This document shows positions 1 through 64,000 of a stretch of 64,000 bases of DNA, in pieces. Positions within the stretch are counted from its first letter, which is position 1. Each line of letters begins with the position of its first letter. The stretch lies in the IMG/VR virus record IMGVR_UViG_3300029337_000249; one strand, given 5' to 3'. Both the position numbers and the translations under genes were made by a program. The notes under the pieces are model-generated. The model was not told where the DNA came from. It made no database searches and saw only the letters and a program-made list of their open reading frames with translations. The DNA comes from a virus.

Positions 1-81
1 GACCGTGCTACCACACTGGAGGGCATCGGCTGGCAGGTTGCCACGATGGAGCCGCAGCAGTGGAAGCAAATCAATCAGTGA
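1..81 (+). CDS. 3' end of an upstream gene (partial, C-terminal 26 codons, ends TGA 79-81)
   Basis: Open frame from window edge translating DRATTLEGIGWQVATMEPQQWKQINQ* ; no homology assignable. Confidence 0.3.
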   Translation, partial: DRATTLEGIGWQVATMEPQQWKQINQ

Positions 82-90
82 GGTGACGGT

Positions 91-327
91 ATGGAAGATG
101 TCATTCACTGGATCACAGAACACAAAGAGGAAAGATCCCTGAACAGGAAAGTCAGCCACAGTCACCCGGACCCGACTGCCAATGAAGCCGTCGGCAATGT
201 GGTTCGGGAAGAGCGCAGGAAGAAGCACCATCCAAGGAAACGCCCGAAAAGGGAATGCCAGGAAAAGAAACGTCCACGCATCGGTGTCTGGCGTGCAGAG
301 GAGGCGAAGCCGGATGAGGGAGAATGA
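91..327 (+). CDS. hypothetical small basic protein (78 aa)
   Basis: ATG at 91 preceded by GAGGTGA RBS (80-86); N-terminus MEDVIHWITEHKEERSL then K/R-rich region; overlaps alternative N-terminal extension of next gene so uncertain. Confidence 0.35.
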   Translation: MEDVIHWITEHKEERSLNRKVSHSHPDPTANEAVGNVVREERRKKHHPRKRPKRECQEKKRPRIGVWRAEEAKPDEGE

Positions 328-733
328 AGTCGAAAAGCAGTTTGTGGAAGCAGTCAGGGCCGCCGGTGGGCAGGCCCTTAAATTCACCAGTCAGAGCATG
401 AACGGTGTGCCGGATCGACTGGTTTTGCTGCTCGGCGGCAAGTGTGCTTTTGTGGAACTGAAAGCCCCTGGAAAGCAGATGCGCATTCTTCAGCGGAAGC
501 GCAGACTGCAGCTCGAAGCATTGGGCTTCCCGGTGTTCTGTGTTGACCGTTTGGAGCAGATCCGGCCTGCGGTGGACGCACTTCTGCACTGGACGCCGGG
601 TGAGCCTATCCCACAGGGGATCGGGGCGAAAATCCCGGAGATGCCGGAAGTTACGCTGCCGCAGGGAGATACACAAAGCGAGGAGCCGGAAACACAGACA
701 CAGGATGCCGGGGAGGAGGTGATGCCGCTATGA
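314..733 (+). CDS. VRR-NUC domain nuclease (start uncertain, could be 182)
   Basis: Translation ...QFVEAVRAAGGQALKFTSQSMNGVPDRLVLLLGGKCAFVELKAPGK...GFPVFCVDRLEQI matches VRR-NUC PD-(D/E)xK fold motifs; stop TGA 731-733 overlaps ATG 730 of helicase (ATGA). Confidence 0.75.
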   Translation: MRENEVEKQFVEAVRAAGGQALKFTSQSMNGVPDRLVLLLGGKCAFVELKAPGKQMRILQRKRRLQLEALGFPVFCVDRLEQIRPAVDALLHWTPGEPIPQGIGAKIPEMPEVTLPQGDTQSEEPETQTQDAGEEVMPL

Positions 734-825
734 AGTTCATTCCACACGATTATCAGAGTTACTGCACCGAGTATATTAAAACGCACCCGACTGCAGCCCT
801 TTTTCTGGATATGGGCTTGGGTTAA
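730..825 (+). pseudogene. N-terminal fragment of SNF2-family helicase terminated by in-frame TAA (823-825) inside Walker A motif (MKFIPHDYQ...LDMGLG*)
   Basis: Same frame as 865..2112; DYQ Q-motif and DMGLG half of P-loop, then TAA, then GKTVITLSAI; removal of 6 nt TTAAGG restores canonical DMGLGKT. Confidence 0.6.
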
Positions 826-864
826 GGAAAGACCGTCATAACCCTTTCTGCAATCAAAGACCTT

Positions 865-2112
865 ATGCTTGAGACTTTCGAGGTTAACAAGGTTCTCATC
901 ATTGCACCGCTGCGTGTTGCCCGTGACACATGGCCGGCAGAGATTGAAAAGTGGGATCACTTAAAAGGGCTGGACATTTCCATCATCGTTGGAGATGTCA
1001 AGACCCGGATCGCAGCAGTCCACCACCCGGCGATGATCTACATCGTCAATCGGGAGAACATCAAGTGGCTGGTGGAGTATTACGAGAAAAATGGAATGCA
1101 CTGGGATTTTGGCATGGTTGTGATCGATGAGCTGTCATCGTTCAAGAACTATCAGTCCCAGCGTTTTAAGTTCCTGCGAAAAGTCCGGCCGTTTGTGAAA
1201 CGATGGGTCGGTCTGACCGGTACCCCTTCTTCTAATGGTCTCATGGACCTTTGGGCGGAGATTGGGATTCTGGATGGCGGTGAGAGGCTCGGCAAATTTA
1301 TCGGCCGGTACCGGGAAGCATATTTCAAGGCTGGGTCGATGAATCCGGCAACAGGCATCGTATTCCAGTATGTTCCCAGACAGGGAGCAGAGGAGATGAT
1401 CTACCAGCGGATCTCGGATATCACAATTTCCATGAAGGCTCTGGATTATCTCAATATGCCGGATTGTGTACCTACAAGGTATGAAGTTGAGATGAACACG
1501 CAGGAAAGGGAACTCTACGATATGCTCCGGCAGGATCTTTTGATTCCGCTGAAAGACGGTGACATAGACGCTGCCAATGCTGCATCACTGACAGGGAAGC
1601 TGTTGCAGATGAGCAATGGCGCGGTCTATGACGAGAATGGCAAGGCGAGAGTCATTCACGACCACAAGCTGGAAGCCCTCGAAGACCTGATCGAAGCCGC
1701 CAATGGACAGCCGGTGCTGGTAGCTTACTGGTTTAAGCATGACCGGGAGCGTATCATCAACCATCTGTCGAAGCTGAAGATCAAAGTCCGGGATATCAAG
1801 AGCAGTACCGACATCAAGGATTGGAATGCTGGAAACATCCCGGTCGCCCTGATCCATCCTGCATCGGCCGGACATGGCCTGAACATCCAGCAGGGCGGAC
1901 ACATCCTGATCTGGTTTGGGCTGACCTGGTCTTTGGAGTTGTATCAGCAGACCAATGCCCGGCTTTGGCGGCAGGGACAGACCCATGTGGTGACCATTCA
2001 CCACATCATCACGAAAAACACAGTAGACGAGGATGTCATGGCTGCGCTGGAGCAGAAGGACATGACACAGGAAAAGCTGATATCTGCCGTCAGAGCACGG
2101 CTGGAGGAGTAG
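865..2112 (+). CDS. SNF2-family DNA-dependent ATPase/helicase (main body downstream of the in-frame stop)
   Basis: Motifs VVIDELSS (DExx-like), LTGTPSSNGLMDLWAEIGIL (SNF2 motif III), helicase-C block GHGLNIQ...RLWRQGQ; typical partner of VRR-NUC in phages. Confidence 0.8.
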   Translation: MLETFEVNKVLIIAPLRVARDTWPAEIEKWDHLKGLDISIIVGDVKTRIAAVHHPAMIYIVNRENIKWLVEYYEKNGMHWDFGMVVIDELSSFKNYQSQRFKFLRKVRPFVKRWVGLTGTPSSNGLMDLWAEIGILDGGERLGKFIGRYREAYFKAGSMNPATGIVFQYVPRQGAEEMIYQRISDITISMKALDYLNMPDCVPTRYEVEMNTQERELYDMLRQDLLIPLKDGDIDAANAASLTGKLLQMSNGAVYDENGKARVIHDHKLEALEDLIEAANGQPVLVAYWFKHDRERIINHLSKLKIKVRDIKSSTDIKDWNAGNIPVALIHPASAGHGLNIQQGGHILIWFGLTWSLELYQQTNARLWRQGQTHVVTIHHIITKNTVDEDVMAALEQKDMTQEKLISAVRARLEE

Positions 2113-2121
2113 GAGAAGATT

Positions 2122-2889
2122 ATGGAAAAGAATACGAGCAATTACAAATTTCTGAATGCAAAGGACCGTGCCGCAGAGAGAAAGCGCAGCTCCAATGTTA
2201 TGGACACGGACCGATATCACTACAAGACTGCACCACATGTGCAGACCGGCAAGCGGAAGCGCGACAGTGATGGATTTTTCACACCGTATGCGATGTTCCG
2301 TCCGTACAGTGGCACCGGCCTGCTGTGTGCGATCTTCGGAGAAACACCTGCCCGTAAGACCTCTGACCTGCGAGTTACACAGGATATGCTGGCGAAGGAA
2401 GCCTATGAGCATGAAATCGAACTGCTCATGTGTCAGGCAAAAGCCTACGAGCTTCAGTTTCACAAGCGTTTCTGTGCGGAAGACCGTGCGGAGGAATGCT
2501 ATGCGAAAGCAGTGGCGGCAGGCAAACACCCGGATGCACCGAAGCTGACGGCGGAGGATACCAGACAGACGATTCTGGATGCGGTTACCTGGCGTTTCGA
2601 TTGGATTCAGCAGAACAAGAGAAAGTGCTATCGCTTTGCTGAGATCCTGATTGACGCAAAGGAGCACCATCTGGTGACAGACAGGGAAGAAAAAGAAAAC
2701 TTTGTTGACCTGTTTGTGCGGAATGCAGCTCTGATGCCGGAGCCGAACCGCAAGCTGATCGACTGCATGTACGAGGCAGCATGGTATTCCATCTATATGT
2801 TCAAGTATGGATTGGATGGACAGAAGGTGCCGGCTCCGTGGTACGACACAAAAGAAAATGATTCGGGAAAGGGCTGGGTGAACAACTGA
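2122..2889 (+). CDS. hypothetical phage protein (255 aa)
   Basis: Long ORF with GGAG RBS, no recognisable domain. Confidence 0.55.
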   Translation: MEKNTSNYKFLNAKDRAAERKRSSNVMDTDRYHYKTAPHVQTGKRKRDSDGFFTPYAMFRPYSGTGLLCAIFGETPARKTSDLRVTQDMLAKEAYEHEIELLMCQAKAYELQFHKRFCAEDRAEECYAKAVAAGKHPDAPKLTAEDTRQTILDAVTWRFDWIQQNKRKCYRFAEILIDAKEHHLVTDREEKENFVDLFVRNAALMPEPNRKLIDCMYEAAWYSIYMFKYGLDGQKVPAPWYDTKENDSGKGWVNN

Positions 2890-3269
2890 TGGAAATGGCA
2901 GCGGACAATCTGGAATGCTACGAGAATCTGGCGAATGCAATCATCCTGCAGGCTGTCAAGGATTATAAAACTGTACTGTTCCGTCTGGAGGACCATCCGA
3001 ACAACCGGGATGCGCAGTTTGAGAAAAAGAGGCTGGAAGGTTTCTTTCACTCCAACTGGTACAACACGCTGACGGATCTGGATGCCTGCACACTCATTTC
3101 AGGTGTGCAGGCAAGAGTGAAGGTTGAAGCCGTGGAGCGTAGAAAGAGGAGGGCAGAAAACCTGCGTCGGAAAGCGGAGCGAGAGATGAAAAAGCTCGTG
3201 AAGCTGCTTACGGAAGCCGGTGCTGCTCTGACTCCGGAGAACATCCGGGCATTAGATGATATTGCGTGA
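2889..3269 (+). CDS. hypothetical phage protein (126 aa)
   Basis: ATG overlaps previous TGA (ATGA coupling); no recognisable domain. Confidence 0.5.
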   Translation: MEMAADNLECYENLANAIILQAVKDYKTVLFRLEDHPNNRDAQFEKKRLEGFFHSNWYNTLTDLDACTLISGVQARVKVEAVERRKRRAENLRRKAEREMKKLVKLLTEAGAALTPENIRALDDIA

Positions 3270-3302
3270 TAAAAATAAACAGACCAGAACAGGAGGTGCA
3301 GT

Positions 3303-3845
3303 ATGGCAGACGAGATGGATTATATGGAACAGGCAAAGGAACTGGCTGATTCCTACAGGCTGCTGGTACACAGACGGGATATGCTCCGGCAGCAGTACGA
3401 GGATTCCCGGTCCTGGTTTTACACTAAGGACGAGATTATCTACAAGCTGTCGCAGGGCGCACATGAGGAATCCGAGCGTGTCCAGACCAGCGGTACATCA
3501 AATCCGGTGGAGCGCACCGTGCTGAACTGTGACAAGGTGCTGGCATCCATGAACCGGGAAGTGCAGACCCAGCGCACCGAGCAGTTTCTGGAACCCTATT
3601 ACAAGGTCTGTGAAGATATCGAGCTGTTCGAAGTTGGACTGCGCAGTCTTCGGGGGTGTACACGGATCGTGGCAGAGCAGCTCTTTGTGGACGGCAGAAA
3701 GCAGTCGGAGATCACTGGTATGGATGGGAGAACTTTAAGCCGCCGGGTGGTGGAGCGAGAGAAAGAAACCGCATTGCAGGGGATTGCGGATGTGATCCGC
3801 TTGCATGACAGACACAGGAGGGGAGAATGTGGGAAGACCGATTAA
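3303..3845 (+). CDS. putative phage transcriptional activator with sigma-70 region-4-like HTH (ArpU/RinA-like)
   Basis: C-terminal LRSLRGCTRIVAEQLFVDGRKQSEITGMDGRTLSRRVVEREKETALQGIA resembles sigma70_r4 HTH; RBS GGAGG upstream. Confidence 0.5.
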   Translation: MADEMDYMEQAKELADSYRLLVHRRDMLRQQYEDSRSWFYTKDEIIYKLSQGAHEESERVQTSGTSNPVERTVLNCDKVLASMNREVQTQRTEQFLEPYYKVCEDIELFEVGLRSLRGCTRIVAEQLFVDGRKQSEITGMDGRTLSRRVVEREKETALQGIADVIRLHDRHRRGECGKTD

Positions 3846-4275
3846 GTGGAATTTTCAGCCGGATAAACGGCATGAAGCCATAGCAAAAGATGCTTGCAGC
3901 GGGTATGAAAAACTCAAGGAAGATATTGCGGAAAAGGAGAAAATGCTGACTGAGATCAAACAGGAACAGGCAGCGGCTATCTCCGATTTGGAGCGAGGCA
4001 TCAAGGAAGAGATGTATACGGAGTGCAAAAGGGGATACGACAAGCAGAGCACACGGCTTCGTATTATGGAGCTGGCTCTGAGCCGAGTGTCTGATTCGGA
4101 TGCGAGGACAGCAGTCAGACAGTTCTATTTTGAACGTATTCCATTGAAGTCGATGAAAGATTCCAACGGCTGTCCATTTGGAAAAAGCAGGGCAGATTAT
4201 TACAAGGGAAAAGGCTTCAAAGAATTTGTAGTAAATCTGGAAAAAGAGGGCTTTTTCAGGAAAAATAGCAGTTAA
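3829..4275 (+). CDS. hypothetical protein (start GTG 3829 or ATG 3805)
   Basis: ORF overlapping end of previous gene; AGGAGGGGAG RBS before GTG 3829; no domain recognised. Confidence 0.45.
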   Translation: MGRPIKWNFQPDKRHEAIAKDACSGYEKLKEDIAEKEKMLTEIKQEQAAAISDLERGIKEEMYTECKRGYDKQSTRLRIMELALSRVSDSDARTAVRQFYFERIPLKSMKDSNGCPFGKSRADYYKGKGFKEFVVNLEKEGFFRKNSS

Positions 4276-4349
4276 TTAGGAAAACTGCTTCTTATGCGTA
4301 CATCGGCTTTTTGCTATACTTTATACTAGGAAAATAAGATAAAACCGGG

Positions 4350-4402
4350 AGCGGATAAGAGTGCTGGGAGCGAAAGCTGCCCGGTATTTTTATCCGCTTT
4401 TT
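4350..4402 (+). terminator. possible rho-independent terminator (9-bp stem AGCGGATAA/TTATCCGCT with long structured loop, then TTTT)
   Basis: Inverted repeat 4350-4358 / 4390-4398 followed by T-run. Confidence 0.35.
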
Positions 4403-4475
4403 ACATGTTATGCCGCCACGGATTCGGATTCCGGACGGCTGTTTTTATATCAGGAGAGAAGAGGTGAAACCCAGA

Positions 4476-5126
4476 ATGGGGAGAAAGAAAAGCAACGCAC
4501 GGATTCTGCCGCGTGGCAGGAAGATCCATGTGAACAAGTACATCAACAAGCGTGGCTGCACCAAGCATAAAAGCGCCGCCACGCATAACCACAGCACCGA
4601 AAAGCAGCAGGAAAGCAGCCACACAACTTATGACAGCTTCCCCGCTTACAACTGGCCGACGACCAGAATCCCGAAGCAGTATGAGATCTGGTTTGCAGAG
4701 CTTGGTAACCATTATGGCACCTGTGTGCAGAGTGGGAACCGTCCGGTGCTGATCCTGACAAACGATATTGCGAACCGTTATTCGCAGACCTTCACAGTTA
4801 TTCCGCTTACGAGCAAGATGAAAAAGCTCGACCTGCCAACACATATCGTGCTGACAGAAGCACATTGTGAGATGCTCAGAGCGGAACGACTGGAGGATTC
4901 CATTTTGCTGGTCGAGCAGATCACGACGATCGACCAGTCGGCACTGTTTGGACGCCTTTGCAGGGTGATCTCTGCTGAGAAAAAGCAGGAGATTGAACAG
5001 GCTGTGGCAAGGCAGTTTGATATGCACAGTACTAAGAAAAACAAACAAAATACAGACGAAAATGCTGTGCGCGGCAGCAATGCCAATTACGGCAGCAACG
5101 CTGTACACAGCAGGAAGGAGGTCTAA
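4476..5126 (+). CDS. MazF/PemK-like mRNA-interferase domain protein with basic N-terminal and disordered C-terminal extensions; no adjacent antitoxin
   Basis: Core IWFAELGNHYGTCVQSGNRPVLILTNDIANRYSQTFTVIPLTSK...THIVLTEAH fits PemK/MazF (CcdB/MazF fold) family; ATG 4476 with GAGGTGA RBS. Confidence 0.6.
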   Translation: MGRKKSNARILPRGRKIHVNKYINKRGCTKHKSAATHNHSTEKQQESSHTTYDSFPAYNWPTTRIPKQYEIWFAELGNHYGTCVQSGNRPVLILTNDIANRYSQTFTVIPLTSKMKKLDLPTHIVLTEAHCEMLRAERLEDSILLVEQITTIDQSALFGRLCRVISAEKKQEIEQAVARQFDMHSTKKNKQNTDENAVRGSNANYGSNAVHSRKEV

Positions 5127-5131
5127 CCGCT

Positions 5132-7543
5132 ATGGTGGATATCAAAAATATCCCGGCGGAGCTGAAGACCTCCTGCCGGTTTTGTGTCTGGAAATTTGAA
5201 AAGCGAAACGGTCAGAAGACCAAGATGCCGTATAACCCGGCGAATGGTGATAGAGCCAGGATCAATGATCTCCGCACCTTTGCAGATTTCAAGACTACGC
5301 TTGTCACTTATGCAATGGGCGGCTATGACGGCATCGGCATTGCTGTGGGCAGTGGCATCGGAGCTTTTGACATCGACCACTGTATCCGTGAGGACGGGAC
5401 GCTGAATGACACAGCGGACACCGTACTTTCAATCTTTCCTACAGCGTATGTAGAGAAGTCACCGTCCGGCAAAGGTCTGCGTGGATTCTTCCATGTGCCA
5501 GAAGACTACGTCTACGACAAGACGGTCTACTACATCAACAACCGCAGCAAAGGTCTGGAAGTGTATATGCCCGGTGCGACAAACCGCTTCGTCACCGTAA
5601 CGGGAGATGTTTACCGCACAGGTGAAATTCCCAACGATGAAACGGCGATGACCGCACTGCTCGATACGCTCATGAAGCGGAACAAACAGGTACAGCAGAC
5701 TCATTTTCAGCACCATTCGTATCTGGATGATGAGGCTGTCATCGCACACGCCAACGAGGCCAGCAACTCCGAAAAGTTCAAAAAGCTCTTTGCCGGTGAG
5801 TGGGAAGACCTCTACGGCAGCCAGTCGGATGCAGATATGGCGTTCCTGTCTATTCTGGCATTCTGGTGCGGCTGTGATGAGGAGCAGATGGACCGCATCT
5901 TCCGCACATCTGGTCTGATGCGCCCGAAGTGGGATCGCAAACAGGCTGGTTCAACCTACGGTGCCATCTCTATCCGCAACACAGTCAATACCTGCGCTTC
6001 CGTTTACATTCCTGTCAACGCGCAGGACATCGTGGATGAGGAGTTTGCAAATCTTGACTCTGATGATAAAGAGACGGAGCGGCCACCGGACATCAGCAAG
6101 CTCACGCTGTCGCTGGAAGAAATGGCTCCGCACACGAATCCGCGCTACGGCAGGGATGAGATTGGTTTGGGCAACATGTTCGCCGATTTTTTTAAGCCTA
6201 TTGCACGGTACAACAGTGAACGCGGCATCTGGTTTGTCTATGATGGAGTTGTCTGGCAGCCGGACATGGAGAACCTTAAGGTGGCAGAGCTTGCGAAATA
6301 TCTGGCAGATAAGCTGTATCTGTTTGCATTGAAGATTACAGAAGAAGATGTCAGAAAGCGGTTCATCGACCGCGTCCGGAAGCTCCAGCTCCGCAAGCAC
6401 CGTGACACGATGCTGAAAGACGCGAAGTCCGTATTCCCATTGTCCATGAAGCAGTACGATCAGGATATCTATCTTTTCAACTGTAAAAATGGAACACTGG
6501 ATCTGCGGACGATGGAATTCCGGGAACACCGCCCGGAGGATTTTCTCACAAAAGTGTCCCCTGTGATATATAACCCGGATGCCGACTGCCCTCGCTGGCG
6601 GACGTTCATCACGGAGATCATGCAGGGGGATAAGGCCAGAGCAGACTATCTTCAGAAGGCTATCGGATACTCGTTGACTGGTGACACACGCATGGAGTGC
6701 TTGTTTATTCTGTACGGTCCGACATCCAGAAACGGTAAGGGTACCACAATGGAGAGCATCCTGCGTATTATGGGCGAGTACGGTAAAAATGCAGATCCGA
6801 CCATGCTGCAGGCGAAGTTTAACAGCCAGAGCGGAGGACCGTCCGAGGAAATCGCCCGGCTTGCCGGCTCCCGTTTTGTAAACATCTCCGAGCCGGAGAA
6901 AAAGATCACTCTGGATGCAGCTCTTACCAAACGACTGACCGGTAACGATACGATCACAGCCCGGTATCTGCATGAGAACAGTTTTGAGTTCCGACCGAAC
7001 TTCAAAATTTTCATCAACACGAACCATCGTCCGAATATCACAGACCTTACGCTGTTTGAGTCTGGCCGAATCAAAATCATTCCGTTTGACCGGCATTTTG
7101 AAGAAAATGAACAGGATAAGGATCTAAAGTCCACTTTTGCTAAACCGGAAAATATGTCCGGCATTCTGAACTGGATGCTCGAAGGCTATAAGCTGTTCCG
7201 CAGTCAGGGACTTGCCATGCCGGATTCTGTCGTTCAGGCAACAACGGACTATCAGATATTCTCAGATAAGATGGGCCAGTTTTTTGATGAATGCATTGAA
7301 GAAAAGGAAGGGTGTGAGCTTCGGCGCGGTGCAGTTTACACACGCTACAAAGAGTGGTGTGGAGAGAATGGCTACCGGGCAGAGGCAGCCAAGAATCTCA
7401 ACCAGGAGATTGAAAAGCGGTACAAGACTGCAAGAAAGCGTCCGAATGACGGTGCCTCCAGCAGTACGACTCCGATGGTCCTGGATGTGGCGTTCACGGC
7501 AAGTGAAGAGTCAAAAGAGGACTTTGCACCATTGACATCATGA
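5132..7543 (+). CDS. phage primase-helicase (Prim-Pol domain + PriCT_1 + D5_N / P4-type SF3 helicase)
   Basis: N-terminal bifunctional primase-polymerase motifs (GIGIAVG...AFDIDH), central PriCT region (DADMAFLSILAFWCG), C-terminal Walker A LYGPTSRNGKGT and P4-family helicase block. Confidence 0.9.
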   Translation: MVDIKNIPAELKTSCRFCVWKFEKRNGQKTKMPYNPANGDRARINDLRTFADFKTTLVTYAMGGYDGIGIAVGSGIGAFDIDHCIREDGTLNDTADTVLSIFPTAYVEKSPSGKGLRGFFHVPEDYVYDKTVYYINNRSKGLEVYMPGATNRFVTVTGDVYRTGEIPNDETAMTALLDTLMKRNKQVQQTHFQHHSYLDDEAVIAHANEASNSEKFKKLFAGEWEDLYGSQSDADMAFLSILAFWCGCDEEQMDRIFRTSGLMRPKWDRKQAGSTYGAISIRNTVNTCASVYIPVNAQDIVDEEFANLDSDDKETERPPDISKLTLSLEEMAPHTNPRYGRDEIGLGNMFADFFKPIARYNSERGIWFVYDGVVWQPDMENLKVAELAKYLADKLYLFALKITEEDVRKRFIDRVRKLQLRKHRDTMLKDAKSVFPLSMKQYDQDIYLFNCKNGTLDLRTMEFREHRPEDFLTKVSPVIYNPDADCPRWRTFITEIMQGDKARADYLQKAIGYSLTGDTRMECLFILYGPTSRNGKGTTMESILRIMGEYGKNADPTMLQAKFNSQSGGPSEEIARLAGSRFVNISEPEKKITLDAALTKRLTGNDTITARYLHENSFEFRPNFKIFINTNHRPNITDLTLFESGRIKIIPFDRHFEENEQDKDLKSTFAKPENMSGILNWMLEGYKLFRSQGLAMPDSVVQATTDYQIFSDKMGQFFDECIEEKEGCELRRGAVYTRYKEWCGENGYRAEAAKNLNQEIEKRYKTARKRPNDGASSSTTPMVLDVAFTASEESKEDFAPLTS

Positions 7544-7570
7544 GCTTGAAATTCAAGGTACGGACGGATT

Positions 7571-7930
7571 TGTTGCGGCTGTTGCTGGAAGAACACAGTG
7601 AAATCTATTGTTTTTGATTTTCATAAGTTCCCATCAAAATACCAGCAACACACGACTTCGGAGTCACGTTACCAGCAACAGCAGCAACGCCCCAGCAACA
7701 GAAAAACGTAGGAAAATCAAGGGTTTTCGGTGCTGTTGCGAGTGTTGCGAGTGAAAACCCTATTTTATTTATATTATTTTCTTTTATATACTATTTACTT
7801 TTTACTAGCAACAATAGCAACAAAAGAAAAAATATAGATCTTAACACCCCTGAAAAGTGCGTAAAATCAATATTTTTGGGGACTGGACACCTCGCTTTGT
7901 GAGGAAAGCGCCAGCAACACACCAGCAACA
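7571..7930. repeat. candidate phage origin of replication: >=8 direct copies of CAGCAACA and 4 inverted TGTTGC copies flanking a ~70-bp AT-rich unwinding element (7760-7830)
   Basis: Iteron-like repeats at 7571-7590, 7641-7700, 7731-7750, 7805-7825, 7911-7930 immediately downstream of primase-helicase gene. Confidence 0.6.
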
Positions 7931-8049
7931 GATTCAGAGGACACATTGGAACTACACAATGGAACATCGCAGGCCGCTTTTGTGGGAGCCTATTTGTGGG
8001 CAAGGGCAAAGGCGGCCTGCTTTGTGATACATGAAAGAGAGGACAGAAC

Positions 8050-9117
8050 ATGAGTAAGATTATCACCTGTGAACAGGTCAGCAATGGCCATCCTGATAAG
8101 ATCTGTGACCAGATCGCAGATGCTATTGTGACCGACATTCTTCAGCATGACAGGCACGCCCGTGTGGCGATCGAGTGTCTGCTGAAAAAGAGCCAGCTTT
8201 TTATTGCCGGCGAGGTCACCACCGATTACCGGCCAAACTATCAGCAGATCGTCCACGATGTGTTCAATCGCATCGGCGCCGAAAAGCTGGGGTGGAACCT
8301 GACCGAGCTTCTTCGCATCGGCATTCTAGTGGACAAGCAGTCCCCGGACATTGCACTGGGTGTGGACAAGGGCGGTGCCGGTGACCAGGGCATCATGTAT
8401 GGCTACGCCACCAACGAGACAGCAGAGCAGATGCCGATCCCGTACATGGTTGCCACCAAGTTCCTACAGCTGCTGAAGAACCATCCGTCCAAGATGTTCC
8501 GAGCAGATGCCAAGGGGCAGGTCAGCTACGATTACGACACCGGCCGAATCACCACCTTCCTCTGCTCCGTACAGCACAGCCCGGATGTGGAGGTCAGCGA
8601 CTTCAGGCACATCATCGAATCCATGATGGTGCTTGCCGCTTGTGAGTATGGTCTGGACGGTGACTTTACGAAGCTGGTCAATCCGACCGGCCGTTTTGTG
8701 TTGGGAGGCAGCTACGCCGATTGTGGTGTGACCGGCCGGAAGCTGGCGTGCGATACCTACGGCGGCATTGGTCGCATGGGTGGCGGTGCTCTGAGCGGGA
8801 AAGACCCCACGAAGGTGGATCGCTCTGCCGCATACATGGCGAGGAAGATTGCCAAGGACATCGTGCAGGCGGGCTACGCTGACAAGTGTGAAGTCCAGCT
8901 TGCCTACGCCATCGGTGTGGTACAGCCGGTGGGTGTGGCTGTGGAATGCTTCGGTACGGAGCACCAGTCCCTCGACTTCATTGAAGCCTATGTTCATGAC
9001 AGCTACGACCTGACTCCGCAGGGTATCATCAAGCGGCTGGGACTGCTGGATGTAGACTACAACAAGGTCAGTGCCTACGGTCACTTCGGTAAGGCTGGTC
9101 TTCCGTGGGAGGAATAA
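8050..9117 (+). CDS. metK: S-adenosylmethionine synthetase (methionine adenosyltransferase), phage-encoded, compact 355-aa form
   Basis: Hallmark motifs GHPDKICDQI, GAGDQG, GGGALSGKDPTKVDRSAAY; located upstream of three DNA methyltransferases. Confidence 0.92.
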   Translation: MSKIITCEQVSNGHPDKICDQIADAIVTDILQHDRHARVAIECLLKKSQLFIAGEVTTDYRPNYQQIVHDVFNRIGAEKLGWNLTELLRIGILVDKQSPDIALGVDKGGAGDQGIMYGYATNETAEQMPIPYMVATKFLQLLKNHPSKMFRADAKGQVSYDYDTGRITTFLCSVQHSPDVEVSDFRHIIESMMVLAACEYGLDGDFTKLVNPTGRFVLGGSYADCGVTGRKLACDTYGGIGRMGGGALSGKDPTKVDRSAAYMARKIAKDIVQAGYADKCEVQLAYAIGVVQPVGVAVECFGTEHQSLDFIEAYVHDSYDLTPQGIIKRLGLLDVDYNKVSAYGHFGKAGLPWEE

Positions 9118-9120
9118 CCT

Positions 9121-9480
9121 ATGCCGTACAGACCAAAGACACCGTGCCATCACCCCGGCTGCCCGGAGCTGGTGGAAGCCGGCCGACTCTACTGTGAGAA
9201 GCACCTGCCTCTCCACCCGGAAGTCACCCGCCCGGCAGCGAAGCGTGGATACAACAGACGGTGGCAGAAAGCCAGAAAGTCGTATCTGGAAGCCCATCCG
9301 CTCTGTGTGCAGTGCGCCAAGCAGGGCAAGTACGTCCGGGCAACGGTGGTGGATCACATCATTCCGCACCGTGGTGACCAGAAACTTTTCTGGGATCAGA
9401 ACAACTGGCAGCCGCTCTGCAAGAGCTGTCACGATAAGAAGACGCTGACCGAAGACATCAACCCGATTTACACCTACTGA
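9121..9480 (+). CDS. HNH endonuclease
   Basis: CxxC...DHIIPHRGD...NWQPLCKSCHDKKT HNH/zinc motif. Confidence 0.88.
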   Translation: MPYRPKTPCHHPGCPELVEAGRLYCEKHLPLHPEVTRPAAKRGYNRRWQKARKSYLEAHPLCVQCAKQGKYVRATVVDHIIPHRGDQKLFWDQNNWQPLCKSCHDKKTLTEDINPIYTY

Positions 9481-9880
9481 CAGCCCCACCGGGGCCGGGG
9501 TCACTTCTCTACGGTGAAGTCACACGGAGACCGGTGCGCCCTTTTCTGTGAAAAACCGCAAAATTCATAGGCCGGGGGTCAGAGGATTAACGGCGCAAAA
9601 TGAAACAGGAAAATGTACAGGCATCGGAGCTTCGGTTCCGGTGCAATCCTTTTTCCCCGAAATGAACCAAAGTGTGTGAAACCTCTCGTAAACAGGGAGC
9701 TTTCGCACATTTTAGCTTGTTCCGGGAGGAGCAGGGGCGAGCGGGAATCGGCCGCCGCAACAACGATCCAACCTGGCGGGGCAGTGCCGATTTCAACTTC
9801 GCTGCTTTTCGTATGTATTTTGAAATTTTTCTAAGAAACCGCCGAAGAAACGGCGAAAAATGAGAGTGAGGTGAGGGCAG

Positions 9881-10201
9881 ATGGAAGATTACACGGCTGA
9901 GATGATCAGGGACATGGCGTTTTCCTTCTGCCCTCAGTGCGGTACGGCAATCGTACCAAGCCATAAAGGCAGACCACGGAAGTTCTGCTCACCGGAATGC
10001 CGGTCACGGTGGAACAACACCCACCCGAAACCAGAGAACTGGAAGACCGTGCGGTCAAAGATCTGTCCGGTGTGCGGCAGGGAGTTTTCCTACCGGCACC
10101 AGTATGGTCTGGAACGGAAATATTGCAGCCGTGCCTGTGCAAACAAAGGACGCTGGAAGGAGGGCGATGCAAATGGAAGGACCGCTGAACATAGAACGTG
10201 A
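9881..10201 (+). CDS. zinc-ribbon protein with two CxxCG...RKFCSxxCR units (putative regulator)
   Basis: Repeated Cys motifs FCPQCG...RKFCSPECR and CPVCG...RKYCSRAC; overlaps next gene by 35 nt in another frame. Confidence 0.5.
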   Translation: MEDYTAEMIRDMAFSFCPQCGTAIVPSHKGRPRKFCSPECRSRWNNTHPKPENWKTVRSKICPVCGREFSYRHQYGLERKYCSRACANKGRWKEGDANGRTAEHRT

Positions 10202-10667
10202 TGTGGTAAAGAATGGTGTCCGGCTGGACTGTGTGTTTGAGGGCTATGAGTACCGCCCGGAGAGAGAAGAAGTCCGAAGCCAGCGGCTTGCCGGGTTTGG
10301 ATGTGTGGAGATCGCAGAAAACACCGGGCTTTCTTTGGAACAGGTCACGGATTACTGCCGGGAACTGGGCCTGCCGGAAACGGGGAGCTGCCAGTTACAG
10401 CCACCGGATGGGTCGGGGGAACGGCGCTGTCCAGTGTGCGGACGGATTCTCGTGCAGAGAGGGAACAGTGGTCGGAGACGGTTCTGTTCTCCAGCTTGCC
10501 GGGAGGAATATTACAGGCAGCATAAGTCTTTTCGGATCGCGGTCTGTAAAAACTGTGGAAGGGAGTTCCATGCCGTAGATGAAGGAAAACGGCAGCGGAA
10601 GTTCTGCAGTCTGAATTGTTACTGGGATTATCGATACGGGATGAAGGGAGTGGATGAGGATGAGTAA
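10167..10667 (+). CDS. HTH (sigma-r4-like) + double zinc-ribbon protein, paralogous Cys units to previous gene
   Basis: ATG 10167 after GGAAGGAGGG RBS; LAGFGCVEIAENTGLSLEQVTDYCRELGL HTH then CPVCG...RRRFCSPACR and CKNCG...RKFCSLNC. Confidence 0.55.
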   Translation: MQMEGPLNIERDVVKNGVRLDCVFEGYEYRPEREEVRSQRLAGFGCVEIAENTGLSLEQVTDYCRELGLPETGSCQLQPPDGSGERRCPVCGRILVQRGNSGRRRFCSPACREEYYRQHKSFRIAVCKNCGREFHAVDEGKRQRKFCSLNCYWDYRYGMKGVDEDE

Positions 10668-10878
10668 GATTATCGGTGTGTTTCCGATGTTCAACACCGG
10701 GAGTATCTGTGTACATGCGATTGACGATGCGGAAGATAAGGTCCTGGCATCCGTGAACGGGGAAAACCCGGAATGGTGCGAGATGGCTGAACATCCGCAG
10801 GAAGATGGAGATGAGATGGAGTCGGGCTTTTTGTTCGGCTCCTTTTTCGTGCCGTTCTCCGGGGTCATGCGCATGTGA
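10660..10878 (+). CDS. hypothetical small protein (72 aa)
   Basis: ATG 10660 nine nt after AAGGGAG; acidic C-terminal region; weak. Confidence 0.35.
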   Translation: MSKIIGVFPMFNTGSICVHAIDDAEDKVLASVNGENPEWCEMAEHPQEDGDEMESGFLFGSFFVPFSGVMRM

Positions 10879-10899
10879 ATCTGAATTAGGAGGGCTTAC

Positions 10900-12168
10900 A
10901 TGAAAGCGACTGCTGAACTGAAGATGCTGCCGGTGTCCGTACTTAAGCCGGCCGCATACAATCCCCGGAAAAAGCTGAAGCCGGGGGACAAAGAGTACGA
11001 GAAGATCAAGAACTCCATCACGGAGTTCGGGTTCGCAGATCCTTTGGTGGTCAATGCCGATATGACAATCATCGGCGGCCACCAGAGATTGACCGTAGCG
11101 ATGGAGCTGGGCTATACCGAAGTGCCTTGTGCGGTGGTGGACATCGACAAGACCAGGGAAAAAGCCCTGAACATTGCGCTCAATAAGATCACGGGTGCAT
11201 GGGATGATTCCCTGCTGGCTGATCTTTTGAAGGACATCGAGGATTCTAACTTCGACCTTGGCAAGACCGGCTTTGATCCCCCTGAGATCGAGACGCTGTT
11301 CAACAAGGTCCACAGTAAGGAAGTCAAGGAAGATGACTTCGATGTGGAATCGGAACTGAAGCAACCGTGCTTTTCCAAAGAGGGCGACCTCTGGCATCTG
11401 GGAAAGCACATCGTTCTGTGCGGGGATTCCACCAAAGCAGAATGCTATGACACTCTGATGGATGGCGTGAAAGCCAACCTTGTGCTTTCGGACCCTCCGT
11501 ACAATGTGGACGTGGAAGAAACCGCTGGCAAGATCCTGAACGACAACATGGGCGATTCGGAATTCTACGAGTTTCTGCTGTCGGCATTCAAACAGATGCA
11601 TGACCATCTGGCGGACGATGGCTCCATCTATATCTTTCATGCCGACACCGAAGGATTGAACTTCCGAAAGGCGTTCAAGGATGCCGGGTTCTATCTGTCC
11701 GGGTGCTGTATCTGGAAGAAGAATGCGCTGGTGCTGGGCCGCAGTCCTTACCAGTGGCAGCACGAACCGTGTCTCTACGGCTGGAAGCAGAAGGGGAAGC
11801 ACCAGTGGTATTCCGACCGGAAGCAGACGACCATATGGGAGTATGACCGGCCGAAGTCCAACAAGGACCATCCGACCATGAAGCCCATCGGTCTGATGAG
11901 CTATCCGATTCGCAATTCCACTATGACCAACGGCATCGTGCTTGATCCGTTCCTCGGCAGTGGCTCGACACTGATCGCCTGCGAAGAGACCGACCGTGTG
12001 TGCCGGGGCATCGAGCTAGACCCGAAGTTCGTGGATGTCATCGTGAAGCGGTACATCGAACACAGCGATGGTCACTACGATGATGTGTTTGTTGTCCGTG
12101 ACGGCCAGAAGCTGAAGTTCGAGGAAGTGGCAACCTTCGAGCCGGAAAGCGAGAATGCCGATGCCTGA
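10900..12168 (+). CDS. ParB-like nuclease N-terminal domain fused to N6-adenine/N4-cytosine DNA methyltransferase
   Basis: N-term ParB/Srx block (MTIIGGHQRLTVAMELGYTEVPCAVVD), catalytic DPPY motif (VLSDPPYN) and SAM-binding DPFLGSGST. Confidence 0.9.
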   Translation: MKATAELKMLPVSVLKPAAYNPRKKLKPGDKEYEKIKNSITEFGFADPLVVNADMTIIGGHQRLTVAMELGYTEVPCAVVDIDKTREKALNIALNKITGAWDDSLLADLLKDIEDSNFDLGKTGFDPPEIETLFNKVHSKEVKEDDFDVESELKQPCFSKEGDLWHLGKHIVLCGDSTKAECYDTLMDGVKANLVLSDPPYNVDVEETAGKILNDNMGDSEFYEFLLSAFKQMHDHLADDGSIYIFHADTEGLNFRKAFKDAGFYLSGCCIWKKNALVLGRSPYQWQHEPCLYGWKQKGKHQWYSDRKQTTIWEYDRPKSNKDHPTMKPIGLMSYPIRNSTMTNGIVLDPFLGSGSTLIACEETDRVCRGIELDPKFVDVIVKRYIEHSDGHYDDVFVVRDGQKLKFEEVATFEPESENADA

Positions 12169-12934
12169 TGTGAAATGTGTCCTCATCCACGACAACTTCC
12201 AGAACTTCAAGTCCTATAACATCCCCAAGGCGCAGCTGGTGATCGCAGATATTCCGTACAACATCGGTACAGATTTCTATGCCAGCCGGCCGGATTGGTA
12301 TGTGGATGGCGACAACAAAAACGGGGAGAGCAGCAAGGCGAGGAAGGCGGCGTTCAATACCGACTTCACCTTCAACATTGCAGAGTATTTCCACTTCTGC
12401 AACCGACTGTTGAAGAAAGAACCCGGCACAGGAGAGAAGGATGCACCGTGCATGATCGTGTTCTGCGCGTTCCAGCAGATCCCGAAGGTGATCACAGAAG
12501 CTGAAAAATACGGCTTCAAGAATTATATCCCTCTGGTGTTCTGCAAGAACTACAGTCCGCAGGTGCTCAAAGCCAACATGAAGATCGTGGGTGCAACGGA
12601 GTATGCTCTGGTTCTGTACCGGGGAAAGCTCCCGAAGTTCCGTAATCTCGGTGAGGACGGAAAGCCTCATATGATCTTCAACTGGTTTGACTGGAAGCGG
12701 GATGGCAGGGAATATCCGAAAATCCATCCTTCCCAGAAACCGATCTCCGTGCTGAAACGACTGATCGAGACCTTTACAGATGAGGGCGATGTGGTCATTG
12801 ACCCCTGCGCCGGCAGCGGCTCCACGCTGAGAGCAGCAAGAGAACTGGGGCGCAACAGCTACGGATTTGAAGTATCCAGAGATTTTTACCGGAAAGCAAA
12901 TGAGCAGATGCTCGGAGAGGAGGTCGCCGGATGA
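12155..12934 (+). CDS. DNA methyltransferase (N6A/N4C family, DxPY variant DIPY)
   Basis: ADIPYNIG catalytic motif, HPSQKP, DPCAGSGST SAM-binding motif. Confidence 0.85.
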   Translation: MPMPDVKCVLIHDNFQNFKSYNIPKAQLVIADIPYNIGTDFYASRPDWYVDGDNKNGESSKARKAAFNTDFTFNIAEYFHFCNRLLKKEPGTGEKDAPCMIVFCAFQQIPKVITEAEKYGFKNYIPLVFCKNYSPQVLKANMKIVGATEYALVLYRGKLPKFRNLGEDGKPHMIFNWFDWKRDGREYPKIHPSQKPISVLKRLIETFTDEGDVVIDPCAGSGSTLRAARELGRNSYGFEVSRDFYRKANEQMLGEEVAG

Positions 12935-15162
12935 GCACAGAACAGAATAAGACTTTGACCCTCGGCAGCCTCTTTGATGGCTCCGGGGGTTTTCCATTGG
13001 GCGGTCTGTTGACCGGGCAGATCACTCCGGTGTGGAGCAGCGAGATCGAGCCGTTTGCCATCCGGGTCACGACGAAGCGTCTGCCGCAGGTGAAACACTA
13101 CGGAGATGTGTCTGCCATCAGTGGAGCAGACCTGCCGCCCGTGGACATTATCACCTTTGGCAGTCCCTGTCAGGATATGTCCATCGCTGGTAAGCGGGAC
13201 GGTCTGGATGGTTCACGGTCCAGTCTGTTTTACGAAGCAATCCGAATCGTGAAGGAAATGAGGTGCAAGACCAATGGAGAAAAACCAAGATTTATCGTGT
13301 GGGAGAATGTGCCAGGGGCCTTCTCTTCAAACAAGGGACAGGACTTCAAAGCAGTCCTCGAAGCCGTCATCGGTGTTAAAGAACCGGCCGCCTCGGTGCC
13401 TGCGCCTGAGAAGAAAGGATGGCCCGACGCTGACTACTACGTGGGAGACGGATGGAGCGTCGCGTATCGAGTTCTTGATGCACAATGGTGGGGCGTTCCC
13501 CAAAGAAGAAAACGTATCTACCTTGTCGCAGATTTTGCAGACCAGAGTGCCCCAAAGGTACTATTTGAGTCCGAAGGCGTGTCTCGGTATTCTGCGGAGA
13601 GCTTCCGTGCGTGGCAAAGAGCTGCCGCCTGTGCTGAAAGAAGCATTGGAGAGACAGGCTGCGGAAACGGAAGAATCGTCTTGAATGATCAGGGTGGAGC
13701 ACAGATGGATGTATCCCATGAAGTGACCGGGACGCTCCGGGCAGAGGATCATGGGCATCCACCCTGCGTTATGGAGGCGGCAGGCTTCTGCACTGAACAC
13801 TCCGCCAATGCCAGAAGCATCGGGTACGAGGAAGAACGCTCACCGACACTCCGGGCCGGTGTGGTTCCGGCCGCCATTGCACTGGAAAATCATCCTGCGG
13901 ACAGCCGGGTGAAGATTTCCGAGGATGGCAAGGTGCAGACGCTGACCAGCCGGTGCGGTACAGGCGGCGGCAATGTTCCGCTGGTCATGGGAGTTGAAAA
14001 CTCTGTGGAAAGCCCGGTGAAAGATGTTGAAAACTCCCCGGCGGTCACACTGAAGATCCGCTCTGGATGTGATGGAGGCGGAAAGGGCGCGATCTGGCAA
14101 GAGGAAAAATCGGCAACTCTGGGCTGCAACAATGACCAGACGCTGTTCGTTCCGAAAGCCTACGGTGTCTGTTCCAAGGCAAGCCACTCCATGATGAGTG
14201 ACAATCCGCACAGCGGTTTCTATGAAGCCAGCACCTCTCGGACACTCGACCGCAGCGGTGGTGACCCGACCTGCAATCAGGGAGGGCTGTGCATCTGTGA
14301 ACCTGTTGTCTGCGTGGATCAGGGTGGCGGAAAGTCGAACTGCACGGTGGACGAACAGGTGGCACCGCCTTTGTCCTGTACCCACGGCGGCGCACCGGCA
14401 GTGGCTTTTACCCAGAATCAGCGGGATGAAGTCCGGGATCTGGGAGATAAGTCAGCAGCACTGGCAGCAGAGCCGGGGATGAAGCAGCAGACCTTCGTGG
14501 CACAGCCGGAAGATGTGACCGCATTCCACGTAAATCAGCGCAATGAGCTGATCGACCTGCATGGAAAGTCCGGCGCACTCATGGCGACCCGGAGCGACCA
14601 GATGCAGACCTTTGTGCTGCAGGGCAACATGATCGGCCGCAAGGACGAGAACGGCCCGCAGGGGGATGGGGTCAATGAGGATGTCTGCTTCACGCTGGAT
14701 GCCACTGACCGCCATGCAGTCTGTGTCCCGGAAAGCGTCTATGCCATGACTACCGGCTCCTATATGCAGGTGGAGAAAGAGGTTGCGCCGACCTTGATGG
14801 CACGGGACTACAAAGACCCGACCACCATTGCACCGGTGCCGCAGGATGTCAGCTACACAGTCCGCCGACTGACACCAATCGAATGCGCCCGGTTGCAGGG
14901 CTTTCCGGACTGGTGGTGCAGTGACCTCGGCGCGGAGAATCCGACCGATGAAGAGCTGGCATTCTGGGCAGATGTGTTTGAAACACACCGCAGGATCGTG
15001 ACGCAGGCGAAGAAACCAAAGACAGAGAAACAGATCCGCAAATGGCTGGCTGACCCGTATTCGGATGCGGCAGAGTACAAACTCTGGGGCAACGGCGTGG
15101 CACTGCCCTGTGTTTACTTCGTTCTGGCCGGCATCGCATGGTACGCAGGTCTGGAAGAATAA
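12931..15162 (+). CDS. DNA (cytosine-5)-methyltransferase, unusually long (743 aa) with large repetitive variable region
   Basis: Motif I FDGSGG, motif IV GSPCQDMS, motif VI ENV, QRRKR, C-terminal RRLTPIECARLQGFPDWW; ~430-aa insert containing many T-L dipeptide segments and an internal tandem repeat (AFTQNQRDEVRDLGDKSAAL / AFHVNQRNELIDLHGKSGAL). Confidence 0.9.
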   Translation: MSTEQNKTLTLGSLFDGSGGFPLGGLLTGQITPVWSSEIEPFAIRVTTKRLPQVKHYGDVSAISGADLPPVDIITFGSPCQDMSIAGKRDGLDGSRSSLFYEAIRIVKEMRCKTNGEKPRFIVWENVPGAFSSNKGQDFKAVLEAVIGVKEPAASVPAPEKKGWPDADYYVGDGWSVAYRVLDAQWWGVPQRRKRIYLVADFADQSAPKVLFESEGVSRYSAESFRAWQRAAACAERSIGETGCGNGRIVLNDQGGAQMDVSHEVTGTLRAEDHGHPPCVMEAAGFCTEHSANARSIGYEEERSPTLRAGVVPAAIALENHPADSRVKISEDGKVQTLTSRCGTGGGNVPLVMGVENSVESPVKDVENSPAVTLKIRSGCDGGGKGAIWQEEKSATLGCNNDQTLFVPKAYGVCSKASHSMMSDNPHSGFYEASTSRTLDRSGGDPTCNQGGLCICEPVVCVDQGGGKSNCTVDEQVAPPLSCTHGGAPAVAFTQNQRDEVRDLGDKSAALAAEPGMKQQTFVAQPEDVTAFHVNQRNELIDLHGKSGALMATRSDQMQTFVLQGNMIGRKDENGPQGDGVNEDVCFTLDATDRHAVCVPESVYAMTTGSYMQVEKEVAPTLMARDYKDPTTIAPVPQDVSYTVRRLTPIECARLQGFPDWWCSDLGAENPTDEELAFWADVFETHRRIVTQAKKPKTEKQIRKWLADPYSDAAEYKLWGNGVALPCVYFVLAGIAWYAGLEE

Positions 15163-15294
15163 ACTGGCCCGCTATATTACTAGGTAGAAAGCGACCTGGT
15201 GATATGGTGGGCTTACATATTGGTCCTATTTACACAACAGATTTTGCGGTCCCTTGTGTAAATGGTCGAACATGAAGAATATCGCGAAATGGCC

Positions 15295-15323
15295 TTGCTA
15301 TTCATCCATTTTAGAGTGATATA
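15295..15323 (+). promoter_or_regulatory. variant copy of repeated promoter cassette (-35 TTGCTA, 17-nt spacer, -10 GATATA) preceded by inverted repeat ATTTACACAA-N16-TTGTGTAAAT (15232-15267)
   Basis: Shares GGCCTTGCTAT...CTACCGAAAAG context with other cassette copies; upstream of acidic protein gene. Confidence 0.45.
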
Positions 15324-15385
15324 TGTGCTACCGAAAAGAACATCGGGATGCACAAAAACAAATGAACGAAAAGGAGCGATGAATT

Positions 15386-16558
15386 ATGTTGAAATTTAAA
15401 CTGAACGTAGCCGAGAGAAAGACCCTCGCAAAACGCATGGAGGAGCTGACCGGCATCCACCCTTACTATACCAAAGCACCTCTGTATTCTTACGACATCG
15501 GGAGCTACACCATCGACCGGAATGGCAACCTTCTGGTCGAGCCGGAGAATGCAGATGCCGAGCTGCTGACGACCCTGCTGAATGAGGGACTGATCCGCGG
15601 CGGCGAGAGTATTGAGAGCACGGATGACCAGCCGGAGGACACAGAGCTGACAGCGGATATGGATGAGGAGCCTGTGACCGAAGCGGAAACTGAGCAGATG
15701 CCCGAAGCAGAGCTGGAGGTTCTGGACGAGCAGGAATCCGAAGATGCAAGTACCGCAGAAGCCGAATCCGAGGATGCATTGGAGCCGGATAATGCGGCAG
15801 AGGATGAGCCGGATGCAGAGGGGCCGGAAAGCGAGGAGCAATCAGAAGCAGAAGACCAGCCGGAAGAGGTGCCGCTGGACTTGGAACTTGCATTCCCGGT
15901 CAGCCAGCACAACGGTGTGACTCTCCGCAACCTGGTCAACCTTCTTTACAGCCGCGGCAAGCTCATCGGCAAGGCGACTGGCGGAAACTTCCATGTGGAA
16001 GAGGGACTGGTGGAGAAGCTGAAAGACGATAGCTGCACCTTTGCCATCATGAACTTCATCAACGCGGTAAGCGACTATGAGGTTGAGCATGGTGCTGCAC
16101 TGGAAGGCCTGAAGATTACCACCGAGAAGGTCACCTTCACCGGCTTCCCGACCGCACCGGACCACGAACACCTGACGGCTTTTGCACAGCTGGCGGTGCT
16201 GATGAACCAGCAGGCGATCAGCCAGAAGCGTATCCAGGCAAAGGATGTCAACGATGAGAATGAGAAATACGCACTCCGCACATGGCTCCTGCGGCTGGGG
16301 ATGAACGGTCCGGACTTCAAAGAAACACGCAAGATCCTCATGGAGAATCTTTCCGGCCATGCGGCTTTCCGCACGGATGAGGAAGCACAGAAGTTCCTCG
16401 CAAGGGAAAAGGCAAAACGGGATGCCCTGAAAGCCGCGAAACAGGCGGCACAGGAGGGCAGTGCCTCCGCAGGGGAAACGATCGCATCAGCAGATGCCGA
16501 GCCGACACAGCCCGACTGTGGGGCAGACACGGCGCAGATGCTGGAGGCGGGAGCGTAA
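15386..16558 (+). CDS. acidic protein: N-terminal ~70-aa domain, ~110-aa D/E-rich disordered linker, C-terminal domain homologous to the C-terminal half of the adjacent amidoligase (lacks catalytic N-terminal motifs)
   Basis: AAGGAG RBS; C-terminal TLRNLVNLLYSRGKLIGKA..KVTFTGF..AFAQLAVLMNQ..KYALRTWLLRLG aligns with amidoligase TIRNLVNIMAAHEQQIGRA..TIEFRLF..AYIQLCLAMSQ..KYAMRCWMLRLG. Confidence 0.65.
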   Translation: MLKFKLNVAERKTLAKRMEELTGIHPYYTKAPLYSYDIGSYTIDRNGNLLVEPENADAELLTTLLNEGLIRGGESIESTDDQPEDTELTADMDEEPVTEAETEQMPEAELEVLDEQESEDASTAEAESEDALEPDNAAEDEPDAEGPESEEQSEAEDQPEEVPLDLELAFPVSQHNGVTLRNLVNLLYSRGKLIGKATGGNFHVEEGLVEKLKDDSCTFAIMNFINAVSDYEVEHGAALEGLKITTEKVTFTGFPTAPDHEHLTAFAQLAVLMNQQAISQKRIQAKDVNDENEKYALRTWLLRLGMNGPDFKETRKILMENLSGHAAFRTDEEAQKFLAREKAKRDALKAAKQAAQEGSASAGETIASADAEPTQPDCGADTAQMLEAGA

Positions 16559-16714
16559 GCTCCCAAGCTCCCAATGGGGGACGGAAAATATGCGAGACCC
16601 TCTTTCATTGTAACGATATTAACTCTGAAAATGTACATTATCAAGCGGATAAACTGCAGAAATGTACACGATCATTCCTCTCGATATTTGTCGAATATAT
16701 GTTCTTTTATGGCC

Positions 16715-16743
16715 TTGCTATTATGTGCACCTGACGGTAATAT
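16715..16743 (+). promoter_or_regulatory. repeated promoter cassette copy (-35 TTGCTA 16715-20, 17-nt spacer, -10 TAATAT 16738-43) driving amidoligase gene
   Basis: Consensus-like sigma-70 spacing; conserved flanks GGCCTTGCTAT and CACATACCGAAAGGGA shared with 7 other copies; two AAATGTACA half-sites upstream (16631-16675). Confidence 0.55.
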
Positions 16744-16790
16744 GCACATACCGAAAGGGAAAACAAGGAAAAAACAAAGGAGAACATACC

Positions 16791-17729
16791 ATGAACGATA
16801 AAACAAGAGAGCAGATTGAAGCCATGAAGAACCAGACCATCGGAGTTGAGATCGAGATGAACAACATCACCAGAGAAAAAGCGGCAAGAAAGGTCGCGGA
16901 GTACTTCGGAACCAGAGCATGGAACGCCGCCGGCGAGTACGGATATTACAGCTGGGCTTGCAAGGACCAGCAGGGCAGGGTTTGGAAATTCCAGAGGGAT
17001 GTGAGCATCTACGGACCGGACGCAGAAAAATGCGAACTGGTCACCCCGATCCTCACCTACGACGACATCGAAACCTTGCAGGAGATTATCCGGCTGCTCC
17101 GAAAGGCAGGCGCAAAGAGCGGCCCAAGCCGCGGATGCGGAGTCCACATCCACATCGGCAAAGGGGACCACACCGCAAAGACCATCCGCAACCTTGTGAA
17201 CATCATGGCGGCACACGAACAGCAGATCGGCAGAGCCATCCGGATTGACGCAGGGCGCACCGGACAATATTGCCAGGTGGTCAATCACCGCTTCCTCGAC
17301 CGGCTGAACCGTGAGAAGCCGACCACCATGCGCAAGCTGGAAGACATCTGGTACGAAGGCAACGGTTCCAGCTGGGAAAACCGGAATGCCCACTACAATT
17401 CAAGCCGGTACCATATGCTGAACCTCCATGCCACCTTCACGAAAGGGACCATTGAATTCCGCCTTTTCCAATTCGCAGACCCAGCGGACGGAAAGCGCAA
17501 CGGACTGCACGCCGGTGAGATGAAAGCCTACATCCAGCTTTGCCTCGCAATGAGCCAGCTTGCCAAGATGGTCAGAACGGCAAGCCCGAAGCCCCAGCAG
17601 ACCGACAACGAAAAGTACGCCATGCGGTGCTGGATGCTGAGGCTGGGATTCATCGGGGATGAATTTGCAACGGCAAGGGAGATCCTTCTGCGGAACATGG
17701 AGGGCAACGCATCCTGGCGGAACAAATAA
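16791..17729 (+). CDS. amidoligase (Amidoligase_2 / GCS2-glutamine-synthetase-like carboxylate-amine ligase family)
   Basis: N-terminal GVEIEMN and HIHIG motifs, ELRLF-like TIEFRLF block typical of phage/Firmicutes putative amidoligase family; neighbourhood with AIG2/GGCT genes as described for this family. Confidence 0.8.
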   Translation: MNDKTREQIEAMKNQTIGVEIEMNNITREKAARKVAEYFGTRAWNAAGEYGYYSWACKDQQGRVWKFQRDVSIYGPDAEKCELVTPILTYDDIETLQEIIRLLRKAGAKSGPSRGCGVHIHIGKGDHTAKTIRNLVNIMAAHEQQIGRAIRIDAGRTGQYCQVVNHRFLDRLNREKPTTMRKLEDIWYEGNGSSWENRNAHYNSSRYHMLNLHATFTKGTIEFRLFQFADPADGKRNGLHAGEMKAYIQLCLAMSQLAKMVRTASPKPQQTDNEKYAMRCWMLRLGFIGDEFATAREILLRNMEGNASWRNK

Positions 17730-17796
17730 GCCGGGATGCACGGGCACCTTTTGGGCGGGCAACCGCCCTTGAGGTGGTAGAAGGAGGTGCAGGTTT

Positions 17797-18033
17797 ATGA
17801 AAAGCACGTTAAAAAATGAAAACACACCGGGCGGCAGAGCCTTTAAGGTGACCATCACCGAGACCTACCAGAGGACGGTGACCATTTATGAATCCGAGAT
17901 GAAAGAGCCGACCGTGGAGGAAGCCCAGCGTGTGGCAGAGGACTGGTGGCGGGACAGCCAGATCGAGCTTGGGAAAGAGGATTTCCAGGGCGTGGAGTTC
18001 ACTGGCAGGGAGGACGGTGAGGCAGATGTTTGA
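17797..18033 (+). CDS. small protein (78 aa) between amidoligase and GGCT genes; possible substrate/partner
   Basis: AGGAGG RBS (17776-17786); stop overlaps next ATG; no domain. Confidence 0.5.
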   Translation: MKSTLKNENTPGGRAFKVTITETYQRTVTIYESEMKEPTVEEAQRVAEDWWRDSQIELGKEDFQGVEFTGREDGEADV

Positions 18034-18547
18034 ACTGATCAGCCGAAACCCATCCAGATATTATCTTGCCTACGGAAGCAACCTCGACATGGAACGGATG
18101 GGAAAGAGATGCCCTTACGCTGTGGTGGTCGGCACGACCGAGATCATGGGCTACCGGCTCCTGTTCAAAAAGAGTAAGACCGGCTGCTATGCCACCATCG
18201 AGCAGGATGCCAATGAAAGCGTACCGGCGGTGGTCTGGAAGCTCTCGGAATACGATGAGCTCCTGCTGGACCGATACGAAGGCTGCCCAAGATACTATTA
18301 TAAGAAGCAGTTCCAGCTTCCGGTCTGGAACCTGAACGGGAACCGCATGAAAAAGGCAAAGCCCTGCATCGCTTATGTGATGCACGAGGATCGGAGGCTT
18401 GGCTGCCCGGATGCCGAGTATTTTGAACTGCTGCGTGGCGGATACAGCGACTGGGAATTTCCGCTGGACACACTGAAGCGTGGACTGGCAGCCAGCATCG
18501 GAAGGGCGGAAGCCATCCGGTATCTGAAGAAGCGGCAGATGATGTAA
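18026..18547 (+). CDS. gamma-glutamyl cyclotransferase-like (AIG2/GGCT family) protein 1
   Basis: Signature YLAYGSNL near N-terminus and conserved catalytic Glu context (VWKLSEYDELLLDRYEG). Confidence 0.8.
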   Translation: MFELISRNPSRYYLAYGSNLDMERMGKRCPYAVVVGTTEIMGYRLLFKKSKTGCYATIEQDANESVPAVVWKLSEYDELLLDRYEGCPRYYYKKQFQLPVWNLNGNRMKKAKPCIAYVMHEDRRLGCPDAEYFELLRGGYSDWEFPLDTLKRGLAASIGRAEAIRYLKKRQMM

Positions 18548-18677
18548 GAGTACACGATCACAGGGAAAAAACATTGTGCAGTATATGATGCTCATCGGCC
18601 TTGATAAATCAGGGCAAAAGAGTGATATATACCATACCGCCAGACAAGAGCGGAGAAAACCGAAGGGAGAGATTCAA

Positions 18678-19157
18678 ATGAAGAACAAGAAATATTACAT
18701 CGCCTACGGCAGCAACCTGTCGGTGGAGCAGATGGCAGACCGATGCCCGGATGCAAAAATTGCAGGGCAGGCGGTGCTGGCCGGCTGGGAGCTTTTGTTC
18801 CGCGGCTGCGCCACCATCGCACCGAACCCGAAGAAGAACACGCCGGTTCTGGTGTGGGAGATCTCGGAAAGGGACGAAGGAAACCTCGACCTCTATGAGG
18901 GCTACCCGAACTACTACCGCAAGGAAGATCTGAACATTGAACTGCTCCGGGAAGGGGCAGAGCCGGAGATGGTGACCGCAATGGTCTACATCATGGAGAA
19001 CGACTTCGGGCACCGCGCACCGAGCCGGTATTACTACAAAGTTCTGCATGACGGCTACAAGGCATTCCACTTCCCGATGCACATCCTCGAAGGTGCGCTG
19101 AAGGAATGCATGGATAAGGATGCCGCCCAGAAGATGATCGGGGAGGTGCAGTCATGA
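18678..19157 (+). CDS. gamma-glutamyl cyclotransferase-like (AIG2/GGCT family) protein 2
   Basis: YIAYGSNL signature, VWEISERDEGNLDLYEG; paralog of previous gene; AGGGAGA RBS. Confidence 0.8.
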   Translation: MKNKKYYIAYGSNLSVEQMADRCPDAKIAGQAVLAGWELLFRGCATIAPNPKKNTPVLVWEISERDEGNLDLYEGYPNYYRKEDLNIELLREGAEPEMVTAMVYIMENDFGHRAPSRYYYKVLHDGYKAFHFPMHILEGALKECMDKDAAQKMIGEVQS

Positions 19158-19621
19158 ATTTCGCAGATCAGAAAATGGTCGAGAAGTTGAGAAAAGAGTT
19201 CCCGGTCGGATGTCGGATCGTCCTCGATGAGATGGATGACAGGCAGGCACTGCCCATCGGAACGCAGGGGACCTGCAACGGGGTCGATGATGCCGGAAAC
19301 ATCTTAGTGAGCTGGGACACCGGAAGCCATCTGAACGTTGCCTACGGTGCGGACAGTTGCCACCGTGTGGCTTCGGAAGTTGAGGTCAAGGTGTCGCTCG
19401 ACCGCCTTGGTAAAACGCGACAGACCGGTCCACGTTGCCCCAGGTGCGGAGCAAAGCCAGACTGCTACGACCATCAGCAGCAGGCACTCAGCCGAAGGGC
19501 GGACATCCAGATCTGTAACCGATGCGGAACGGAGGAAGCGTTAGAGGACATTGCATGGGGCGGACACCAAAACCTGCCTTTGGCAGACTGGGCAATCGTG
19601 AAAGGGGGCTGGGTCGAATGA
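19154..19621 (+). CDS. DUF4314 domain protein with C-terminal zinc ribbon
   Basis: VGCRIVLDEMDDRQALPIGTQGTCNGVDDAGNILVSWDTGSHLNV matches DUF4314; CPRCG...CNRCG ribbon. Confidence 0.7.
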   Translation: MNFADQKMVEKLRKEFPVGCRIVLDEMDDRQALPIGTQGTCNGVDDAGNILVSWDTGSHLNVAYGADSCHRVASEVEVKVSLDRLGKTRQTGPRCPRCGAKPDCYDHQQQALSRRADIQICNRCGTEEALEDIAWGGHQNLPLADWAIVKGGWVE

Positions 19622-19989
19622 AGGTCCTTCTGATCAAACCGATGGAACATCCGCAGGTGGTGGACATCGAAAACTCCCTGCAAGAGTTCTACCGCATCCT
19701 CGACTGCGACTGCATCACAGCCACATACCCGTGGGAAGAATGCGCTGCCCTGGTTACTGATGACAACGGGCTGTTCACCGAGAAGCCATTCAGCAGATAC
19801 ATCCCGGAGCTGGAGCAGCCCATCAAGGGAAACTTCTTCATTTGCGGATTGGGCGAGGAAGATTTCGCAGAGCTGCCCCAAGATCTGATTCAGAGATTCA
19901 GGGAACGCTTCTGGGTGCCGGAGGCATTTGTCAGCATGTTCGGGCAGATGGCAGTCATCCAGATGGATGACGGAACGAAGCCGGAATAA
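19618..19989 (+). CDS. DUF3846 domain protein
   Basis: MKVLLIKPMEHPQVVDIENSLQEFYRIL... matches DUF3846 N-terminus; ATGA overlap with previous gene. Confidence 0.65.
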   Translation: MKVLLIKPMEHPQVVDIENSLQEFYRILDCDCITATYPWEECAALVTDDNGLFTEKPFSRYIPELEQPIKGNFFICGLGEEDFAELPQDLIQRFRERFWVPEAFVSMFGQMAVIQMDDGTKPE

Positions 19990-20010
19990 GATACCGCAAT
20001 CAGAAAAATA

Positions 20011-20046
20011 CCCTCTCGGCCAGAAAAGACCGGGAGGGCTTGGTTT
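20011..20046 (+). terminator. rho-independent terminator candidate (CCCUCUCGG/CCGGGAGGG stem, U-rich tail)
   Basis: 9-bp stem with one G-U pair followed by CTTGGTTT. Confidence 0.45.
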
Positions 20047-20060
20047 AACAGGAGGAGCCT

Positions 20061-20252
20061 ATGGGACACAGAAAGATGCCTGCTTATGGCGAGAGGGAAC
20101 ACGGCGGCAGATACATTCTGGATGAATACGAATGGTCGAGAAATCACTGCAAGGCGGTGACCATCCGCAGATGGAAAAGAGACCTGAAAAAGAAAGCCAG
20201 GGCGCATAACCGCAGGGTGATGCATCAGGCAATGCAGGGCGAAGCCGATTAG
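20061..20252 (+). CDS. hypothetical small basic protein (63 aa)
   Basis: AGGAGGAG RBS 6 nt upstream of ATG. Confidence 0.45.
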   Translation: MGHRKMPAYGEREHGGRYILDEYEWSRNHCKAVTIRRWKRDLKKKARAHNRRVMHQAMQGEAD

Positions 20253-20416
20253 ACGGAAAATGGGGGCCTCAAAAGAATGAGAACCCCCTTCCAGTTTACT
20301 GTATGTTACCTCTATAAAGCAACGATAGCAAGAAGAACCGCCGCCATAATGTACACAAACATCTGGCAGCGGTTTTGTGTATCATACCAAACCAAAACGA
20401 AGGGTACGAGGCAGAG

Positions 20417-20434
20417 CCCCAGCCTCTGCTGGGG
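20417..20434. terminator. hairpin CCCCAGC-ctct-GCTGGGG between convergent genes (possible bidirectional terminator)
   Basis: Perfect 7-bp inverted repeat between + gene ending 20252 and - gene ending 20452. Confidence 0.35.
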
Positions 20435-20451
20435 GAGCCTTTGGGGATCCC

Positions 20452-20703
20452 TTAGAAGAAATCCCTCATGCTCATGCCGACCTCGTTCAGTCGTTCCTCC
20501 ATGCAGTGGTAGTGCCAATCCTCTTCCTCTTCTTTGTCTTCTTCCTCAAGCTCCTCTGGAAAAGGGTCGTGCCGCCAGCCGGCTTTCTGGTATTCTTCTT
20601 CCCGGATGTCGTTGCGGTCGTAAATGTCCAGCTCGTATTCTTCTTCAAGCTCTGCGATGCGGTTTTCGATTGCGGCTTCAACTTCTGTAATGGTCTTTTT
20701 CAT
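20452..20703 (-). CDS. small acidic protein (84 aa), only minus-strand gene in this block
   Basis: Minus-strand ATG at 20703 with GGAGGA RBS (rc of 20710-20716); sequence MKKTITEVEAAIENRIAELEEEYELDIYD...EEEDKEEEEDWHYHC. Confidence 0.55.
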   Translation of the reverse strand: MKKTITEVEAAIENRIAELEEEYELDIYDRNDIREEEYQKAGWRHDPFPEELEEEDKEEEEDWHYHCMEERLNEVGMSMRDFF

Positions 20704-20853
20704 GGTTTTTGTCCTCCGTTTTTGGTTTGGTTTTCTTTGCTTTCGTTGTGTGTATAATGCCGCAGAAACACATATATAGCAAGTCAATCAGGGGTCATAT
20801 ATGTACCAAACATGAGGGACGAAGATCGTTGATAATATGACGTTTTATGGCCT

Positions 20854-20882
20854 TGCTATCACAGGGCGGTGACGGTAATATA
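20854..20882 (+). promoter_or_regulatory. repeated promoter cassette copy (-35 TTGCTA, 17 nt, -10 TAATAT)
   Basis: Conserved GGCCTTGCTAT...GACGGTAATATACAGCTAC...AAAGGGGG. Confidence 0.55.
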
Positions 20883-20912
20883 CAGCTACAAAAAGCAAAG
20901 GGGGACAGAAAA

Positions 20913-21089
20913 ATGGCTGATTGGAGAACATGGAAAAAAGGAAGAAAGACAACATGGCACTGGAACGAATTCGATGGTAGCGGAAGCCGGGAAGGAATCA
21001 TCACCGAGGTTCATGAAGACCATGCGATTATGGAAGCAGACGGCATGCACCTCTGGATCGACGATGACACGGCAGAGATGTTCAGCTAA
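20913..21089 (+). CDS. hypothetical small protein (58 aa)
   Basis: ATG 7 nt after AAAGGGGGA RBS of cassette. Confidence 0.5.
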   Translation: MADWRTWKKGRKTTWHWNEFDGSGSREGIITEVHEDHAIMEADGMHLWIDDDTAEMFS

Positions 21090-21169
21090 GAAAACGGGGA
21101 GGGAAACCTCCCCGGATAAACACATAAATCCACCAGATCAGGGTGCAGATGATCATGTACTTTAGCCGC

Positions 21170-21198
21170 TTGATAGTGTCCGGCAGTGACGGTAATAT
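21170..21198 (+). promoter_or_regulatory. repeated promoter cassette copy (-35 TTGATA, 17 nt, -10 TAATAT)
   Basis: Conserved CACATAAAT...GATGATCATGTACTTTAGCCGCTTGATAGTGT...GACGGTAATATACAGCTACC. Confidence 0.55.
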
Positions 21199-21228
21199 AC
21201 AGCTACCAAAACGAAAGGGGCAAAGAAC

Positions 21229-21435
21229 ATGGAACGCTACACTTACGAGATTACCTTTACACGGCTGGATGGACAGCCGGATGAAATCCAGCAGCACACC
21301 AGTGAGGAGCTGGCAAGAGAATGCTTCCGGCTTTTCGATGAGCCGGACAGCGCAGAGATGTACAGCAAAATTGAATTTAGCCGCCATGACTGGGAGACAG
21401 GCATGGATGAGATTCTGGAAACGATGACATTTTGA
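21229..21435 (+). CDS. hypothetical small protein (68 aa)
   Basis: Follows cassette RBS AAAGGGGC. Confidence 0.5.
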   Translation: MERYTYEITFTRLDGQPDEIQQHTSEELARECFRLFDEPDSAEMYSKIEFSRHDWETGMDEILETMTF

Positions 21436-21450
21436 GAGGAGAACAAAAAC

Positions 21451-21711
21451 ATGACCTACACAAAAATCAACCTTTATCTTGCAAACGGAATTCCAGAGGC
21501 ACTCAGCAACCTCTGGTACGGAAGCGACAGTGCGGTGGTCGAGATCAGGGATGCCGTTGAGGATGCGAAGAACGGCAAGGACCTTCTGAACCGCATCCAG
21601 AAGATGAAGCTCTTTCGGAAATTCACCCTCGACAGGGAGAACGACAAGCGCATCCGCTTCAAGGGAACGGACTGCTGGGGCAACGTAAGCTACCTCGAAA
21701 TCATCCGCTAA
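21451..21711 (+). CDS. hypothetical small protein (86 aa)
   Basis: GAGAGGAG RBS; no domain. Confidence 0.5.
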   Translation: MTYTKINLYLANGIPEALSNLWYGSDSAVVEIRDAVEDAKNGKDLLNRIQKMKLFRKFTLDRENDKRIRFKGTDCWGNVSYLEIIR

Positions 21712-21840
21712 AGGCAAGAACGACAGGCGCAAGGGGCTGGAAATGACCAGCCTTTTGCTCGTGTCTGTCTTCCGAAAGCTGGCATGAAAAGCACATAAAT
21801 ATGACAATTACAGGATTGAATGATCGTGTAGTTTAGCCGC

Positions 21841-21869
21841 TTGATAGTGTTTCGAGGTGACGGTAATAT
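21841..21869 (+). promoter_or_regulatory. repeated promoter cassette copy (-35 TTGATA, 17 nt, -10 TAATAT)
   Basis: Same conserved flanks (GTAGTTTAGCCGCTTGATAGTGT / GACGGTAATATACAGTCACCGAAAGGGG). Confidence 0.55.
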
Positions 21870-21913
21870 ACAGTCACCGAAAGGGGAAAACAACAAAAAC
21901 GGAGGATACGACA

Positions 21914-22363
21914 ATGACGAAGAACGAAGACCGCATCAATAAACTTTTCAAGGAACTGGTACCGGATACGGGCAAGGCAGACAGCCTCGCAGGGGAGCTG
22001 GTAAGGGCAATGAGCCGCATCGGATACCGCTTTTACAACGACGGCGACCAGCTGGGCATCGGCTACGGCAAGGAAACCTGCAACCCTGCAGGGCGGTTCC
22101 TTGGAGCCAAGGGCAACGACAAAATCGCAAAGCTGACTGCAGATGCCTGGGCAGTCTACAGTGAGGAAGCCTACGAAAAGGTTCTGGACATCCTTTGCGG
22201 AGCGGTTGCCGACTATGTTGAGCAGAACCCAGACCTTAGAAACCAGCCGACCGAAGATATGTGGGACTTCAAGGATGAGGAAGAAGACCAGGATGACAGC
22301 TGGGATGAAGAGGAAGATGACTGGGGCGAAGAGGAAGATTACGAGGACGAAGAAGACTACTAA
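21914..22363 (+). CDS. hypothetical protein (149 aa) with extremely acidic W/D/E-rich C-terminal tail
   Basis: GGAGGA RBS; tail SWDEEEDDWGEEEDYEDEEDY. Confidence 0.55.
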   Translation: MTKNEDRINKLFKELVPDTGKADSLAGELVRAMSRIGYRFYNDGDQLGIGYGKETCNPAGRFLGAKGNDKIAKLTADAWAVYSEEAYEKVLDILCGAVADYVEQNPDLRNQPTEDMWDFKDEEEDQDDSWDEEEDDWGEEEDYEDEEDY

Positions 22364-22460
22364 GCCAGAGAAACACATGGGGCTTGCCGGTAACGGCAGC
22401 CCTTTTCTTCTGCTGTAATACGCACAGTTCCGGGCGGCTATCTTTGTGTAGTATAGCCGC

Positions 22461-22489
22461 TTGATAGTGTGTGACATAGACGGTAATAT
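22461..22489 (+). promoter_or_regulatory. repeated promoter cassette copy
   Basis: GTATAGCCGCTTGATAGTGT...GACGGTAATATGCACATACCGAAACGG. Confidence 0.55.
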
Positions 22490-22533
22490 GCACATACCGA
22501 AACGGAAAACCAAGAAAAACGGAGGAAACCACC

Positions 22534-22725
22534 ATGAAGAAGAACATCACCAAGGAAGAGGAAAAAGCCCTGCTGGAGATCGCCAAGCGCCTGATGGCAG
22601 CGGTGGACAGCCGAGGCGACCTCGAAGCCCGCGACAATGACAGCGAGGACTTCATTGAGGTTCCGGTCTGGGGCATCCAGAAAGCAATGGAGGAAGCCTA
22701 CCTGCTGGGACGGATGACCAGATAA
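22534..22725 (+). CDS. hypothetical small protein (63 aa)
   Basis: GGAGGAAACC RBS. Confidence 0.5.
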   Translation: MKKNITKEEEKALLEIAKRLMAAVDSRGDLEARDNDSEDFIEVPVWGIQKAMEEAYLLGRMTR

Positions 22726-22853
22726 ACCGGCAGCCCCCGACACAGCCCCACACAGGGGCTTGTGCCACGGGTGGCAAAACGATCCGAAGGAACCGACAAC
22801 GCCCCACACAGGGGCAGATGTGGCGGCGTGGATGCGCCGGGAAGGAGAAGCAC

Positions 22854-23060
22854 ATGGAAGAACGGATGATGAATAACATCGTGGAAATCTACAACCACAT
22901 GGATGACAGCGATAAGGATGCCTTCACGTTGGAAGATGCCGAGGATATGGTGGAAGACCAGATCAGGATGGATAAGGAAGCCGGACGGGAACCGCTGGCA
23001 TATGACCCGCAGTTCTTCTACGATACCATTGTGGAACTCATGGAGCAGGACGAAGAGTGA
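22854..23060 (+). CDS. hypothetical small acidic protein (68 aa)
   Basis: GGAAGGAG RBS before ATG 22854. Confidence 0.45.
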   Translation: MEERMMNNIVEIYNHMDDSDKDAFTLEDAEDMVEDQIRMDKEAGREPLAYDPQFFYDTIVELMEQDEE

Positions 23061-23109
23061 TGTACATTCTGCCTGGTATTCCGGGCAGAAGATCGTGTAC
23101 TTTAGCCGC

Positions 23110-23138
23110 TTGCTATCCTTTGCACCTGACGGTAATAT
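23110..23138 (+). promoter_or_regulatory. repeated promoter cassette copy (-35 TTGCTA)
   Basis: GTACTTTAGCCGCTTGCTATCCTTTGCACCTGACGGTAATATGCACATACCGAAAGGG. Confidence 0.55.
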
Positions 23139-23195
23139 GCACATACCGAAAGGGAAAAGCCACAAGGGAAAAACGAAAACACGGAGGATTTTACC

Positions 23196-23480
23196 ATGAA
23201 AAAGCATTTGATCGACTTTCCAGAAAACAACATCAGCATTGAGAGTTTCTACGACCGACTCAGACCTTGCTACGACAGCATCATGCAGTTCGGTGACCGG
23301 GTTTTGGTTGCCCAGATGAACTGGAACGGCATGCTGGAGGGAGCGGTATACGGATTTGTGGAAGACCCAGAGGAAGGCTGGTCACCGATTGAGTGCCGAC
23401 TGGAGCTTCTGAAGATTTCCGATGAGATCTACACGGATGCCGGTCACGCGATCGAGTGGTGCATCAGGAACGCACACTGA
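23196..23480 (+). CDS. hypothetical protein (94 aa)
   Basis: GGAGGATTTTACC RBS. Confidence 0.5.
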   Translation: MKKHLIDFPENNISIESFYDRLRPCYDSIMQFGDRVLVAQMNWNGMLEGAVYGFVEDPEEGWSPIECRLELLKISDEIYTDAGHAIEWCIRNAH

Positions 23481-23594
23481 AAAAAGAGAAGAGCTCCTTC
23501 GGGAGCTTTTGCTCGTAGTGGTGAGATTTCCCCAGTGTGGAAATACACATAAATCCGACAAAATCATGCGCAGATGATCGTGCAGCATAGCCGC

Positions 23595-23623
23595 TTGCAT
23601 GTGTGTCGGATAGACGGTAATAT
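23595..23623 (+). promoter_or_regulatory. repeated promoter cassette copy (-35 TTGCAT)
   Basis: CACATAAATCCGAC...GATGATCGTGCAGCATAGCCGCTTGCATGTGT...GACGGTAATATACAGTCAC. Confidence 0.5.
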
Positions 23624-23681
23624 ACAGTCACAACGAAGGGGAAAGCCCTACGGAAAACAAAACACACGGAGGATACAGACC

Positions 23682-24059
23682 ATGACGAACAAAGCAAAAA
23701 CCTACCTTAGGAACATTCAGGAAGCCGATACCGAGAAGAAGCTGATTGGCATCGAGATCGCCTTCAAGCAGGACATGACCCTTAGCTGCAACGACCTCGG
23801 AAGCCTTTGCAGGGCGGCAGAGGACAGGCGGTACAGCCTGCGTAACAATGAGGAGACGCTGAAGCTGAAGCAGATCCTTTTCTTCCGGACGAAAGCGGAG
23901 ATGGATGCCTACCACGACATGAGCCGCAAGCCGGAAGACTGGACGGAAGCGGAGATCGAGCAGCAGAGAAGCCGCTTCTGCAGCGTCTGGCAGGTCATCG
24001 AGGAAGCAGAACTGGTCGATGAATACGAGGCTTGGAAGGAAGCCAACCCCAACGCCTAA
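23682..24059 (+). CDS. hypothetical protein (125 aa)
   Basis: GGAGGATACAGACC RBS. Confidence 0.5.
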   Translation: MTNKAKTYLRNIQEADTEKKLIGIEIAFKQDMTLSCNDLGSLCRAAEDRRYSLRNNEETLKLKQILFFRTKAEMDAYHDMSRKPEDWTEAEIEQQRSRFCSVWQVIEEAELVDEYEAWKEANPNA

Positions 24060-24181
24060 CAGCACCCAAAAGGTACACGCCCCGAAAAGGGGCTGTGCCT
24101 CGTATCCGATGTGTTTGATATAGATTTCAAGGACTTCTTCGGAGGTCCTTTTTCTTTACCCATTTTCGAGGAGAGGAGGAG

Positions 24182-24667
24182 ATGCCAATGGCTACCAGAG
24201 GCAGAAAACCAAAGCCGACCGCCATGAAGGAACTGGAAGGCAATCCGGGCAAGCATCCGCTGAATACCAGCGAACCGAAGCCCAACAAGAAAGCGCCGGC
24301 CTGTCCGAAGTGGCTGGAGCCGGAAGCAAAGAAAGAATGGCGCAGACTTGCCAAACAGATGGAAGCCATCGGCATCCTGACCGAAGTGGACATGGCGGCC
24401 TTTGCCGGTTACTGTCAGGCGTATGCCCGATGGAAGGAGGCAGAGGAGTTCATCACCCAGCACGGCACTATCGTCAAGACCCCGTCCGGGTACTGGCAGC
24501 AGGTGCCGCAGGTGTCCATCGCCCAGACCTATCTGAAGATCATGAACAAGTTTGCAGAGCAGTTCGGTCTGACCCCGTCCTCCCGAAGCCGGATCATTGC
24601 TTCGGACGGCGGTCCTGCGGATGCAGCTGATGAGATGGAGAATCTGCTGGGAGGAGGTGGAAGCTGA
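24182..24667 (+). CDS. terS: terminase small subunit, P27 family
   Basis: MATRGRKPKPTAMKELEGNPGKH...KWLEPEAKKEWRRLAKQME...AFAGYCQAY matches phage_term_smal P27 family. Confidence 0.85.
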   Translation: MPMATRGRKPKPTAMKELEGNPGKHPLNTSEPKPNKKAPACPKWLEPEAKKEWRRLAKQMEAIGILTEVDMAAFAGYCQAYARWKEAEEFITQHGTIVKTPSGYWQQVPQVSIAQTYLKIMNKFAEQFGLTPSSRSRIIASDGGPADAADEMENLLGGGGS

Positions 24668-26292
24668 TGGCAGAGTGCAGACCCCAAAACTATCCGAAAC
24701 TGAAGGACTACAAACCCAGCCGGTTCATGCTTCCGACCTGCCATTACGATGCCGCAAAAGCAGACCGGGCAGTGACTTTTATCGAAAACCTGCGTCATAC
24801 CAAAGGCAAGTGGGCGGGCAAGCGGTTCTGGCTGCTTCCTTGGCAGGAGCAGATCATCCGGGATGTGTTCGGCATCGTGGACGAAAAAGGGAACCGTCAG
24901 TTTCGCACGGCTTATGTCGAAATCGGCAAGAAAAATGGAAAATCCGAGCTTGCCGCTGCGGTGGCCTTGTATCTGCTTTTTGCCGATAATGAGCCATCTG
25001 CCGAAGTCTATGGTGCGGCGGCTGACCGCCAGCAGGCATCCATTGTTTTTGATGTTGCCCACCAGATGGTGCAGATGACCCCGGCACTTTTGAAACGGTG
25101 CAAGATCATGGCAGCCACCAAGCGCATCGTGAACTACGGGAACGCAGGATTTTATCAGGTTCTGTCTGCCGAAGTTGGTACGAAGCACGGTCTGAACGTG
25201 TCAGGTCTGGTGCTGGATGAGGTTCATGCCCAGCCAAACCGAAAACTCTACGATGTCCTTACCAAAGGTTCCGGTGATGCCCGTGAGCAGCCGTTGTTCT
25301 TCCTGATCACCACGGCCGGCACGGACAAGGAGAGCATCTGCTACGAGCTCCACATGAAAGCACTTGACCTGTTGGCCGGACGCAAGATCGACCACACCTT
25401 CTACCCCGTGGTCTACGGTTTGACCGATGAGGATGATTGGCACGATGAAGCCAACTGGTATAAAGCCAATCCCTCTCTCGGCCAGACCATCCAGATCCAG
25501 CGTGTCCGGGATGCATACCAGGAAGCACTGGATAACCCGGCAGAGGAGAACGTGTTCAAGCAGCTCCGTCTGAATATGTGGGTGTCCTCGTTGACCCGGT
25601 TTATACCGGAACACATCTACAACCTCGGCAATCAGCCAATCGATATGGAAGCCCTCAAAGGCCGTGACTGTTATGGAGGACTGGACTTGTCCAGCACCGG
25701 AGATATCACGGCTTTTGTGCTGATGTTCCCGCCCAGAGTTCCAGAGGAGAAGTACATCATGCTTCCGTTTTTCTGGATACCGGAGGATACGATCCCCCAG
25801 CGGGTGCGCAGGGCATCCGTTCCGTATGATGTCTGGTATCAGCAGGGCTACCTGATGGCGACAGAAGGCAATGTCATCCACTACGGATTTATTGAAAAGG
25901 TCATCGAGGAACTAGGCAAGACCTACCATATTTTAGAGATTGCCTTTGACCGATGGGGAGCCGTGCAGATGACCCAGAATCTTGAGGGGATGGGATTCAC
26001 AGTCGTTCCTTTCGGTCAGGGCTTTAAAGATATGAGCCCGCCTACCAAGGAGTTCTACAAGCTCCTGATGGAAGGCAGGATCATCCACGGCGGCAATCCG
26101 GTTATGGCATGGATGGCGGGGAATGTGGTCGTGGATACCGACCCGGCTGGCAACATCAAGCCGACCAAGGCGAAGTCGCCGGAGAAGATCGATGGTATCG
26201 TCGCTGCGATCATGGCACTGGACCGCTGCATCCGAAATGAAGGTCAGCAGCAGGGAAGCGTCTACGACGAACGTGACATGATCGTTTTTTGA
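24667..26292 (+). CDS. terL: terminase large subunit
   Basis: Terminase_1-type N-terminal ATPase (KWAGKRFWLLPWQEQI, Walker A-like GKKNGKSELAA) and C-terminal nuclease; ATGA overlap with terS. Confidence 0.92.
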   Translation: MAECRPQNYPKLKDYKPSRFMLPTCHYDAAKADRAVTFIENLRHTKGKWAGKRFWLLPWQEQIIRDVFGIVDEKGNRQFRTAYVEIGKKNGKSELAAAVALYLLFADNEPSAEVYGAAADRQQASIVFDVAHQMVQMTPALLKRCKIMAATKRIVNYGNAGFYQVLSAEVGTKHGLNVSGLVLDEVHAQPNRKLYDVLTKGSGDAREQPLFFLITTAGTDKESICYELHMKALDLLAGRKIDHTFYPVVYGLTDEDDWHDEANWYKANPSLGQTIQIQRVRDAYQEALDNPAEENVFKQLRLNMWVSSLTRFIPEHIYNLGNQPIDMEALKGRDCYGGLDLSSTGDITAFVLMFPPRVPEEKYIMLPFFWIPEDTIPQRVRRASVPYDVWYQQGYLMATEGNVIHYGFIEKVIEELGKTYHILEIAFDRWGAVQMTQNLEGMGFTVVPFGQGFKDMSPPTKEFYKLLMEGRIIHGGNPVMAWMAGNVVVDTDPAGNIKPTKAKSPEKIDGIVAAIMALDRCIRNEGQQQGSVYDERDMIVF

Positions 26293-26316
26293 TATGAAGA
26301 TTTGGAGGAAAACACA

Positions 26317-26532
26317 ATGAAGTATCTGATGAGTGCAGAATGGTGGAAGGCAGCCGGCATCCGTGCTGCAAAGACGATGTTCCAGACTGGTGCGGCTCTG
26401 GTCGTGACACAGATGCCCGGCGGCACTGTGGACTGGGTTGCAGTTGGCAGCGCGGCTATTGTGGCAGGTGTTGCGTCCCTTGGTACCAGCCTTGCCGGCC
26501 TGCCGGAACTGGAGAAAGGAGATAAGGCTTAA
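26317..26532 (+). CDS. small hydrophobic protein (71 aa) between terL and portal
   Basis: GGAGGAAAAC RBS; predicted TM-like stretches. Confidence 0.45.
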   Translation: MKYLMSAEWWKAAGIRAAKTMFQTGAALVVTQMPGGTVDWVAVGSAAIVAGVASLGTSLAGLPELEKGDKA

Positions 26533-27929
26533 TGGGATTCTGGGAATGGATGGGGTTTGAGAATCCAAGGGATTCTCCCAAAACAGAACAGCCAAAAGAA
26601 GGTCTGCCGAAGGTCACGGATAACGTCCGCGATTCCGGGCAGACCTTTGTGTTTGGGCGTTCCAATGCCGGGGAGCAGGTGGATGAGAAAGCCGCCATGC
26701 AGATCCCGACTGTGTATGCCTGTGTTCGTCTGCTGGCAGAGTCCATTGCGGCACTGCCGCTGCATCTCTACCGGGTAACAGACGATAACGGCAATAAGGA
26801 AAAGGCACGGGATCATCCGCTGTATAAGATTCTGTATCGCCAGCCTAACCCGGAAATGACATCCTTTGTCTTCTGGGAAACTCTGATGACCCATCTGCTC
26901 CTCTGGGGCAACGCTTACGCACAGATCGTCCGGGATGGTAAGAACACGGTGCTGGGTCTGTATCCGCTTTTGCCGGAAAATGTCGAAGTGGACCGGGATG
27001 AGAGCGGTGAGCTCTACTATATCTACCACGCCTACACGGATGAAGTTCCGGGAGAGCAGAATAAAGACCTCTACTTCCGCCGGGACGAGATCTTCCATGT
27101 GCCGGGGCTTGGGTTTAATGGTCTGATCGGTTTCTCACCAATCGCCATGATGAAGAACAGCCTCGGCACTTCCATTGCCGTGGATAAATACGGCTCCTCT
27201 TTCTTCAAGAACGGCGCACAGCCCAGTGGCGTGCTGGAACATCCCGGCGTTGTGAAAGACCCGAACCGTATCCGGGATAGCTGGGAGGCGGCTTATGGCG
27301 GTGCAGCCAATGCCCATCGTGTGGCAGTGCTGGAAGAGGGCATGGCCTACAAACCGATCTCCCTGCCACCGGAGGACAGCCAGTTTTTGGAAACGAAGCA
27401 GTTTTCCGTGACGGAGATCTGCCGCATCTTCCGTGTGCCTCCGCATCTGGTAGCCGATCTGTCCAGAGCCACATTCTCCAACATTGAATACCAGTCGCTG
27501 AACTTCGTGATGCACTCCCTGACTCCCTGGCTTGTCCGCATCGAGCAGGGCATCATCAAGGATCTGCTGCTGGAGGAGGAGCAGGATACCTACTTTCCAA
27601 AATTCAATGTGGATGGTCTGCTCCGTGGTGATTACCAGAGCCGGATGAACGGTTATGCGACCGGCATCAGTAACGGCTTCCTTTCTCCGAATGATGTGCA
27701 TCGTCTGGAGAACATGGATCTCATCCCGGCAGAGGAGGGTGGTGACGATTACTATCTGAACGGCGGCTATGTGAAACTGAAAGATGCAGGTGTGGCACAG
27801 CAGAATAAAGCTGCCGCAGTCCAGCAGAATCAGCCGAAACAGACACAGCCCGATCCGGAAGAAGAACCTGACAGCGATAACCGGCTGAGTGAGAGTAAGC
27901 CACGGAAAAATGGAAGGAGAACCCGATGA
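26532..27929 (+). CDS. portal protein (HK97 family)
   Basis: Phage portal HK97-family conserved blocks (VYACVRLLAESIAALPL, GNAYAQIVRDG, FSPIAMMKN). Confidence 0.9.
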   Translation: MGFWEWMGFENPRDSPKTEQPKEGLPKVTDNVRDSGQTFVFGRSNAGEQVDEKAAMQIPTVYACVRLLAESIAALPLHLYRVTDDNGNKEKARDHPLYKILYRQPNPEMTSFVFWETLMTHLLLWGNAYAQIVRDGKNTVLGLYPLLPENVEVDRDESGELYYIYHAYTDEVPGEQNKDLYFRRDEIFHVPGLGFNGLIGFSPIAMMKNSLGTSIAVDKYGSSFFKNGAQPSGVLEHPGVVKDPNRIRDSWEAAYGGAANAHRVAVLEEGMAYKPISLPPEDSQFLETKQFSVTEICRIFRVPPHLVADLSRATFSNIEYQSLNFVMHSLTPWLVRIEQGIIKDLLLEEEQDTYFPKFNVDGLLRGDYQSRMNGYATGISNGFLSPNDVHRLENMDLIPAEEGGDDYYLNGGYVKLKDAGVAQQNKAAAVQQNQPKQTQPDPEEEPDSDNRLSESKPRKNGRRTR

Positions 27930-28825
27930 AGAAATTCTGGAACTGGATCAAAAACAGTGATGACACCAGAATCCTCCGGCTGGAAGGACCCATCGATGAG
28001 GAATCTTTCTGGGGCGATGAGATCACGCCGCAGATGTTCCGGGATGAGCTGGAATCCGGCGAGGGGGATGTGACCGTCTGGATCAACAGTCCGGGCGGAA
28101 ATGTGTTCGCCGCCGCCGAGATCTATACCATGCTTAAGGATTACAAGGGCAGCATCACGGTCAAGATCGATGCGATTGCAGCTTCGGCGGCATCTGTTGT
28201 CGCAATGGCCGGTGATACTGTCCAGATGAGTCCTGTCGCCATGCTGATGATCCATGACCCCAGCACCGTTGCGATGGGCAACACCAAGGACATGGAGAAG
28301 GCCATCGAGGTGCTGAACGAAGTCAAGGAGAGCATCATCAATGCTTACGCTGCAAAGAGCGGCCTGAGTCATGCCCGTATTGCCAACCTCATGAGCAATG
28401 AGACCTGGATGAATGCGAAGAAGGCGGTGGAGCTGGGCTTTGCAGACGAGATCCTCTTTGCAAAGAAAGAGGAAGAGCCGGACAGTGACCCGGCAGATCC
28501 GGAGAATCCGGAAGAAGACCCTGACAGTGAACCGGGCGAGGGCGAAGAAAAGAAGCCGTTCCAGAAGGATACGGCAGGGCACCTTTTCTCCAGCCGTCAG
28601 ATGGATCTAATCGTCCTGAACCGTCTGGGGGTGAAGCCGGAAGACGTAGGTCAGAAGCACACTGAGCCGAAGGAGCCGCCTGCTGACCCGAAACCGTCCG
28701 CAGAGCCGACACCTCCGGCCGAACCACCTGCCAATTCCGGCCCTGTCCTTGATCTGGACGGCAAGACCGAGGATGGCAGCATCCCCTACAATATCCTGAT
28801 GAAACAGCTTGAGTGCATGAAGTGA
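27926..28825 (+). CDS. ClpP-like prohead (head maturation) serine protease
   Basis: INSPGGNVFAAAEIY (catalytic Ser block), MAGDT...MIHDPS (His block); gene order portal-protease-capsid. Confidence 0.88.
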   Translation: MKKFWNWIKNSDDTRILRLEGPIDEESFWGDEITPQMFRDELESGEGDVTVWINSPGGNVFAAAEIYTMLKDYKGSITVKIDAIAASAASVVAMAGDTVQMSPVAMLMIHDPSTVAMGNTKDMEKAIEVLNEVKESIINAYAAKSGLSHARIANLMSNETWMNAKKAVELGFADEILFAKKEEEPDSDPADPENPEEDPDSEPGEGEEKKPFQKDTAGHLFSSRQMDLIVLNRLGVKPEDVGQKHTEPKEPPADPKPSAEPTPPAEPPANSGPVLDLDGKTEDGSIPYNILMKQLECMK

Positions 28826-28882
28826 TGTGCATTCAGGCTGTTTTTTATATCACCACAAATCAATCTATGGAGGACAAACACT

Positions 28883-30088
28883 ATGAGTAAGATTCTGGAA
28901 CTGCGCACCAAGCGCAACACTCTCTGGGAGCAGACCAAGGACTTTCTGGAGAAGAATCGCGGCGAGAACGGTCTGGTAAAGGCTGAGGCCGTGGAGCAGT
29001 ACAACAAGATGGCACAGGAGGTCAAGGACCTGGGTGCTGAGATTGAGCGTCTGGAGCAGCAGGCACAGATCGAGGCACAGCTGTCCGCACCGACTTCCAG
29101 CCCTGTCCACGCTGACCCGAAGAGCGGTGCCAAGAAGGATGTCAAGCCGACTGCCACTGCCGAGTATGCCGAGAACTTCTGGAACATGATCCGCAACCGC
29201 GGCCATTACGGCGAGATTCGCAATGCCCTGTCTGTGGGTGAGGACACCGAGGGCGGCTTTACCGTTCCCGATGAGTTTGAGAAGAAGCTGGTGGAGGCAC
29301 TGGAGGAGAACAACATCTTCCGTGGCATGGCGACCGTCATCCGCACCAGCTCCGGCACCCGCAAGATCCCTATCGCAGAGGATACTGGTGAAGCCAGCTG
29401 GATCGATGAGGGCGAGGAGATCCCGGAGAGCGATACCACTTTCGGTCAGACTATGCTGTCTGCCTACAAGCTGGGCACTATGATCAAGATCTCCAACGAG
29501 CTTCTGAACGACTCCGCTTTCGACCTTGCCACCTATATCGCCCGCCGTTTCGGTGTGCGTATGGGCAACGCAGAGGAGCACGCCTTTATCACCGGTGACG
29601 GTGTGGGCAAGCCTCTGGGTCTGCTGGCTGAGACCGGCGGTGCCAAGGTCGGCGTGACCGCTGGTAAGAAGGATGCCGTTACCTTCGATGAGATCTTCAA
29701 GCTCTACTATGCACTGAAGGCCCCGTACCGCAAGAAGGCACAGTTCCTCTGCAACGAAGCCCTGGTGCTGCAGCTGATGACCATCAAGGACAACAACGGC
29801 AACTATATCTGGAAGCCGGGTCTGGAGATCGGCAAGCCTGATACCCTGCTGAACCGTCCGCTGAAGACTTCTGCTTTCATGCCGGAGATCAAGGGTGGCA
29901 GCAAGGTCATGGCTTTTGGCGATTACAGCTACTACTGGGTGGCTGACCGCCAGAACCGCACCTTCCGCCGTCTGAACGAGCTGTATGCCCGTACTGATCA
30001 GGTCGGTTTCCTGACCACCCAGCGTGTGGACGGCAAGCTGATCCTGCCGGAAGCCGTACAGCTTCTGCAGATGGCACCGCAGGGCTAA
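28883..30088 (+). CDS. major capsid protein, HK97 family
   Basis: N-terminal scaffold-like coiled-coil delta domain then HK97 MCP blocks (GGFTVPDEF, MATVIRTSSG, NRTFRRLNE). Confidence 0.9.
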   Translation: MSKILELRTKRNTLWEQTKDFLEKNRGENGLVKAEAVEQYNKMAQEVKDLGAEIERLEQQAQIEAQLSAPTSSPVHADPKSGAKKDVKPTATAEYAENFWNMIRNRGHYGEIRNALSVGEDTEGGFTVPDEFEKKLVEALEENNIFRGMATVIRTSSGTRKIPIAEDTGEASWIDEGEEIPESDTTFGQTMLSAYKLGTMIKISNELLNDSAFDLATYIARRFGVRMGNAEEHAFITGDGVGKPLGLLAETGGAKVGVTAGKKDAVTFDEIFKLYYALKAPYRKKAQFLCNEALVLQLMTIKDNNGNYIWKPGLEIGKPDTLLNRPLKTSAFMPEIKGGSKVMAFGDYSYYWVADRQNRTFRRLNELYARTDQVGFLTTQRVDGKLILPEAVQLLQMAPQG

Positions 30089-30114
30089 GAAAGCCGGGAA
30101 AGGAGGAGCCGGTT

Positions 30115-30453
30115 ATGGCACTGATCCCGCTATACGAAGCGAAGACCTATCTCCGGGTAGACAGCAGCGATGAAGATGCCTTAATCGGCATCCTTTTATC
30201 TTCTGCGGAGCAGATGTGCAAGGATGTGAGCCGTTTATCGGAAGACCAGTGGGAGGCAGTCAATGCCGCTGATCGGGATGCCGAGAACGGAGTACAGCCC
30301 ACAAGGGAACTGGAAGCCCTGCGCAGTACCTGCCGTGTGGCGATTCTGTATGCACTGGGGTATCTCTATGAGCACCGGGACGAAGCCGACCATCACCAGC
30401 TGATGCTGACGCTTCGTTCCATTCTGTTTGCTGTGAGGGAGGGGGTGTTCTGA
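30115..30453 (+). CDS. head-tail connector protein (gp6-like)
   Basis: Size, position after MCP and N-terminal motif typical of Phage_connect_1. Confidence 0.7.
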   Translation: MALIPLYEAKTYLRVDSSDEDALIGILLSSAEQMCKDVSRLSEDQWEAVNAADRDAENGVQPTRELEALRSTCRVAILYALGYLYEHRDEADHHQLMLTLRSILFAVREGVF

Positions 30454-30809
30454 TGATCGAGAAGCTGAATGAGCGGATCACAATCGAGAAAAGTACGGTT
30501 GTGACCGATAAGGTCGGAAACCATCGGAACACATGGGAGGAATATTTCACCTGCTTTGCCTACGCTTCGACCTATCAGGCGCAGGAAGAAGAGGGTGAGG
30601 TCATAGCCCAGCAGAAGAGTGTGGTGTTCACGGTCCGCTGGTGCAGTGAGACGAGAGGCCTGACTTCCACTGGCTACCGCATCCGTTTCCGGGAGCAGCT
30701 CTACAATATCGAATCCATTGACCCGATGAATTTCCAGAAGAAAACGCTGAAGATTCATTGCCGTTTGGAAAGGAGGCAACCGGATGAACAGAACCGTCAG
30801 CATCGATGA
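30453..30809 (+). CDS. head closure / head-tail adaptor protein (SPP1 gp16-like)
   Basis: Position and size; ATGA overlap. Confidence 0.7.
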   Translation: MIEKLNERITIEKSTVVTDKVGNHRNTWEEYFTCFAYASTYQAQEEEGEVIAQQKSVVFTVRWCSETRGLTSTGYRIRFREQLYNIESIDPMNFQKKTLKIHCRLERRQPDEQNRQHR

Positions 30810-31161
30810 AATGGCAGATGCCATCAATGAGGGCTTGAAAGAGTATGCGACCCTTGCCTCCACCGAGGTCAAGAAAGCTGTCCGCAAATCTGCCAAGACC
30901 GTCAAGGAGCAGATTCAGTCCGGCGCACCGTCCAGAACCGGGCGGTACAAGGAAAGCTGGGTAGCGACCAAACAGTCGGAATCCAGCCAGAGCCTTCAGA
31001 TGGTGGTGCATTCCAAGAACCGCTACCAGCTGGCACATCTGCTGGAAAAGGGTCATGCCAAGCGCGGCGGCGGTCGTGTGGCAGGAAGACCCCATATTGC
31101 TCCGGCAGAACAGGCCGGTATCGAGCAGCTCCAGTCCCTTATCGGAAAGGCACTGAAGTGA
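30784..31161 (+). CDS. HK97 gp10-family neck/tail-component protein
   Basis: GGAAAGGAGG RBS; conserved position. Confidence 0.65.
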   Translation: MNRTVSIDEMADAINEGLKEYATLASTEVKKAVRKSAKTVKEQIQSGAPSRTGRYKESWVATKQSESSQSLQMVVHSKNRYQLAHLLEKGHAKRGGGRVAGRPHIAPAEQAGIEQLQSLIGKALK

Positions 31162-31171
31162 GGAGAAACCA

Positions 31172-31489
31172 ATGACCCACGAAGAAGTAAAAGCTCTGGT
31201 GGAGGAAATGGGGCTTCCTTATGCGTATGACCATTTCGCAGAAGGGGAGAGTCCTGATCCACCGTTTATCTGCTTCCTGTATCCGAAAGCCGAGAATTTC
31301 GGCGCAGATAACCTTGTGTACCACCATTTCAACCGGCTGGACATCGAGGTGTACACCGATTACAAAGACCCGGATATGGAAGCAACTATTGAAGAAGTCC
31401 TGACCGCACACGAACTCTACTATGAGAAAAGCGAGGTCTGGATCGAAACCGAAAAAATGTATGAAGTCCTGTATGAGCTGACCGTGTGA
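31172..31489 (+). CDS. putative tail terminator / tail completion protein
   Basis: Position immediately upstream of major tail protein; no strong motif. Confidence 0.45.
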   Translation: MTHEEVKALVEEMGLPYAYDHFAEGESPDPPFICFLYPKAENFGADNLVYHHFNRLDIEVYTDYKDPDMEATIEEVLTAHELYYEKSEVWIETEKMYEVLYELTV

Positions 31490-31523
31490 TGCTCATGCGG
31501 GATATTTTTATGGGAGGAACACT

Positions 31524-32138
31524 ATGTCGAAGAAAAGCAATAAGGTCAAATTTGGCCTGAAAAACTGCCATTATGCAAAGGCAACCTTTGACGAAGATGG
31601 CAGTGTCACCTATACAAAGCCGGTCCGCATCCCCGGTGCAGTCAGCCTGTCGATGGATGCCAACGGCGAGATCGAGCCGTTCTATGCGGACAATATCGCC
31701 TACTATGTCGTGAATAACAACTCCGGCTATGAGGGCGATCTGGAGATCGCGCTGATTCCGGAGAGCTTCCTCACGGACATCATGCACGAGGAGCTGGATG
31801 GCAACGGCGTGCTTGCTGAGAACGCCAACGTGGAACTGGAGCATTTCGCATTCCTGTTTGAGTTCGATGGCGACCAGCGCCACATCCGTCATGTGCTGTA
31901 CAACTGTGTGGCAAGCCGTCCGTCCATCGAGGGTGAGACCAACGAGGACAGCAAGGAAGTCAAGACGGACACCCTGAACCTGCAGGCAACCCCTCTGGCA
32001 AACGGTTATGTCAAGGCCAAGACCGGTACCAACACCACCGATGATGTCTATAACAAGTGGTACGATGCGGTCTATGAGCCGCAGGCAGAAGCTGTGGACA
32101 CCGAAGATACCAGTCACACCGAGGAGCCGCAGGGCTAA
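31524..32138 (+). CDS. major tail protein (phi13/TP901-like)
   Basis: N-terminal KVKFGLKNCHYAKA pattern and size typical of siphovirus major tail proteins; followed by stem-loop. Confidence 0.8.
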   Translation: MSKKSNKVKFGLKNCHYAKATFDEDGSVTYTKPVRIPGAVSLSMDANGEIEPFYADNIAYYVVNNNSGYEGDLEIALIPESFLTDIMHEELDGNGVLAENANVELEHFAFLFEFDGDQRHIRHVLYNCVASRPSIEGETNEDSKEVKTDTLNLQATPLANGYVKAKTGTNTTDDVYNKWYDAVYEPQAEAVDTEDTSHTEEPQG

Positions 32139-32154
32139 GTGACCGGCACACACC

Positions 32155-32172
32155 GCAGGGCTTTGGCTCTGC
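32155..32172 (+). other. stem-loop GCAGGGC-uuug-GCUCUGC after major tail gene; paralog at 33041-33060 (GGCAGGGC-uucg-GCUCUGCC)
   Basis: Duplicated ~55-bp hairpin+RBS intergenic sequence flanks the SPFH gene on both sides. Confidence 0.5.
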
Positions 32173-32200
32173 TTACATTATTATAAAGAGGTATACGATT

Positions 32201-33028
32201 ATGAAGAAGATTTTTCCTTTGTTCGCAGTGATCATCGTTCTGGTGCTGGCTATCTGTTCGTTCCACATCATTCCCACCGGCTACACCGGCGTGAAGACCA
32301 GCTTTGGTCAGATCCAGGAGACCACCATCCAGAGCGGCAAGCTCAACTTCTGCATTCCTTTTGTGCAGAGCATCCATAAGGTCAACAACAAGCAGCAGGA
32401 TAAGCATATCGAGGCGCAGGTCTGGGGCGAAGCCTCCGACAAGACTCCTGTGTATGCCGCTGATGTCATCGTGACCTATCAGGTGCTTCCTGAAAAGAGC
32501 GCATGGCTGTATGCGAATGTGTCCGACATCAAGAATCTGGTCGGTGATGAGTTGGTGGCATCGGCAATCAAGTCTGCGATGGCAGAACTTGGTCCCAATG
32601 AGGTAACCAACCGTACCAAGATCGAGCCTCTGGCACAGCAGAAGCTGGCAGAGTCCCTTGTGCAGAAATATGGTGAGGACGTTGTGTTCGTAAACAAGGT
32701 CGTCGTCAACGACATGAATTTCGAGGATGCCTATAACGAAGCCATCCAGCAGAAGTCCATTGCACAGCAGAATGCAGATAAGCAGAAGATCGAGAATGAA
32801 GCCGCCATTGCCAAGGCAGAAGCGGATAAGCAGGTGGCGATCACCAATGCAGAGGCGGAAGCCCAGAAAACTTCCATTGCCGCAGATGCACAGGCAGAGG
32901 CAAACCGCAAACTGGCAGAAAGCCTGTCCGATACGCTGATCGATTACCAGAAGGTTCAGAAGTGGGATGGAAAGCTGCCCACTGTGAGCGGCGGTAATGC
33001 ACTGGTCAGCATTGACCCGGCAGAGTAA
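32201..33028 (+). CDS. SPFH/band-7 (prohibitin/HflC-like) membrane protein, moron inside tail module
   Basis: N-terminal TM segment (IFPLFAVIIVLVLAICSF) then SPFH domain (GYTGVKTSFGQIQ...VVVNDMNFEDAY) and C-terminal AEA/Q coiled coil. Confidence 0.85.
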   Translation: MKKIFPLFAVIIVLVLAICSFHIIPTGYTGVKTSFGQIQETTIQSGKLNFCIPFVQSIHKVNNKQQDKHIEAQVWGEASDKTPVYAADVIVTYQVLPEKSAWLYANVSDIKNLVGDELVASAIKSAMAELGPNEVTNRTKIEPLAQQKLAESLVQKYGEDVVFVNKVVVNDMNFEDAYNEAIQQKSIAQQNADKQKIENEAAIAKAEADKQVAITNAEAEAQKTSIAADAQAEANRKLAESLSDTLIDYQKVQKWDGKLPTVSGGNALVSIDPAE

Positions 33029-33094
33029 GAAACACGATATACGGCAGGGCTTCGGCTCTGCCAATTTTACATGAAATTTTGGAGGATTACGATT

Positions 33095-33475
33095 ATGGCA
33101 GTTACAAAGAAAATTGAGATCGATGGCAAGGAAGTCACCTTTAAGGCAAGTGCCGCCGTGCCGCGTCTGTACCGCATCAAGTTCGGCCGTGACATTTACA
33201 AAGACCTGCGCCAGCTGGAAAAGAGCGTGGGAGAGAACGATGAGGACAATTCCAACCTCGACCTGTTCAGTCTGGAAATGTTCGAGGACCTGGCATGGCT
33301 GATGGCCCGTCATGCAGACCCGGCAAAGGTGCCGGACAGCCCGGAGGAGTTCCTGGACCAGTTCAACACCTTCTCCATTTATCAGATCCTGCCCCAGCTG
33401 ATCGAACTGTGGGGTCTGAATGTGCAGACCGAGGTGGAATCCAGAAAAAACCTCGCAAAAGTGAGCGGGAAATGA
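33095..33475 (+). CDS. tail assembly chaperone (G-like), 0-frame product
   Basis: Position before tape measure; slippery A_AAA_AAC at 33445-33451 near 3' end. Confidence 0.75.
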   Translation: MAVTKKIEIDGKEVTFKASAAVPRLYRIKFGRDIYKDLRQLEKSVGENDEDNSNLDLFSLEMFEDLAWLMARHADPAKVPDSPEEFLDQFNTFSIYQILPQLIELWGLNVQTEVESRKNLAKVSGK

Positions 33476-33636
33476 CCACCCCGCTCTTTCTGCTGCGCTG
33501 TGTACAGCTCGGTATCAGCATCGCCGACCTCGACCTGCTGACCATCGGGTTGGTCAATGATATGTTCACGGAACGACAGAACGACGACTATCCGTACAAA
33601 GAGCTGGCCTCGCAAGCTGATTTTGACAAATTTTGA
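33095..33636 (+). CDS. tail assembly chaperone -1 frameshift extension product (GT-like)
   Basis: -1 shift at A_AAA_AAC continues ...KKPRKSEREMTTPLFLLRCVQLGISIADLDLLTIGLVNDMF... to stop 33634-33636. Confidence 0.6.
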
Positions 33637-33700
33637 CAGAATAAAACTCGACGAGCGTGCATATATTAAATGTGAAATAAGCACGCTCGTTTGATTTTAC

Positions 33701-33729
33701 TTGACTACCGTGCTTATTTCGATTACAAT
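33701..33729 (+). promoter_or_regulatory. abiE promoter (-35 TTGACT, 17 nt, -10 TACAAT) embedded in operator repeats (IR ACGAGCGTGC 33651-60 / GCACGCTCGT 33681-90; three AAATAAGCACG half-sites)
   Basis: Consensus-like promoter immediately upstream of AbiEi gene with inverted repeats as expected for autoregulating AbiEi. Confidence 0.55.
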
Positions 33730-33754
33730 ATAAGCACGGAAGGATGGTGATTCT

Positions 33755-34339
33755 ATGAATGAGATGACAAGATTAGTTCAAAATCATGATTACCTTACGC
33801 CGAGAATCGCGGGAAAATCTGGAATTTCAAAATTTAAATTTTACAAATATGTTCGAGAAAACGGATTGGAGCCGGTCAGCCGTGGTGTGTATTCTACGGG
33901 ATCGGATTGGGTCGATGAGTTATATGTGCTTCATAAGAGATGCCCGAATGCTGTTTTTTCACATGATGAGGCCTTTTATTATCATGGTCTGACAGACAGA
34001 GAACCGTTTGTCCACACACTTACCATATACAGCGGTTACAATGCGCATCGACTTATAGCGGATGGAAGTTGTAAAGTATATACGGTAAAACGGGAATTAC
34101 TGGATGTCGGAAAGATCATTGTGAAAGACAACGATGGGAACATGATTCCAATGTATGACTTGGAACGAACGATTTGTGATCTGATGAGAAGCCGGAGCAG
34201 TATTGAAGCACAGGATTTCAATTCCGTTCTGAAGACATATGTTTCCAGAAGAAACAAGGACCTAAATCGACTCATGGAATATGCAAAGCTGTTTCGGGTT
34301 GATAATGTGATCCGCAGATATATGGGGGTATTATTGTAA
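33755..34339 (+). CDS. abiEi: AbiEi antitoxin (type IV TA / abortive infection), transcriptional autorepressor
   Basis: AbiEi_4-type N-terminal wHTH and C-terminal domain; low-GC island; followed by AbiEii gene 2 nt downstream. Confidence 0.8.
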   Translation: MNEMTRLVQNHDYLTPRIAGKSGISKFKFYKYVRENGLEPVSRGVYSTGSDWVDELYVLHKRCPNAVFSHDEAFYYHGLTDREPFVHTLTIYSGYNAHRLIADGSCKVYTVKRELLDVGKIIVKDNDGNMIPMYDLERTICDLMRSRSSIEAQDFNSVLKTYVSRRNKDLNRLMEYAKLFRVDNVIRRYMGVLL

Positions 34340-34340
34340 A

Positions 34341-35180
34341 ATGCAGCTGACACCAGAACAGGTTAAGGGAAGAATTAAGAATGTGGCAAAGGAAAACAAG
34401 GCAGATGCCAGAACGCTCATGCGGATCTATATGATGGAGCGTTTCCTTGAGAGAGTTGCCAGTTCGCAGTACAAAGATAATTTTATCATTAAAGGCGGAA
34501 TGCTGGTGACAGCGATGGTTGGCGTAGCATTGCGGTCCACGATGGATATCGATACGAGCATTAAAAATCAGAATCTGTCGGCAGAAGATGCAAAACGGAT
34601 TGTGGATGAAGTCAAGGATATCAATCTTGGGGATGGAGTGACCTTTGAGGTTAAGGAAGTTTCCAATATCATGGATGAGATGGAGTATCCGGGTATTCGA
34701 TTTACCATGAATGCTGTGATGGGAAAACTCGTTACACCGATGAAGATTGATATATCTACAGGAGATGTTATCACGCCAAGAGCAATCGAGTACAACTATA
34801 AATTGCTCATGGATGACCGTTCCATCAGCCTTTGGTCGTATAATTTGGAAACAATTCTGGCAGAAAAACTTCAGACGGTCCTTGCAAGAGGTCTTTTGAA
34901 TACCCGAATGAGAGACTTCTATGACATCAAGACCCTGCTTTCTATTTACGAGCAGGACATCGATGCTGATGTGCTGAAAAAGGCATTTGAGGCAACCTGT
35001 AAGAAAAGAAGCACCGAAAATCTGAAAGAGGAAGCACCTAAAATTATGGCTGCCGTCAGTGATGACGCACAGTTACATACACTTTGGAAGTCCTACCAGA
35101 AGAAATATCCGTATGCGGCTGATATCAGCTATGAGGATATTATGGAGAGCACAATGCTCTTATGGAGTAAAATTCAATAA
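34341..35180 (+). CDS. abiEii: AbiEii toxin (nucleotidyltransferase, DUF1814 family)
   Basis: Pol-beta-like NTase signature GGMLVTAMVGVALRSTMDIDT and C-terminal AbiEii/AbiGii family blocks. Confidence 0.85.
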   Translation: MQLTPEQVKGRIKNVAKENKADARTLMRIYMMERFLERVASSQYKDNFIIKGGMLVTAMVGVALRSTMDIDTSIKNQNLSAEDAKRIVDEVKDINLGDGVTFEVKEVSNIMDEMEYPGIRFTMNAVMGKLVTPMKIDISTGDVITPRAIEYNYKLLMDDRSISLWSYNLETILAEKLQTVLARGLLNTRMRDFYDIKTLLSIYEQDIDADVLKKAFEATCKKRSTENLKEEAPKIMAAVSDDAQLHTLWKSYQKKYPYAADISYEDIMESTMLLWSKIQ

Positions 35181-35293
35181 TCGGTAGCAACCCCGTTGGA
35201 GAAATCTGACGGGGTATTTTTATACCCATTTTTTAGCCTGTCTGCCCTGTGCAGATGGGCTTTTCTTATGCCTGCGAGGAGGTGGTTACACAA

Positions 35294-38200
35294 ATGGCAT
35301 CCAGAATCCAGGGCATCACCGTTGAGATCGGCGGCGATACCACAAAGCTCTCCAAAGCACTGGAAAGTGTAAACAAATCAATTAAGGGGACGCAGTCCGG
35401 ACTGAAGGATGTCAACAAACTCCTGAAACTGGACCCCTCCAATACAGAACTGGTTGTCCAGAAGCAGAAGATGCTTAAGGATGCCATTGAAGCTACCAAG
35501 GAAAAGCTGGCAACTCTGAAGACTGCCGCACAGCAGGCCAATGAGCAGCTTGCCAATGGTGAGATCACCCAGCAGCAGTATGATGCTCTTCAGCGTGAGA
35601 TCGTGGGGACCGAACAGAATCTGCGATCCTTACAGGATCAGGCGGCTACTACCAATGCGACTCTTGCCAAAATCGATGAAGCCGGAGAAAAGCTCCAGAA
35701 CATAGGATCTTCTGTGGAAAATGTCGGCAAGAAGTTCCTGCCGGTGACTGCCGCTGTAACGGGGCTTGGCACTGCCGCAGTGAAGACGGCAGCAGATTTC
35801 GATTCCGAGATGAGCAAGGTCTCTGCCATTTCCGGTGCAACAGGGGATGACTTTGACCAGCTCCGTGCGAAAGCCCGTGAAATGGGTGCAAAGACCAAGT
35901 TCTCTGCATCCGAGGCAGCTTCGGCGATGGAATACATGGCCATGGCCGGATGGAAAACGGGGGATATGCTGAACGGCATCGAGGGTATCATGAACCTCGC
36001 AGCGGCGTCCGGTGAAGACCTCGCTACAACTTCGGATATCGTAACCGATGCTCTTACTGCTTTCGGCTTATCTGCTGCGGATTCCGGGCATTTTGCAGAT
36101 ATCCTTGCAGCTGCTTCTTCCAATGCGAACACCAATGTCAGCATGATGGGCGAGACGTTCAAGTACTGTGCGCCTATCGCCGGTGCGCTGGGGTTCTCGG
36201 CAGAGGATACCGCAGAGGCTATCGGTCTCATGGCAAACAGTGGTATCAAGGCTTCTCAGGCCGGTACTTCGTTGCGATCCATCATGAACAACCTTGCCGG
36301 TGAAGTGACCTTTGTCGGTGAGAATATTGGCGAGGCCACAATTGCTACCAGTAATGCGGATGGCAGTATGAGAAGCCTGAACGATATCCTCGCAGACTGC
36401 CGTGTGGCTTTCTCCGGTTTGACCGAATCGGAAAAAGCATCCAATGCAGAGGCACTGGTCGGTAAGAATGCGATGTCCGGTTTCCTTGCCCTGATGAATT
36501 CCAGCGAGACGGATATCAACAAACTGCGTGGTGCCATTGAAAACTGCGATGGTGCATCCGAAAGCATGGCAGAGACCATGCAGGACAACTTAAATGGTCA
36601 GCTCACCATCCTGAAATCTCAGCTGGAGGAGCTGGCTATTTCTTTTGGCGATATCCTGATGCCCACCATCCGCAAGATCGTATCTGCCGTGCAACAGTTC
36701 GTGGACAAGCTCAACAGCATGGATGAAAGTACCAGGGAAACGATCATCAAGATCGGACTACTGGCAGCATCCATTGGTCCGCTGCTCATTGTGCTTGGCA
36801 AGACCATATCAACGGTTGGCACAGCAATGCGGGGGGTCAGTTCTCTTGCAAAGGGTGTCCGGCTTCTTATCACCCATGTGGGCAGTGCCAGCGGTGTGTT
36901 CAGCAAGCTGGGTGTGGTTCTGGGTGGTCTGTCCGGCCCGGTCGTAGCAGTGGTGGCGGTCGTCGGTACACTGGTGGCGGCGTTCATGAATCTCTGGAAC
37001 ACCAACGAGGAGTTCCGTACTGCCATTACCGGCATCTGGAACGACATCGTTTCCAAGGTGAAAGGCTTCTGCGACCAGCTGACACAGCGGATCAATGGGT
37101 TGGGCTTTAATTTTAAGGATGTCACTGAGGTACTGAAGGCAGTATGGGATGGTTTCTGTCAGGTGCTTGCACCGCTGTTTGAGGGAGCGTTCCAGAATAT
37201 TGCCACCATCCTAGGTGTCGTTCTGGATACACTGCTCGGTCTATTCGACGTCTTTTCCAATGTGTTCTCCGGCAACTGGAGCGGTGCATGGGAAGCAGTG
37301 AAAGGCATCTTCTCCAGCATCTGGGAAGGTGTGAAGTCCGTATTCTCCACGACTCTTACCGCACTAAAGAGCGCACTGGATGTGTTCCTTGGTCTGTTTG
37401 GTACGGACTGGCAGACGGTCTGGGGCAGTATCAAGAGCTTCTTCGAGACCGTGTGGAGTGGAATCAGCAGCTTCTTTTCAAACACAGTTTCTGCTATCCA
37501 GAGTGTGGCAACGACTGTATTTACAGCAGTGTCTGGATTTTTTACTACCGTCCTTACGAGTATTCAGACGACCTTCAGCACCATCTGGACTGCCATTTCC
37601 ACAGCAGTTTCTTCTGTGCTGAATACGATCCATACCACGGTGACAACTGTGTGGACGGCGATTTCGACCGCAATCTCTACGGTCATGAACACCATCAGCA
37701 CCACGATCACTACAGTGTGGAACGGAATCTACAACACCATGAAACCTCTGCTGGATGCGTTCAAATATCTGTTTGAGACCATCTGGCAGGCAATACAGAT
37801 CCTGATCGGCGCAGCACTGACCGCGATCCAGACGAAGATCACTTCTATCTGGAACGCTATCGTTGCCTTTGTGACTCCGCTGCTGACCAGATTGCAGACG
37901 ACTTTCTCTACGGTTTGGTCGGCAATCCAGACAGCCATCTCCACGGTACTGACAGCAATTCAGACCGCAGTGACAACGGTGTGGAATGCCATTGTATCGT
38001 TCCTGTCTCCGCTGCTGACTGGCATCCAGACCCGGATGAGTACGGCATGGAATGCGATCCAGACGGTCATCTCGACTGTCCTTTCTGCGATCCAGTCCAA
38101 GGTTTCTTCCATCTGGACTGCCATCAGCAGCAAGATCTCCGGTGTGGTAAATGGCATCAAATCGGTGGTTTCTTCCGGCTGGAATGCCATGAAATCCACG

Positions 38201-41200
38201 GTATCGTCCCTCAGTAACAGCATCAAGAGCGCGGCTACCACAGCCTTTAACTCGATGAAATCCGGGATTTCTTCTACGATTTCCGGCATTAAGACCACCA
38301 TCACGAATGGCTTTAACAGTGCGGTCTCCTTTATCAAGGGTCTGGCTGGACAGGCATTTTCGTGGGGCTCTGACATGATCGGCAACATTGTGTCCGGTAT
38401 CCAGTCGAGGATTCAGGATGTGGCAAGTGCCGTATCGGGAGTGGCGGATCGTATCCGTTCCTTCCTGCACTTCTCTGTGCCGGATGAAGGACCTCTGGCA
38501 GATATGGAAAGCTGGATGCCAGACTTTATGCAGGGTCTGGCAAACGGCATCACGACCAACACCAGCCTTGTGACTGCGGCGGCAGAGAACCTGTCCACAA
38601 CGCTGTCTACCTCCATCACCAACTCCATGAGGGGAGTGGAGCAGGCATACAGTAAGAGCTGGGCAGCCATCAGCCAGACGGTGAAGACCGGAACGGCAGG
38701 TGTAAGTGCCGCGATGAGATCCGCATGGAGCTCCATTACGACCAGTACCACGAGCACATGGAACAGCATCAAGACCACCATCCAGACCAGCTTTGCGGCG
38801 GTGAGATCCAATGTGACCTCTGCGACAGCGGTAGTTAAATCTTCCATGACCAGTGCATGGAATGCAGTGAAGTCGCTGACAACGACCAGCTGGAACGGAA
38901 TCAAGAGCGTTATCACTACAGCATGGAACGGAATCAAGTCTCTGACTACTTCTGCGACTGCTTCTGTAAAATCTTCCATGACAAGCGCATGGAACGCAGT
39001 GAAAACTCTGACAAACACCAGCTGGAATGGTATCAAAACAGTCATTACGACAGCATGGAACAGCATCAAGTCTCTTACGACTTCTTCTGTCACAGCTGTC
39101 CGCAGTACGGTCACGAGCAGCTGGAATTCCCTGAAATCCACCACGACCTCTGCTTTCAACGGCATCAAGTCCACGGTGTCTTCGGCAATGTCCAGCCTGC
39201 GCAGCACGGTTTCTTCTGGTGTCGCAAGTATCAGGAGCAGCTTTAACTCGCTCGGTTCGATTGCTTCTTCGGCATACCGCTGGGGTGCAGATATCTGTTC
39301 CCAGATGGCGGCAGGTGTCCGGGCAGCGGCTAGTTCCGTGATCGCAGCGGCAGAAAATGTCGCAAGCAGGGTTAGAAGTCTGTTGCATTTCTCTGTACCA
39401 GACGAAGGTCCTCTGTCCGATGCAGATACCTATATGCCCGACTTCATGAAGCTGCTGGCAACCGGCATTAAGAAAAATGTCAAGTCGGTGGTGAAAGCCG
39501 TGCAGGGACTTGCTGGGTCTATGAGCAGCAACCTCACGACCCCGGTAGATTCTCTGGGCGACTGGATGGATTCCGTGGTCGGCAGTTTTGCCACCACGAT
39601 CAAGAAAAGTCAGAGCGGTATCGGTAGTGCTGCAAGGGATGTGGGCAGCGGTATCCAGTCCCAGTTGATGTCCGGGCTTTCCGGTCTGAAAACACAGTTC
39701 CAGCAGCTCTGGACTGACCTGCAGGGTATCACCAAAACCGCAGTCGGTGGCATGAGCGATGAAGTGAAGCAGGGTTTTGCGGATATGAAGGATTCCATTG
39801 GTGAGCTGAGCTCTCAGACCAGTTCCCTTGGGAATGCGATCCGTAGCCTTGGCGATACCTTCAACTCGGATTTCCTAAAGAGCCTGGGCAACGGCATCAG
39901 CAAGGTCGGTGACACGGTCAATACGGTCACGGGGCTTGTGGACAAGCTCGGTTCCATGAAGAACACCATTGGAAACCTTGGAAGTACGATGCAGAACCTC
40001 GGCAATGTTCTCGGCACAGAGAACGGCGGCGGTCTGCTGTCCAACATCGGCAGTTTCCTGTCGAAAATCGGCAGTGCAGATGGCGGTCAGATTGTGTCGA
40101 ACTTTGGCAACCTGATCTCTGGGTTGACTTCCAAGATGGGCGGTCTCGGAGAAGGCATCACTGGCATTATCTCGAAGCTGGGAAGCCTTAGCTCCAGCGG
40201 TGGGGGAATCCTGTCGAATCTGGGCGGACTGCTTTCCGGTGTGGTATCGAAGATCGGTGGTTTAGGCGGCAGTCTTTCCGGGCTTCTGTCTGGTGTGGGT
40301 TCCACATTGGGCGGAATTGCTGGTTCTGCCGGCTCCGCAATCGCAGGACTGTTCGGTTCGGTTGGCACGACTGTATCCAGTCTGGCTGCTGGTGCGGGAT
40401 CGGCTTTGGCTGGTATCGCTTCCTCGGCTGGAGGCGTGCTTGCTTCGGCAGGCACAGCACTGGCCGGTCTGGCCGGTCCTGCGGGTATCGCAGTGGCAGC
40501 AGTCGGCGGCATCGGTCTGGGACTGACCGCTCTCTGGAAAAACTGCGATGGCTTCCGGGAGGGTGTGACGAATATTTGGAACAAGGTCACTTCTGTATTC
40601 ACGAACGGTGTCAATGCCATCAAGAACGGAATCTCCAATGCGGCATCTGCCATCGGCAATGTGGCATCGTCCATCTGGGGCAGTATCAAGAATGTGGCTT
40701 CCTCGGCGGTCAGCTGGGGCAAAGACATCGTTGGCGGTATCGCCGGAGGTATCAAAAAGGGCGTCAGCTGGGTCGGCAATGCGGTCAAGAGTGTGGCAAG
40801 CGGTATCCGCTCGTTCCTGCACTTCTCGGTACCGGATGAAGGACCTCTGGCAGATGCGGACACCTATATGCCGGACTTCATGAAGCTGCTTTCCGGCGGC
40901 ATCAAGAAAGGAGAAGGCAGTCTGATCAGCCAGATCAAGTCGATGGCAGCAAAGGTACAGCAGGGCATGGAGGGCATCAGCTCTTTCAGTCTGCCGGAAC
41001 TGACCCTGCCGCACTTCGATGGCTCTGGCTGGAACTTCCCGCGGGCAGCTCTGGCCGGAGGCGGTACCACCCGGACGACCAACCTTGGCGGTGTGTATAT
41101 CACGGTCAATGGCTATAACGCCCGGAACGATGATGAACTGGCACAGACCGTTGCCGATAAGATCAACGGCATGATCCACGAGGATGATTCAGTCTTCAAG

Positions 41201-41203
41201 TAA
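35294..41203 (+). CDS. tail tape measure protein (1970 aa)
   Basis: N-terminal TP901-family TMP core, long periodic W/A-rich helical repeats (TxWNAIxT), three copies of a conserved module ...RxRSFLHFSVPDEGPLADxxxxMPDFM... Confidence 0.9.
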   Translation: MASRIQGITVEIGGDTTKLSKALESVNKSIKGTQSGLKDVNKLLKLDPSNTELVVQKQKMLKDAIEATKEKLATLKTAAQQANEQLANGEITQQQYDALQREIVGTEQNLRSLQDQAATTNATLAKIDEAGEKLQNIGSSVENVGKKFLPVTAAVTGLGTAAVKTAADFDSEMSKVSAISGATGDDFDQLRAKAREMGAKTKFSASEAASAMEYMAMAGWKTGDMLNGIEGIMNLAAASGEDLATTSDIVTDALTAFGLSAADSGHFADILAAASSNANTNVSMMGETFKYCAPIAGALGFSAEDTAEAIGLMANSGIKASQAGTSLRSIMNNLAGEVTFVGENIGEATIATSNADGSMRSLNDILADCRVAFSGLTESEKASNAEALVGKNAMSGFLALMNSSETDINKLRGAIENCDGASESMAETMQDNLNGQLTILKSQLEELAISFGDILMPTIRKIVSAVQQFVDKLNSMDESTRETIIKIGLLAASIGPLLIVLGKTISTVGTAMRGVSSLAKGVRLLITHVGSASGVFSKLGVVLGGLSGPVVAVVAVVGTLVAAFMNLWNTNEEFRTAITGIWNDIVSKVKGFCDQLTQRINGLGFNFKDVTEVLKAVWDGFCQVLAPLFEGAFQNIATILGVVLDTLLGLFDVFSNVFSGNWSGAWEAVKGIFSSIWEGVKSVFSTTLTALKSALDVFLGLFGTDWQTVWGSIKSFFETVWSGISSFFSNTVSAIQSVATTVFTAVSGFFTTVLTSIQTTFSTIWTAISTAVSSVLNTIHTTVTTVWTAISTAISTVMNTISTTITTVWNGIYNTMKPLLDAFKYLFETIWQAIQILIGAALTAIQTKITSIWNAIVAFVTPLLTRLQTTFSTVWSAIQTAISTVLTAIQTAVTTVWNAIVSFLSPLLTGIQTRMSTAWNAIQTVISTVLSAIQSKVSSIWTAISSKISGVVNGIKSVVSSGWNAMKSTVSSLSNSIKSAATTAFNSMKSGISSTISGIKTTITNGFNSAVSFIKGLAGQAFSWGSDMIGNIVSGIQSRIQDVASAVSGVADRIRSFLHFSVPDEGPLADMESWMPDFMQGLANGITTNTSLVTAAAENLSTTLSTSITNSMRGVEQAYSKSWAAISQTVKTGTAGVSAAMRSAWSSITTSTTSTWNSIKTTIQTSFAAVRSNVTSATAVVKSSMTSAWNAVKSLTTTSWNGIKSVITTAWNGIKSLTTSATASVKSSMTSAWNAVKTLTNTSWNGIKTVITTAWNSIKSLTTSSVTAVRSTVTSSWNSLKSTTTSAFNGIKSTVSSAMSSLRSTVSSGVASIRSSFNSLGSIASSAYRWGADICSQMAAGVRAAASSVIAAAENVASRVRSLLHFSVPDEGPLSDADTYMPDFMKLLATGIKKNVKSVVKAVQGLAGSMSSNLTTPVDSLGDWMDSVVGSFATTIKKSQSGIGSAARDVGSGIQSQLMSGLSGLKTQFQQLWTDLQGITKTAVGGMSDEVKQGFADMKDSIGELSSQTSSLGNAIRSLGDTFNSDFLKSLGNGISKVGDTVNTVTGLVDKLGSMKNTIGNLGSTMQNLGNVLGTENGGGLLSNIGSFLSKIGSADGGQIVSNFGNLISGLTSKMGGLGEGITGIISKLGSLSSSGGGILSNLGGLLSGVVSKIGGLGGSLSGLLSGVGSTLGGIAGSAGSAIAGLFGSVGTTVSSLAAGAGSALAGIASSAGGVLASAGTALAGLAGPAGIAVAAVGGIGLGLTALWKNCDGFREGVTNIWNKVTSVFTNGVNAIKNGISNAASAIGNVASSIWGSIKNVASSAVSWGKDIVGGIAGGIKKGVSWVGNAVKSVASGIRSFLHFSVPDEGPLADADTYMPDFMKLLSGGIKKGEGSLISQIKSMAAKVQQGMEGISSFSLPELTLPHFDGSGWNFPRAALAGGGTTRTTNLGGVYITVNGYNARNDDELAQTVADKINGMIHEDDSVFK

Positions 41204-41211
41204 AGGAGGAG

Positions 41212-41994
41212 ATGCGTATGGGCTACAACACCCCAAAGCAGACAGTATCACAGTTTCAGCTCAAAGGCAGATACGCCAGACAGTATCTGGCCTTTGCCGG
41301 GAAGTCCAGCAAAGACTTCCTTTTATATTTGTCTGGACCCGGTGTATATGATTCCCCGGCTGCAGATGTGGAGAGTACCTCCGTACCCGGCAGGAACGGG
41401 GACATCATCACCGAGAATGCAAGGACAGGAAGGCGCAGATATCAGAACGTGGATATCAAGTATAAAGCATTTTTCTTCAACGGTCTGCCAGCCAAGACCG
41501 CAGCGGTCAAGGCGTGGCTGTTATCTCCGATCGGCTACCAGAAGTTGCAGGACACCTACGACCCGGATTTCTTCAGGATGGCAGTCTGCAAGGATGCTCT
41601 GGAATTTGATATCACCGCCCAGAAAGCCGCTGAGATGGAACTGACCTTCAATTGTAAGCCCCAGAGGTGGAGCGTGGATGGGCAGAGGACGATCCGGCTG
41701 GATGGCAGATCAACTTTGAAGAACCCATTTGCATTTCCGGCGCAGCCTATCTTCAAGGTCTACGGAGATTCTGGCGGTGAGCTGTATGTGGGTGAGGAGA
41801 AGATCACCATCCACAGTATTAAGGACTACGTGCTGCTCAACTGTGAGACGCACAACGCCTACAACGCTTCCGGCTTCTGCAATGAGACCATCCTTTCGGA
41901 TGACTTCCCGGAATTGCCGGAGGGAAAGACACAGATCACATGGACAGGCGGTATCACAGCGGTGGAGGTGACTCCACGCTGGTGGACGCTGTAA
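41212..41994 (+). CDS. distal tail protein (Dit)
   Basis: Position after TMP, size ~260 aa, siphovirus tail component family. Confidence 0.7.
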   Translation: MRMGYNTPKQTVSQFQLKGRYARQYLAFAGKSSKDFLLYLSGPGVYDSPAADVESTSVPGRNGDIITENARTGRRRYQNVDIKYKAFFFNGLPAKTAAVKAWLLSPIGYQKLQDTYDPDFFRMAVCKDALEFDITAQKAAEMELTFNCKPQRWSVDGQRTIRLDGRSTLKNPFAFPAQPIFKVYGDSGGELYVGEEKITIHSIKDYVLLNCETHNAYNASGFCNETILSDDFPELPEGKTQITWTGGITAVEVTPRWWTL

Positions 41995-42001
41995 GAGGGA
42001 G

Positions 42002-43966
42002 GTGCAGCCAGTGATCCCATGTTTATATGATTCCAGAGAAATGAAATTTGACCATAACGGCATCGGAAAGCTGGCAGATGCACAGTCTTGTACCGTAACG
42101 GAAAAGAGAAACGGAAGCTATGAACTGAAGCTGGTCTGTCCGGCAGATGGCATCCATGCAGAGATGCTGGAGGAGGGGAATATCATCCTTGCCAAGCCAT
42201 CCGATACCATGCAGTCTCAGCCGTTCCGCATCTACAAGATCACGACCCCTATTGATGGCAAGCTGGAAGTGCAGGCACGGCATATTTCCTACCAGCTCAA
42301 CTTTATCACGGTATCACCATTTTCAGTGACCGGATGTGGCGGGGCAATGCAGGGGCTGGAAAGCCATGCGGCTTCCGACTGTCCATTTAATGTCTGGACG
42401 GATGTGGAATCCAGTGCAACCTTTACGCTGGGAGTTCCATCCTCCTTCCGAAACTGCCTTGGAGGTATGGCCGGGTCAGTTCTGGATGTTTTTGGCGGTG
42501 AATTCGAGTGGGACCGGTATACAGTCAAGTTCCATAAGGCAAGAGGTGCCGACCATAACGTCCACATTATCTACGGTAAGAACCTGACGGATTTCAAGAT
42601 GGAAAGATCCATCGAGAACACGATCACTGGTGTGCATCCGTACTGGGTGGATAATGAAACCCAGGCGGTCATGGAGCTGCCGGAGAAGGTGGTGCTGCAA
42701 AGCAAGCGGTCAATTCCTTACCAGAAGGTCACCGTGCTGGACTGTACCAGCAATTTTCAGGAAAAGCCGAGCGAAGCGGCACTCCGGGAATACGCACAGA
42801 ACTATATCGACACCACGGACTTAACGGAGCCGGAGATCGACATCAAGATCGACTTTTTACAGCTCTGGAATACACCGGGGTATGAGGACATCGTGGAAGC
42901 AGAGCGTGTCTCCCTTTGCGATACGGTCCATGTGTATATCTCAAAGCTGGGCATTGAGGTCAGTTCCAAAGTCACCGAGACCGAGTATGATGCGCTGCTG
43001 GAACGCTATAACAGCATCACGCTGTCAAACTCCACGGTCAGCAGCCGAAATTCTTCTCTGACAGGTTCGCTCAACAGCATCCGGAATACAGCGACGATTG
43101 CCTATGATACGGCAGTCCGTGCGGAAACGGCAGTGGGAGAGCAGGTCGGTGGGATCACAGCATCTATCATTTATGACGGTGCGCTTTTTGCTGCGCTGTT
43201 TGGCCTTCATTATAAAAATGAAACTGACAATAAGGGAAATACGACCCGGTATGCATTCAATGCGGCGACTTTGAAACAGTCCACGGTCGCATGGAAGAAC
43301 AGCTCTGCCGGGTTGTTTGTATCCACGGATGGCGGTAAGACGTGGGGCTATGGCTGGGAGGAGGATGACACTGCAGTCAGGACAGCGATCCTGCTGGAAC
43401 AGACCCTCAAAGAACTGGATGACCGCTATAAGAAAGCCATGGAGCTTTCCGAGGAGCTGCTGAAGGAACTGGATGAGCGGTACAAAACAGCGACCGCCAT
43501 TTCTGCCGAGCTTCAGAAAACGCTCGATCAGCGGTACGAAACAGCAAAAAAGCTGTCCAAGGATTTATATGAGGAACTGGATAAGCGGTATGGCACTCTT
43601 ACGGAAATCTCGGAAGATCTGCAAAAGGAGTTGGACGAGAGATATAGTGTGGCGAAGAAGCTGTCGGAAGAGGTCGAAAAAGAACTGGATGAAAAGTACC
43701 AGCCGAGTGTCCCGGTATCGGAAACCGCACCGGAAGCCCCGGTAGCAGATACGCTCTGGGTCGATAAGAAGAACCTGCAGTTAAAGCTCTGGGATGGAGA
43801 ACAGTGGCAGACCATCGGCTATGAGCCGGAACAGCCAACGGAACCGACCACACCGACGGAACCGGAAAAGCCGGAGCCGGAGAACCCGGACACCGAAGGA
43901 AAAGATAATGGGAACAAAGAAGAAACAGATGATAAGAAGACCGATCAGGAAGGAGGGAGCGCATAA
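42002..43966 (+). CDS. tail-associated lysin / tail tip protein (Tal, prophage tail endopeptidase family) with C-terminal coiled-coil tandem repeats and PT-rich linker
   Basis: N-terminal Tal-like domain (start codon uncertain: GTG 42002/42011 or ATG 42041); repeats LKELDERYKTA.. x6 (43396-43702). Confidence 0.7.
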   Translation: MQPVIPCLYDSREMKFDHNGIGKLADAQSCTVTEKRNGSYELKLVCPADGIHAEMLEEGNIILAKPSDTMQSQPFRIYKITTPIDGKLEVQARHISYQLNFITVSPFSVTGCGGAMQGLESHAASDCPFNVWTDVESSATFTLGVPSSFRNCLGGMAGSVLDVFGGEFEWDRYTVKFHKARGADHNVHIIYGKNLTDFKMERSIENTITGVHPYWVDNETQAVMELPEKVVLQSKRSIPYQKVTVLDCTSNFQEKPSEAALREYAQNYIDTTDLTEPEIDIKIDFLQLWNTPGYEDIVEAERVSLCDTVHVYISKLGIEVSSKVTETEYDALLERYNSITLSNSTVSSRNSSLTGSLNSIRNTATIAYDTAVRAETAVGEQVGGITASIIYDGALFAALFGLHYKNETDNKGNTTRYAFNAATLKQSTVAWKNSSAGLFVSTDGGKTWGYGWEEDDTAVRTAILLEQTLKELDDRYKKAMELSEELLKELDERYKTATAISAELQKTLDQRYETAKKLSKDLYEELDKRYGTLTEISEDLQKELDERYSVAKKLSEEVEKELDEKYQPSVPVSETAPEAPVADTLWVDKKNLQLKLWDGEQWQTIGYEPEQPTEPTTPTEPEKPEPENPDTEGKDNGNKEETDDKKTDQEGGSA

Positions 43967-44634
43967 TGATCACAAGCATTTATCAGGAAGTGGAGCTGTC
44001 GCTGACGGAGAATCTGATCCCGGTGACAGTCCCGGTCAAACAATATGATAACAGGGCACGGAAAGTCAGATGTGTCCTGTATAACAACTCGGTACAGTAT
44101 TCTGTACCGCAGGACTGCATCGTTGCCTGTTCCGGCACCAGACCGGACGGCACGATCTTCCATTACACCAGCGAGACGGCAGCCGACCTTGTGTTTGTTG
44201 AAAATGGGGCGGTCGTCTTTACGATCACGACCTTCATGACTGCACAGGCAGGACGGTTTCCGCTGGATGTTGTTATGATCAGCACAGCGGGGGATGTCCT
44301 TGGGTCGTTCTCCCTCACGCTGAAGGTGGAGCGGGCGGCCATCAACAACGGCAAGATCGCCACCTATACCTACGCTGGTGTGGTGGAAGCTATCCGCAAG
44401 GGACTGCTGGAAGTGTATATCACGGATGATGGCTATTTTGCCGTTGTGTCGGAGGATGGACTCGGCTTCAGTGACAAGTCGGAATCCAGCACCATCCAGA
44501 AATTCATCGAAAATCTTTTGAACTGTACGGTCACGGATGACGGCTATCTTGCTTTCACCACCGAAGACGGTCTGAAGCTCATCTTTTCAATGGATGGTGT
44601 TGGGCGGCTGATCGTAGAATTTGCAAACGGCTGA
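43966..44634 (+). CDS. baseplate/upper baseplate (BppU-like) protein
   Basis: Position and N-terminal BppU_N-like region. Confidence 0.55.
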   Translation: MITSIYQEVELSLTENLIPVTVPVKQYDNRARKVRCVLYNNSVQYSVPQDCIVACSGTRPDGTIFHYTSETAADLVFVENGAVVFTITTFMTAQAGRFPLDVVMISTAGDVLGSFSLTLKVERAAINNGKIATYTYAGVVEAIRKGLLEVYITDDGYFAVVSEDGLGFSDKSESSTIQKFIENLLNCTVTDDGYLAFTTEDGLKLIFSMDGVGRLIVEFANG

Positions 44635-44656
44635 TGCAGCTGGGAAAGGGGAAAAT

Positions 44657-47600
44657 ATGTCGGAATATATCGGAAACCGAATCGTCCCTCGCCATGATGG
44701 TGTCTGGGACAAAGCAAAAGAGTATGAGCCTCTTACGATTGTGTATGAGGAATCCACAGGCGACAGCTATATGAGCCGGAAACCTGTGCCGGCCGGAACG
44801 CTTTTGTCCCAGGAGGAATACTGGGCGATGTGTTCCCGGTTCTCGGAGCAGATGGCTCTGTACCGTCAGAATACGGCAGAAGAAGTGGAGCAGTTCCGCA
44901 AGGATACTGCGGCAGATGTAGAGCAGCTTCGTACAGATACTGCATCAGATGTGGCAGCCCTGCGCAAGATGACCGCACAGGATGTAGCGGATATCACCCA
45001 GAAGGTCGATGCAGCGAACAGTGCAGTTGCAGCCAGTAAGTCCGAGATGGATAAGACTACAGAAACACTGAAAGCCCAGATCAATGCCAATGTCAAGGCA
45101 TCTACGGACAAAAATGCCAACTATGCACAGGAGCTGGTAGATGCCCGTGTGGATGATGAGGGGAAGACTTATCCCACAGCCGGTGATAATATCCGTGCAG
45201 TCGGCAGGGTGCGTTCCATGCAGAATATCATGAAGAACTGGGTGATCAAAAATGGTTACGCAAACCAGAACGGCAACCTTGTAGCTTCGGAAAGCTGGCG
45301 CGTGGCGCACATGGTCCCGGTCAGCGGTGATGCGATTCTGGTGGACGGTCAGTTCGGCTATATGAGCGGCCGGGATGACTATAACAACGTGGTCTGCTAT
45401 GACATGGACCGTAAGTTCCTCGGTGGCTGTTTCCGGGCAGAGAGCGGCAAGGTCTATGACAACTATGTGATCACGCTGCTTCCGAATACCCGTTTCATCT
45501 CTGTCACCACCAATGAAAAGCTGTTCTCGAAGCTCTCGGTGTACCTCTATGACAACATGCTCCCGATGAGATTGCTGTCAAATTACGCAACAGGCTGGCA
45601 GTGGATGAACGGCAGCGTGGATATCAGGTTCACGGGCAGCAAGGTGACAGTCACATTCCCGGAGGGAAAGAGTGTATATGTCTGCCGCCGTACAAATGGT
45701 ACACAGTACGAGCAGACGAAACTGGTGGCGGAAAACAGTACCTCGTTTGACTTTGCAGTAGTGGGAAAATGGTGGGCGATCTACTATGATGGTGCGGAAG
45801 CATCCGCAAACGAGACGGGAGAAAAGACAGAAGTCCCTGTCATTAAGGTGGAAAATACAAGCGGCGATAGCTGGGGCGATCTATTCACAAAGGGCCGCTT
45901 TGTGTTTGCGGTCTTTTTTGACTGGAATGTGGTGTACGCAGCTCCTTCGAGTAGCGGTACAGTCATCAACGGGATCGATTATGGCAATCCAGCCAAGATT
46001 GCGAATACTGCGATGACCTGGCACAAGTACCGTTCAGCAAAGATGTTCCTCGCTACAGGCCAGTTTGCGATCGATACGGTCAACCGCACCATTCAGGTCA
46101 CGAAACGTATCCTGGCGGTTGTCGATAACGGTGCTTACTACTGGATCAGTGCTAGTGGGGAGCCGGTACCGATGTTGGATAGTACGGAAGCAGAAAAGCA
46201 TCACATGCTGATCCTTGCCTATGACTCGTCCATAGATCAGATCAATCTTTACAACACTGCACAGTTCCGGGCATTGGGAGTAAACGGCTACTATATCGCT
46301 GCATGGTATGAAAACCATTTCTGGTATCCGCACATGGGTTCTTCTTTCAGCGTTGTGCTGGATGGCACAGCTTATAAGGCTGGTGAGCTTTTCGATGAAG
46401 AACGGCGTGATTCCTATATCGAAAAGAAGTATGAGGACCGCTTCCAGCAGCTCCGCACGGATCTTGCCGGTAAGGATTCCCGCCATATGTATCTGGCAAG
46501 CGGCGGTATTACCATTGACCAGGATGGCGGTACGATCCAGGTCAGTACCAAGTGTCTGGGTGTTCCGGATACGTTCCACTATGAGTGGATCATGGCAGGC
46601 GATCCGGTAGAGATGGCATTTAACACACCCAGCTCGACATTTGGTATGCCGATGCGCATCCTCGCTTATGATGCCGGTACGAAAACCATCAATCTGTACG
46701 ACACCAGCCTGTTCCGAAAGTTGGGTACGAATGGTTTCTATATTGCATCCTGGTATCAGAGCAAGCTGTATAATCCGCACATTCACCCGGATGTGAAGTT
46801 CATTGTGGGCGGTAAGGAATACAAAGCGGGTGATCTCTTCGCAGATAACGCGGCATCTTTCATCCCGAAGCGTATCACGGATTATGTGCAGAAAGCCATT
46901 ACTCCGGCTGTAGAGGATGACATCGTGACCCCGTCCCACTGGGACTGCATGGAGGGACGCCAGCTTTCCATCTTCTTTGACTGTCTTTCCCGCCACGATG
47001 GCAAGGAAAATCTGTATGTGCTCGCCAGAGGCACGAATGCACCGAGCCTGACCCGGAACGAGTACTGCATGAACTACACGCCAACGAAGGACAGTACGGA
47101 TTTTGCACTGACCGTCCGCCGTCTGGATGAAGATGACTGCCATACGGTATCGTCCAAACCTGTCCAGGTCAGGGTCCACCATAAGCTGAAGGACAAGCTC
47201 ACGAAGAATATCTGCATCTGTGGAGACTCTCTCGTGGACAATGGTTCTGTGGCAACGGAAGTGTACCGTCTGCTGGCAGAGGATAATGACTGCGTGATCC
47301 ACCAGCTGGGAACGAGAGGACCGTCTGGCGGCAAGCACGAAGGACGCGGCAGCTGGACCTTTGCCCGGTATCTGGCAGACACGGATTACGCCGGCAAAAC
47401 GAATGCGTTCTGGGACAAGATCAAAGGCCGTCTGGATTTCCAGAAATACTGCGAGACCAACGGCTATGAGGGCATCGATTACTTCCTGATCGCACTTGGC
47501 ACCAATGATGTGTCACAGGGCACTACACTGTACCGCACGGAAGCAGAGGTGCAGAAGTTCGTGGATCAGGCGAAGCAGTTCATCGATGCGCTGCTGGATA

Positions 47601-47962
47601 AGGAAACGGGCTTCCCGAATTGCAAGATCGGTATCGGCCTTTGCGGACCCGGCTCGGATTATTCTTATCAGTGCGGTTCCAGCATGGGTATCTTCCATAT
47701 GAGCATCAACACGCTGAACCTTGCACTGATCAAGGCATTTGATGCTGGCAAGTACCGCAAAAACGTGACCTGTTTTGCCCACGGTCTTCGCACGGACCGC
47801 CGTCTGGCATTTCCGTATTCGGACAAGCCGGTGACAAATCGGTTCACGGAAACCAGCCGGACGCTGACTAACAGTATCCATCCTTCCGCAAGGGGCTATC
47901 AAGCATGGGCAGACGGATATTACTGCCAGATCCGTGCGTGGCTGACGGAGGACAGTAAGTAA
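44657..47962 (+). CDS. tail fibre/receptor-binding protein 1 with C-terminal SGNH (GDSL) hydrolase domain
   Basis: N-terminal anchor MSEYIGNRIVPRHDGVWDK shared with fibre 2; coiled-coil DTAxDVxxLR repeats; C-terminal ICICGDSLVDNG ... LGTND blocks. Confidence 0.75.
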   Translation: MSEYIGNRIVPRHDGVWDKAKEYEPLTIVYEESTGDSYMSRKPVPAGTLLSQEEYWAMCSRFSEQMALYRQNTAEEVEQFRKDTAADVEQLRTDTASDVAALRKMTAQDVADITQKVDAANSAVAASKSEMDKTTETLKAQINANVKASTDKNANYAQELVDARVDDEGKTYPTAGDNIRAVGRVRSMQNIMKNWVIKNGYANQNGNLVASESWRVAHMVPVSGDAILVDGQFGYMSGRDDYNNVVCYDMDRKFLGGCFRAESGKVYDNYVITLLPNTRFISVTTNEKLFSKLSVYLYDNMLPMRLLSNYATGWQWMNGSVDIRFTGSKVTVTFPEGKSVYVCRRTNGTQYEQTKLVAENSTSFDFAVVGKWWAIYYDGAEASANETGEKTEVPVIKVENTSGDSWGDLFTKGRFVFAVFFDWNVVYAAPSSSGTVINGIDYGNPAKIANTAMTWHKYRSAKMFLATGQFAIDTVNRTIQVTKRILAVVDNGAYYWISASGEPVPMLDSTEAEKHHMLILAYDSSIDQINLYNTAQFRALGVNGYYIAAWYENHFWYPHMGSSFSVVLDGTAYKAGELFDEERRDSYIEKKYEDRFQQLRTDLAGKDSRHMYLASGGITIDQDGGTIQVSTKCLGVPDTFHYEWIMAGDPVEMAFNTPSSTFGMPMRILAYDAGTKTINLYDTSLFRKLGTNGFYIASWYQSKLYNPHIHPDVKFIVGGKEYKAGDLFADNAASFIPKRITDYVQKAITPAVEDDIVTPSHWDCMEGRQLSIFFDCLSRHDGKENLYVLARGTNAPSLTRNEYCMNYTPTKDSTDFALTVRRLDEDDCHTVSSKPVQVRVHHKLKDKLTKNICICGDSLVDNGSVATEVYRLLAEDNDCVIHQLGTRGPSGGKHEGRGSWTFARYLADTDYAGKTNAFWDKIKGRLDFQKYCETNGYEGIDYFLIALGTNDVSQGTTLYRTEAEVQKFVDQAKQFIDALLDKETGFPNCKIGIGLCGPGSDYSYQCGSSMGIFHMSINTLNLALIKAFDAGKYRKNVTCFAHGLRTDRRLAFPYSDKPVTNRFTETSRTLTNSIHPSARGYQAWADGYYCQIRAWLTEDSK

Positions 47963-48013
47963 AACGGCGTTATGTCGGGAAAGGAAACAATATGATGACT
48001 CGTCAGAAAATTC

Positions 48014-48026
48014 GGGGGGGGGGGGG
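48014..48026. repeat. homopolymeric G13 tract in the fibre1-fibre2 intergenic region
   Basis: Thirteen consecutive G residues 101 nt upstream of fibre 2 start codon. Confidence 0.8.
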
Positions 48027-48126
48027 TACTATGTAACCCTTGATTTCCCCAAGACAGGACCTCCCAATCTGCTGGATAAACCGATAGTAGTTGTAGCCGG
48101 AATTGTCTGGCAGAAGGGAGAATCCT

Positions 48127-50409
48127 ATGTCTAAATTTATTGGAAGAAGAATTGTTCCGAAACACGATGGTGTATGGGATATCAATAAGGAATATGAAGA
48201 ACTCAGTATCGTTCTGGATAAGGCGTCCGGTGAGAGCTATATCAGCAGAAAGCCTGTGCCGGTCGGTACTGCAATCTCGGATGAAAGTTACTGGATGCAA
48301 TACAGCCTTTACAGTGCACAGATCGCAGAGGCTGTCAAGGAAATGGAAGATACAGAAGCACGTCTCACCCAGTATGTAGATACCGCAGAATCCAACATGA
48401 ACAGTCGGGTGAATTCTGCTGAAAGCCTTACTAATAGCAACAAGGCAGAGTTGAATAGCCGTATGGATACGTTGGACAAGCGACTGGATGCTAATGTGTC
48501 TGCTTCGACTGACAAGGATAAGGACTATGCAGCAGAAGTTGTGGATGCAAGAGTAGATGATGAGGGAACGAAATACGGTTCTGTCGGTTCCCATATTCGA
48601 GCAATTGGAAGTGGCAAGGGTATTTTGAAAGGTGCAGTAAATGGAAGCCGCCTGTCGTTCTTGGACATTACTCCAGAACTGGTTTGGACTGCAGATAAGT
48701 ATATTTCGAGAAAATATGGTGGGCTAGATAATTTCTCTCAGGGCTCAAATGTCTATTTTGCCACGTTGGATTATATTCCATTTCCATATGGAGGCTGCTG
48801 GCTTCAGGTATATTCTGCCATGTCCACAGTTGAAAGCGATAAATCGGGTATTGCATTTTATGATGCAAATAAGAAATTTATCAGCGGAAGCGATTACAAT
48901 CGGGAAACTAAGAAACTGGCATTTCGCAGAATTCTCTGTCCAGATGGAACTGCTTATATGCGCATGACCTGTATGGGGCAGGACAATCTCGATGGCGTGG
49001 GTATCTGGTTGGATGATTATAGAATCTCAGTGGGGCATCTGGTGGATCGTGCGGTAACACATGAAAAACTGGCAGAAAAAAGTGTTGAAACGGATAATCT
49101 TGCGGATGAAGCGATAACATCAGAGAAACTGTGTGACAACGCTGTGCAGGTAAAAAATGCTGCCTTTTTGGAAATCCCGCTGGAAATTGTTTTGACACCG
49201 GATTTGTATATTGCGCGTGCAAAGGGTGATTTGCGGACTTATACACCGGGAACAAACACCTATTTTGCAACAGAGGACTATCTGCCGTTCCCATATGGTG
49301 GAAGTAAATGCCTTTTACGCGCAAGTATGAGTACAGCTTCCAATGATGTTTCAGGTCTTGCTTTTTATGATCAGGACAAAAAGTATATTTCAGGATTGAA
49401 GTACAATCAGGAAAAGAGTGGTATTTTAAGCTACACGGATTTTATCTGCCCCAAGGGTACTGCGTATATCCGCCTGACCATGTATAAAGAAAATTTGAAA
49501 GATTTTGCTAAGATTTGGTTTATGGATACGGTTGTATCTACCGGAAAGGTACAGGATGCTGCGATTACTACGCAGAAAATTGCTGATGAAGCAATCACAA
49601 AAGACAAATTGGAAAAAGATATCCAAAAAAGACTGACAGCAGAGATCAATGATCTGTTAGGTTTGAATCTCTCAGATAATCCCCTGGAACGGATTCGAAA
49701 TGATGCTGGTTTAATGACCGTATTTCGTCATGTGGGCTGCATTGGTGACAGCCTTGCAAGCGGAGAAGCAGTATACAAAAAAGTCGATGGCACCACAGGA
49801 GGGAAGGATCTGTTTGAATATTCCTGGGGACAGTATCTTGCTAGAATGACCGGGAATACCTATTACAACTGGTCTAAGGGTGGACTGCGTTGTGATACGT
49901 TCCTTTCCAGTTCGCTTGCAACGGAGTGCTTTGATGGAAATCATAAGTGCGAGGCCTATATTATCGGTCTTGGACAGAATGAAAACAATCGAAAGTACAA
50001 GATTGGTACGGTGGAAGATATCAATCTCGGCGATTACACAAAGAATCCAGACACCTATTATGGCAATTACGGAAAGATCATTCAGAAGATTCAGGAAATG
50101 CAGCCGAAAGCTAAAATTTTTATCCTGACTGACCCGTTAAAATCTGTAGAAAATGCTGGCTACAATTCAGCAGTTCGGGAGATTGCAGGAATATTTAAGA
50201 ACGTCTATCTGGTTGATTTGTATACCTATGGAACAGCTTTGTATAATTCCGGCTTTCTCTATCAGCAGAAACGTGGCGGTCATTACAATGCAGTCGGGTA
50301 CTTTATCTGTGCCATGATTATTTCTACCTATATTGATTGGATCATGAAGAAGAATCCGAATGAGTTCCGTGAGATTGAGTTTATTGGATTGGACAATAAA
50401 TTCTATTAA
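48127..50409 (+). CDS. tail fibre/receptor-binding protein 2 with C-terminal SGNH (GDSL) hydrolase domain
   Basis: N-terminal MSKFIGRRIVPKHDGVWDI paralogous to fibre 1; C-terminal GCIGDSLASG and IIGLGQNE blocks; AGGGAG RBS. Confidence 0.75.
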   Translation: MSKFIGRRIVPKHDGVWDINKEYEELSIVLDKASGESYISRKPVPVGTAISDESYWMQYSLYSAQIAEAVKEMEDTEARLTQYVDTAESNMNSRVNSAESLTNSNKAELNSRMDTLDKRLDANVSASTDKDKDYAAEVVDARVDDEGTKYGSVGSHIRAIGSGKGILKGAVNGSRLSFLDITPELVWTADKYISRKYGGLDNFSQGSNVYFATLDYIPFPYGGCWLQVYSAMSTVESDKSGIAFYDANKKFISGSDYNRETKKLAFRRILCPDGTAYMRMTCMGQDNLDGVGIWLDDYRISVGHLVDRAVTHEKLAEKSVETDNLADEAITSEKLCDNAVQVKNAAFLEIPLEIVLTPDLYIARAKGDLRTYTPGTNTYFATEDYLPFPYGGSKCLLRASMSTASNDVSGLAFYDQDKKYISGLKYNQEKSGILSYTDFICPKGTAYIRLTMYKENLKDFAKIWFMDTVVSTGKVQDAAITTQKIADEAITKDKLEKDIQKRLTAEINDLLGLNLSDNPLERIRNDAGLMTVFRHVGCIGDSLASGEAVYKKVDGTTGGKDLFEYSWGQYLARMTGNTYYNWSKGGLRCDTFLSSSLATECFDGNHKCEAYIIGLGQNENNRKYKIGTVEDINLGDYTKNPDTYYGNYGKIIQKIQEMQPKAKIFILTDPLKSVENAGYNSAVREIAGIFKNVYLVDLYTYGTALYNSGFLYQQKRGGHYNAVGYFICAMIISTYIDWIMKKNPNEFREIEFIGLDNKFY

Positions 50410-50538
50410 ATTTCCACCGTCCCTGACAGACATACCTCCAAAATGTCTGTGAAACGGTGTTCATTATAGAAGGAGTATACACAAGGCGGCATTGACCGTC
50501 TATTTTTATGCCCGGATTGGGCAGGAAAGGACAAGATT

Positions 50539-50952
50539 ATGCAGAATGTGATCGACAAGATTGAATGGATGTTCGCAGGTCTGGGTGGTTTTCTGGGCTG
50601 GTTCTTCGGTGGGTTTGACGGCTTCCTGTATGCACTTGTAGTGTTCGTGGTCTGTGACTACTTCACCGGGGTGCTTGCGGCAGCAATCAAGCATGAGCTT
50701 TCTTCTGAAGTTGGCTTTAAGGGCATCGCCAAGAAGGTGTGCATCTTTGTGCTTGTTGGGATTGCCAACATCATTGACACACAGATCCTCCAGAATGGAG
50801 CTGCCATCCGTACAGCGGTGGTGTTTTTCTATCTGGCGAATGAAGGTCTGAGCTGCCTCGAAAACGCAGCCGTTATCGGTCTTCCGGTGCCGGAGAAGCT
50901 CAAGGAGATGCTGGCACAGCTGAAGGAAGAAAGAGCGAATAAGGACGAGTAA
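50539..50952 (+). CDS. holin (phage_holin_4-like, 3 TM)
   Basis: Small protein with TM helices (FLGWFFGGFDGFLYALVVFVVCDYF...) and charged C-terminus, upstream of lysis genes. Confidence 0.85.
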   Translation: MQNVIDKIEWMFAGLGGFLGWFFGGFDGFLYALVVFVVCDYFTGVLAAAIKHELSSEVGFKGIAKKVCIFVLVGIANIIDTQILQNGAAIRTAVVFFYLANEGLSCLENAAVIGLPVPEKLKEMLAQLKEERANKDE

Positions 50953-51005
50953 TCAATGGGGAGAGGTGTAACAGCCTCTCCCTCAAATTTTAGGAGGAAT
51001 GAACC

Positions 51006-51734
51006 ATGAGTAAGAAAGAGTATCCCGCAAAACTGACGACCGGTTATTACCGTGTGCGAGAAGTCTGGGAAGATGAGGCATCCCAGTTTGGCGCGTACCG
51101 TCTGCTGGCGAATGCAAAAGCTAAGTGCGATGAGAACCCCGGCAGCCGAGTGTTCGACAATGACGGCAACGTGATCTATCCGGAAGAGGCTGTCCCGGAT
51201 ACCGGCGCAGATGAGAGTGAGGAGAAAGCAGTCGTGGACGATATCCCGGAAGATAAGCCGGAAACCACAACCCCTGTGGAAGATACCCCGGAGGAAAAGG
51301 AAGCAGAGGATGAAGTTGATAAGAATGAGGAGTCCGCTGTGGATGAGAATGAGTTCCCGACTGCGGAGGAGCTTCCGGCGACCATTGCCTACGGCAAGCT
51401 CAAGACCCTCATGAACATCCGCAAAAAGCCGAGTCTGGATGCAGAGGTCGTAGCGGTCTACAAGAAGAATGCCCTTGTGGAAGTCGTGCAGTTCTGTGAT
51501 GGCTGGCTGAAGATCAAATGTGCCGAAGCAGAGGCCGGTGTCGCATATGTCCTGAACAGTGCGGACACCTATGCATTCACAGCTGGCAGGATCTATACCG
51601 TTGTTCCCGGTGATAATCTCTGGAAGATCGCGGAAAAGGAGCTGGGGAGCGGCAGCCGCTGTGCAGACATCCGTGTGCTGAATGGCCTGACTTCCAATGC
51701 CATCCGGGTCGGCATGAAACTGCTGATCCCTTAA
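51006..51734 (+). CDS. cell-wall-binding protein: N-terminal domain shared with endolysin C-terminus, acidic linker, SH3-like and C-terminal LysM
   Basis: YYRVREVWEDEASQFGAYRLLANAKAKCDENPG parallels YRVRKSWQNAASQKGAFHDLTYAKQCADKNPG of endolysin; C-terminal YTVVPGDNLWKIAEK...GMKLLIP LysM. Confidence 0.7.
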   Translation: MSKKEYPAKLTTGYYRVREVWEDEASQFGAYRLLANAKAKCDENPGSRVFDNDGNVIYPEEAVPDTGADESEEKAVVDDIPEDKPETTTPVEDTPEEKEAEDEVDKNEESAVDENEFPTAEELPATIAYGKLKTLMNIRKKPSLDAEVVAVYKKNALVEVVQFCDGWLKIKCAEAEAGVAYVLNSADTYAFTAGRIYTVVPGDNLWKIAEKELGSGSRCADIRVLNGLTSNAIRVGMKLLIP

Positions 51735-51813
51735 ACGGCGCATTTCGACACATTTTTAGGACTTCAATTTCCTGATGCCGAAAGGTATACTTGGGAAAAG
51801 GAGAGTGTTGTAA

Positions 51814-52116
51814 ATGAATGAAAAGTTCATGGCAGAAGATGTGTTAAGACCGTATGGCATTACGCTGTACTATAAGGGATGTGAGTATCTGAGGGATGCG
51901 ATCGTCCTGCATTGGCATCGGCCGGATCTGAAACCGTGTCAGCTCTTACAGCTTGTTGCAGATCAGAAGGGGGTTAAGAAGAGCGGTGTCCTCAGTGCCA
52001 TTTCCACGATTTCTAATGTGGCGTGGGAAGTGAATGGGATAGGCGCTGAAAAGCCGATGTCAACCATGAAGTTTGTCTGTAGGATACTGGAAGAAGCAGA
52101 CAGGAATAGAGAATAA
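51814..52116 (+). CDS. stand-alone Spo0A C-terminal (DNA-binding) domain protein
   Basis: GITLYYKGCEYLRDAIVL...SAISTISNVAWEV...KFVCRILEEA matches Spo0A_C (GVPxHIKGYxYLREAI...AIEVAW...); AAGGAG RBS; no receiver domain. Confidence 0.7.
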   Translation: MNEKFMAEDVLRPYGITLYYKGCEYLRDAIVLHWHRPDLKPCQLLQLVADQKGVKKSGVLSAISTISNVAWEVNGIGAEKPMSTMKFVCRILEEADRNRE

Positions 52117-52179
52117 CCAATAGACCTAAAGGGGACTCAGAGCAATCTGGGTCTCTTTTCTTTTACGGAGGAAATCATT

Positions 52180-53646
52180 ATGGGATATACCAATAGTCCA
52201 CTCGTTGTTTACACTAAGCTCTCCCCGAACCATTCCGGGCAGAGGACACACAGCATCGACCGTATCACACCGCATTGTGTGGTCGGTCAGCTTTCTGCGG
52301 AAAGCATCTGCGGCTGCTTCACCAGCACGAGCCGTCAGGCAAGCTGCAACTACGGCATCGGCACAGACGGCCGTGTGTCGCTTTGTGTCGAAGAAAAGAA
52401 CCGCAGCTGGTGTTCGTCCAGCAATGCCAATGACCAGAGGGCGGTCACCATCGAATGCGCCAGCGACATGAATGAGCCGTATGCCATGAACAGTGCCGTA
52501 TATGACTCTCTTGTCAAGCTCTGCATTGATATCTGCAAGCGTAACGGGAAGAAGAATCTCCTGTGGCTGGGTGATAAAAATAAGACACTCAACTATGCTC
52601 CGGCGGCAGATGAAATGGTGCTGACCGTTCACCGCTGGTTTGCGAATAAAAGCTGCCCTGGAAACTGGCTGTATGCCCGCCTGGGTGATCTGGCCGCAAG
52701 GGTAACTGCAGCACTGGGCGGTTCATCCTCATCCGGTATGCAGGCTTCTTCGCTGAAAAATCTCTCGGAAGCAGAAGCAGTTGCAAAGATCGGTCCGCTG
52801 TTTACTGCGAACCAGAAAACCACGGGCATCCTTGCCTGCGTGTCGATGGCACAGTTCATTCTGGAATCCGGCTACGGTAAATCTGAGCTGGCACAGAATG
52901 CCAATAACTGCTTCGGTATGAAGACTTCGCTTTCCGGGAACAGCTGGAGCGGCAGCAGTTGGGATGGCAAGTCCGTCTATACTAAGAAAACGCAGGAGCA
53001 GAATACCGATGGCAGCTATGTGACGATCACCGCTGACTTCCGCAAGTACGCTTGTGTGGAAGACTCCATTGCAGACCATGCAGCATATCTGCTCGGTGCG
53101 ATGAACGGCAACAGGAAACGCTACGAGGGTCTGGCAGGTTGTATCGATTACAAGAAAGCGGCACAGATCATCAAGGATGGTGGCTATGCTACCAGCCACA
53201 CCTATGTGCAGAGCCTCTGCAGTATCATCGAGCGTTGGAACCTGACGCAGTACAATGCAGCCTCCGGCGGCAATACCACCATTTCCGGCTGGTACCGTGT
53301 CCGTAAGAGCTGGCAGAATGCCGCTTCCCAGAAAGGTGCGTTCCACGACCTCACCTATGCAAAGCAGTGCGCGGATAAGAATCCTGGCTATTATGTTTTT
53401 GATCCGGCGGGTAAGGCCGTCTACCCGGAACCGAAGTCTTCAGTCCCGTATACTGTGCGTGTGTCCATTAAAGACCTCAACATCCGCAAGGGTCCAGGAA
53501 CAAATTACGGTAAGACCGGTTATTACACCGGGAAAGGCGTGTTTACTATCGTGGCAGAATCTGCCGGTGCTGGTTCTGCGAAGGGCTGGGGCAAGCTGAA
53601 ATCCGGTGCAGGGTGGATCGCACTTGACTTTGCGGCCCGTATCTAA
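52180..53646 (+). CDS. endolysin: N-acetylmuramoyl-L-alanine amidase (Amidase_2) + glucosaminidase domain + C-terminal binding domain
   Basis: Amidase_2/PGRP block (ITPHCVVGQLSAESICGCF...NYGIG), mannosyl-glycoprotein endo-beta-N-acetylglucosaminidase block (ACVSMAQFILESGYGKSELAQNANNCFGMK). Confidence 0.9.
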   Translation: MGYTNSPLVVYTKLSPNHSGQRTHSIDRITPHCVVGQLSAESICGCFTSTSRQASCNYGIGTDGRVSLCVEEKNRSWCSSSNANDQRAVTIECASDMNEPYAMNSAVYDSLVKLCIDICKRNGKKNLLWLGDKNKTLNYAPAADEMVLTVHRWFANKSCPGNWLYARLGDLAARVTAALGGSSSSGMQASSLKNLSEAEAVAKIGPLFTANQKTTGILACVSMAQFILESGYGKSELAQNANNCFGMKTSLSGNSWSGSSWDGKSVYTKKTQEQNTDGSYVTITADFRKYACVEDSIADHAAYLLGAMNGNRKRYEGLAGCIDYKKAAQIIKDGGYATSHTYVQSLCSIIERWNLTQYNAASGGNTTISGWYRVRKSWQNAASQKGAFHDLTYAKQCADKNPGYYVFDPAGKAVYPEPKSSVPYTVRVSIKDLNIRKGPGTNYGKTGYYTGKGVFTIVAESAGAGSAKGWGKLKSGAGWIALDFAARI

Positions 53647-53816
53647 AAACAGTCCCCGTCCTTACCGGGCGGGGCATACATATGGTGCAGATAAGACAAT
53701 AATCCACCAGATTATTCTCCGTCTTTCTGTATCGGAATTACTTGATAATATCACGAAACAGAGGGAATATGTGACTGCCCATAGAGAAGAAAACGGGCAG
53801 GAAAGGAGCGAAAACT

Positions 53817-56177
53817 ATGAGTACTGGTACGGATTTCCTTGCAAATCTGCAGAAAAAGACTGTAAAGAATACAGTACAGCAGAAACAGCAGAAGAGAGTA
53901 AATGCATCTGCTGTGGATGTTTCGGCTTTACTGGAAGCCGCTCTTGGGAAAAAGAAACCTGTGGAAGCTGTGGCAGATGTCCGTCAAAGTACGGATGCTG
54001 CCACAGCTTCTTTTTTACCACTGGCTGATACGCACCAGGGCAAGTCTACTCAACAAAAGCCCAAAAACGCATCAGATAAAAAACAGACACCCCAAAAATC
54101 AAAAGACATCGTGGATGCCGGTATCACAGCTCTTATCCAGAAGGCTCTGGATGCCAAAAAGGTCATGGCAGAGCCGGACATTGCAGAACGGCTGCAGAGC
54201 AGTATGGAGAGTGAGTTTACGAAGCTCTTCACACCGGAAGAACCGCAGGATAACAAGTTCGTTTCGACAGCGACCTTCCGGGCTACCAAAAAGAAAGCCG
54301 GAACCCTTAATGTGGCAGCTTACATCCGCGTTTCTACGGACATGAGCGACCAGGAAAACTCCTATGAAACGCAGGAAAAATACTTTAACCAGCTGATTGA
54401 AAATAATCCGGCATGGAATGCAGTCGGTGTGTACTCCGATTACGGCATCTCCGGCACTTCCAAGGAAAAGAGAACCGGATTCCGCCGACTGATGCGTCAT
54501 TGTAAGGACGGGAAGATCGACCGCATTGTGTGCAAGTCCATATCACGATTTGCCCGAAACACGGCTGACTTTATGAGTGCACTGGATGTCCTGCATGACT
54601 GCGGGGTAACGATTCTGTTCGAGAAAGAAAATCTGGATACGGCAGACCCGACCAGCGACTTCATCCTTACGACACTGGCAGCCATTGCACAGGAAGAAAG
54701 CCGCAGCATTTCCAGTAACATCCGGCTGGGGCAGAAGATGCGCTTTCCGAAGGGGGATGTTCCAAACAAGATCATGTACGGATACCGCTACAATGGGAAG
54801 ATGGTTACCTCCGAGAGCGGATATGAGTATAAAGATATTGAGATCGTTGAGGAAGAAGCCAGGGTCGTCCGGCGCATTTTCCATGAAGTCGTGGAAGGGA
54901 AAGCCTATACGGAGATTGCGCGGGGACTGAACATGGACAAGATTCCGGCTCCTGTCACCGACGCAGTGAGAGTAAGAAAGAAAAAATCCAAGAAAGGGCA
55001 GTTAAACAGTGATCTGCTGGATGGATGGACAGGCGGGAATATCACGCGGATCGTCCGCGCCGAGCGGTACATGGGTGCAGTCCTTATCCAGAAGAAGTTC
55101 ACATCGGATTACCTGACACATGAAGTACGGGACAACAAAGGCGAAGTTCCTCAGTATTTTGTCCGGAACCATCATCCGGCAATCGTTGACGAGGACCTGT
55201 TTGAAAAGGCACAGGAAGTCGTAAAAGTAAACAGCGATTTATATAACAGGACAAGATCCGGAAAGAAGCCGAGAGCGTTTTCCCAAAGACTAATCTGCGG
55301 GGAGTGCGGTCGCTTTTTCCATGTGACAAACGGAAATGGGAACTATCCCATCTGGCGGTGCCCGACGAGCAGCCGGACGACAGGAAAACGTATCTGCCAT
55401 GCAGAAAAAGTATACGAGGAACAGGTTGTCCGAGCCTTCCGTAAAGCAGTCCTGGAGAGGTTCCGGCTGACGCTTAAGCCCATCCATGACAACGTGGCTG
55501 TGGCAGACATCATGAGCGGACGGTTCAAAGAGCAGTATGACAACTTCACCCCGGAAGCAGATTCTTTTGTAAGCCAGATGCTTGCACGGCTGGAGAGCAT
55601 TCAGAAGCTGGATTTTATGGAACGCGACCGTGCTTTTTATAAAAAACAGATTGCCGCAGCCCACACCAGTGTGGAAAGCACCAGTAAGAAGATCCGGCTC
55701 CTGAAAAGTCAGGTGGATGTGATGCAGACCCGTCTGGAACTTCTCGGTGACGAGATGATCGACCCTGCTTCTATTGAGGAGAAGAAAAAGCTCATTGAGA
55801 AACTGGAGCGTGATATTCAGAAGGACACGGACACTGAGCAGAAGCTGACCGAACAGCTCGACTATATGGAAGACTACTGGGAAGAACTGGAGGGCGACTA
55901 TGAACGAAGGGAAAAGGCAATCGAGTGGATGAAGCAACTTCCGGCGGGGCGGGATGGTACGGTGGCCTTTCTAAATGGAGTGACCGAAGAACACTGCAAG
56001 GCCTTCCTCCTCTCCATCACGATCCATTCACCGCTGAAGTTTACGGTCCACTGGTTCGATGACACCAAGACCGAGGTAGAGATGGATTCCAATATTGAAG
56101 ATTACCGCAATACCGCAAGCTATTATGACGGGCATACGATGCGCGACGGCAGCCAGCGGAAGAGGCATGTAAGATAA
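53817..56177 (+). CDS. large serine recombinase 1 (786 aa) with ~160-aa K/Q-rich N-terminal extension
   Basis: Resolvase catalytic domain (VAAYIRVSTDMSDQENS...SISRFARN), recombinase domain, zinc ribbon (CGECGRF...WRC), coiled coil. Confidence 0.88.
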   Translation: MSTGTDFLANLQKKTVKNTVQQKQQKRVNASAVDVSALLEAALGKKKPVEAVADVRQSTDAATASFLPLADTHQGKSTQQKPKNASDKKQTPQKSKDIVDAGITALIQKALDAKKVMAEPDIAERLQSSMESEFTKLFTPEEPQDNKFVSTATFRATKKKAGTLNVAAYIRVSTDMSDQENSYETQEKYFNQLIENNPAWNAVGVYSDYGISGTSKEKRTGFRRLMRHCKDGKIDRIVCKSISRFARNTADFMSALDVLHDCGVTILFEKENLDTADPTSDFILTTLAAIAQEESRSISSNIRLGQKMRFPKGDVPNKIMYGYRYNGKMVTSESGYEYKDIEIVEEEARVVRRIFHEVVEGKAYTEIARGLNMDKIPAPVTDAVRVRKKKSKKGQLNSDLLDGWTGGNITRIVRAERYMGAVLIQKKFTSDYLTHEVRDNKGEVPQYFVRNHHPAIVDEDLFEKAQEVVKVNSDLYNRTRSGKKPRAFSQRLICGECGRFFHVTNGNGNYPIWRCPTSSRTTGKRICHAEKVYEEQVVRAFRKAVLERFRLTLKPIHDNVAVADIMSGRFKEQYDNFTPEADSFVSQMLARLESIQKLDFMERDRAFYKKQIAAAHTSVESTSKKIRLLKSQVDVMQTRLELLGDEMIDPASIEEKKKLIEKLERDIQKDTDTEQKLTEQLDYMEDYWEELEGDYERREKAIEWMKQLPAGRDGTVAFLNGVTEEHCKAFLLSITIHSPLKFTVHWFDDTKTEVEMDSNIEDYRNTASYYDGHTMRDGSQRKRHVR

Positions 56178-56211
56178 GACCAGTTGCAAGGCTGGAAGAA
56201 AGGAGCAGATT

Positions 56212-58512
56212 ATGACAAGACAAAAAGTGGATGTGATCCCCGCCAGTGTGCGCTCGGTACAGAACGGCGGGCAGCTGAAAAGCCAGAGCAACATCCGTGT
56301 GGCGGCTTACTGCCGTGTTTCCACGGGAGATGAGAGTCAGCAGACTTCCTACACGACACAGAAAGCATTCTACAAAGACCTCATCACCCGGAAGCCCGGC
56401 TGGATTTTTGCCGGCATCTACGCGGATGAAGCAAAATCTGGTACGAACCGGGAACATCGAGAGGAATTCAACCGCATGATAAAAGATGCGATGGATGGAA
56501 AGCTGGACTACATCGTTACAAAGTCCATTTCCCGATTTGCACGAAACACTATTGACTCCCTGACCTGTACCCGTGAGCTTCGGCAGCTGAAGCCGCCCGT
56601 GGGTATCTATTTCGAGAAAGAGAACATCGACACACTGGATGCCAAAGGTGAGCTGATCCTTACGATTCTTTCTGCACTGGCACAGGATGAGAGCCGTTCC
56701 ATTTCCGATAACATCCGATGGAGCATCCAGAAGAAGTTCCAGTCTGGTGTCCCGCATATCAATCTGAAACGGATGCTGGGATATGAGCTTGGGGCAAATA
56801 AGCAGTGGGTCATCGTGCCGGAGCAGGCAGAAATCATCCGGTACATTTTTGACCGCTTCGTGAAAGGCCAGACGGCGAATAAGATCGCACTGGAGCTGAA
56901 CCAGATGGAAAAGTTCACGGTCAACGGAAAGAAATGGAGTGCCAGCTCGATCCTGATCGTCCTGCGGAATGAGAAGTATGTGGGCGACATCGAGATGCAG
57001 AAGACCATCACCAAAGACTTCCTTACCCACCGTTCAAGCATCAACAAGGGCGAAGCACCCCGCTACTATGTGAAGAACCATCATGTGGGTATCATCGACC
57101 GTGTGACTTGGGACAAAGTGCAGACCATGCTGTTCGAGAAGCCGAGGGCAGACATGACGAAAGGCCCCGGCAAGAAAAAGGTAAAGAGCATTAAGGGTTC
57201 TCCGTTTGGAAACCTGCGCTGCGGTGCGATCCTGGAGAATGGGCCGGATGCCGGAAAACCCTGCGGGGAAGGATTCTTCCGTACAACCTACACGGGTGTG
57301 GCAAATGGTTACAGCGATGAGCGGAGTCTTAAGGCGACTGGTGAGGATACCGGAGAGTATCTGGAAAAATACACTTATTCGTATCCCGTTTGGCGGTGCA
57401 AGCGTAAGGTCGGGGAGCGGGACGGTGAGCCGCCGAAGAACGGTTCTCCCGACCAGAAAGCGTATTGCCGGAGCAAGAAAGGCTGCATGTCAGATGAGGA
57501 AAAGGAAGCTGCAAACAAGCGCTGCCCCTCAGAACGCTACCATGAGTGTGCGCTGGAGCAGAGTTTCATGGAACTGCTCTACAGCATGAAGCGTGATTTT
57601 GAACAACACGGAGATGCCTCCATGATCGTGACGATGTTTGACAATGCCTATGAGCAGGCTGTCCGGCTGGCGAATAACAACAGCATCTCGGTGCAGAGGA
57701 TGGCAACGGTGGAAAATCAGATCAAGGAGATGGAAGAACGCCTGCAGGATGCCATCAGCCATCAGGTGGCGGCGCTTCGGGAAGCTGCACTGGAACAGAA
57801 TGTGGAACTGAATGAAGCCCTTTCCAACGGGGAGGTGACTATTGACGACATCGACCTGGACATCCGAAGCGGACTGACACCAGGAAGCATCGGAGTGAGC
57901 TTCTATGGGACAGAAACGGAGGAAGGCTCGGAAGCCCAGATTTATACAGAGCTTGTGAACGACCTGCAGGAACGGCTGAAAACACTCCAACAGGAAAGGC
58001 AGACGATAGAGGAAGAACAGGGCGTGCTGGCGATCATGAAAAAGAACTTTGAATATTTCCTTGCCTGCCTGAAAGAACTGCCGGATACCAATGCAGGCGG
58101 AATGCCGTTAAGAGTCAACGGCCTGGATGTACAGGGAAGTCTTCTGAGAGATGTAGACGGCAAGCCCATCGAGGGCCGGGTGTCTGCCGTGACCAGGGGC
58201 AGGCTCAAGCTGACTCCTGAGCGGATCGCAGAAGCACCAGATATGCTCCACTTTGAAAAAGGTATCTACTGTGCTTTTGTTGAGAGCGGAGTACTGCAGG
58301 GGGATGTGGCAACCTATAAGACAAACTTCGGTGTGACACTGACCTCAAAGGGCAACCGCAGAACGCTTGACAGCTTCATGGGCTATAAGCGGAGTGATAT
58401 GGACGGCAATGTGGTCTATGTGGATGCTCCTTATAAGGTGTACGGATTCAGCATTCAGTACCGCAGATACCTGACAACTGCAGCGAAGCGCGAGAGGGAA
58501 GAAGCGGTGTGA
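56212..58512 (+). CDS. large serine recombinase 2 (766 aa)
   Basis: VAAYCRVSTGDESQQTS...SISRFARN catalytic domain, recombinase domain, Zn ribbon, coiled coil; 34 nt after recombinase 1. Confidence 0.9.
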   Translation: MTRQKVDVIPASVRSVQNGGQLKSQSNIRVAAYCRVSTGDESQQTSYTTQKAFYKDLITRKPGWIFAGIYADEAKSGTNREHREEFNRMIKDAMDGKLDYIVTKSISRFARNTIDSLTCTRELRQLKPPVGIYFEKENIDTLDAKGELILTILSALAQDESRSISDNIRWSIQKKFQSGVPHINLKRMLGYELGANKQWVIVPEQAEIIRYIFDRFVKGQTANKIALELNQMEKFTVNGKKWSASSILIVLRNEKYVGDIEMQKTITKDFLTHRSSINKGEAPRYYVKNHHVGIIDRVTWDKVQTMLFEKPRADMTKGPGKKKVKSIKGSPFGNLRCGAILENGPDAGKPCGEGFFRTTYTGVANGYSDERSLKATGEDTGEYLEKYTYSYPVWRCKRKVGERDGEPPKNGSPDQKAYCRSKKGCMSDEEKEAANKRCPSERYHECALEQSFMELLYSMKRDFEQHGDASMIVTMFDNAYEQAVRLANNNSISVQRMATVENQIKEMEERLQDAISHQVAALREAALEQNVELNEALSNGEVTIDDIDLDIRSGLTPGSIGVSFYGTETEEGSEAQIYTELVNDLQERLKTLQQERQTIEEEQGVLAIMKKNFEYFLACLKELPDTNAGGMPLRVNGLDVQGSLLRDVDGKPIEGRVSAVTRGRLKLTPERIAEAPDMLHFEKGIYCAFVESGVLQGDVATYKTNFGVTLTSKGNRRTLDSFMGYKRSDMDGNVVYVDAPYKVYGFSIQYRRYLTTAAKREREEAV

Positions 58513-58527
58513 TGGAAGGAGACAGGA

Positions 58528-58575
58528 CCCTGCCGGGTGTGGCTTTTTGAGGCTGCATCTGGCAGGGCTTTTTTT
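58528..58575 (+). terminator. rho-independent terminator (CCCTGCC...GGCAGGG stem then CTTTTTTTGTTTTT)
   Basis: Inverted repeat 58528-34 / 58561-67 followed by long T-run. Confidence 0.5.
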
Positions 58576-58728
58576 GTTTTTAAGGTTTTATTGTGCTGCT
58601 ATTTTGCCTGCTTTTTTGTCTTGGCTTTTTTACCCGTAAGGATTGCTATGTGCAGAATCCTGTTATATGTTGTGGGTGGCGAGAAATACACATACGACAG
58701 AAAATACACATAGCGAGGAGTGTTTGAA

Positions 58729-59124
58729 ATGAATGAGGTAGCTGGGATGCTGGCAGAGAAATATGGCGCAACAGCTGATGAGATTGTGGCGGCCGGTGCT
58801 ATGAAATTATATCTCCAGAGCATGGAGCCGGCAGAGGCACTGAGAAAGGTGAGGGCTGTGTATGAGCCAAAAGTGATCCGGCTTGACAGTGGCGAAGGCG
58901 TGCCAGTACAAAGCAATATTGATGGTGCAAAGTACGCTGCATTCATCGATGAGTCAGTGACATTTGCTAATCAGAAGATGAGAGAGCGTCGGGGTGCACT
59001 GGCAGAAATGGTTATGGAAAAGTTGAAAGCCGTGGATGGAAAATGCCTGATCGAGTGTGCCAGCGAGGAGTTCATAAGTTTTATCGAAGATGCTTATCGG
59101 TGTCTAAGGCGGGGAGAGAGATAA
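58729..59124 (+). CDS. hypothetical protein (131 aa)
   Basis: GAGGAG RBS 8 nt upstream of ATG 58729. Confidence 0.5.
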   Translation: MNEVAGMLAEKYGATADEIVAAGAMKLYLQSMEPAEALRKVRAVYEPKVIRLDSGEGVPVQSNIDGAKYAAFIDESVTFANQKMRERRGALAEMVMEKLKAVDGKCLIECASEEFISFIEDAYRCLRRGER

Positions 59125-59202
59125 TACAGGAATTTAAGAAGTCTGCAGTTGATGAGATAAAAGAACTGGATGAGAAAAGAAGTGCATAATTGAAACTTAT
59201 CG

Positions 59203-59258
59203 GCCCACTGGCGTATTGTGTAGATTCCTACATGGTCCGCTGGTGGGCTTCTTTTTTT
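59203..59258 (+). terminator. rho-independent terminator (11-bp stem GCCCACUGGCG/CGCUGGUGGGC with 2 G-U, then UUCUUUUUUU)
   Basis: Strong hairpin plus U-tract after hypothetical gene; second imperfect hairpin + T-run at 59267-59333. Confidence 0.6.
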
Positions 59259-59358
59259 GTCCTTATCCGCATAAACCACAGACAGCACTTCGGCGTGTTC
59301 CAAAGTGCAGTTGTGGCTTATGCGGGCCTTTTTGTTATATGATCAACAAGTTATAAAA

Positions 59359-59700
59359 TCAAACTCCTAAGCCGTATAAAATTGCTTTCATCTCCTTTAC
59401 CATCCGGGTGAGAATCTCCTGTTCAATTGCATTACAGTCTAAAAGCAGACGGTGGATCTCGGAATTGGCAGTGGACGCGGAGTGCGTCAAACTGTCTACA
59501 AGAAGATCATCTGCTGAGACATTTAGTGCGTTGGCAATATCAACCAGTGTATCAAGACTGGGACGGTTAATGGCGGTTTCGATAACACTGATGTGTTTTC
59601 GGGTCATATTAAGCTGTTCACCGAGTGCCTCCTGTGTGATTCCGGTCTGTTTACGTGCGTTTGCGATACGTTTACCTAAAGATTCATAATCAATAGCCAT
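59359..59700 (-). CDS. XRE-family HTH transcriptional regulator (repressor-like)
   Basis: HTH_XRE motif GITQEALGEQLNMTRKHISVIE; divergent from downstream ATPase gene. Confidence 0.85.
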   Translation of the reverse strand: MAIDYESLGKRIANARKQTGITQEALGEQLNMTRKHISVIETAINRPSLDTLVDIANALNVSADDLLVDSLTHSASTANSEIHRLLLDCNAIEQEILTRMVKEMKAILYGLGV

Positions 59701-59833
59701 GTATGTTCCTCCTTATGTGCACCCGCATAAGGCAGTTACGATTATCCCGCAGAGAAAAATACATAGCAACTTAATTACAGAAATTCTAAGGCCGCAAAGG
59801 GCTACACCTCTATCTGTTATGTGGTCTAAGGCT

Positions 59834-59887
59834 GTTTTGCTACTTGGTATGTAGCAAAATGCGAAACGTGCTACATGATAGGTAGCA
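59834..59887. promoter_or_regulatory. two operator-like palindromes TTTTGCTAC-N7-GTAGCAAAA (59834-59858) and TGCTAC-N7-GTAGCA (59868-59886) in the divergent XRE/ATPase promoter region
   Basis: Perfect inverted repeats sharing GCTAC-N7-GTAGC core between divergently transcribed genes. Confidence 0.55.
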
Positions 59888-59949
59888 GTCAAATCATCAA
59901 TCAAACCTTATAATATAAATGTAGAAAAGACTGCGTACAGAAAGGGACG

Positions 59950-60930
59950 ATGATGACGAACAAAGGAGAAAAAGGGATTCTTACATTATACAGTGATGTA
60001 CAGGCGACTTCTGTTCGTTGGCTGTGGTATCCATTCATAGCAGTTGGAAAGATCACATTGCTGCAAGGTGACCCCGGTGATGGCAAATCCACAATGATGA
60101 TGCACCTGATAGCCGAGCTGTCTAAGGGAGGAACCCTGCCAGATGGTAAAACCATCGGAATGCCGCAAAGGGCTATTTACCAGTGCTCAGAAGATGGCAT
60201 TTCAGATACCATTAAGCCCCGGCTTGAAAAATGTGGGGCAGATTGCAGGAATGTGGCCTTCATAAATGAAGAAACATACAGCGGCCTGACACTGGATGAT
60301 GAGCGCATCCGGCAGGCTATTATAGAATTCCGGCCGCGGCTGGTAGTTATTGATCCGATACAGGCATATCTTGGAAGTGATTCCGACCTCCAGATTGCAG
60401 GAAGAGCCAGAAGGCTGATGCAGCGCCTTGGCATGTGGGCATCTATGTATGACTGTGCCATTGTGCTGATCGGACACCTTAATAAAAAAGAAGGAACAAA
60501 GGGCCTTTACCGGAGCCTTGGCAGCATCGATGTTGTTGCAGCCGCCCGGAGTGTCCTGCAAGTAGAACGGGATGCGGAGAAGTCAGATATCCGCATTGTG
60601 CGGCAGATAAAAAACAGTCTGGCTCCGTCAGATGGTGAAATCAAATTCTCGATAACAGCGGAGCAGGGCTTCAAATGGCTGGAGTGTGAAATTAAGCCAG
60701 ATCCATCAGCGGAGCCGGAAACACCAGTTTTTGAGTCAAAATCTGAGAAGGCGGCGTATCTGATCAAGAAGCTGCTTTCCGGGGGTGACATGAGATCTAG
60801 AGAAATCTATATGCGGATGAGCGATGAAGGTATCAGCCGCAGGACAGCAGAAAATACAAAGAAAGAACTCGGCATCCGGAGTTACCGGAAGATGCGACAG
60901 TGGTACTGGAGCATGAAGCCGGAGAAATGA
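59950..60930 (+). CDS. AAA/RecA-like ATPase (AAA_25-like)
   Basis: Walker A LQGDPGDGKST, Walker B LVVIDPIQ; typical partner of serine recombinases in clostridial mobile elements. Confidence 0.75.
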   Translation: MMTNKGEKGILTLYSDVQATSVRWLWYPFIAVGKITLLQGDPGDGKSTMMMHLIAELSKGGTLPDGKTIGMPQRAIYQCSEDGISDTIKPRLEKCGADCRNVAFINEETYSGLTLDDERIRQAIIEFRPRLVVIDPIQAYLGSDSDLQIAGRARRLMQRLGMWASMYDCAIVLIGHLNKKEGTKGLYRSLGSIDVVAAARSVLQVERDAEKSDIRIVRQIKNSLAPSDGEIKFSITAEQGFKWLECEIKPDPSAEPETPVFESKSEKAAYLIKKLLSGGDMRSREIYMRMSDEGISRRTAENTKKELGIRSYRKMRQWYWSMKPEK

Positions 60931-60940
60931 GAGGAAGCAA

Positions 60941-62782
60941 ATGATAAGCAGTGGAGCAGAAGCGGCAGACCGCAAGCAGAGAATCAGAGACAGATATAAA
61001 GGCGTGGATACTTCTGAGTTGGAAGTTATCCCGGCAAAAACTGTGGAGGGGCTTGGAGAAAGCACCTCTATCCGTCGTGTTGCCGCTTATGTCCGTGTTT
61101 CCACTGATAATGATGAACAGACTTCTTCGTATGAACTTCAGAAAAATTATTACACGGATTATATCAAGGCACAGCCGGGATGGGAATTCGTTGGAATCTA
61201 TGATGATGAAGGCATCAGCGGTACATCATTGGAGCATCGCAAAGGAATGCAGCAGCTGATCGAGGACTGTAAGGCCGGAAAGATTGACCTGATCCTCACA
61301 AAGTCCATCGCCCGTTTCGCCAGAAACATTGTGGACTGTCTTTCCGTCATTGAAACACTGAAAAATCTTGACCCGCCCGTGGGTGTAAAATTTGAAGCGG
61401 ACAACATCTACACACTGGACAGTAACGGGCGCATGATCCTGACGATTTTGGCATCCGTGGCAGAGGAAGAATCTCATTCCAAGTCTATCATTATGAATTG
61501 GTCCATTGACCGTAGGTTCAGCCGTGGACTGTTCCTTACGCCGGCCCTGCTCGGATATGACCAGGACGAGGATGGCAGCCTTGTGGTGAATCAGGACGAA
61601 GCACAGACGGTGAAGGTGATTTACTATCTGTACCTGAATGGATTTTCTTTCACCGAGATTGCAGAGCTACTGACAGATTATGGCCGGAAGACAAAACTGG
61701 GGAACACGGAGTGGAATCCTGGCACTCTTGCAGGAGTCATTGCTAATGAACGCCATTGTGGGGATGTATTGGCAAGGAAGACCTTTACACCGAATTTCCT
61801 GACGCATAAATCAAAGAAAAACAACAACGACCGGACGCAGTACCGGCAGAGAGATCATCATGAGGCAATCGTGTCCAGGGAAGTCTATAATGCGGCAAAT
61901 CATCTGCGGGCATCCCGGAGTTATACAAAGAAAAATCGCCCGCTGCCAGTCCTGAGTGTGGTGGATGATGGAATCTTACGCGGATATGTGCCTTTTGATA
62001 AGGACTGGACAGGATTTTCAGCTGAAGAATACCGGGAAGCATCTGAAAGTGTGATTCGGGAGCCGGATGATTCTGTTGTGGGTGATGTGAAAAATCGGCT
62101 TAATTTGACAGGATATGAAGTTGTGCGGGCACAGTATTTTGCTACTTTACAGAATCCGGCTATGACGATCTCCAATGGCAAGCTGCGTTTTAATACAGCC
62201 TGCCTGAAAAAGTTTGAAGATGTAGAGTATGTAGAACTGCTCCTGAATTCGGTTGACCGCTGCATTGCAATCCGTCCGTGTGAAAAGAGCAATCCCAATG
62301 CGATCCGCTGGGGTCGGCTGAAAGAAGGACGCTGGTGTGCCAGCACACTTGGCTGCCGTGGCCTGGCAAAGACTCTTTTTGACATCATGGAGTGGGATGA
62401 AGACCTGCGTTATCGGTTCCGTGGGCAATTCGTGGAGGACGGCGATAATAAGCTGATGCTCTTTGAACTGGATGAGCCGGAGATGATCAAGGTTGAAGAA
62501 ATCGTTCTGCCACCAAAGGAAAACACCGAGGATGCAGAGGGCGAAACGGTCAAAAAAACGATTTACATTTTCCCGCCAGAATGGGCAGGTACTTTTGGAA
62601 AGTCGATCACAAGCATTGCACAGGTCGGGATTTTACAGCAGGAGAATTACTCTGGAAACTGGGATGTACTCCGGCCGGCAGCAGAGATAGATGAAATGAA
62701 TACTTTTACCGCAGATGGTCTGAACGCTCTGCTCCATGAAGCCGAAAAAATAATGGAAGGATGGACTGACACAGATGAATGA
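60941..62782 (+). CDS. large serine recombinase 3 (613 aa) with DUF4368-like C-terminal domain
   Basis: VAAYVRVSTDNDEQTSS...SIARFARN catalytic domain; C-terminal domain homologous to next two ORFs. Confidence 0.88.
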   Translation: MISSGAEAADRKQRIRDRYKGVDTSELEVIPAKTVEGLGESTSIRRVAAYVRVSTDNDEQTSSYELQKNYYTDYIKAQPGWEFVGIYDDEGISGTSLEHRKGMQQLIEDCKAGKIDLILTKSIARFARNIVDCLSVIETLKNLDPPVGVKFEADNIYTLDSNGRMILTILASVAEEESHSKSIIMNWSIDRRFSRGLFLTPALLGYDQDEDGSLVVNQDEAQTVKVIYYLYLNGFSFTEIAELLTDYGRKTKLGNTEWNPGTLAGVIANERHCGDVLARKTFTPNFLTHKSKKNNNDRTQYRQRDHHEAIVSREVYNAANHLRASRSYTKKNRPLPVLSVVDDGILRGYVPFDKDWTGFSAEEYREASESVIREPDDSVVGDVKNRLNLTGYEVVRAQYFATLQNPAMTISNGKLRFNTACLKKFEDVEYVELLLNSVDRCIAIRPCEKSNPNAIRWGRLKEGRWCASTLGCRGLAKTLFDIMEWDEDLRYRFRGQFVEDGDNKLMLFELDEPEMIKVEEIVLPPKENTEDAEGETVKKTIYIFPPEWAGTFGKSITSIAQVGILQQENYSGNWDVLRPAAEIDEMNTFTADGLNALLHEAEKIMEGWTDTDE

Positions 62783-63467
62783 AAATACGAACGCCATGCC
62801 GCCAGAAGAGCAGGCAGAAAATGATAGAGACGCAAGAGCGGAAGAATTAGAAAGTACATTTTCCTATGACGGATACCAGGTCGTGCGGAAGGAGCTGTTT
62901 GCACATCTTCGTGACCCTGCAATCGTGATCCGCAAGGACAGCATCACATTTAACACGGCCTGCATCACTGGGCTAGAAGATGTGGTTTATGTACACGTCA
63001 TGTTCAACAGTGATTTGAAGCGTATTGTTGTACGCGGCTGTGATGAAAATGACAAGGATGCCCTGCGTTGGTGCATTGCCAAGCCAGACAAGCGAAAAAG
63101 CCGGAAAATGACCTGCAAGCCTTTTTCAGAACTGGTGTATAAGGAAATGGGCTGGGATACCGAATGCCGGTATAAGATGCTTGGGTACAGAATTTCGTTT
63201 GAAGGGGAAACTCTGTATGTTTTTGATCTGCTTGTTCCGGAGATCTTCCATGAAGGCCAGAAACGAAAAAATGGAACAGACCAGAAAAATGCGCAAGAGA
63301 CAAAGCCTGCAAATACCAGAAAGGGATTTTACCCAGATGATATTGCGGGTACTTTTGGCGTACCTGTAGAAGAACATCTGAAAGAATCCGAAGTTAAGCA
63401 AATGGATGGCTATGTATCAGTGGGGATGCTGACGGGTAAGACCGTCCCCGACACCGGGCTTGATTAA
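62775..63467 (+). CDS. stand-alone recombinase-C-terminal-like (DUF4368-like) domain protein
   Basis: ELFAHLRDPAIVIRKDSITFNTACITGLEDVVYVHVMFNSDLKRIVVRGCDEND...WDTECRYKMLGYRISFEGETLYVFDL aligns with C-terminus of recombinase 3. Confidence 0.55.
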   Translation: MNENTNAMPPEEQAENDRDARAEELESTFSYDGYQVVRKELFAHLRDPAIVIRKDSITFNTACITGLEDVVYVHVMFNSDLKRIVVRGCDENDKDALRWCIAKPDKRKSRKMTCKPFSELVYKEMGWDTECRYKMLGYRISFEGETLYVFDLLVPEIFHEGQKRKNGTDQKNAQETKPANTRKGFYPDDIAGTFGVPVEEHLKESEVKQMDGYVSVGMLTGKTVPDTGLD

Positions 63468-63523
63468 AACGGCCACTAGGATTCCAAGGGGGAAGTGCGC
63501 CCATTTTTAAGGAGGGGAGAGTA

Positions 63524-64000
63524 GTGAACGAAAGAATATGGAACCAGCGGATGCTGGGTCTGACTTTTAATGTTGAGGATGGAAGGATCACAATCTTCCG
63601 CAGCACGTTGGAAGCATTAGACTGGCCAACCCACTATCGCTTTCTGTACAACCGAGAGGCAAAACAGGTAGCTGTGCAGAACTGTACGGCTGAGGATGCA
63701 GGAGCTCATAAGACACCGAAGCTGACTGTGAGCAACAGCTGCGAGATCAAGTGCGTGGCGTTGGTGCGGATGATCTACCGGGACATGCGGTGGAACCGGA
63801 ACAATACATATCGTCTGGAGGGGAAAAACGTCCCCAGACAGCAACTTGTGAGTTTCGATCTGGACATTCCGTTTTTGGTGGAAAACGGGAAAGCTCTGGA
63901 CGAAAATCCAAGCCCCACAAAGCCCCTGTGTGGCGAAGAATTGTCCGCTGCGGAAAGTTCCTCGGCCTCGCCAATTAAACGCGACAGTGGGGCGCTGTGA
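63524..64000 (+). CDS. second stand-alone DUF4368-like domain protein (ends TGA at window edge)
   Basis: RITIFRSTLEALDWPTHYRFLYNREAKQVAV...KCVALVRMIYRDMRWN parallels previous ORF. Confidence 0.5.
   Translation: MNERIWNQRMLGLTFNVEDGRITIFRSTLEALDWPTHYRFLYNREAKQVAVQNCTAEDAGAHKTPKLTVSNSCEIKCVALVRMIYRDMRWNRNNTYRLEGKNVPRQQLVSFDLDIPFLVENGKALDENPSPTKPLCGEELSAAESSSASPIKRDSGAL

What the first reader, a model, noticed from the sequence alone, without database searches (positions are those of the whole stretch)
8050..15162. Phage-encoded SAM synthetase (metK) immediately upstream of three DNA methyltransferases
A complete but compact MetK (all hallmark motifs present) lies in a prophage next to an HNH endonuclease and three DNA methyltransferases: a ParB-fused N6/N4 MTase, a second DIPY-type MTase and a 743-aa C5 MTase. 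The phage therefore appears to carry its own methyl-donor supply line alongside a battery of self-methylation enzymes. This is a coherent anti-restriction module. It may also counter host defenses that act by depleting or sensing SAM.

Phage metK genes are uncommon, and physical linkage to three MTases is notable.
Basis: partly seen in the sequence, partly recalled or inferred. Interest (0 to 1): 0.7.

Follow-up and report, generated by a model that had tools for sequence, protein, structure and literature searches.

The report
Phage SAM synthetase beside DNA methyltransferases
A temperate gut-bacterial phage carries its own gene for making the methyl donor SAM next to three DNA-methylase genes, probably to fuel self-methylation against host restriction enzymes, but this gene set is common and already described for this phage lineage.

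Summary
ORF 8050-9117 is an intact, compact MetK. It has all three MAT domains, passes the NCBIfam metK equivalog cut-off, keeps 15/15 catalytic residues and shows dN/dS of 0.02-0.12. It is followed by an HNH endonuclease, two Zn-ribbon ORFs, a ParB-fused beta-class MTase, a second beta-class MTase and a 743-aa C5 MTase. All sit in a temperate siphophage that is 98 % identical (MetK) to a Clostridium fessum prophage.

The novelty claim is wrong. The same block occurs in over 100 GenBank phages (Streptococcus Javan, phiNJ3 and phi1207.3; Ca. Heliusvirales gut phages) and in at least 402 IMG/VR contigs. De Jonge et al. 2024 reported metK in 58.9 % and C5 MTase in 67 % of Heliusvirales genomes and proposed an anti-restriction role.

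The SAM-supply-for-self-methylation reading remains the best explanation, but it is inferred, not shown. No evidence supports a counter to SAM-depleting or SAM-sensing defences. The HNH resembles packaging-type phage HNH enzymes, not a restriction partner.

One side result may be new. The C5 MTase variable region is an array of 25-40-aa cassettes that are present or absent among near-identical phages. This suggests a highly multispecific enzyme.

The parts
8050..9117 (+). metK: compact (355 aa) S-adenosylmethionine synthetase / methionine adenosyltransferase
   Evidence: Three MAT Pfam domains. TIGR01034 equivalog scores 393 bits against a cut-off of 309. E 1.5e-92 to E. coli MetK. All 15 catalytic or ligand residues are invariant. 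dN/dS is 0.02-0.12 against relatives. phrog_1569 matches at 2.5e-133.
9121..9480 (+). Small HNH endonuclease (119 aa). It starts 4 nt after the metK stop codon, so the two genes are probably translationally coupled.
   Evidence: PF01844 at 3.2e-10. phrog_144 at 4.6e-38. The only PDB match is 5H0M, the Geobacillus virus E2 HNH endonuclease, at 1.8e-13. It follows metK in nearly all relatives.
9621..9644 (+). Terminator-like hairpin (10-bp stem, T run) after the metK-HNH pair
   Evidence: This is a consensus match only. The total count of such sites in the region is not above the shuffled expectation.
9881..10201 (+). Zn-ribbon ORF (106 aa), phrog_2308-type
   Evidence: Conserved in synteny.
10104..10667 (+). 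Second Zn-ribbon ORF (187 aa), phrog_2308-type. It overlaps the previous ORF in another frame, so its true start may lie further downstream.
   Evidence: Variably conserved among relatives.
10818..10842 (+). Terminator-like hairpin just upstream of the MTase genes
   Evidence: consensus match only.
10900..12168 (+). ParB_N-fused beta-class amino-MTase (422 aa). Motif IV is SDPPY and lies before motif I (FLGSGS). It is probably an N6-adenine MTase.
   Evidence: PF02195 plus PF01555. phrog_498 at 3.9e-187. The motifs were read from the translation. Homologues are annotated as 'adenine-specific methyltransferase' in Javan55, phiNJ3 and phi1605.
12155..12934 (+). Second beta-class amino-MTase (259 aa). 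Motif IV is DIPY and motif I is CAGSGS. It overlaps the previous gene by 14 nt. It is an accessory cassette, absent from about half of the close relatives.
   Evidence: PF01555 at 1.4e-24. phrog_67. Presence or absence among relatives is shown.
12931..15162 (+). C5-cytosine MTase (743 aa) with a roughly 440-aa variable region between motif VIII and motif IX. The variable region is built of TL-motif cassettes. The gene overlaps the previous one by 4 nt.
   Evidence: PF00145 at 2.9e-42. TIGR00675 scores 143.7 bits against a cut-off of 100.65. M.HhaI aligns to motifs I-VI, VIII and IX. Internal repeats. Cassette presence/absence among relatives.

Best explanation
The region is the DNA-modification block of a temperate siphophage of Clostridia. 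Its TerL is about 76 % identical to the metK-carrying Streptococcus Javan prophages, and it shares this block's gene order with gut phages that GenBank classifies as Ca. Heliusvirales.

The phage encodes an active SAM synthetase that converts host methionine and ATP into SAM. It also encodes three MTases with no recognisable restriction partner: a ParB-fused beta-class adenine MTase, an accessory second beta-class MTase, and a C5 MTase with many target-recognition cassettes.

During lytic replication the MTases methylate many sites on every new genome copy. The extra MetK keeps the SAM supply from limiting this. Progeny DNA is therefore protected from a range of host Type II restriction systems.

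Shown here: gene identities, intact catalytic residues, purifying selection and conserved linkage. Inferred: enzyme activity, timing of expression, SAM limitation and protection from restriction.
For: MetK looks functional.
- All three domains are present and the equivalog score is above the cut-off.
- 15/15 catalytic residues are invariant in 20 compact and 73 cellular MetKs.
- dN/dS is 0.02-0.12.

The linkage is conserved.
- MetK-HNH-Zn-ParB-MTase-(MT2)-C5-MTase recurs in essentially every IMG/VR relative with enough flank, at 72-99 % MetK identity.
- It recurs in prophages in bacterial genomes.
- It recurs in Streptococcus phages Javan55 and phiNJ3 and in an Evtepia phage, at 56-61 % identity.
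- Phages with a different, long (about 390 aa) MetK place it directly against a ParB-MTase: Erysipelothrix phi1605, an Anaerosphaera phage and NatCom_35866. In 72 loci with cellular-type metK in bacterial chromosomes (<=49 % identity to the window MetK), none of the window's other module proteins lies within 10 kb; the two further 'MetK only' loci carry compact MetK.

The MTase genes overlap each other by 14 and 4 nt.

The C5 MTase has a roughly 440-aa cassette-built variable region that differs among near-identical phages. This implies many target sites and a high methyl demand.

The genome shows strong palindrome avoidance. AAGCTT, CCCGGG, CTCGAG and GTCGAC occur 0 times against 8-21 expected, and GGCC has a ratio of 0.45. 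This indicates real restriction pressure.

The published view is the same (PMC11283538).
Against: - No experiment links phage MetK to methylation or restriction escape. The only functional study (S. agalactiae prophage 12/111phiA) found aggregation, glycocalyx and biofilm phenotypes in lysogens (PMC8223999).
- MetK is dispensable for the lineage. 41 % of Heliusvirales genomes lack it, while 67 % carry a C5 MTase.
- Two terminator-like hairpins lie between metK-HNH and the MTases. Co-transcription is therefore not established.
- SAM is also a cofactor for Type I R-M and BREX defence. Raising SAM is not unambiguously pro-phage.
- The MTase specificities are unknown.
Confidence: 0.55

Rival explanations
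1. Lysogenic-conversion (moron) function. The prophage MetK is expressed in the lysogen and raises host SAM. This alters host physiology (AI-2 and polyamine pathways, cell wall, aggregation, biofilm) to the benefit of the host-prophage pair. The MTase linkage would be secondary.
For: [quoted passage not shown] Plasmid-borne metK partly restored these traits (PMC8223999). metK-HNH is bracketed by an intergenic repeat region and a terminator-like hairpin, which is compatible with an independent transcription unit.
Against: metK sits inside the co-oriented replication-to-packaging gene train, not at a prophage end where morons usually lie. Its tight and repeated linkage with ParB-MTases across two MetK types is not explained by a host-physiology role. 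Complementation in the cited study was partial and confounded by secondary mutations. The two roles are not mutually exclusive.
Confidence: 0.2
2. Counter-defence against SAM depletion or SAM sensing. The phage MetK would restore SAM removed by a host defence or by a competing phage's SAM lyase. Alternatively, it would be a MetK variant insensitive to inhibitors that target host MetK.
For: The compact clade lacks four surface segments of cellular MetK (E. coli 109-115, 154-157, 177-179 and the C-terminal 371-384). This could change regulation or inhibitor binding. The T3 SAM lyase is known to act on both SAM and host MetK (10.1101/2023.02.27.530186).
Against: No SAM-depleting bacterial defence turned up in the literature searches. 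Known SAM-linked defences (Type I R-M, BREX) need SAM, so phages gain by destroying it, not by making it. The compact MetK form also occurs as an ordinary chromosomal gene in Oribacterium parvum and in another Clostridia MAG. Compactness is therefore not a phage-specific adaptation.
Confidence: 0.05
3. The HNH and the MTases form a phage-borne restriction-modification (addiction or superinfection-exclusion) system. MetK would serve host-genome methylation to prevent self-restriction.
For: The authors of the S. agalactiae study annotated the homologous endonuclease and MTases as a putative R-M system. Some Type II REases are small HNH proteins (my own knowledge).
Against: The HNH's only solved relative is the Geobacillus virus E2 HNH endonuclease (5H0M, 1.8e-13). 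It belongs to generic phage HNH families (phrog_144/2323/589). From my own knowledge, 5H0M is a terminase-associated, packaging-type HNH. One 119-aa HNH cannot be the cognate of three or more MTase specificities. The MT2 and TRD cassettes vary while the HNH stays constant.
Confidence: 0.07
4. MetK supplies SAM for a different phage pathway. Candidates are a DNA or protein hypermodification route involving the downstream amidoligase/GGCT genes or the Nmad4 protein, or polyamine synthesis for DNA packaging.
For: The block p390 - Amidoligase_2 - 2 x GGCT (15386-19157) is syntenic with the MetK/MTase block in most relatives. A Nucleotide-modification-associated domain 4 protein lies at 23196-23480.
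Against: None of these families is known to use SAM. No radical-SAM enzyme, SAM decarboxylase or other SAM-dependent enzyme was found among the window ORFs scanned. Streptococcus phages keep MetK and the MTases without the amidoligase block.
Confidence: 0.08

Closest known systems
Ca. Heliusvirales gut phages and their 'auxiliary' gene pair metK (K00789) + dcm (K00558) (de Jonge et al., Nat Commun 2024, PMC11283538)
   Same: Temperate phages predicted to infect Firmicutes, as here. The gene order MetK-HNH-Zn-finger-ParB-MTase-C5-MTase-amidoligase-GGCT ahead of the terminase matches Evtepia phage NatCom_42594, which GenBank labels Heliusvirales. That paper reports metK in 58.9 % and C5 MTase in 67 % of 1,032 genomes and suggests an anti-R-M role.
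   Different: Nothing essential differs. This window's phage has an extra beta-class MTase and a particular cassette set in the C5 MTase. The paper lists the genes as AMGs without analysing their linkage, MetK compactness or C5 MTase architecture.
Streptococcus 'group-A'/Javan prophages and related elements (12/111phiA, Javan55, phiNJ3, phi1207.3)
   Same: Compact MetK (345-349 aa, 55-57 % identical) followed by an HNH, a ParB-type adenine MTase and often a C5 MTase. TerL is about 76 % identical. They are annotated as S-adenosylmethionine synthetase in GenBank.
   Different: Their C5 MTase is short (about 417 aa, single TRD) and there is no amidoligase/GGCT block. For 12/111phiA a host-phenotype role of metK was shown experimentally.
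Multispecific C5-MTases of Bacillus phages SPR, phi3T, rho11s and H2 (Trautner and colleagues; references listed in PMC7544214)
   Same: A single C5 catalytic core with several target-recognising domains arranged in tandem between motifs VIII and IX, used by temperate phages for self-protection (my own knowledge). The window enzyme has the same layout, with TL-containing cassettes of 25-40 aa.
   Different: The variable region here is about twice as long (about 440 aa; 393-521 aa in relatives). It showed no match at E <= 1e-3 in any record named as a Bacillus phage. Multiple specificities have not been demonstrated.
Phage T3 SAM lyase (SAMase)
   Same: A phage gene that manipulates the host SAM pool in the context of restriction and BREX (10.1101/2023.02.27.530186).
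   Different: The strategy is opposite. T3 destroys SAM and inhibits host MetK to disable SAM-dependent defences. This phage makes SAM, presumably to feed its own MTases.
ParB-CTPase-fold / N6_N4 MTase fusions of phages (PNAS 2025, PMC12704722)
   Same: The domain architecture is the same as 10900-12168. These fusions are reported as enriched in phages and prophage regions, with a suggested anti-defence role.
   Different: No biochemical function has been assigned to the phage fusions. Linkage to metK is not mentioned in the passages read.

Membership tests
S-adenosylmethionine synthetase (MetK/MAT; TIGR01034, PF00438 + PF02772 + PF02773) | Three MAT domains in order, covering the full length | tested here: met
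   The N, M and C domains cover residues 4-99, 108-216 and 218-354, each above the gathering score.
S-adenosylmethionine synthetase (MetK/MAT; TIGR01034, PF00438 + PF02772 + PF02773) | Score above the curated equivalog cut-off | tested here: met
   393 bits against a cut-off of 309.4.
S-adenosylmethionine synthetase (MetK/MAT; TIGR01034, PF00438 + PF02772 + PF02773) | Catalytic and ligand residues (E. coli H14, D16, E42, E55, Q98, I102, D118, K165, F230, D238, R244, K245, K265, K269, D271) | tested here: met
   All 15 are identical in the window protein and in all 20 compact-clade members. The choice of residues comes from my own knowledge of the E. coli enzyme.
S-adenosylmethionine synthetase (MetK/MAT; TIGR01034, PF00438 + PF02772 + PF02773) | Methionine adenosyltransferase activity | not testable with these tools
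   This needs complementation or an enzyme assay. Purifying selection (dN/dS 0.02-0.12) is indirect support.
Beta-class amino (N6A/N4C) DNA MTases (PF01555) | Pfam match above threshold, with motif IV ((D/S)PP(Y/F)-like) preceding motif I (FxGxG) | tested here: met
   10900-12168: 103.7 bits, SDPPY followed by FLGSGS. 12155-12934: 87.7 bits, DIPY followed by CAGSGS. DIPY is a non-canonical motif IV. The base specificity is not determined.
C5-cytosine DNA MTases (PF00145 / TIGR00675) | Conserved motifs I (FxGxG), IV (PCQ), VI (ENV), VIII (QxRxR), IX and X | tested here: met
   FDGSGG, GSPCQ, ENV, QRRKR, RRLTPIECARLQGFP and GNGVALP were read in the translation. M.HhaI aligns to motifs I-VI, VIII and IX. 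TIGR00675 scores 143.7 against a cut-off of 100.65.
Multispecific phage C5 MTases (SPR/phi3T type) | Several independent TRDs in tandem in the variable region | tested here: inconclusive
   The variable region is about 440 aa with nine matches to a [STPAG]L-x(2-8)-G pattern in residues 201-660. Three internal repeat pairs score 53, 43 and 37, against a shuffled maximum with mean 27.6 and largest 44. Discrete 25-40-aa cassettes are present or absent among relatives. Whether each cassette is a functional TRD is unknown.
Multispecific phage C5 MTases (SPR/phi3T type) | Sequence homology of the TRDs to the Bacillus phage enzymes | tested here: not met
   tblastn of the variable region found 39 phage records, with no record named as a Bacillus phage among the listed hits at E <= 1e-3.
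Multispecific phage C5 MTases (SPR/phi3T type) | Methylation of several unrelated target sequences by one polypeptide | not testable with these tools
   Needs methylome mapping of the expressed enzyme.
Ca. Heliusvirales | Placement inside the order in the TerL phylogeny (the criterion used in PMC11283538) | tested here: inconclusive
   No tree was built. TerL is about 76 % identical to the MetK-bearing Streptococcus Javan prophages. The modification block is syntenic with GenBank records labelled Ca. Heliusvirales.
Restriction-modification system | A cognate restriction endonuclease encoded next to the MTase(s) | tested here: not met
   The only nuclease in the block is a 119-aa HNH. Its sole solved relative is the phage GVE2 HNH (5H0M), and it belongs to generic phage HNH PHROGs. 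No other nuclease family was found between 8050 and 15162.
Packaging-associated phage HNH endonucleases (HK97 gp74 / GVE2 type) | Sequence similarity to characterised members | tested here: met
   5H0M at 1.8e-13.
Packaging-associated phage HNH endonucleases (HK97 gp74 / GVE2 type) | Gene adjacent to the terminase genes | tested here: not met
   The HNH ends at 9480 and TerS starts at 24182. In Javan55 the distance is about 4 kb. The MTase and amidoligase blocks lie in between.

The most novel reading that the evidence does not exclude
The 743-aa C5 MTase would be a hyper-multispecific enzyme. Its 25-40-aa target-recognition cassettes would be shuffled among otherwise near-identical phages to track the restriction repertoires of different host strains. 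The phage MetK, repeatedly and independently placed next to the ParB-MTase, would exist because this very heavy methylation load makes SAM (or the SAM/SAH ratio) limiting during the burst. Together this would be a dedicated, tunable 'methylation factory' rather than a loose collection of auxiliary genes.
Probability: 0.25. Interest if true: 0.5.

Novelty: already known. Interest (0 to 1): 0.2.

Why it matters
If the supply-line idea were shown experimentally, it would explain why SAM synthetase is one of the most abundant 'auxiliary metabolic genes' in gut and digester viromes. It would recast that gene as an anti-restriction accessory rather than a metabolic gene. It would also stand as the mirror image of the T3 SAM-lyase strategy. 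As an observation, however, this window adds nothing new: the gene set, its frequency and the anti-restriction hypothesis are already in GenBank annotations and in the Heliusvirales paper. The cassette-type variable region of the C5 MTase is the one aspect that may merit follow-up by restriction-modification specialists.

Tried and rejected
- SAM riboswitch or other RNA element upstream of metK: an Rfam gathering scan of the whole window gave no hit.
- sigma-70-type promoter upstream of metK on the + strand: none found.
- 'Helicobacter phage' MetK hits as further phage examples: rejected. In H. pylori, metK is the host gene flanking the prophage integration hotspot (PMC11321410).
- Compactness as a phage-specific adaptation: rejected. 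Compact MetK (352-356 aa) sits among TrkH/TrkA, PGK and glycosyltransferase genes in Oribacterium parvum and in a Clostridia MAG.
- Self-BLASTP of the C5 MTase found no off-diagonal hits. A windowed BLOSUM62 dot-plot with a shuffle control was needed to see the repeats.
- Homology of the C5 variable region to Bacillus phage multispecific MTases: not found.
- Literature search for experimentally characterised 'phage-encoded MetK / SAM synthetase': one incidental mention only.
- Search for SAM-depleting defence systems: none retrieved.
- Structure prediction and the large representative-protein search were not run. Sequence homology to solved MetK structures was already decisive.

Full report
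**1. Observation**

| Coordinates | Product | Evidence |
|---|---|---|
| 8050-9117 | MetK | three MAT domains: 1.3e-25, 3.9e-24, 1.4e-55 |
| 9121-9480 | HNH endonuclease | 3.2e-10 |
| 10900-12168 | ParB_N + N6_N4_Mtase | 1.3e-08, 1.8e-29 |
| 12155-12934 | N6_N4_Mtase | 1.4e-24 |
| 12931-15162 | C5 DNA_methylase | 2.9e-42 |

Two Zn-ribbon ORFs (9881-10201 and 10104-10667) lie between the HNH and the MTases.

The window is a temperate siphophage. It encodes an SNF2 helicase, a MazF-like protein, a D5-type primase/helicase, TerS, TerL, portal, major head protein, a 1984-aa ORF in the tape-measure position, endolysin and large serine recombinases. Every family-assigned gene from 182 to 58512 lies on the + strand. 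The nearest genome copy of the MetK locus is a prophage in Clostridium fessum SNUG30386, with MetK 98 % identical and the same neighbours.

metK is not 'immediately' upstream of the MTases. About 1.8 kb, three ORFs and two terminator-like hairpins lie in between.

**2. Is the MetK real and functional?**

- It matches E. coli MetK structures at E 1.5e-92 over its full length.
- It exceeds the NCBIfam metK equivalog cut-off, 393 against 309.4 bits.
- I aligned 20 compact and 73 cellular MetKs taken from the fetched loci. All 15 residues that bind Mg/K, methionine, adenine or triphosphate in the E. coli enzyme are invariant.
- The protein is short because of four deletions: the loop after the gating loop (E. 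coli 109-115), residues 154-157, residues 177-179, and the C-terminal helix (371-384).
- The compact proteins (345-363 aa) form one clade in a midpoint-rooted neighbour-joining (NJ) tree.
- dN/dS against relatives at 72-98 % identity is 0.02-0.12.

The gene is therefore under strong purifying selection and is very probably an active SAM synthetase.

Compactness is not a phage invention. The same short form is an ordinary chromosomal gene next to trkH/trkA and pgk in Oribacterium parvum, and next to glycosyltransferase genes in a Clostridia MAG.

**3. How common is it?**

- The protein matches phrog_1569 at 2.5e-133.
- tblastn finds it in 139 GenBank phage records. Ninety are Streptococcus prophages, and those listed are annotated 'S-adenosylmethionine synthetase' or 'methionine adenosyltransferase'.
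- A narrow pattern scan finds 402 IMG/VR contigs.
- One 90 %-identity cluster in the protein collection holds 5,635 member sequences.
- The Helicobacter hits are not phage genes. They are the host metK at a prophage attachment hotspot.
- De Jonge et al. 2024 report K00789 (metK) in 58.9 % and K00558 (C5 MTase) in 67 % of 1,032 Ca. Heliusvirales genomes. They suggest these genes help against restriction-modification.
- A 2026 digester virome study lists K00789 as the single most abundant viral AMG in pig and chicken manure digesters.

**4. Linkage**

I ran tblastn with the window's proteins against the viral and GenBank loci fetched by then (83 loci). The order MetK-HNH-Zn-ParB-MTase-(MT2)-C5-MTase-p390-amidoligase-GGCT appears in essentially all relatives that have enough flank, down to 72 % MetK identity. 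The core MetK-HNH-Zn-ParB-MTase, with or without a C5 MTase, appears in Javan55, phiNJ3, an Evtepia phage and prophages in other genomes, at 55-62 % identity.

MT2 is an accessory gene, absent from about half of the close relatives.

Phages that carry a long, cellular-type MetK (about 390 aa, 40-42 % identical) place it directly against a ParB-type MTase. These are Erysipelothrix phi1605, an Anaerosphaera phage and NatCom_35866. By contrast, 72 chromosomal loci with cellular-type metK (<=49 % identity to the window MetK) show none of the window's other module proteins nearby; the two further 'MetK only' loci are the chromosomal compact forms noted above. Recurrence of the pairing with two MetK types is the best evidence that MetK and the MTase are functionally coupled.

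TerL is about 76 % identical to that of the MetK-bearing Javan prophages.

**5. The other components**

*HNH.* It starts 4 nt after the metK stop codon. Its only solved relative is the Geobacillus virus E2 HNH endonuclease (5H0M, 1.8e-13). It falls in generic phage HNH PHROGs. From my own knowledge, the GVE2 enzyme is terminase-associated, so I read the window's HNH as a packaging-type phage HNH rather than a restriction partner. It lies 15 kb from TerS, so that role is not proven either.

*The two beta-class MTases.* Motif IV (SDPPY, DIPY) lies ahead of motif I. ParB-N6_N4 MTase fusions are already described as phage-enriched (PMC12704722).

*The C5 MTase.* It has all the core motifs. About 440 residues separate motif VIII from motif IX, against about 100 in M.HhaI.

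- This region contains many TL-type motifs.
- Three internal repeat pairs score above or near the shuffle maximum: 53, 43 and 37, against a shuffled mean of 27.6 and a largest value of 44.
- Among relatives whose catalytic N-terminus is 92-100 % identical (all but three of 60), protein length varies from 709 to 824 aa; the full set spans 696-824 aa.
- The alignment shows that the length differences are clean presence/absence of 25-40-aa blocks.

This is the layout of the classical multispecific phage C5 MTases. The region is longer here, however, and I detected no homology to Bacillus phage enzymes. Multispecificity is an inference.

**6. Mechanism**

The best-supported reading is as follows. 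During replication the phage methylates its progeny DNA at many adenine and cytosine sites with MTases that have no recognisable restriction partner. The extra MetK keeps SAM from limiting this.

For scale only, I counted sites for six C5 specificities (several of them, from memory, reported for multispecific phage MTases) plus GATC. That gives about 2,900 methyl groups per 58.5-kb genome copy. A low-specificity adenine enzyme would need thousands more.

The genome is clearly under restriction pressure.

- Several 6-bp palindromes are absent: AAGCTT, CCCGGG, CTCGAG and GTCGAC occur 0 times against 8-21 expected.
- GGCC, ACGT and CGCG occur at 0.37-0.46 of expectation.
- CCGG, AGCT and TCGA are not avoided.

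Enzyme activities, expression timing, SAM limitation and protection from restriction are all inferred.

Evidence against this reading:

- The only genetic study of a homologous prophage metK found host aggregation and biofilm phenotypes.
- 41 % of the lineage lacks metK.
- Possible terminators separate metK from the MTases.
- SAM is also needed by Type I R-M and BREX.

**7. Rivals**

- A lysogenic-conversion role is real for at least one relative and may coexist with the main explanation.
- A counter to SAM-depleting or SAM-sensing defences has no support.
- An R-M or addiction system is unlikely, given the nature of the HNH and the variable MTase content.
- A SAM requirement of the neighbouring amidoligase/GGCT or Nmad4 genes is not supported by what is known of those families. 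Streptococcus phages keep MetK and the MTases without them.

**8. Verdict**

The finding is ordinary for this phage lineage. The cassette-built C5 MTase and the repeated MetK-ParB-MTase pairing are the only points that might reward further work.

Noticed in passing
window 7543-8050 (repeats 7580-7930): The intergenic region between the D5-type primase/helicase gene and metK holds all six exact copies of CCAGCAACA in the 64-kb window. They occur in both orientations, with further GCAACA sub-units, and flank an AT-rich stretch (about 7755-7850). This looks like an iteron array, meaning a replication origin or operator.
   Followed up: partly
window 13540-14850 (C5 MTase residues about 205-640); loci L005, L010, L014, L033, L050, L066, L070, L072: The variable region of the C5 MTase differs among near-identical phages by clean presence or absence of 25-40-aa blocks. 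Total protein length ranges from 696 to 824 aa while the catalytic N-terminus stays 92-100 % identical in all but three of 60 loci. This suggests shuffling of target-recognition cassettes.
   Followed up: partly
window 15386-19157: A conserved block follows the MTases: a 390-aa acidic protein (phrog_2443 N-terminal part), an Amidoligase_2 enzyme (16662-17729) and two AIG2/gamma-glutamyl-cyclotransferase-like proteins (17930-18547 and 18576-19157). It is syntenic in most gut relatives and absent from the Streptococcus phages. Its function is unknown.
   Followed up: partly
window 19154-23480: Small genes carrying DUF4314 (19154-19621), DUF3846 (19522-19989) and a 'Nucleotide modification associated domain 4' (Nmad4, 23196-23480) lie just upstream of TerS. 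Nmad4 hints at a further DNA-modification function.
   Followed up: no
window 1-58512 (whole phage part): Strong palindrome avoidance. AAGCTT, CCCGGG, CTCGAG and GTCGAC occur 0 times (8-21 expected), GGATCC once and CCATGG twice. GGCC, ACGT and CGCG are at 0.37-0.46 of expectation, while CCGG, AGCT and TCGA are not avoided. The non-avoided sites might be the ones covered by the phage MTases.
   Followed up: partly
L087 9998-11056 (Oribacterium parvum ACB1); L091 10001-11071 (Clostridia MAG): Compact-type MetK (352 and 356 aa, 59 % and 52 % identical) sits in ordinary chromosomal neighbourhoods (trkH/trkA, pgk; glycosyltransferases) with no phage genes nearby. Either the phage gene came from such hosts, or a phage-derived copy has been domesticated.
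   Followed up: partly
L165 6968-10001 (Erysipelothrix phage phi1605); L166 6818-9363; L167 6983-9371: In these phages a long, cellular-type MetK (about 390-435 aa as annotated) abuts or overlaps a ParB-type MTase gene of about 410 aa. The MetK-ParB-MTase pairing therefore exists with two different MetK lineages.
   Followed up: partly
window 53817-58512 and 59950-63467: Two adjacent large serine recombinases (786 and 766 aa) end the phage. They are followed by an IstB/DnaC-like ATPase, a third serine recombinase (60941-62782) and further ORFs. This may be a second mobile element or a multi-recombinase integration module.
   Followed up: no
window 4410-5126: A MazF-like growth-inhibitor homologue (phrog_1936, 6.9e-22) lies directly upstream of the primase/helicase gene. 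It is also present in the Evtepia phage, upstream of metK.
   Followed up: no
proteins P0001, P0002, P0011: Some database relatives of the MetK are longer gene calls: 476 aa with an HNH domain, 599 aa, and 429 aa with PF20441. These are probably read-through or mis-called fusions with neighbouring genes. They were not examined.
   Followed up: no

What the first reader, a model, noticed from the sequence alone, without database searches (positions are those of the whole stretch)
15232..19989. Phage amidoligase - dual GGCT (AIG2) module with a catalytically truncated amidoligase paralog fused to a poly-acidic protein
This is a seven-gene co-oriented block of tightly spaced genes.

- Acidic protein (15386-16558) whose C-terminal ~170 aa is clearly homologous to the C-terminal half of the neighbouring amidoligase but lacks the N-terminal GVEIE/HIHIG catalytic motifs (a pseudo-enzyme).
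- Amidoligase_2-type carboxylate-amine ligase (16791-17729).
- 78-aa protein (17797-18033).
- Two paralogous gamma-glutamyl cyclotransferase-like proteins carrying the YGSNL signature (18026-18547 and 18678-19157).
- DUF4314 and DUF3846 proteins.

An amidoligase next to AIG2/GGCT genes is a recurrent Firmicutes/phage neighbourhood whose chemistry and target have not been established. The ligase plus two cyclotransferases suggests a make-and-break gamma-glutamyl-amide cycle. The substrate could be a protein (the D/E-rich protein or the 78-aa protein), a peptide, or a small metabolite/nucleotide.

The module sits directly after the methyltransferase/metK cluster, so an anti-defense or host-takeover role is plausible. 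It is flanked by two copies of the phage's repeated promoter cassette, with palindromic TTTACA/TGTAAA operator-like sites (15232-15267, 16631-16675), so it appears to be independently regulated.
Basis: partly seen in the sequence, partly recalled or inferred. Interest (0 to 1): 0.85.

Follow-up and report, generated by a model that had tools for sequence, protein, structure and literature searches.

The report
Phage glutamyl-ligase/cyclotransferase cassette with dead paralog
A very common gut-phage gene cassette pairs a glutamate-type ATP-dependent ligase with two enzymes that undo gamma-glutamyl bonds and adds an inactive, highly acidic copy of the ligase; all parts are real and conserved, the enzyme pairing has been noted in other phages, and what it acts on is still unknown.

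Summary
The genes are there and the family calls hold. 16791-17729 is an intact Amidoligase_2 enzyme whose model matches glutamate-cysteine ligase, YbdK, glutamine synthetase and PafA/Dop. 18026-18547 and 18678-19157 are GGCT-fold paralogs with the YGSNL motif and catalytic Glu. The 78-aa protein is DpnD/PcfM-like, followed by DUF4314 and DUF3846.

The acidic protein (15386-16558) is not a truncated ligase fused to an acidic protein. It is a full-length ligase paralog (hhalign E=1e-34, aa 5-331). Every catalytic position is substituted. An 87-aa disordered acidic loop is inserted before the former HxH strand.

Across about 230 related loci, a GGCT lies next to the ligase in 148 of 148 phage loci. 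The dead paralog tracks DNA methyltransferases (87%) and DUF4314 (81%) more closely than the ligase (66%).

Best reading: an early-expressed accessory cassette. The ligase builds a gamma-glutamyl amide from free glutamate and the GGCTs cyclise it off. The dead paralog is a separately transcribed, non-catalytic binding protein. The target is unknown.

An amidoligase-GGCT pairing is already described in LUZ24-type phages, so this is a reduced variant plus an undescribed pseudo-enzyme family. Interest is moderate.

The parts
15228..15263 (.). Perfect 10-bp inverted repeat ATTTACACAA-N16-TTGTGTAAAT upstream of the first promoter cassette; candidate operator
   Evidence: I1, 100% complementary; sequence
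15295..15336 (+). Promoter cassette copy 1 (TTGCTA-N17-GATATA, then the conserved leader ..TACCGAAA); drives the dead ligase paralog
   Evidence: one of 7 copies in the window, each 35-60 nt before a start codon
15386..16558 (+). Catalytically dead Amidoligase_2 paralog (390 aa, pI 4.3, net charge -50). N-terminal lobe aa 1-75, acidic disordered loop aa ~76-162, C-terminal lobe aa 163-330, long helix aa 331-362
   Evidence: No Pfam or NCBIfam hit. PHROG 2443 'amidoligase' 9e-40. hhalign to the ligase family E=1e-26 to 1e-34 over aa 3/5-331. Catalytic positions substituted across 89 family members. AF2 pLDDT above 95 in both lobes
15611..15871 (+). Acidic disordered insertion within the dead paralog (87 aa, 46% D/E, net charge -40)
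   Evidence: pLDDT 45-59. Charge. In 108 family representatives the loop is 0-283 aa (median 59), 34% D/E, 2% K/R
16618..16674 (.). Two 26-nt direct repeats, each containing the palindrome TGTACA, upstream of the second promoter cassette; candidate operator
   Evidence: D1, I1, I2. ATGTACA occurs 12 times in the window against 4.4 expected
16716..16757 (+). Promoter cassette copy 2 (TTGCTA-N17-TAATAT, leader ..TACCGAAAGGGAAAAC, RBS AAAGGAG); drives the ligase operon
   Evidence: (D2, D5)
16791..17729 (+). Active-type Amidoligase_2 carboxylate-amine ligase (312 aa, pI 9.35)
17797..18033 (+). DpnD/PcfM-like 78-aa acidic protein; its stop codon overlaps the GGCT1 start by 8 nt
   Evidence: Pfam PF14207 5e-7; sequence
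18026..18547 (+). GGCT-fold paralog 1 (173 aa, pI 9.1), with YGSNL and catalytic Glu85
   Evidence: Pfam GGACT 1.5e-8 and PHROG 2520 3e-36; motif residues invariant in 93 of 94 sequences, the other being an alignment gap
18601..18642 (+). Weaker promoter-cassette look-alike in the 130-nt gap before GGCT2
   Evidence: 3 mismatches to the cassette pattern; sequence
18678..19157 (+). GGCT-fold paralog 2 (159 aa, pI 5.4), with YGSNL and catalytic Glu74
   Evidence: Pfam GGACT 2.6e-11 and AIG2_2 1.4e-6. Aligns to human GGCT 2pn7 at E=2e-4, with LDLYEG against LDEQEG. Glu74 is invariant in 94 of 94 sequences; YGSNL is nearly invariant
19154..19621 (+). DUF4314 protein with a C-terminal CxxC...CxxC zinc-ribbon-like tail; ATGA overlap with GGCT2
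   Evidence: Pfam 9e-27; PHROGs 3782, 2431 and 2945
19618..19989 (+). DUF3846 protein; ATGA overlap with the DUF4314 gene
   Evidence: Pfam 2.4e-23
20061..20252 (+). 63-aa basic protein (pI 10.3), the last co-oriented gene of the unit; followed by a convergent minus-strand gene (20452-20703)
   Evidence: conserved after DUF3846 in close relatives; no Pfam hit

Best explanation
This is an early-type accessory cassette of a temperate phage of gut Clostridia (Lachnospiraceae and Oscillospiraceae). It has two functional layers.

(A) Ligase operon. It runs from the promoter at 16716 through ligase, DpnD/PcfM, GGCT1, GGCT2, DUF4314, DUF3846 and a 63-aa protein. The Amidoligase_2 enzyme is an intact glutamine-synthetase-fold ATP-dependent ligase. 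By analogy with all of its structural neighbours, it phosphorylates the gamma-carboxylate of free glutamate and joins it to an amine X, giving gamma-Glu-X. The two GGCT-fold enzymes then use the free alpha-amino group of that glutamyl moiety to cyclise it off as 5-oxoproline and release X. The pair therefore either places and removes a transient gamma-glutamyl handle on X, or acts as an ATP-driven glutamate-to-5-oxoproline converter, like the first half of the gamma-glutamyl cycle. X is unknown.

(B) Dead paralog. It has its own promoter at 15295. It has lost every metal-binding and catalytic residue. It keeps the fold and the non-catalytic motifs it shares with the ligase (H-T-x-x-S/T-L-R-N-L-V-N and N-E-K-Y-A-x-R-x-W-L-x-R-L-G-x-x-G-x-E-F/Y-K-x-x-R...G-x-x-A-F-R). 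It most likely acts as a non-catalytic binder of the same kind of partner or ligand. Its hypervariable acidic disordered loop is an accessory feature. It functions mainly alongside the DNA methyltransferases and DUF4314 and is not an obligate ligase subunit.

Shown: gene identities, intact versus dead active sites, fold, synteny statistics, promoter copies. Inferred: glutamate as acyl donor, the order of reactions, early expression, a counter-defence or host-takeover purpose, and the binding role of the dead paralog.

For: GGCTs: Pfam scores above cut-off. YGSN and the catalytic Glu are invariant or nearly so in 94 sequences each. The nearest solved relative is human gamma-glutamyl cyclotransferase.

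Coupling: a GGCT lies within 1.5 kb downstream of the ligase in 74 of 74 loci and 73 of 74 loci. The single exception has its GGCTs immediately upstream. In genome loci, GGCT is never seen without a ligase (0 of 29). The DpnD stop overlaps the GGCT1 start, and GGCT2, DUF4314 and DUF3846 are joined by ATGA overlaps.

Dead paralog: hhalign Prob 99.9, E=1e-34 over its full length. The positions equivalent to E20, E22, E82, H119, H121, E222 and R224 are K/T/R/N, K/E/R/N, L/V/I, S/T/E/N, S/A/T, T/I/S/V and T/D/S across 89 sequences. The AF2 lobes have pLDDT above 95 and the loop is disordered. The best viral structural matches are mostly phage amidoligases.

Independence of the dead paralog: it has its own promoter cassette. 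Of 53 genome loci, 35 have a ligase and 18 have none, while 43 have DUF4314 and 45 of 52 have a methyltransferase directly upstream.

Phage and early-region context: MetK, ParB-MTase, an N6/N4 MTase and a multi-TRD Dcm lie upstream, with TerS/TerL downstream. TerL lies within the fetched flanks (5-6 kb) in 114 related loci.
Against: No biochemistry exists for any Amidoligase_2 member, and no family member has a solved structure by sequence search. Glutamate as acyl donor is therefore an analogy.

A ligase and a cyclotransferase acting on the same bond is a futile cycle unless something happens between the two steps, and nothing in the cassette is an obvious candidate for that middle step.

A clade of intact ligases (L129-131, L145, L149) has no GGCT in the fetched locus, and L100 has none detected after its ligase.

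The two GGCT paralogs are unexplained.

The residues shared by the dead paralog and the ligase may be purely structural.

No defence or anti-defence model matches. Expression timing is inferred from promoter look-alikes only; the generic sigma-70 scan was not enriched (7 sites found against 5.5 expected).
Confidence: 0.45

Rival explanations
1. Cell-wall (peptidoglycan precursor) modification module, as predicted in the literature for the amidoligase / ATP-grasp / GAT-II / COOH-NH2 ligase / GGCT clusters of LUZ24-, PaP3- and phiEco32-type phages. The ligase would add an unusual amide linkage to the stem peptide. This would block superinfection or prime lysis.
For: Amidoligase_2 together with AIG2/GGCT is part of that described module (PMC3890496 gene table; PMC11945000 discussion, which gives the prediction). 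The C. clostridioforme prophage paper repeats the idea for prophages that carry two PHROG 2443 genes plus PHROG 2520 (PMC11318856). Stem peptides contain a gamma-linked D-glutamate (established knowledge).
Against: Three of the five components of that module are absent. No ATP-grasp, GAT-II or COOH-NH2_lig was found among the 48 window ORFs scanned. In stem peptides the D-Glu alpha-amine is blocked by L-Ala, so a GGCT could not cyclise it (established chemistry). The cassette sits with DNA methyltransferases, not with the lysis genes at 51-53.6 kb. The prediction itself has never been tested.
Confidence: 0.13
2. Protein gamma-glutamylation switch. The ligase attaches free glutamate through its gamma-carboxylate to lysines of a host or phage protein (possibly DpnD/PcfM, DUF4314, DUF3846 or a defence protein). 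The GGCTs erase the mark. The dead paralog is a substrate adaptor.
Against: No Pup-like tag is present. DpnD ends in ...EADV and the acidic protein in ...EAGA. Known GGCT and GGACT enzymes act on free small molecules, not on protein-bound residues (established knowledge). DpnD is missing from most distant cassettes (6 of 74).
Confidence: 0.12
3. Nucleic-acid or cofactor modification pathway tied to the neighbouring methyltransferases and MetK. The ligase would amidate a carboxyl-bearing DNA base, a nucleotide or a SAM derivative. The GGCT would remove a gamma-glutamyl protecting group, as BtrJ and BtrG do in butirosin synthesis.
For: Synteny with ParB-MTase and Dcm is tight: a methyltransferase lies directly upstream of the dead paralog in 45 of 52 loci, and Dcm precedes the ligase in 53 of 66. 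MetK is at 8050-9117. An Nmad4 'nucleotide modification associated' domain protein is at 23196-23480 and is conserved in 69 related loci. The ligase is basic (pI 9.35).
Against: No hydroxymethylase, TET/JBP, base kinase or glycosyltransferase was found in the window ORFs scanned. Orphan multispecific methyltransferases plus MetK are explained by ordinary anti-restriction. The synteny may only reflect a shared accessory-gene hotspot just upstream of the terminase. MetK lies within the flanks of only 22 loci.
Confidence: 0.12
4. The acidic dead paralog is a stand-alone anti-restriction decoy (a DNA or SSB-tail mimic). Its function is unrelated to the ligase, and the adjacency reflects only the gene duplication that created it.
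For: Net charge -50, with a 46% D/E loop. It sits directly after the methyltransferases in 87% of loci and is present without a ligase in 34%. It has its own promoter. Loops of other members carry aromatic-acidic motifs such as ...ETDIF, which resemble SSB tails.
Against: The loop is predicted disordered, not a shaped mimic like Ocr or ArdA. The loop is 0-17 residues in several members, and in some it is not acidic. The conserved parts are the two folded lobes. No ArdA or Ocr-type Pfam hit. The window copy lacks the aromatic motifs.
Confidence: 0.2

Closest known systems
Phage amidoligase / ATP-grasp / GAT-II / COOH-NH2 ligase / AIG2-GGCT cluster of LUZ24-, PaP3- and phiEco32-type phages ('putative peptidoglycan modification module'; Iyer et al. 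2009 as cited in PMC11318856; gene tables in PMC3890496; discussion in PMC11945000)
   Same: A phage early-region cluster that holds a PF12224 Amidoligase_2 gene and a PF06094 AIG2/GGCT gene. Its function is only predicted.
   Different: Here there are only two enzyme types. ATP-grasp, class-II amidotransferase and PF14395 COOH-NH2 ligase are absent. GGCT is duplicated. A dead amidoligase paralog, DpnD/PcfM, DUF4314 and DUF3846 are present. The cassette is embedded in a DNA-methyltransferase block of temperate Clostridia phages.
Gamma-glutamyl cycle enzymes: glutamate-cysteine ligase (and YbdK-type GCS2) plus gamma-glutamyl cyclotransferase
   Different: Sequence identity is 8-13% only. No glutathione synthetase, gamma-glutamyl transpeptidase or 5-oxoprolinase is present. 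The ligase is much smaller (312 aa). The amine substrate is unknown.
Pupylation enzymes PafA (ligase) and Dop (deamidase/depupylase), adjacent GS-fold paralogs
   Different: In pupylation both paralogs are catalytic. Here one has lost all catalytic residues. There is no Pup-like tag and no proteasome partner. Removal here would be by GGCT, which needs a free alpha-amine.
BtrJ / BtrG in butirosin biosynthesis (gamma-glutamyl protecting group installed by a ligase and removed by a GGCT-fold enzyme); from established knowledge, not tested here
   Same: An ATP-dependent gamma-glutamylation is followed by GGCT-type cyclo-elimination. This shows that such a pair need not be futile.
   Different: BtrJ is an ATP-grasp enzyme, not GS-fold. 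It is part of a large biosynthetic cluster with intervening steps, and none are visible here.
Acidic anti-restriction DNA mimics (Ocr, ArdA)
   Same: A strongly negative phage protein encoded in an anti-restriction neighbourhood.
   Different: Ocr and ArdA are folded, DNA-shaped proteins. Here the charge sits in a disordered, length-variable and sometimes absent loop of a dead enzyme. There is no sequence or profile match.

Membership tests
Amidoligase_2 (PF12224) / GS-fold carboxylate-amine ligase: gene 16791-17729 | Profile match above the curated cut-off | tested here: met
   188.4 bits against cut-off 22, E=2.6e-55, profile positions 1-244 of 245
Amidoligase_2 (PF12224) / GS-fold carboxylate-amine ligase: gene 16791-17729 | Conserved acidic, His and Arg active-site set (GxExE, ExVxP, HxH, RY, ExR) | tested here: met
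   E20, E22, E82, H119, H121, R206, Y207, E222 and R224 are invariant in alignments of 22 and 30 sequences, and intact in all full-length ligases of 57 aligned
Amidoligase_2 (PF12224) / GS-fold carboxylate-amine ligase: gene 16791-17729 | Glutamine-synthetase-like fold | tested here: met
Amidoligase_2 (PF12224) / GS-fold carboxylate-amine ligase: gene 16791-17729 | ATP-dependent amide-bond formation | not testable with these tools
   Needs an enzyme assay. No family member has a solved structure by sequence search
Amidoligase_2: acidic protein 15386-16558 | Profile match to PF12224 | tested here: not met
   No Pfam family at E<=0.01; none in NCBIfam
Amidoligase_2: acidic protein 15386-16558 | Homology to family members by profile-profile comparison | tested here: met
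   hhalign Prob 99.9, E=1.1e-34, aa 5-331 against ligase 22-312. An independent alignment gives E=6e-26 to 2e-32. PHROG 2443 9e-40
Amidoligase_2: acidic protein 15386-16558 | Active-site residue set | tested here: not met
   The equivalents are K3, K5, L49, E167, A169, T250 and T252. The same columns are non-catalytic and variable across 89 family members
Amidoligase_2: acidic protein 15386-16558 | GS-like fold | tested here: inconclusive
Gamma-glutamyl cyclotransferase fold (GGACT/AIG2 PF06094): genes 18026-18547 and 18678-19157 | Profile match above the curated cut-off | tested here: met
   35.7 and 44.6 bits against cut-off 22.8; PHROG 2520 3e-36 and 2e-41
Gamma-glutamyl cyclotransferase fold (GGACT/AIG2 PF06094): genes 18026-18547 and 18678-19157 | YGS(N/L)L substrate-binding motif and catalytic glutamate | tested here: met
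   The motifs are invariant or nearly so in 94 sequences of each paralog (GGCT1: 93 of 94 plus one alignment gap; GGCT2: Glu74 in 94 of 94). The Glu aligns with the LDEQEG glutamate of human GGCT
Gamma-glutamyl cyclotransferase fold (GGACT/AIG2 PF06094): genes 18026-18547 and 18678-19157 | Release of 5-oxoproline from a gamma-glutamyl amide | not testable with these tools
   Needs an enzyme assay
LUZ24/phiEco32-type phage 'peptidoglycan modification' module | Amidoligase_2 and AIG2/GGCT genes clustered in a phage | tested here: met
LUZ24/phiEco32-type phage 'peptidoglycan modification' module | Accompanying ATP-grasp enzyme, class-II glutamine amidotransferase and COOH-NH2_lig (PF14395) | tested here: not met
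   None found among the 48 window ORFs scanned against Pfam
Pupylation-like tagging (PafA/Dop/Pup) | Small disordered tag protein ending in Gly-Gly-Glu/Gln | tested here: not met
   The co-encoded small proteins end in ...GEADV (DpnD) and ...QGEAD (63-aa protein). The acidic protein ends in ...LEAGA
Ocr/ArdA-type DNA-mimic anti-restriction proteins | Folded protein that displays a DNA-like array of carboxylates | tested here: not met
   The acidic segment has pLDDT 45-59 and no secondary structure. Its length is 0-283 aa across the family. No ArdA or Ocr Pfam hit
Known anti-phage defence systems (PADLOC) | Match to any defence-system protein model | tested here: not met
   0 families for all seven proteins

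The most novel reading that the evidence does not exclude
The dead amidoligase is the founding member of an undescribed, very abundant family of phage pseudo-enzymes. It keeps the ligand or partner pocket of the ligase and acts as a sponge or decoy for a glutamate-derived or amine-bearing molecule, or for a host protein that senses phage DNA. It would work together with orphan methyltransferases and DUF4314 as a new counter-defence module. The linked ligase-GGCT pair would be an ATP-driven converter of glutamate to 5-oxoproline, or a gamma-glutamyl tagging switch, that rewires host metabolism early in infection.
Probability: 0.15. Interest if true: 0.8.

Novelty: new variant of a known kind. 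Interest (0 to 1): 0.58.

Why it matters
The cassette is extremely common in human- and animal-gut viromes. The exact ligase sequence occurs on at least 1000 contigs. The dead-paralog family has 224 clusters at 50% identity with E below 1e-30, yet every member is labelled hypothetical or mislabelled.

The results give three things:
1. A precise, testable chemical hypothesis for an enzyme pair that recurs in very different phages and has never been assayed.
2. The recognition that a large orphan family is an inactivated amidoligase with a hypervariable acidic loop.
3. A synteny rule that tells experimenters which genes to knock out together. GGCT depends on the ligase, whereas the dead paralog goes with methyltransferases and DUF4314.

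If the pair proves to burn glutamate and ATP, or to tag proteins, it would be a new mode of host manipulation by temperate gut phages.

Tried and rejected
- PADLOC and NCBIfam scans of all seven proteins gave no hits.
- Rfam on the whole window gave nothing at gathering score, so the repeated cassette is not a known RNA.
- PDB sequence searches with the ligase, with GGCT2 and with both family profiles found only human GGCT, for GGCT2.
- The afdb50 fold library was not available.
- The plasmid collection had no match. The phage collection had one unannotated 82%-identical record, MT836278.
- Domain fusions in long members of the dead-paralog family were checked. Only a probable gene-call fusion to a serine recombinase turned up, which is not informative.
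It was redone with database homologues.
- Literature: no paper links amidoligase to anti-defence. DUF4314 and DUF3846 are essentially unmentioned. The polyvalent-protein paper does not cover these domains. The Iyer 2009 amidoligase paper and the 2013 DNA-modification paper are not held, so their content is used only as cited by others or from memory, as a lead.
- Rejected: the idea that the element is a conjugative element rather than a phage, raised by the DpnD/PcfM, DUF4314 and DUF3846 hits. A terminase, portal, capsid and tail module follows, and TerL lies within the fetched flanks (5-6 kb) in 114 related loci.
- Rejected: the D/E loop as the conserved functional core. It is absent in some members.

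Full report
CONTEXT. The window is most of a temperate siphovirus-type phage of gut Clostridia. Upstream of the finding lie an SNF2 helicase, a D5-type primase, MetK (8050-9117), a ParB-N6/N4 methyltransferase (10900-12168), a second N6/N4 methyltransferase (12155-12934) and a 743-aa Dcm with a long repeat-bearing insert (12931-15162). Downstream lie TerS, TerL, portal, ClpP-type protease, capsid, tail genes, lysis genes and three large serine recombinases. Near-identical copies sit in Blautia faecis, Faecalibacterium intestinale and Clostridium fessum genomes, and more distant ones in many Lachnospiraceae and Oscillospiraceae. Only one unannotated phage record (MT836278, 82% identity) matches in the phage collection, and no plasmid matches.

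OBSERVATION: GENES. All seven genes are present at the stated coordinates. Pfam gives the following.
- 16791-17729: Amidoligase_2, E=2.6e-55.
- 17797-18033: DpnD/PcfM-like, 5e-7.
- 18026-18547 and 18678-19157: GGACT/AIG2, 1.5e-8 and 2.6e-11.
- 19154-19621: DUF4314, 9e-27, with a zinc-ribbon-like tail.
- 19618-19989: DUF3846, 2.4e-23.

The two GGCTs are 34% identical. PHROGs places both ligase-like genes in phrog_2443 and both GGCTs in phrog_2520. Gene spacing shows translational coupling. The DpnD stop overlaps the GGCT1 start by 8 nt, and GGCT2, DUF4314 and DUF3846 are joined by ATGA overlaps. There are also two real gaps, of 232 nt and 130 nt. A 63-aa basic protein (20061-20252) ends the co-oriented run. 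The next gene (20452-20703) is on the minus strand with a good RBS.

THE ACIDIC PROTEIN IS A FULL-LENGTH DEAD PARALOG. BLASTP reproduces the claimed similarity, but only over 67 residues (aa 263-329 against ligase 244-310, 40% identity, E=3e-14). Profile-profile comparison was run with two independent pairs of alignments. It aligns the protein from residue 3-5 to 331 with ligase residues 20-22 to 312 (Prob 99.7-99.9, E from 6e-26 to 1e-34).

In that alignment the ligase's invariant residues are replaced as follows.
- E20 and E22 (GVEIE) become K3 and K5.
- E82 (CELVTP) becomes L49.
- H119 and H121 (VHIHIG) become E167 and A169.
- E222 and R224 (IEFRLF) become T250 and T252.

Across 89 diverse members of the acidic-protein family these columns are variable and never catalytic. 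For example, the E82 equivalent is L, V, I or M in every sequence. The ligases keep all of them, whether linked to a GGCT or not.

The 87-residue acidic stretch (aa ~76-162, 46% D/E, net charge -40) is an insertion. It sits in the loop that in the ligase joins helix 90-105 to the HxH strand.

What the two families share is a non-catalytic set of motifs: H-T-x-x-S/T-L-R-N-L-V-N after the former HxH strand, and N-E-K-Y-A-x-R-x-W-L-x-R-L-G-x-x-G-x-E-F/Y-K-x-x-R...G-x-x-A-F-R at the C-terminus.

THE FAMILY IS LARGE AND UNANNOTATED. A search of 1.84 billion representatives finds 2332 clusters at E<=1e-3 and 224 at E<=1e-30. The weaker tail probably includes true ligases hit through the shared C-terminal motifs, an inference because only the best 150 are listed. 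None of the 120 closest proteins has a Pfam domain or a name other than 'hypothetical protein'. In 108 full-length representatives the loop is 0-283 residues long (median 59), 34% D/E and 2% K/R. Several members have essentially no loop, for example 2-, 4- and 6-residue linkers. The loop is therefore accessory and the folded lobes are the conserved core.

- glutamate-cysteine ligases (13.1-12.3);
- Dop and PafA (11.1 and 10.5);
- glutamine synthetases, and gamma-glutamylmethylamide and naphthylamine synthetases (10.9-8.9).

The characterised enzymes among these activate the gamma-carboxylate of a glutamate, which is established knowledge of those families. GGCT2 aligns to human gamma-glutamyl cyclotransferase at E=2e-4, with YGSNL and the LDxxEG glutamate in register. 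Both motifs are invariant or nearly so in 94 sequences of each paralog. No member of this ligase family has a solved structure by sequence search.

SYNTENY. Three sets of related loci were fetched.
- Set 1: 80 viral loci found with the ligase, 61-100% identity.
- Set 2: 80 bacterial-genome loci found with the dead-paralog profile.
- Set 3: 79 further viral loci found with the ligase profile.

A GGCT lies within 1.5 kb downstream of the ligase in 74 of 74 (set 1) and 73 of 74 (set 3) informative loci. The one exception has its GGCTs immediately upstream. Both GGCT paralogs are present in 58 of 74 loci of set 1.

In the genome set, 29 loci have a ligase plus GGCT, 6 have a ligase without a GGCT within 3.5 kb of the paralog (a distinct clade of short, intact ligases, plus L100), and none has a GGCT without a ligase.

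The dead paralog behaves differently. Among 53 informative genome loci, 35 have a ligase and 18 have none anywhere in the locus. By contrast, 43 have DUF4314 just downstream, and 45 of 52 have a DNA methyltransferase just upstream. Conversely, 8 of 75 (set 1) and 15 of 66 (set 3) ligase loci lack the paralog.

The commonest architecture is ParB-MTase, Dcm, dead paralog, DUF4314, ligase, GGCT, DUF4314 (27 loci). The window's order, with DpnD and two GGCTs, is one variant of it. TerL lies within the fetched flanks (5-6 kb) in 114 loci, so the cassette usually sits at the end of the early or replication region just before packaging.

REGULATION. One promoter cassette occurs seven times in the window, with -35 elements at 15295, 16716, 20854, 21171, 21842, 22462 and 23111. 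It consists of TTG(C/A)TA-N17-(T/G)A(A/T)AT(A/T), a conserved leader ...TACCGAAAG(G)GAAAAC, and GGAGG. Each copy lies 35-60 nt before a start codon. One copy precedes the dead paralog and one precedes the ligase. A degenerate copy lies before GGCT2. The block is therefore two, or possibly three, transcription units rather than one unit with a promoter on each side.

Upstream of the first copy is a perfect 10-bp inverted repeat (15228-15263). Upstream of the second are two 26-nt direct repeats built around TGTACA (16618-16674). ATGTACA is mildly enriched in the window (12 occurrences against 4.4 expected). The generic sigma-70 scan is not enriched and no Rfam family matches. Promoter function is inferred from repetition and position only.

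MECHANISM. Shown: an intact GS-fold ligase, two intact GGCT-fold enzymes, near-obligate adjacency of the two, and a dead paralog with its own promoter.

Inferred: the ligase uses free glutamate and ATP to make gamma-Glu-X, and the GGCTs, which need a free alpha-amine on the glutamyl group, release X and 5-oxoproline. That is either a transient gamma-glutamyl handle, as in pathways that use it as a protecting or solubilising group, or an ATP-driven glutamate-to-5-oxoproline converter equivalent to glutamate-cysteine ligase plus GGCT without glutathione synthetase. The identity of X, the reason for two GGCT paralogs and the biological purpose are open.

The dead paralog most likely binds something the ligase also binds, because the shared motifs are non-catalytic and highly conserved. 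It is not an obligate subunit. Its tighter link to methyltransferases and DUF4314 suggests a role in the same counter-restriction or early-takeover neighbourhood.

The opposite charges of the dead paralog (net -50) and the ligase (net +11, pI 9.35) are compatible with an interaction but do not show one.

COMPARISON WITH WHAT IS KNOWN. Amidoligase_2 next to AIG2/GGCT is already recorded in LUZ24-type Pseudomonas phages, together with an ATP-grasp enzyme, a class-II amidotransferase and a COOH-NH2 ligase (PMC3890496). [quoted passage not shown] The C. clostridioforme LM41 prophages phi13-alpha and phi13-epsilon are listed with two PHROG 2443 genes and one PHROG 2520 gene, which is this cassette, annotated only as 'host metabolism, phage defence' (PMC11318856).

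The window lacks three of the five components of the LUZ24-type module, so it is not a member of that module in the strict sense. Nothing found in the searchable literature describes the second 'amidoligase' as catalytically dead, its acidic loop, or its linkage to methyltransferases and DUF4314.

VERDICT. The make-and-break chemistry is the best reading. The acidic stretch as substrate, and a Pup-like tag, are disfavoured. The anti-defence role is plausible but untested. The finding is a reduced, Clostridia-phage variant of a known but uncharacterised phage enzyme pairing, plus an undescribed and very abundant pseudo-enzyme family.

Noticed in passing
window 23196-23480: A 94-aa protein with an Nmad4 'nucleotide modification associated domain 4' (PF18756, 1.3e-19), preceded by its own copy of the promoter cassette. 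Homologues lie near the cassette in 69 related loci.
   Followed up: partly
window 15295, 16716, 20854, 21171, 21842, 22462, 23111 (-35 positions): Seven copies of one roughly 100-nt promoter-plus-leader cassette. Each drives a short gene or operon in the 15-24 kb accessory region. This suggests a single regulon of early or accessory genes.
   Followed up: partly
window 12931-15162: The Dcm-type C5 methyltransferase is 743 aa. A roughly 450-aa insert between its conserved halves contains internal repeats (QNQRDEVRDLGDKSAAL... and VNQRNELIDLHGKSGAL...). It looks like a multispecific phage methyltransferase with several target-recognition domains.
   Followed up: no
window 32201-35180: Moron-like genes sit inside the tail module: an SPFH/Band-7 protein (32201-33028), and an AbiEii nucleotidyltransferase toxin (34341-35180, 6e-41) with a likely AbiEi partner upstream (33755-34339).
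   Followed up: no
window 4410-5126: A PemK/MazF-like toxin domain (aa 89-203, 1.3e-20) with an 88-aa basic N-terminal extension, located in the replication region.
   Followed up: no
window 53817-62782: Three large serine recombinases (53817-56177, 56212-58512, 60941-62782), with an AAA_25/KaiC-like ATPase (59950-60930) between the second and third.
   Followed up: no
window 20452-20703 (minus strand): An 83-aa very acidic protein with a GGAGG RBS, convergent on the ligase operon. It was the only clear minus-strand gene noticed in the region examined. No Pfam hit.
   Followed up: partly
related proteins P0140, P0146, P0161, P0168 and locus L055 4630-5811: In other members of the dead-ligase family the acidic loop carries recurring aromatic-acidic short motifs: PD.EYEQE..EE.AASLG[IV]RD, LGTE[ED]W, and EVWQPETDIF, the last resembling SSB C-terminal tips. 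The window copy has none.
   Followed up: no
window 16791-17729 and database cluster members: Close homologues of the ligase (members of its 90%-identity cluster and 65%-identical relatives, such as RHP01745.1 and a Drancourtella sp. An57 protein) are named 'alpha-L-fucosidase' in NCBI records. This is an evident mis-annotation.
   Followed up: no
window 44621-47962 and 48103-50409: Two large tail-fibre-region proteins both end in GDSL/SGNH esterase domains. These are possibly receptor-deacetylating enzymes.
   Followed up: no
loci L129-L131, L145, L149: A clade of shorter (~290 aa) but catalytically intact ligases sits directly after the dead paralog and before DUF4314, with no GGCT in the fetched locus (more than 5 kb downstream). 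This is an exception to the ligase-GGCT rule.
   Followed up: partly

What the first reader, a model, noticed from the sequence alone, without database searches (positions are those of the whole stretch)
15295..23650. Eight copies of a conserved ~60-90-bp promoter/5'-UTR cassette, each driving a small gene
A near-identical module recurs at 15295, 16715, 20854, 21170, 21841, 22461, 23110 and 23595. It comprises an upstream box (CACATAAAT...GATGATCGTGTAC in the longer copies), a -35 (TTGATA/TTGCTA), an exact 17-nt spacer ending in GACGG, a -10 TAATAT, and then ACAGCTACCGAAAGGGG containing the RBS. Conservation extends well beyond what RNA polymerase needs, including the spacer and leader. The cassette may therefore also carry a regulator or antiterminator site, or an RNA element. 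It may equally be a recombination hotspot that shuffles small morons between phages. Two copies bracket the amidoligase module.
Basis: seen in the sequence. Interest (0 to 1): 0.55.

Follow-up and report, generated by a model that had tools for sequence, protein, structure and literature searches.

The report
Portable promoter cassettes in gut prophage
A temperate phage of gut Clostridia gives each small accessory gene its own copy of one promoter-plus-leader module, and related phages have gained, lost and swapped these genes by recombining between copies, much like the 'PeSL' cassettes of T4-like phages.

Summary
The repeat is real and far beyond chance. GACGGTAATAT and TTGMTA-N17-TAATAT each occur seven times in 64 kb, with about 0 expected. 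Seven near-identical copies lie at 16715-23623. The copy at 15295 and an unlisted one at 18601 form a second core class (AGAGTGATATAT). Two more copies face the minus strand.

The window is a temperate phage. The array sits between the DNA methylases and terS and drives an amidoligase/GGACT module and small ORFs.

The same cassette occurs in over 200 viral and genomic loci from Oscillospiraceae and Lachnospiraceae, up to 8 per array, in front of at least 35 protein families. Orthologues found through their proteins keep four blocks intact while the sequence between them drifts: an upstream box, an extended -35, an extended -10 and the leader 5' end.

The predicted transcript starts with a Shine-Dalgarno-like run, often within a small 5' hairpin (fold z about -3). 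Related phages differ by whole units, and chimeric cassettes mark the crossovers.

Best reading: sigma-A-type portable expression cassettes that also act as recombination substrates. This is a new variant of the PeSL kind. Promoter activity, timing and the role of the G/C-rich flanks remain inferred.

The parts
15270..15347 (+). Cassette c1, class B core. -35 TTGCTA 15295-15300; in-register -10 GATATA 15318-15323 within AGAGTGATATAT; predicted +1 at A15330; 5' hairpin CCGA/TCGG 15331-15346. Drives ORF 15386-16558.
16690..16764 (+). Cassette c2, class A. -35 16715-16720; GACGG+TAATAT 16733-16743; predicted +1 at A16750. Drives the amidoligase operon (16791-17729, 17797-18033, 18029-18547).
16616..16673 (-). 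Divergent minus-strand promoter TTGATA-17-TAATAT (16644..16616) with its own GATCGTGTAC box (16664-16673), head-to-head with c2. It would make an RNA antisense to the 3' end of ORF 15386-16558.
   Evidence: (kept in 28 of 35 orthologous loci)
18576..18655 (+). Drives 18678-19157 (GGACT), 19154-19621 (DUF4314), 19618-19989 (DUF3846) and 20061-20252.
20740..20782 (-). Diverged minus-strand cassette. TTGCTA-17-CATTAT (20782..20754); leader ACGAAAGCAAAG. Drives ORF 20452-20703(-).
20828..20899 (+). Cassette c4, class A. -35 20853-20858; -10 20876-20881; predicted +1 at A20888. Here the SD-like run is the real RBS of ORF 20913-21089.
21120..21218 (+). Cassette c5, long form. CACATAAAT 21121; box GATCATGTAC 21151; -35 21170-21175; -10 21193-21198; predicted +1 at A21205. 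Drives 21229-21435 and 21451-21711.
21791..21890 (+). Cassette c6, long form. CACATAAAT 21792; box 21822; -35 21841-21846; -10 21864-21869; predicted +1 at A21876. Drives ORF 21914-22363.
22438..22510 (+). Cassette c7. -35 22461-22466; -10 22484-22489; predicted +1 at A22496. Drives 22534-22725 (DUF6900) and 22854-23060. It is the crossover partner of c8 in phages that lack this unit.
23085..23159 (+). Cassette c8. Box GATCGTGTAC 23091; -35 23110-23115; -10 23133-23138; predicted +1 at A23145. Drives 23196-23480 (Nmad4).
23545..23663 (+). Cassette c9, long form. CACATAAAT 23546; box 23576; -35 TTGCAT 23595-23600; -10 23618-23623; predicted +1 at A23630; complete two-tier 5' hairpin within 23630-23655. 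Drives ORF 23682-24059, the last gene before terS.
21095..21114 (+). One example of the non-conserved G+C-rich hairpins (terminator-like) that precede most cassettes. Others start at about 16549, 21727, 22379 and 23486, and one lies at 24129-24150 in front of terS.
15386..24059 (+). The accessory-gene array itself, about 20 mostly small ORFs in about 10 transcription units, between the C5 methylase (12931-15162) and terS (24182-24667).

Best explanation
The repeats are a family of portable expression cassettes.

Anatomy of one cassette:
- A housekeeping-sigma (sigma-A) type promoter: TTGMTA, a 17-nt spacer, then TAATAT.
- Conserved flanking blocks: a box (A)TGATCGTGTAC at about -56 to -46, TAGCCGC just 5' of the -35 hexamer, and GG or GACGG just 5' of the -10 hexamer.
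- A conserved start of the transcript, A-CCG-AAA-GGGG. This run is as complementary to the 16S rRNA 3' end as a true RBS. In the full form it is the 5' arm of a small hairpin that begins 1-3 nt from the 5' end.
- After that come the gene's own leader and RBS.
- Most cassettes are preceded by a non-conserved hairpin that ends the previous unit.

What the cassette does:
- It turns each accessory gene or small operon in the region upstream of terS into an autonomous transcription unit. All units share the same start signals and probably the same 5'-end protection of the mRNA.
- Because 50-110 bp are shared between copies, the cassettes are substrates for homologous recombination. This deletes, inserts and swaps whole units and patches of the cassettes themselves among related phages. 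In this respect it works like the PeSL cassettes of T4-type phages.

What is shown here: the repeat and its non-randomness, its wide distribution, its fixed position relative to ORFs, block-wise conservation, unit-wise variation of arrays, chimeric cassettes, and the excess folding and anti-SD complementarity of the leader 5' end.

What is inferred: promoter activity, sigma-A dependence, the exact start site, the stabiliser function and the time of expression.
For: Non-random repeat.

Promoter geometry. The spacer is exactly 17 nt in all seven class A copies. In 412 related cassettes, 394 have an ATG ORF starting 20-70 nt after the -10 hexamer. The median ORF is 94 aa, and the ORFs fall into 35 protein families.

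Distribution. There are at least 120 IMG/VR stretches and multi-copy arrays in Faecalibacterium, Lawsonibacter, Blautia, Wujia, Acetatifactor and Eubacterium genomes. A second phage clade has 5-8 cassettes per array. The core also occurs in annotated Ruminococcus and Evtepia phages.

Unbiased footprints:
- When cassettes are found by the upstream box alone, GACGGTAATAT is intact in 99 of 105 unique copies while the spacer varies.
- Orthologues found through the downstream protein (66-100% aa identity) keep the extended -10 at 0.99 identity and the leader 5' end at 0.98. The spacer is at 0.40 and third codon positions at 0.74.
- Amidoligase orthologues keep class A down to 63% aa identity. The others carry class B in the same register.

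Upstream hairpins. A hairpin of -14 kcal/mol or stronger lies upstream of 63% of cassettes, against 15% of shuffled controls.

Leader:
- Anti-SD complementarity peaks at +3 to +12 (-8.8 kcal/mol). This equals the peak at the true RBS, and there is none in between.
- The first 32 nt of 145 non-redundant long leaders fold at -5.96 kcal/mol against -1.83 for shuffles, mean z = -3.0. The first paired base is usually at +2 to +4.
- Covariation counts exceed all 500 shuffles and all slid controls.

Recombination:
- Array orders differ by whole units.
- L162, L101 and L012 have one chimeric cassette where the window has c7, a gene unit and c8. The crossover lies inside the shared GACGGTAATATGCACATACCGAAA.
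- An extra unit in L148 is bounded by the c7 core.
- 15 of 40 breakpoint clusters fall inside cassettes, P = 0.003.
- The same small set of -35, discriminator and upstream variants is shared among orthologous positions.

Precedent: PeSLs (PMC2839356, PMC4122927); STAB-SD (PMC4113751).
Against: - There is no transcript data, so promoter activity and the start site are predictions.
- TAATAT matches TATAAT at only 4 of 6 positions, and the in-register hexamer of class B (GATATA) is poor.
- The conserved G/C-rich flanks (TAGCCGC, GACGG) and the upstream box are not what sigma-A or an A/T-rich UP element needs. Something else probably reads them.
- The 5' hairpin is missing from 5 of the 9 + strand copies in the window. 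The outer helix is paired in only 57% of cells.
- Many loci are close relatives, so counts are not independent events.
- Ends of BLAST alignments are a crude proxy for breakpoints, and the enrichment is only about twofold. One clean deletion (L088) has its breakpoints at the RBS and ATG rather than in a cassette.
- The first two collection scans were ascertained on the motif itself.
Confidence: 0.68

Rival explanations
1. The cassettes form a regulon. The conserved non-hexamer blocks (upstream box, TAGCCGC, GACGG or the class B TTAGAGT, and perhaps the leader start) would be binding sites for a dedicated phage or host regulator. That regulator would switch the whole accessory array on or off together, for instance silent in the lysogen and on at entry or induction. 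This adds to the best explanation rather than replacing it.
For: Conservation is block-wise, with free sequence between the blocks. Two alternative conserved motifs occupy the same place 5' of the -10 hexamer, which suggests two control classes. The box occurs one helical turn further from the -35 in the minus-strand promoter at 16644. Near-consensus promoters inside a prophage would otherwise be constitutive.
Against: No candidate protein was found. The CI-type operator of this phage (TGCTAC-N7-GTAGCA at 59838 and 59869) is absent from the cassettes. The CGGTA-N9-TACCG dyad is present in only 3 copies and is absent from class B. The GAC of GACGG is variable in the second clade, where only GGTAATAT is kept. 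Spo0A-type boxes are not enriched.
Confidence: 0.35
2. The promoters are read by an alternative or phage-encoded sigma-like factor, such as ORF 3303-3845, rather than by the housekeeping sigma. The extended -35 and -10 blocks would be its recognition elements.
For: The extended conserved -35 and -10 blocks are longer than sigma-A needs. In the structure model of ORF 3303-3845 (pLDDT 87), the C-terminal 65 residues or so resemble sigma region 4 (Foldseek probability 0.87-0.89, TM about 0.7 on the target).
Against: The hexamers and the 17-nt spacing fit sigma-A. ORF 3303-3845 has no Pfam, NCBIfam or PHROG hit, and all its Foldseek E-values are above 0.09. It has no tblastn homologue in 50,697 annotated phages, including those that carry the cassette core. 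The same cassette occurs in hosts of two families, which points to conserved host machinery.
Confidence: 0.08
3. The extended similarity has no function of its own. It would be a by-product of recent duplication and gene conversion of one promoter, and only the two hexamers matter.
For: Patches are exchanged between copies. Many sampled phages are close relatives.
Against: Conversion would homogenise whole tracts. Instead, short variable segments persist between invariant blocks, even in orthologues at 63-75% aa identity and in a second clade. Across 12 orthologues of one gene, 28 of 50 columns in the four blocks of cassette c6 are invariant, against 22% of third codon positions, P = 1e-7.
Confidence: 0.1
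4. The element is mainly a structured RNA, such as a riboswitch, an antiterminator target or a small RNA, and the promoter resemblance is secondary.
For: The leader 5' end folds better than chance and shows some compensatory changes.
Against: There is no Rfam match. The structure is a 7-bp two-tier hairpin, is absent from many copies, and most of the conserved sequence lies upstream of any plausible start. Every unit has its own promoter, so read-through control is not needed.
Confidence: 0.04
5. The repeats are an assembly artefact or a miniature transposable element.
For: None beyond the repetition itself.
Against: The copies differ from one another. The same array is found in isolate genomes and in hundreds of independent assemblies. 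Orientation and distance to the downstream gene are always the same, and there are no terminal inverted repeats or target duplications.
Confidence: 0.01

Closest known systems
PeSL (promoter-early stem-loop) cassettes of T4-type myoviruses (Arbiol et al. 2010, PMC2839356; Comeau et al. 2014, PMC4122927)
   Same: Both are repeated motifs of about 70-100 bp with a housekeeping-sigma promoter, associated with a stem-loop. Both are concentrated in a hyperplastic region immediately upstream of small genes of unknown function. In both, related phages differ by units bounded by the motif, and a single chimeric motif is left after a deletion.
   Different: There is no sequence homology. The host is a Gram-positive anaerobe and the phage is temperate, with a small terminase of the P27 family, not a lytic T4-like myovirus. 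The conserved flanks are G/C-rich rather than A/T-rich. The terminator hairpin upstream is not part of the conserved motif. The conserved part instead runs into the transcript (SD-like run and 5' hairpin). Neither promoter or terminator activity nor mini-circles have been tested here.
Phage early-promoter families with an extended consensus, such as T4 early promoters and the SPO1 host-takeover module (own knowledge, not tested here)
   Same: Many copies of a housekeeping-sigma promoter whose conservation extends beyond the two hexamers, driving small genes of unknown function.
   Different: Those belong to lytic phages and their timing is known. Here the time of expression is unknown and the phage is temperate.
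5' mRNA stabilisers of Firmicutes: STAB-SD of cry3A (Agaisse and Lereclus 1996, via PMC4113751) and 5'-terminal stem-loops (reviewed in PMC3997798)
   Same: [quoted passage not shown] Its anti-SD complementarity equals that of the real RBS. There is also often a hairpin within a few nucleotides of the 5' end.
   Different: Stabilisation has not been measured. In two window copies the same sequence is the real RBS. In the full form the SD-like run is partly buried in the hairpin, so the two mechanisms may be alternatives.
Morons of lambdoid phages: a gene with its own promoter and terminator inserted between phage genes (own knowledge)
   Same: Each unit is promoter, gene(s), terminator, placed between the replication/modification module and the packaging module.
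   Different: Morons normally have unrelated promoters. Here about ten units share one promoter family. Expression from the prophage has not been shown.
Repeated regulatory sites of mycobacteriophages: stoperators of cluster A and start-associated sequences of cluster K (own knowledge)
   Same: Short oriented motifs repeated in many intergenic regions of one phage genome.
   Different: Those are 13-17-bp repressor or translation-associated sites, not whole promoters with a leader. No repressor link was found here.

Membership tests
PeSL-type mobile regulatory cassette | A repeated motif that contains a housekeeping-sigma promoter (-35, about 17 nt, -10) | tested here: met
   TTGMTA-N17-TAATAT occurs 7 times against 0 expected. 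The logo from 228 unique copies agrees.
PeSL-type mobile regulatory cassette | A stem-loop (terminator or attenuator) that is part of the motif or adjacent to it | tested here: met
   A hairpin of -14 kcal/mol or stronger lies within 145 nt upstream in 63% of cassettes against 15% of shuffles. A G-run/C-run hairpin just after the start is present in 89 of 199 leaders. The upstream hairpin is not sequence-conserved.
PeSL-type mobile regulatory cassette | Concentrated in a hypervariable region, directly upstream of small genes of unknown function | tested here: met
   All window copies lie in 15.3-23.7 kb. An ORF starts 20-70 nt downstream. There are 35 downstream families, mostly without known function.
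PeSL-type mobile regulatory cassette | Indels between related phages are bounded by the motif and leave a chimeric motif | tested here: met
   Chimeric c7/c8 cassette in L162, L101 and L012. Insertion bounded by the c7 core in L148. 15 of 40 breakpoint clusters lie in cassettes, P = 0.003.
PeSL-type mobile regulatory cassette | Promoter and terminator activity shown experimentally; mini-circles detected | not testable with these tools
   This needs reporter assays and outward-facing PCR on phage lysates.
PeSL-type mobile regulatory cassette | Carried by a T4-type myovirus, with sequence relationship to the described PeSLs | tested here: not met
   The window is a temperate phage with serine recombinases, a CI-like repressor and a P27-family small terminase. 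The motif sequence is unrelated to the AT-rich PeSLs described. It therefore works like a PeSL but is not a member by descent.
Sigma-A (housekeeping) promoter | Transcription starts 6-8 nt downstream of the -10 hexamer and depends on sigma-A holoenzyme | not testable with these tools
   There is only indirect support: a conserved A at the predicted +1, and the 5' hairpin begins at +2 to +4.
STAB-SD / 5' stem-loop mRNA stabiliser | An SD-like sequence or hairpin at the extreme 5' end that is separate from the initiation site | tested here: met
   There are two anti-SD peaks of equal strength, at +3 to +12 and next to the ATG, in 178 long leaders. The fold z-score is -3.0.
STAB-SD / 5' stem-loop mRNA stabiliser | The element lengthens mRNA half-life by blocking 5'-3' decay | not testable with these tools
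   This needs half-life measurements with and without the element.
Known structured RNA family (Rfam) | A match to a curated covariance model | tested here: not met
   The only hit in 15000-24500 is a chance one (E = 0.96) to an unrelated snRNA model.
Operator set of the phage CI-type repressor | Presence of the operator palindrome of the immunity region | tested here: not met
   TGCTAC-N7-GTAGCA occurs only at 59838 and 59869.

The most novel reading that the evidence does not exclude
The array would be a co-ordinately controlled counter-defence island. It lies next to terS, and if the phage packages from a cos site there, that end of the virion DNA would probably enter the cell first. The conserved G/C-rich blocks around the hexamers and the upstream box would be the platform for a still unidentified factor that fires all units together at entry. 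The cassette would also serve as a cross-family exchange currency. That exchange would let phages of Oscillospiraceae and Lachnospiraceae trade ready-to-express genes, possibly through excised cassette mini-circles.
Probability: 0.2. Interest if true: 0.7.

Novelty: new variant of a known kind. Interest (0 to 1): 0.47.

Why it matters
- The phage lineage is very common in human gut metagenomes. Hundreds of contigs carry it, and prophages at about 95% identity sit in genomes labelled Faecalibacterium and Blautia.
- A shared, portable promoter-plus-leader module explains how the accessory region of these phages turns over gene by gene. The region is rich in domains also seen in the 'polyvalent' conflict proteins of phages and conjugative elements.
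- It extends the PeSL mechanism from lytic T4-like phages of Gram-negative hosts to temperate phages of Gram-positive anaerobes.
- It defines a compact, conserved expression signal, with a candidate mRNA-stabilising 5' end, that apparently works across two families of gut Clostridia for which few genetic parts exist.
- The repeats are also a likely cause of assembly breaks and mis-joins in this region of metagenomic phage contigs.

Tried and rejected
1. Operator for the phage repressor. The immunity-region palindrome is absent from the cassettes.
2. CGGTA-N9-TACCG dyad as an operator. It is present in only 3 copies, absent from class B, and not kept in the second clade.
3. Spo0A-type boxes. 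This was prompted by the Spo0A_C-like ORF 51814-52116, but the boxes are not enriched at cassettes.
4. The 'sigma-like' ORF 3303-3845 as a dedicated factor. It has no family match, only a weak fold match to sigma region 4, and no homologue in annotated phages that have the cassette core.
5. Known RNA family. None was found.
6. Presence in plasmids. None was found, by near or by distant search.
7. Literature search for the motif itself and for this phage group. The 11-mer occurs in 4 papers, and the 3 listed are on unrelated subjects. The Heliusvirales paper does not mention promoters or this region.
8. Direct repeat TGATNGTGT (box and -35 region, 21 bp apart). It holds only in the TTGATAGTGT subclass.
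9. My first conservation profile and the fixed-distance block table for the upstream box were biased. The first was ascertained on the motif. In the second, different leader lengths shifted and cut off the box. I replaced them with protein-ascertained sets anchored on the -10 hexamer.
10. Sporulation-type, sigma-28 and ECF sigma consensus sequences were compared by eye only. None fits in both element and spacing (own knowledge, not a tool result).

Full report
**Context**

The window is a temperate tailed phage, with almost every gene on the + strand.
- The left part encodes an SNF2 helicase, a D5-type primase-helicase, a PemK-like protein, SAM synthetase, an HNH nuclease and three DNA methylases.
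- terS (24182-24667, Terminase_4), terL and the structural genes follow. After them come a holin and lysins, three large serine recombinases, and a CI-like HTH gene on the minus strand.
- The finding lies between the C5 methylase (12931-15162) and terS.
- This 9-kb stretch holds an amidoligase (16791-17729), a DpnD/PcfM-like ORF, two GGACT cyclotransferases, DUF4314, DUF3846, DUF6900, Nmad4 and about ten small ORFs with no family.
- The stretch is 95.7% identical to a prophage in Faecalibacterium intestinale CLA-AA-H281 and about 95% identical to one in a Blautia isolate.
- Among annotated phages, only one unannotated faecal contig is close in DNA sequence. Nothing matches in plasmids.

**The observation**

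Seven copies share TTGMTA, a 17-nt spacer ending in GACGG, and TAATAT. Both the two-hexamer pattern and the 11-mer GACGGTAATAT occur seven times, against essentially zero in shuffles. A profile HMM finds exactly these seven in the window.

They have the same -35, the same register and the same leader start, but AGAGTGATATAT replaces GACGGTAATAT.

Two more copies face the minus strand.
- A diverged one at 20782..20754 drives the only minus-strand gene of the array.
- A full TTGATA-17-TAATAT at 16644..16616 lies head-to-head with the amidoligase cassette.

**Anatomy**

Counting from the predicted start (the conserved A six bases after TAATAT), a cassette has these parts:
- in three copies, CACATAAAT at about -85;
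- a box (A)TGATCGTGTAC at -56 to -46;
- TAGCCGC fused to the -35 hexamer;
- a variable half-spacer;
- (G)TGACGG fused to TAATAT;
- a semi-variable 6-mer (ACAGTC, ACAGCT, GCACAT or GTGCAT);
- the transcript start ACCGAAAGGGG.

Downstream of that the leaders are gene-specific. They are A-rich and nearly U-free, and they end in a normal GGAGG RBS in 160 of 199 unique leaders. The median UTR is 42 nt. Only in the copies at 20853 and 21170 is the conserved GAAAGGGG itself the RBS.

**Distribution**

- The core pattern hits at least 120 IMG/VR stretches, with up to seven copies each, and 103 genome stretches.
- About 35 single hits are expected by chance in 596 Gb (my calculation). This accounts for the isolated hits in non-Clostridia.
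- The multi-copy arrays are all in Oscillospiraceae (Faecalibacterium, Lawsonibacter, Ruminococcus-like MAGs) and Lachnospiraceae (Blautia, Wujia, Acetatifactor).
- A profile search gives 412 cassettes of at least 35 bits. Of these, 394 have an ATG ORF starting 20-70 nt after the -10 hexamer. The median ORF is 94 aa and the ORFs fall into 35 unrelated families. Some match LPD28 or DUF7678, but most match nothing.
- A second phage clade (L025, L193, L061) has arrays of 5-8 cassettes. There the box reads TCTGTACATTTAGCCGCTTGMTA, the extended -10 is reduced to GGTAATAT, and the leader hairpin is CGG..GGGC..GCCC..CCG.
- The core also occurs upstream of the amidoligase module in annotated Ruminococcus and Evtepia phages classified as Ca. 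Heliusvirales. The paper on that lineage does not mention it.

**Is the extended conservation selected?**

The first scans were ascertained on the motif, so I repeated the test in three less biased ways.
- Copies found by the upstream box alone keep GACGGTAATAT in 99 of 105 unique cases, while the spacer varies.
- Orthologues of ORF 21914-22363 were found through the protein at 66-100% aa identity. All but the most divergent orthologues, which lack the canonical upstream box and extended -35, keep all four blocks. Identity to the window is 0.96 for the extended -35, 0.99 for the extended -10 and 0.98 for the leader start. It is 0.40 for the variable half-spacer and 0.74 for third codon positions. 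In the blocks, 28 of 50 columns are invariant against 22% of third positions, P = 1e-7.
- Amidoligase orthologues at 61-100% aa identity, some from non-gut samples, carry class A down to 63% identity. Otherwise they carry class B in the same register with the same leader start.

Variable segments that persist between invariant blocks argue against simple homogenisation by gene conversion.

**The leader**

- There is no Rfam match.
- In 178 long leaders, complementarity to the 16S rRNA 3' end has two peaks of equal strength. One is at +3 to +12 of the predicted transcript and one is next to the ATG. There is nothing between them. This is the architecture of a STAB-SD element.
- The first 32 nt of 145 non-redundant long leaders also fold much better than shuffles: -5.96 against -1.83 kcal/mol, mean z = -3.0. 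In 59% the energy is -5 kcal/mol or lower, against 8% of shuffles. Pairing usually begins at +2 to +4.
- The common form is A-CCG-AAA-GGGG-loop-CCCC-A-CGG. Other lineages have CGG..GGGCG..CGCCC..CCG, GGAC..GTCC or AAAGGG..CCCTTT.
- On a model-based alignment of 105 distinct copies, cells with changes on both sides number 30 against 10 expected. The covariation score is 0.084 against 0.041. Both exceed all 500 shuffles and all slid controls.
- The inner helix is well supported (81-89% of cells paired). The outer helix is less so (57%).
- In the window the hairpin is complete in c9 and present in other sequence forms in c1 and c3. It is decayed or absent in the rest, where only the SD-like 5' arm remains.
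- I read this as a 5'-end protection element. That is an inference from established work on RNase J and 5' stabilisers in Firmicutes, not a result obtained here.

**Recombination**

- Arrays in related phages differ by whole units. The window order is 4-6-5-1-3-2-0. Other phages lack unit 3, carry extra units (19, 23, 16, 28, 31), give gene 7 its own cassette, or end in different genes.
- In L162, L101 and L012 one cassette stands where the window has c7, two genes and c8. Its upstream half is c7-like and its downstream half is c8-like. The switch lies inside the shared GACGGTAATATGCACATACCGAAA.
- An extra unit in L148 is bounded by the c7 core.
- Of 40 clustered homology breakpoints in 20.3-24.15 kb, 15 fall in cassettes against 18% expected, P = 0.003. 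Most of the rest sit at unit boundaries where the other genome has a cassette.
- Orthologous positions carry different combinations of the same few -35, discriminator and upstream variants. One phage whose downstream protein is identical to the window's differs only in the 6-mer after the -10. This points to patch exchange between copies.
- About two thirds of cassettes are preceded by a strong, non-conserved hairpin. A unit is therefore promoter, leader, gene(s) and terminator.

**Comparison with what is known**

This is the behaviour described for PeSLs in T4-type phages. Those are repeated strong sigma-70 promoters with a stem-loop. They are concentrated in hyperplastic regions upstream of ORFans, their recombination deletes or inserts the flanked gene, and a chimeric element is left behind.

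The present family is not related to PeSLs by sequence or by lineage. It also differs in three ways: its flanks are G/C-rich, it has two core classes, and its conserved part extends into the mRNA. I therefore file it as working like a PeSL, and as a new variant of that kind.

**What remains open**

- The G/C-rich blocks around the hexamers and the upstream box are not explained by sigma-A or by an UP element.
- They do not match the CI operator, they form no consistent dyad, and no partner protein was found.
- The 'sigma-like' ORF 3303-3845 has at most a region-4-like C-terminal domain and is not found in other annotated cassette-bearing phages.
- It cannot be decided without RNA data whether the array is expressed at entry, after induction or in the lysogen.
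- If the phage packages from a cos site next to terS, the array would be at the end of the virion DNA that probably enters the cell first. That remains a conjecture (and own knowledge).

Noticed in passing
window 16616-16673, minus strand: A complete TTGATA-17-TAATAT promoter with its own GATCGTGTAC box lies head-to-head with the amidoligase cassette. It is kept in 28 of 35 orthologous loci. It would give an RNA antisense to the 3' end of ORF 15386-16558, and an ATG follows the -10 hexamer by 7 nt.
   Followed up: partly
window 16.3-24.3 kb compared with L179, L140 and L189: The same phage region is 95-96% identical in isolate genomes labelled Faecalibacterium intestinale and Blautia sp., which belong to two different families. 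This means either an unusually broad host range or a mislabelled or contaminated assembly. The Blautia copy has about 1.5 kb extra between window 24115 and 24127, just upstream of terS.
   Followed up: partly
window 51814-52116: A small ORF with a Spo0A C-terminal DNA-binding domain (PF08769, E = 3e-6) and no receiver domain, placed among the lysis genes.
   Followed up: partly
window 59700-59950: The immunity region. A CI-like HTH gene (59359-59700, minus strand) is followed by two TGCTAC-N7-GTAGCA palindromes at 59838 and 59869, which are probable operators.
   Followed up: partly
window 58684-58712: AAATACACATA occurs twice, 18 bp apart, upstream of ORF 58720-59124. It resembles the (A)CACATAAAT box of the long cassettes.
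   Followed up: no
window about 22745-22820: Two copies of the hairpin GCCCCACACAGGGGC lie between the DUF6900 gene and ORF 22854-23060. In another phage (L142) this position is occupied by a cassette.
   Followed up: no
window 53817-58512 and 60941-62782: Three large serine recombinases in one phage, two of them adjacent.
   Followed up: no
window 4410-5126 and 8050-9117: A 238-aa ORF has a PemK/MazF toxin domain behind an N-terminal extension. The phage also encodes a SAM synthetase, upstream of three DNA methylases.
   Followed up: no
window 15386-16558 and 16791-17729: The 390-aa ORF driven by c1 hits the same PHROG as the amidoligase (phrog_2443). By eye, the two share a C-terminal YA(L/M)R.W(L/M)LRLG motif. 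In other elements a 216-aa relative is driven by a canonical cassette.
   Followed up: partly
L144 2510-2570 (also L009, L069, L107, L168): The cassette core (CTTGATA-N12-GACGGTAATAT-N7-ACGAAAGGGGG) also lies directly upstream of a serine recombinase gene in another kind of Clostridial element. It has none of the upstream box, and apparently sits inside the 3' end of the preceding ORF.
   Followed up: partly
L025 4150-13571; L193; L061: A second phage clade carries 5-8 cassettes per array, with a variant box and a well-formed two-tier leader hairpin. The same small genes appear in different orders in the three loci.
   Followed up: partly
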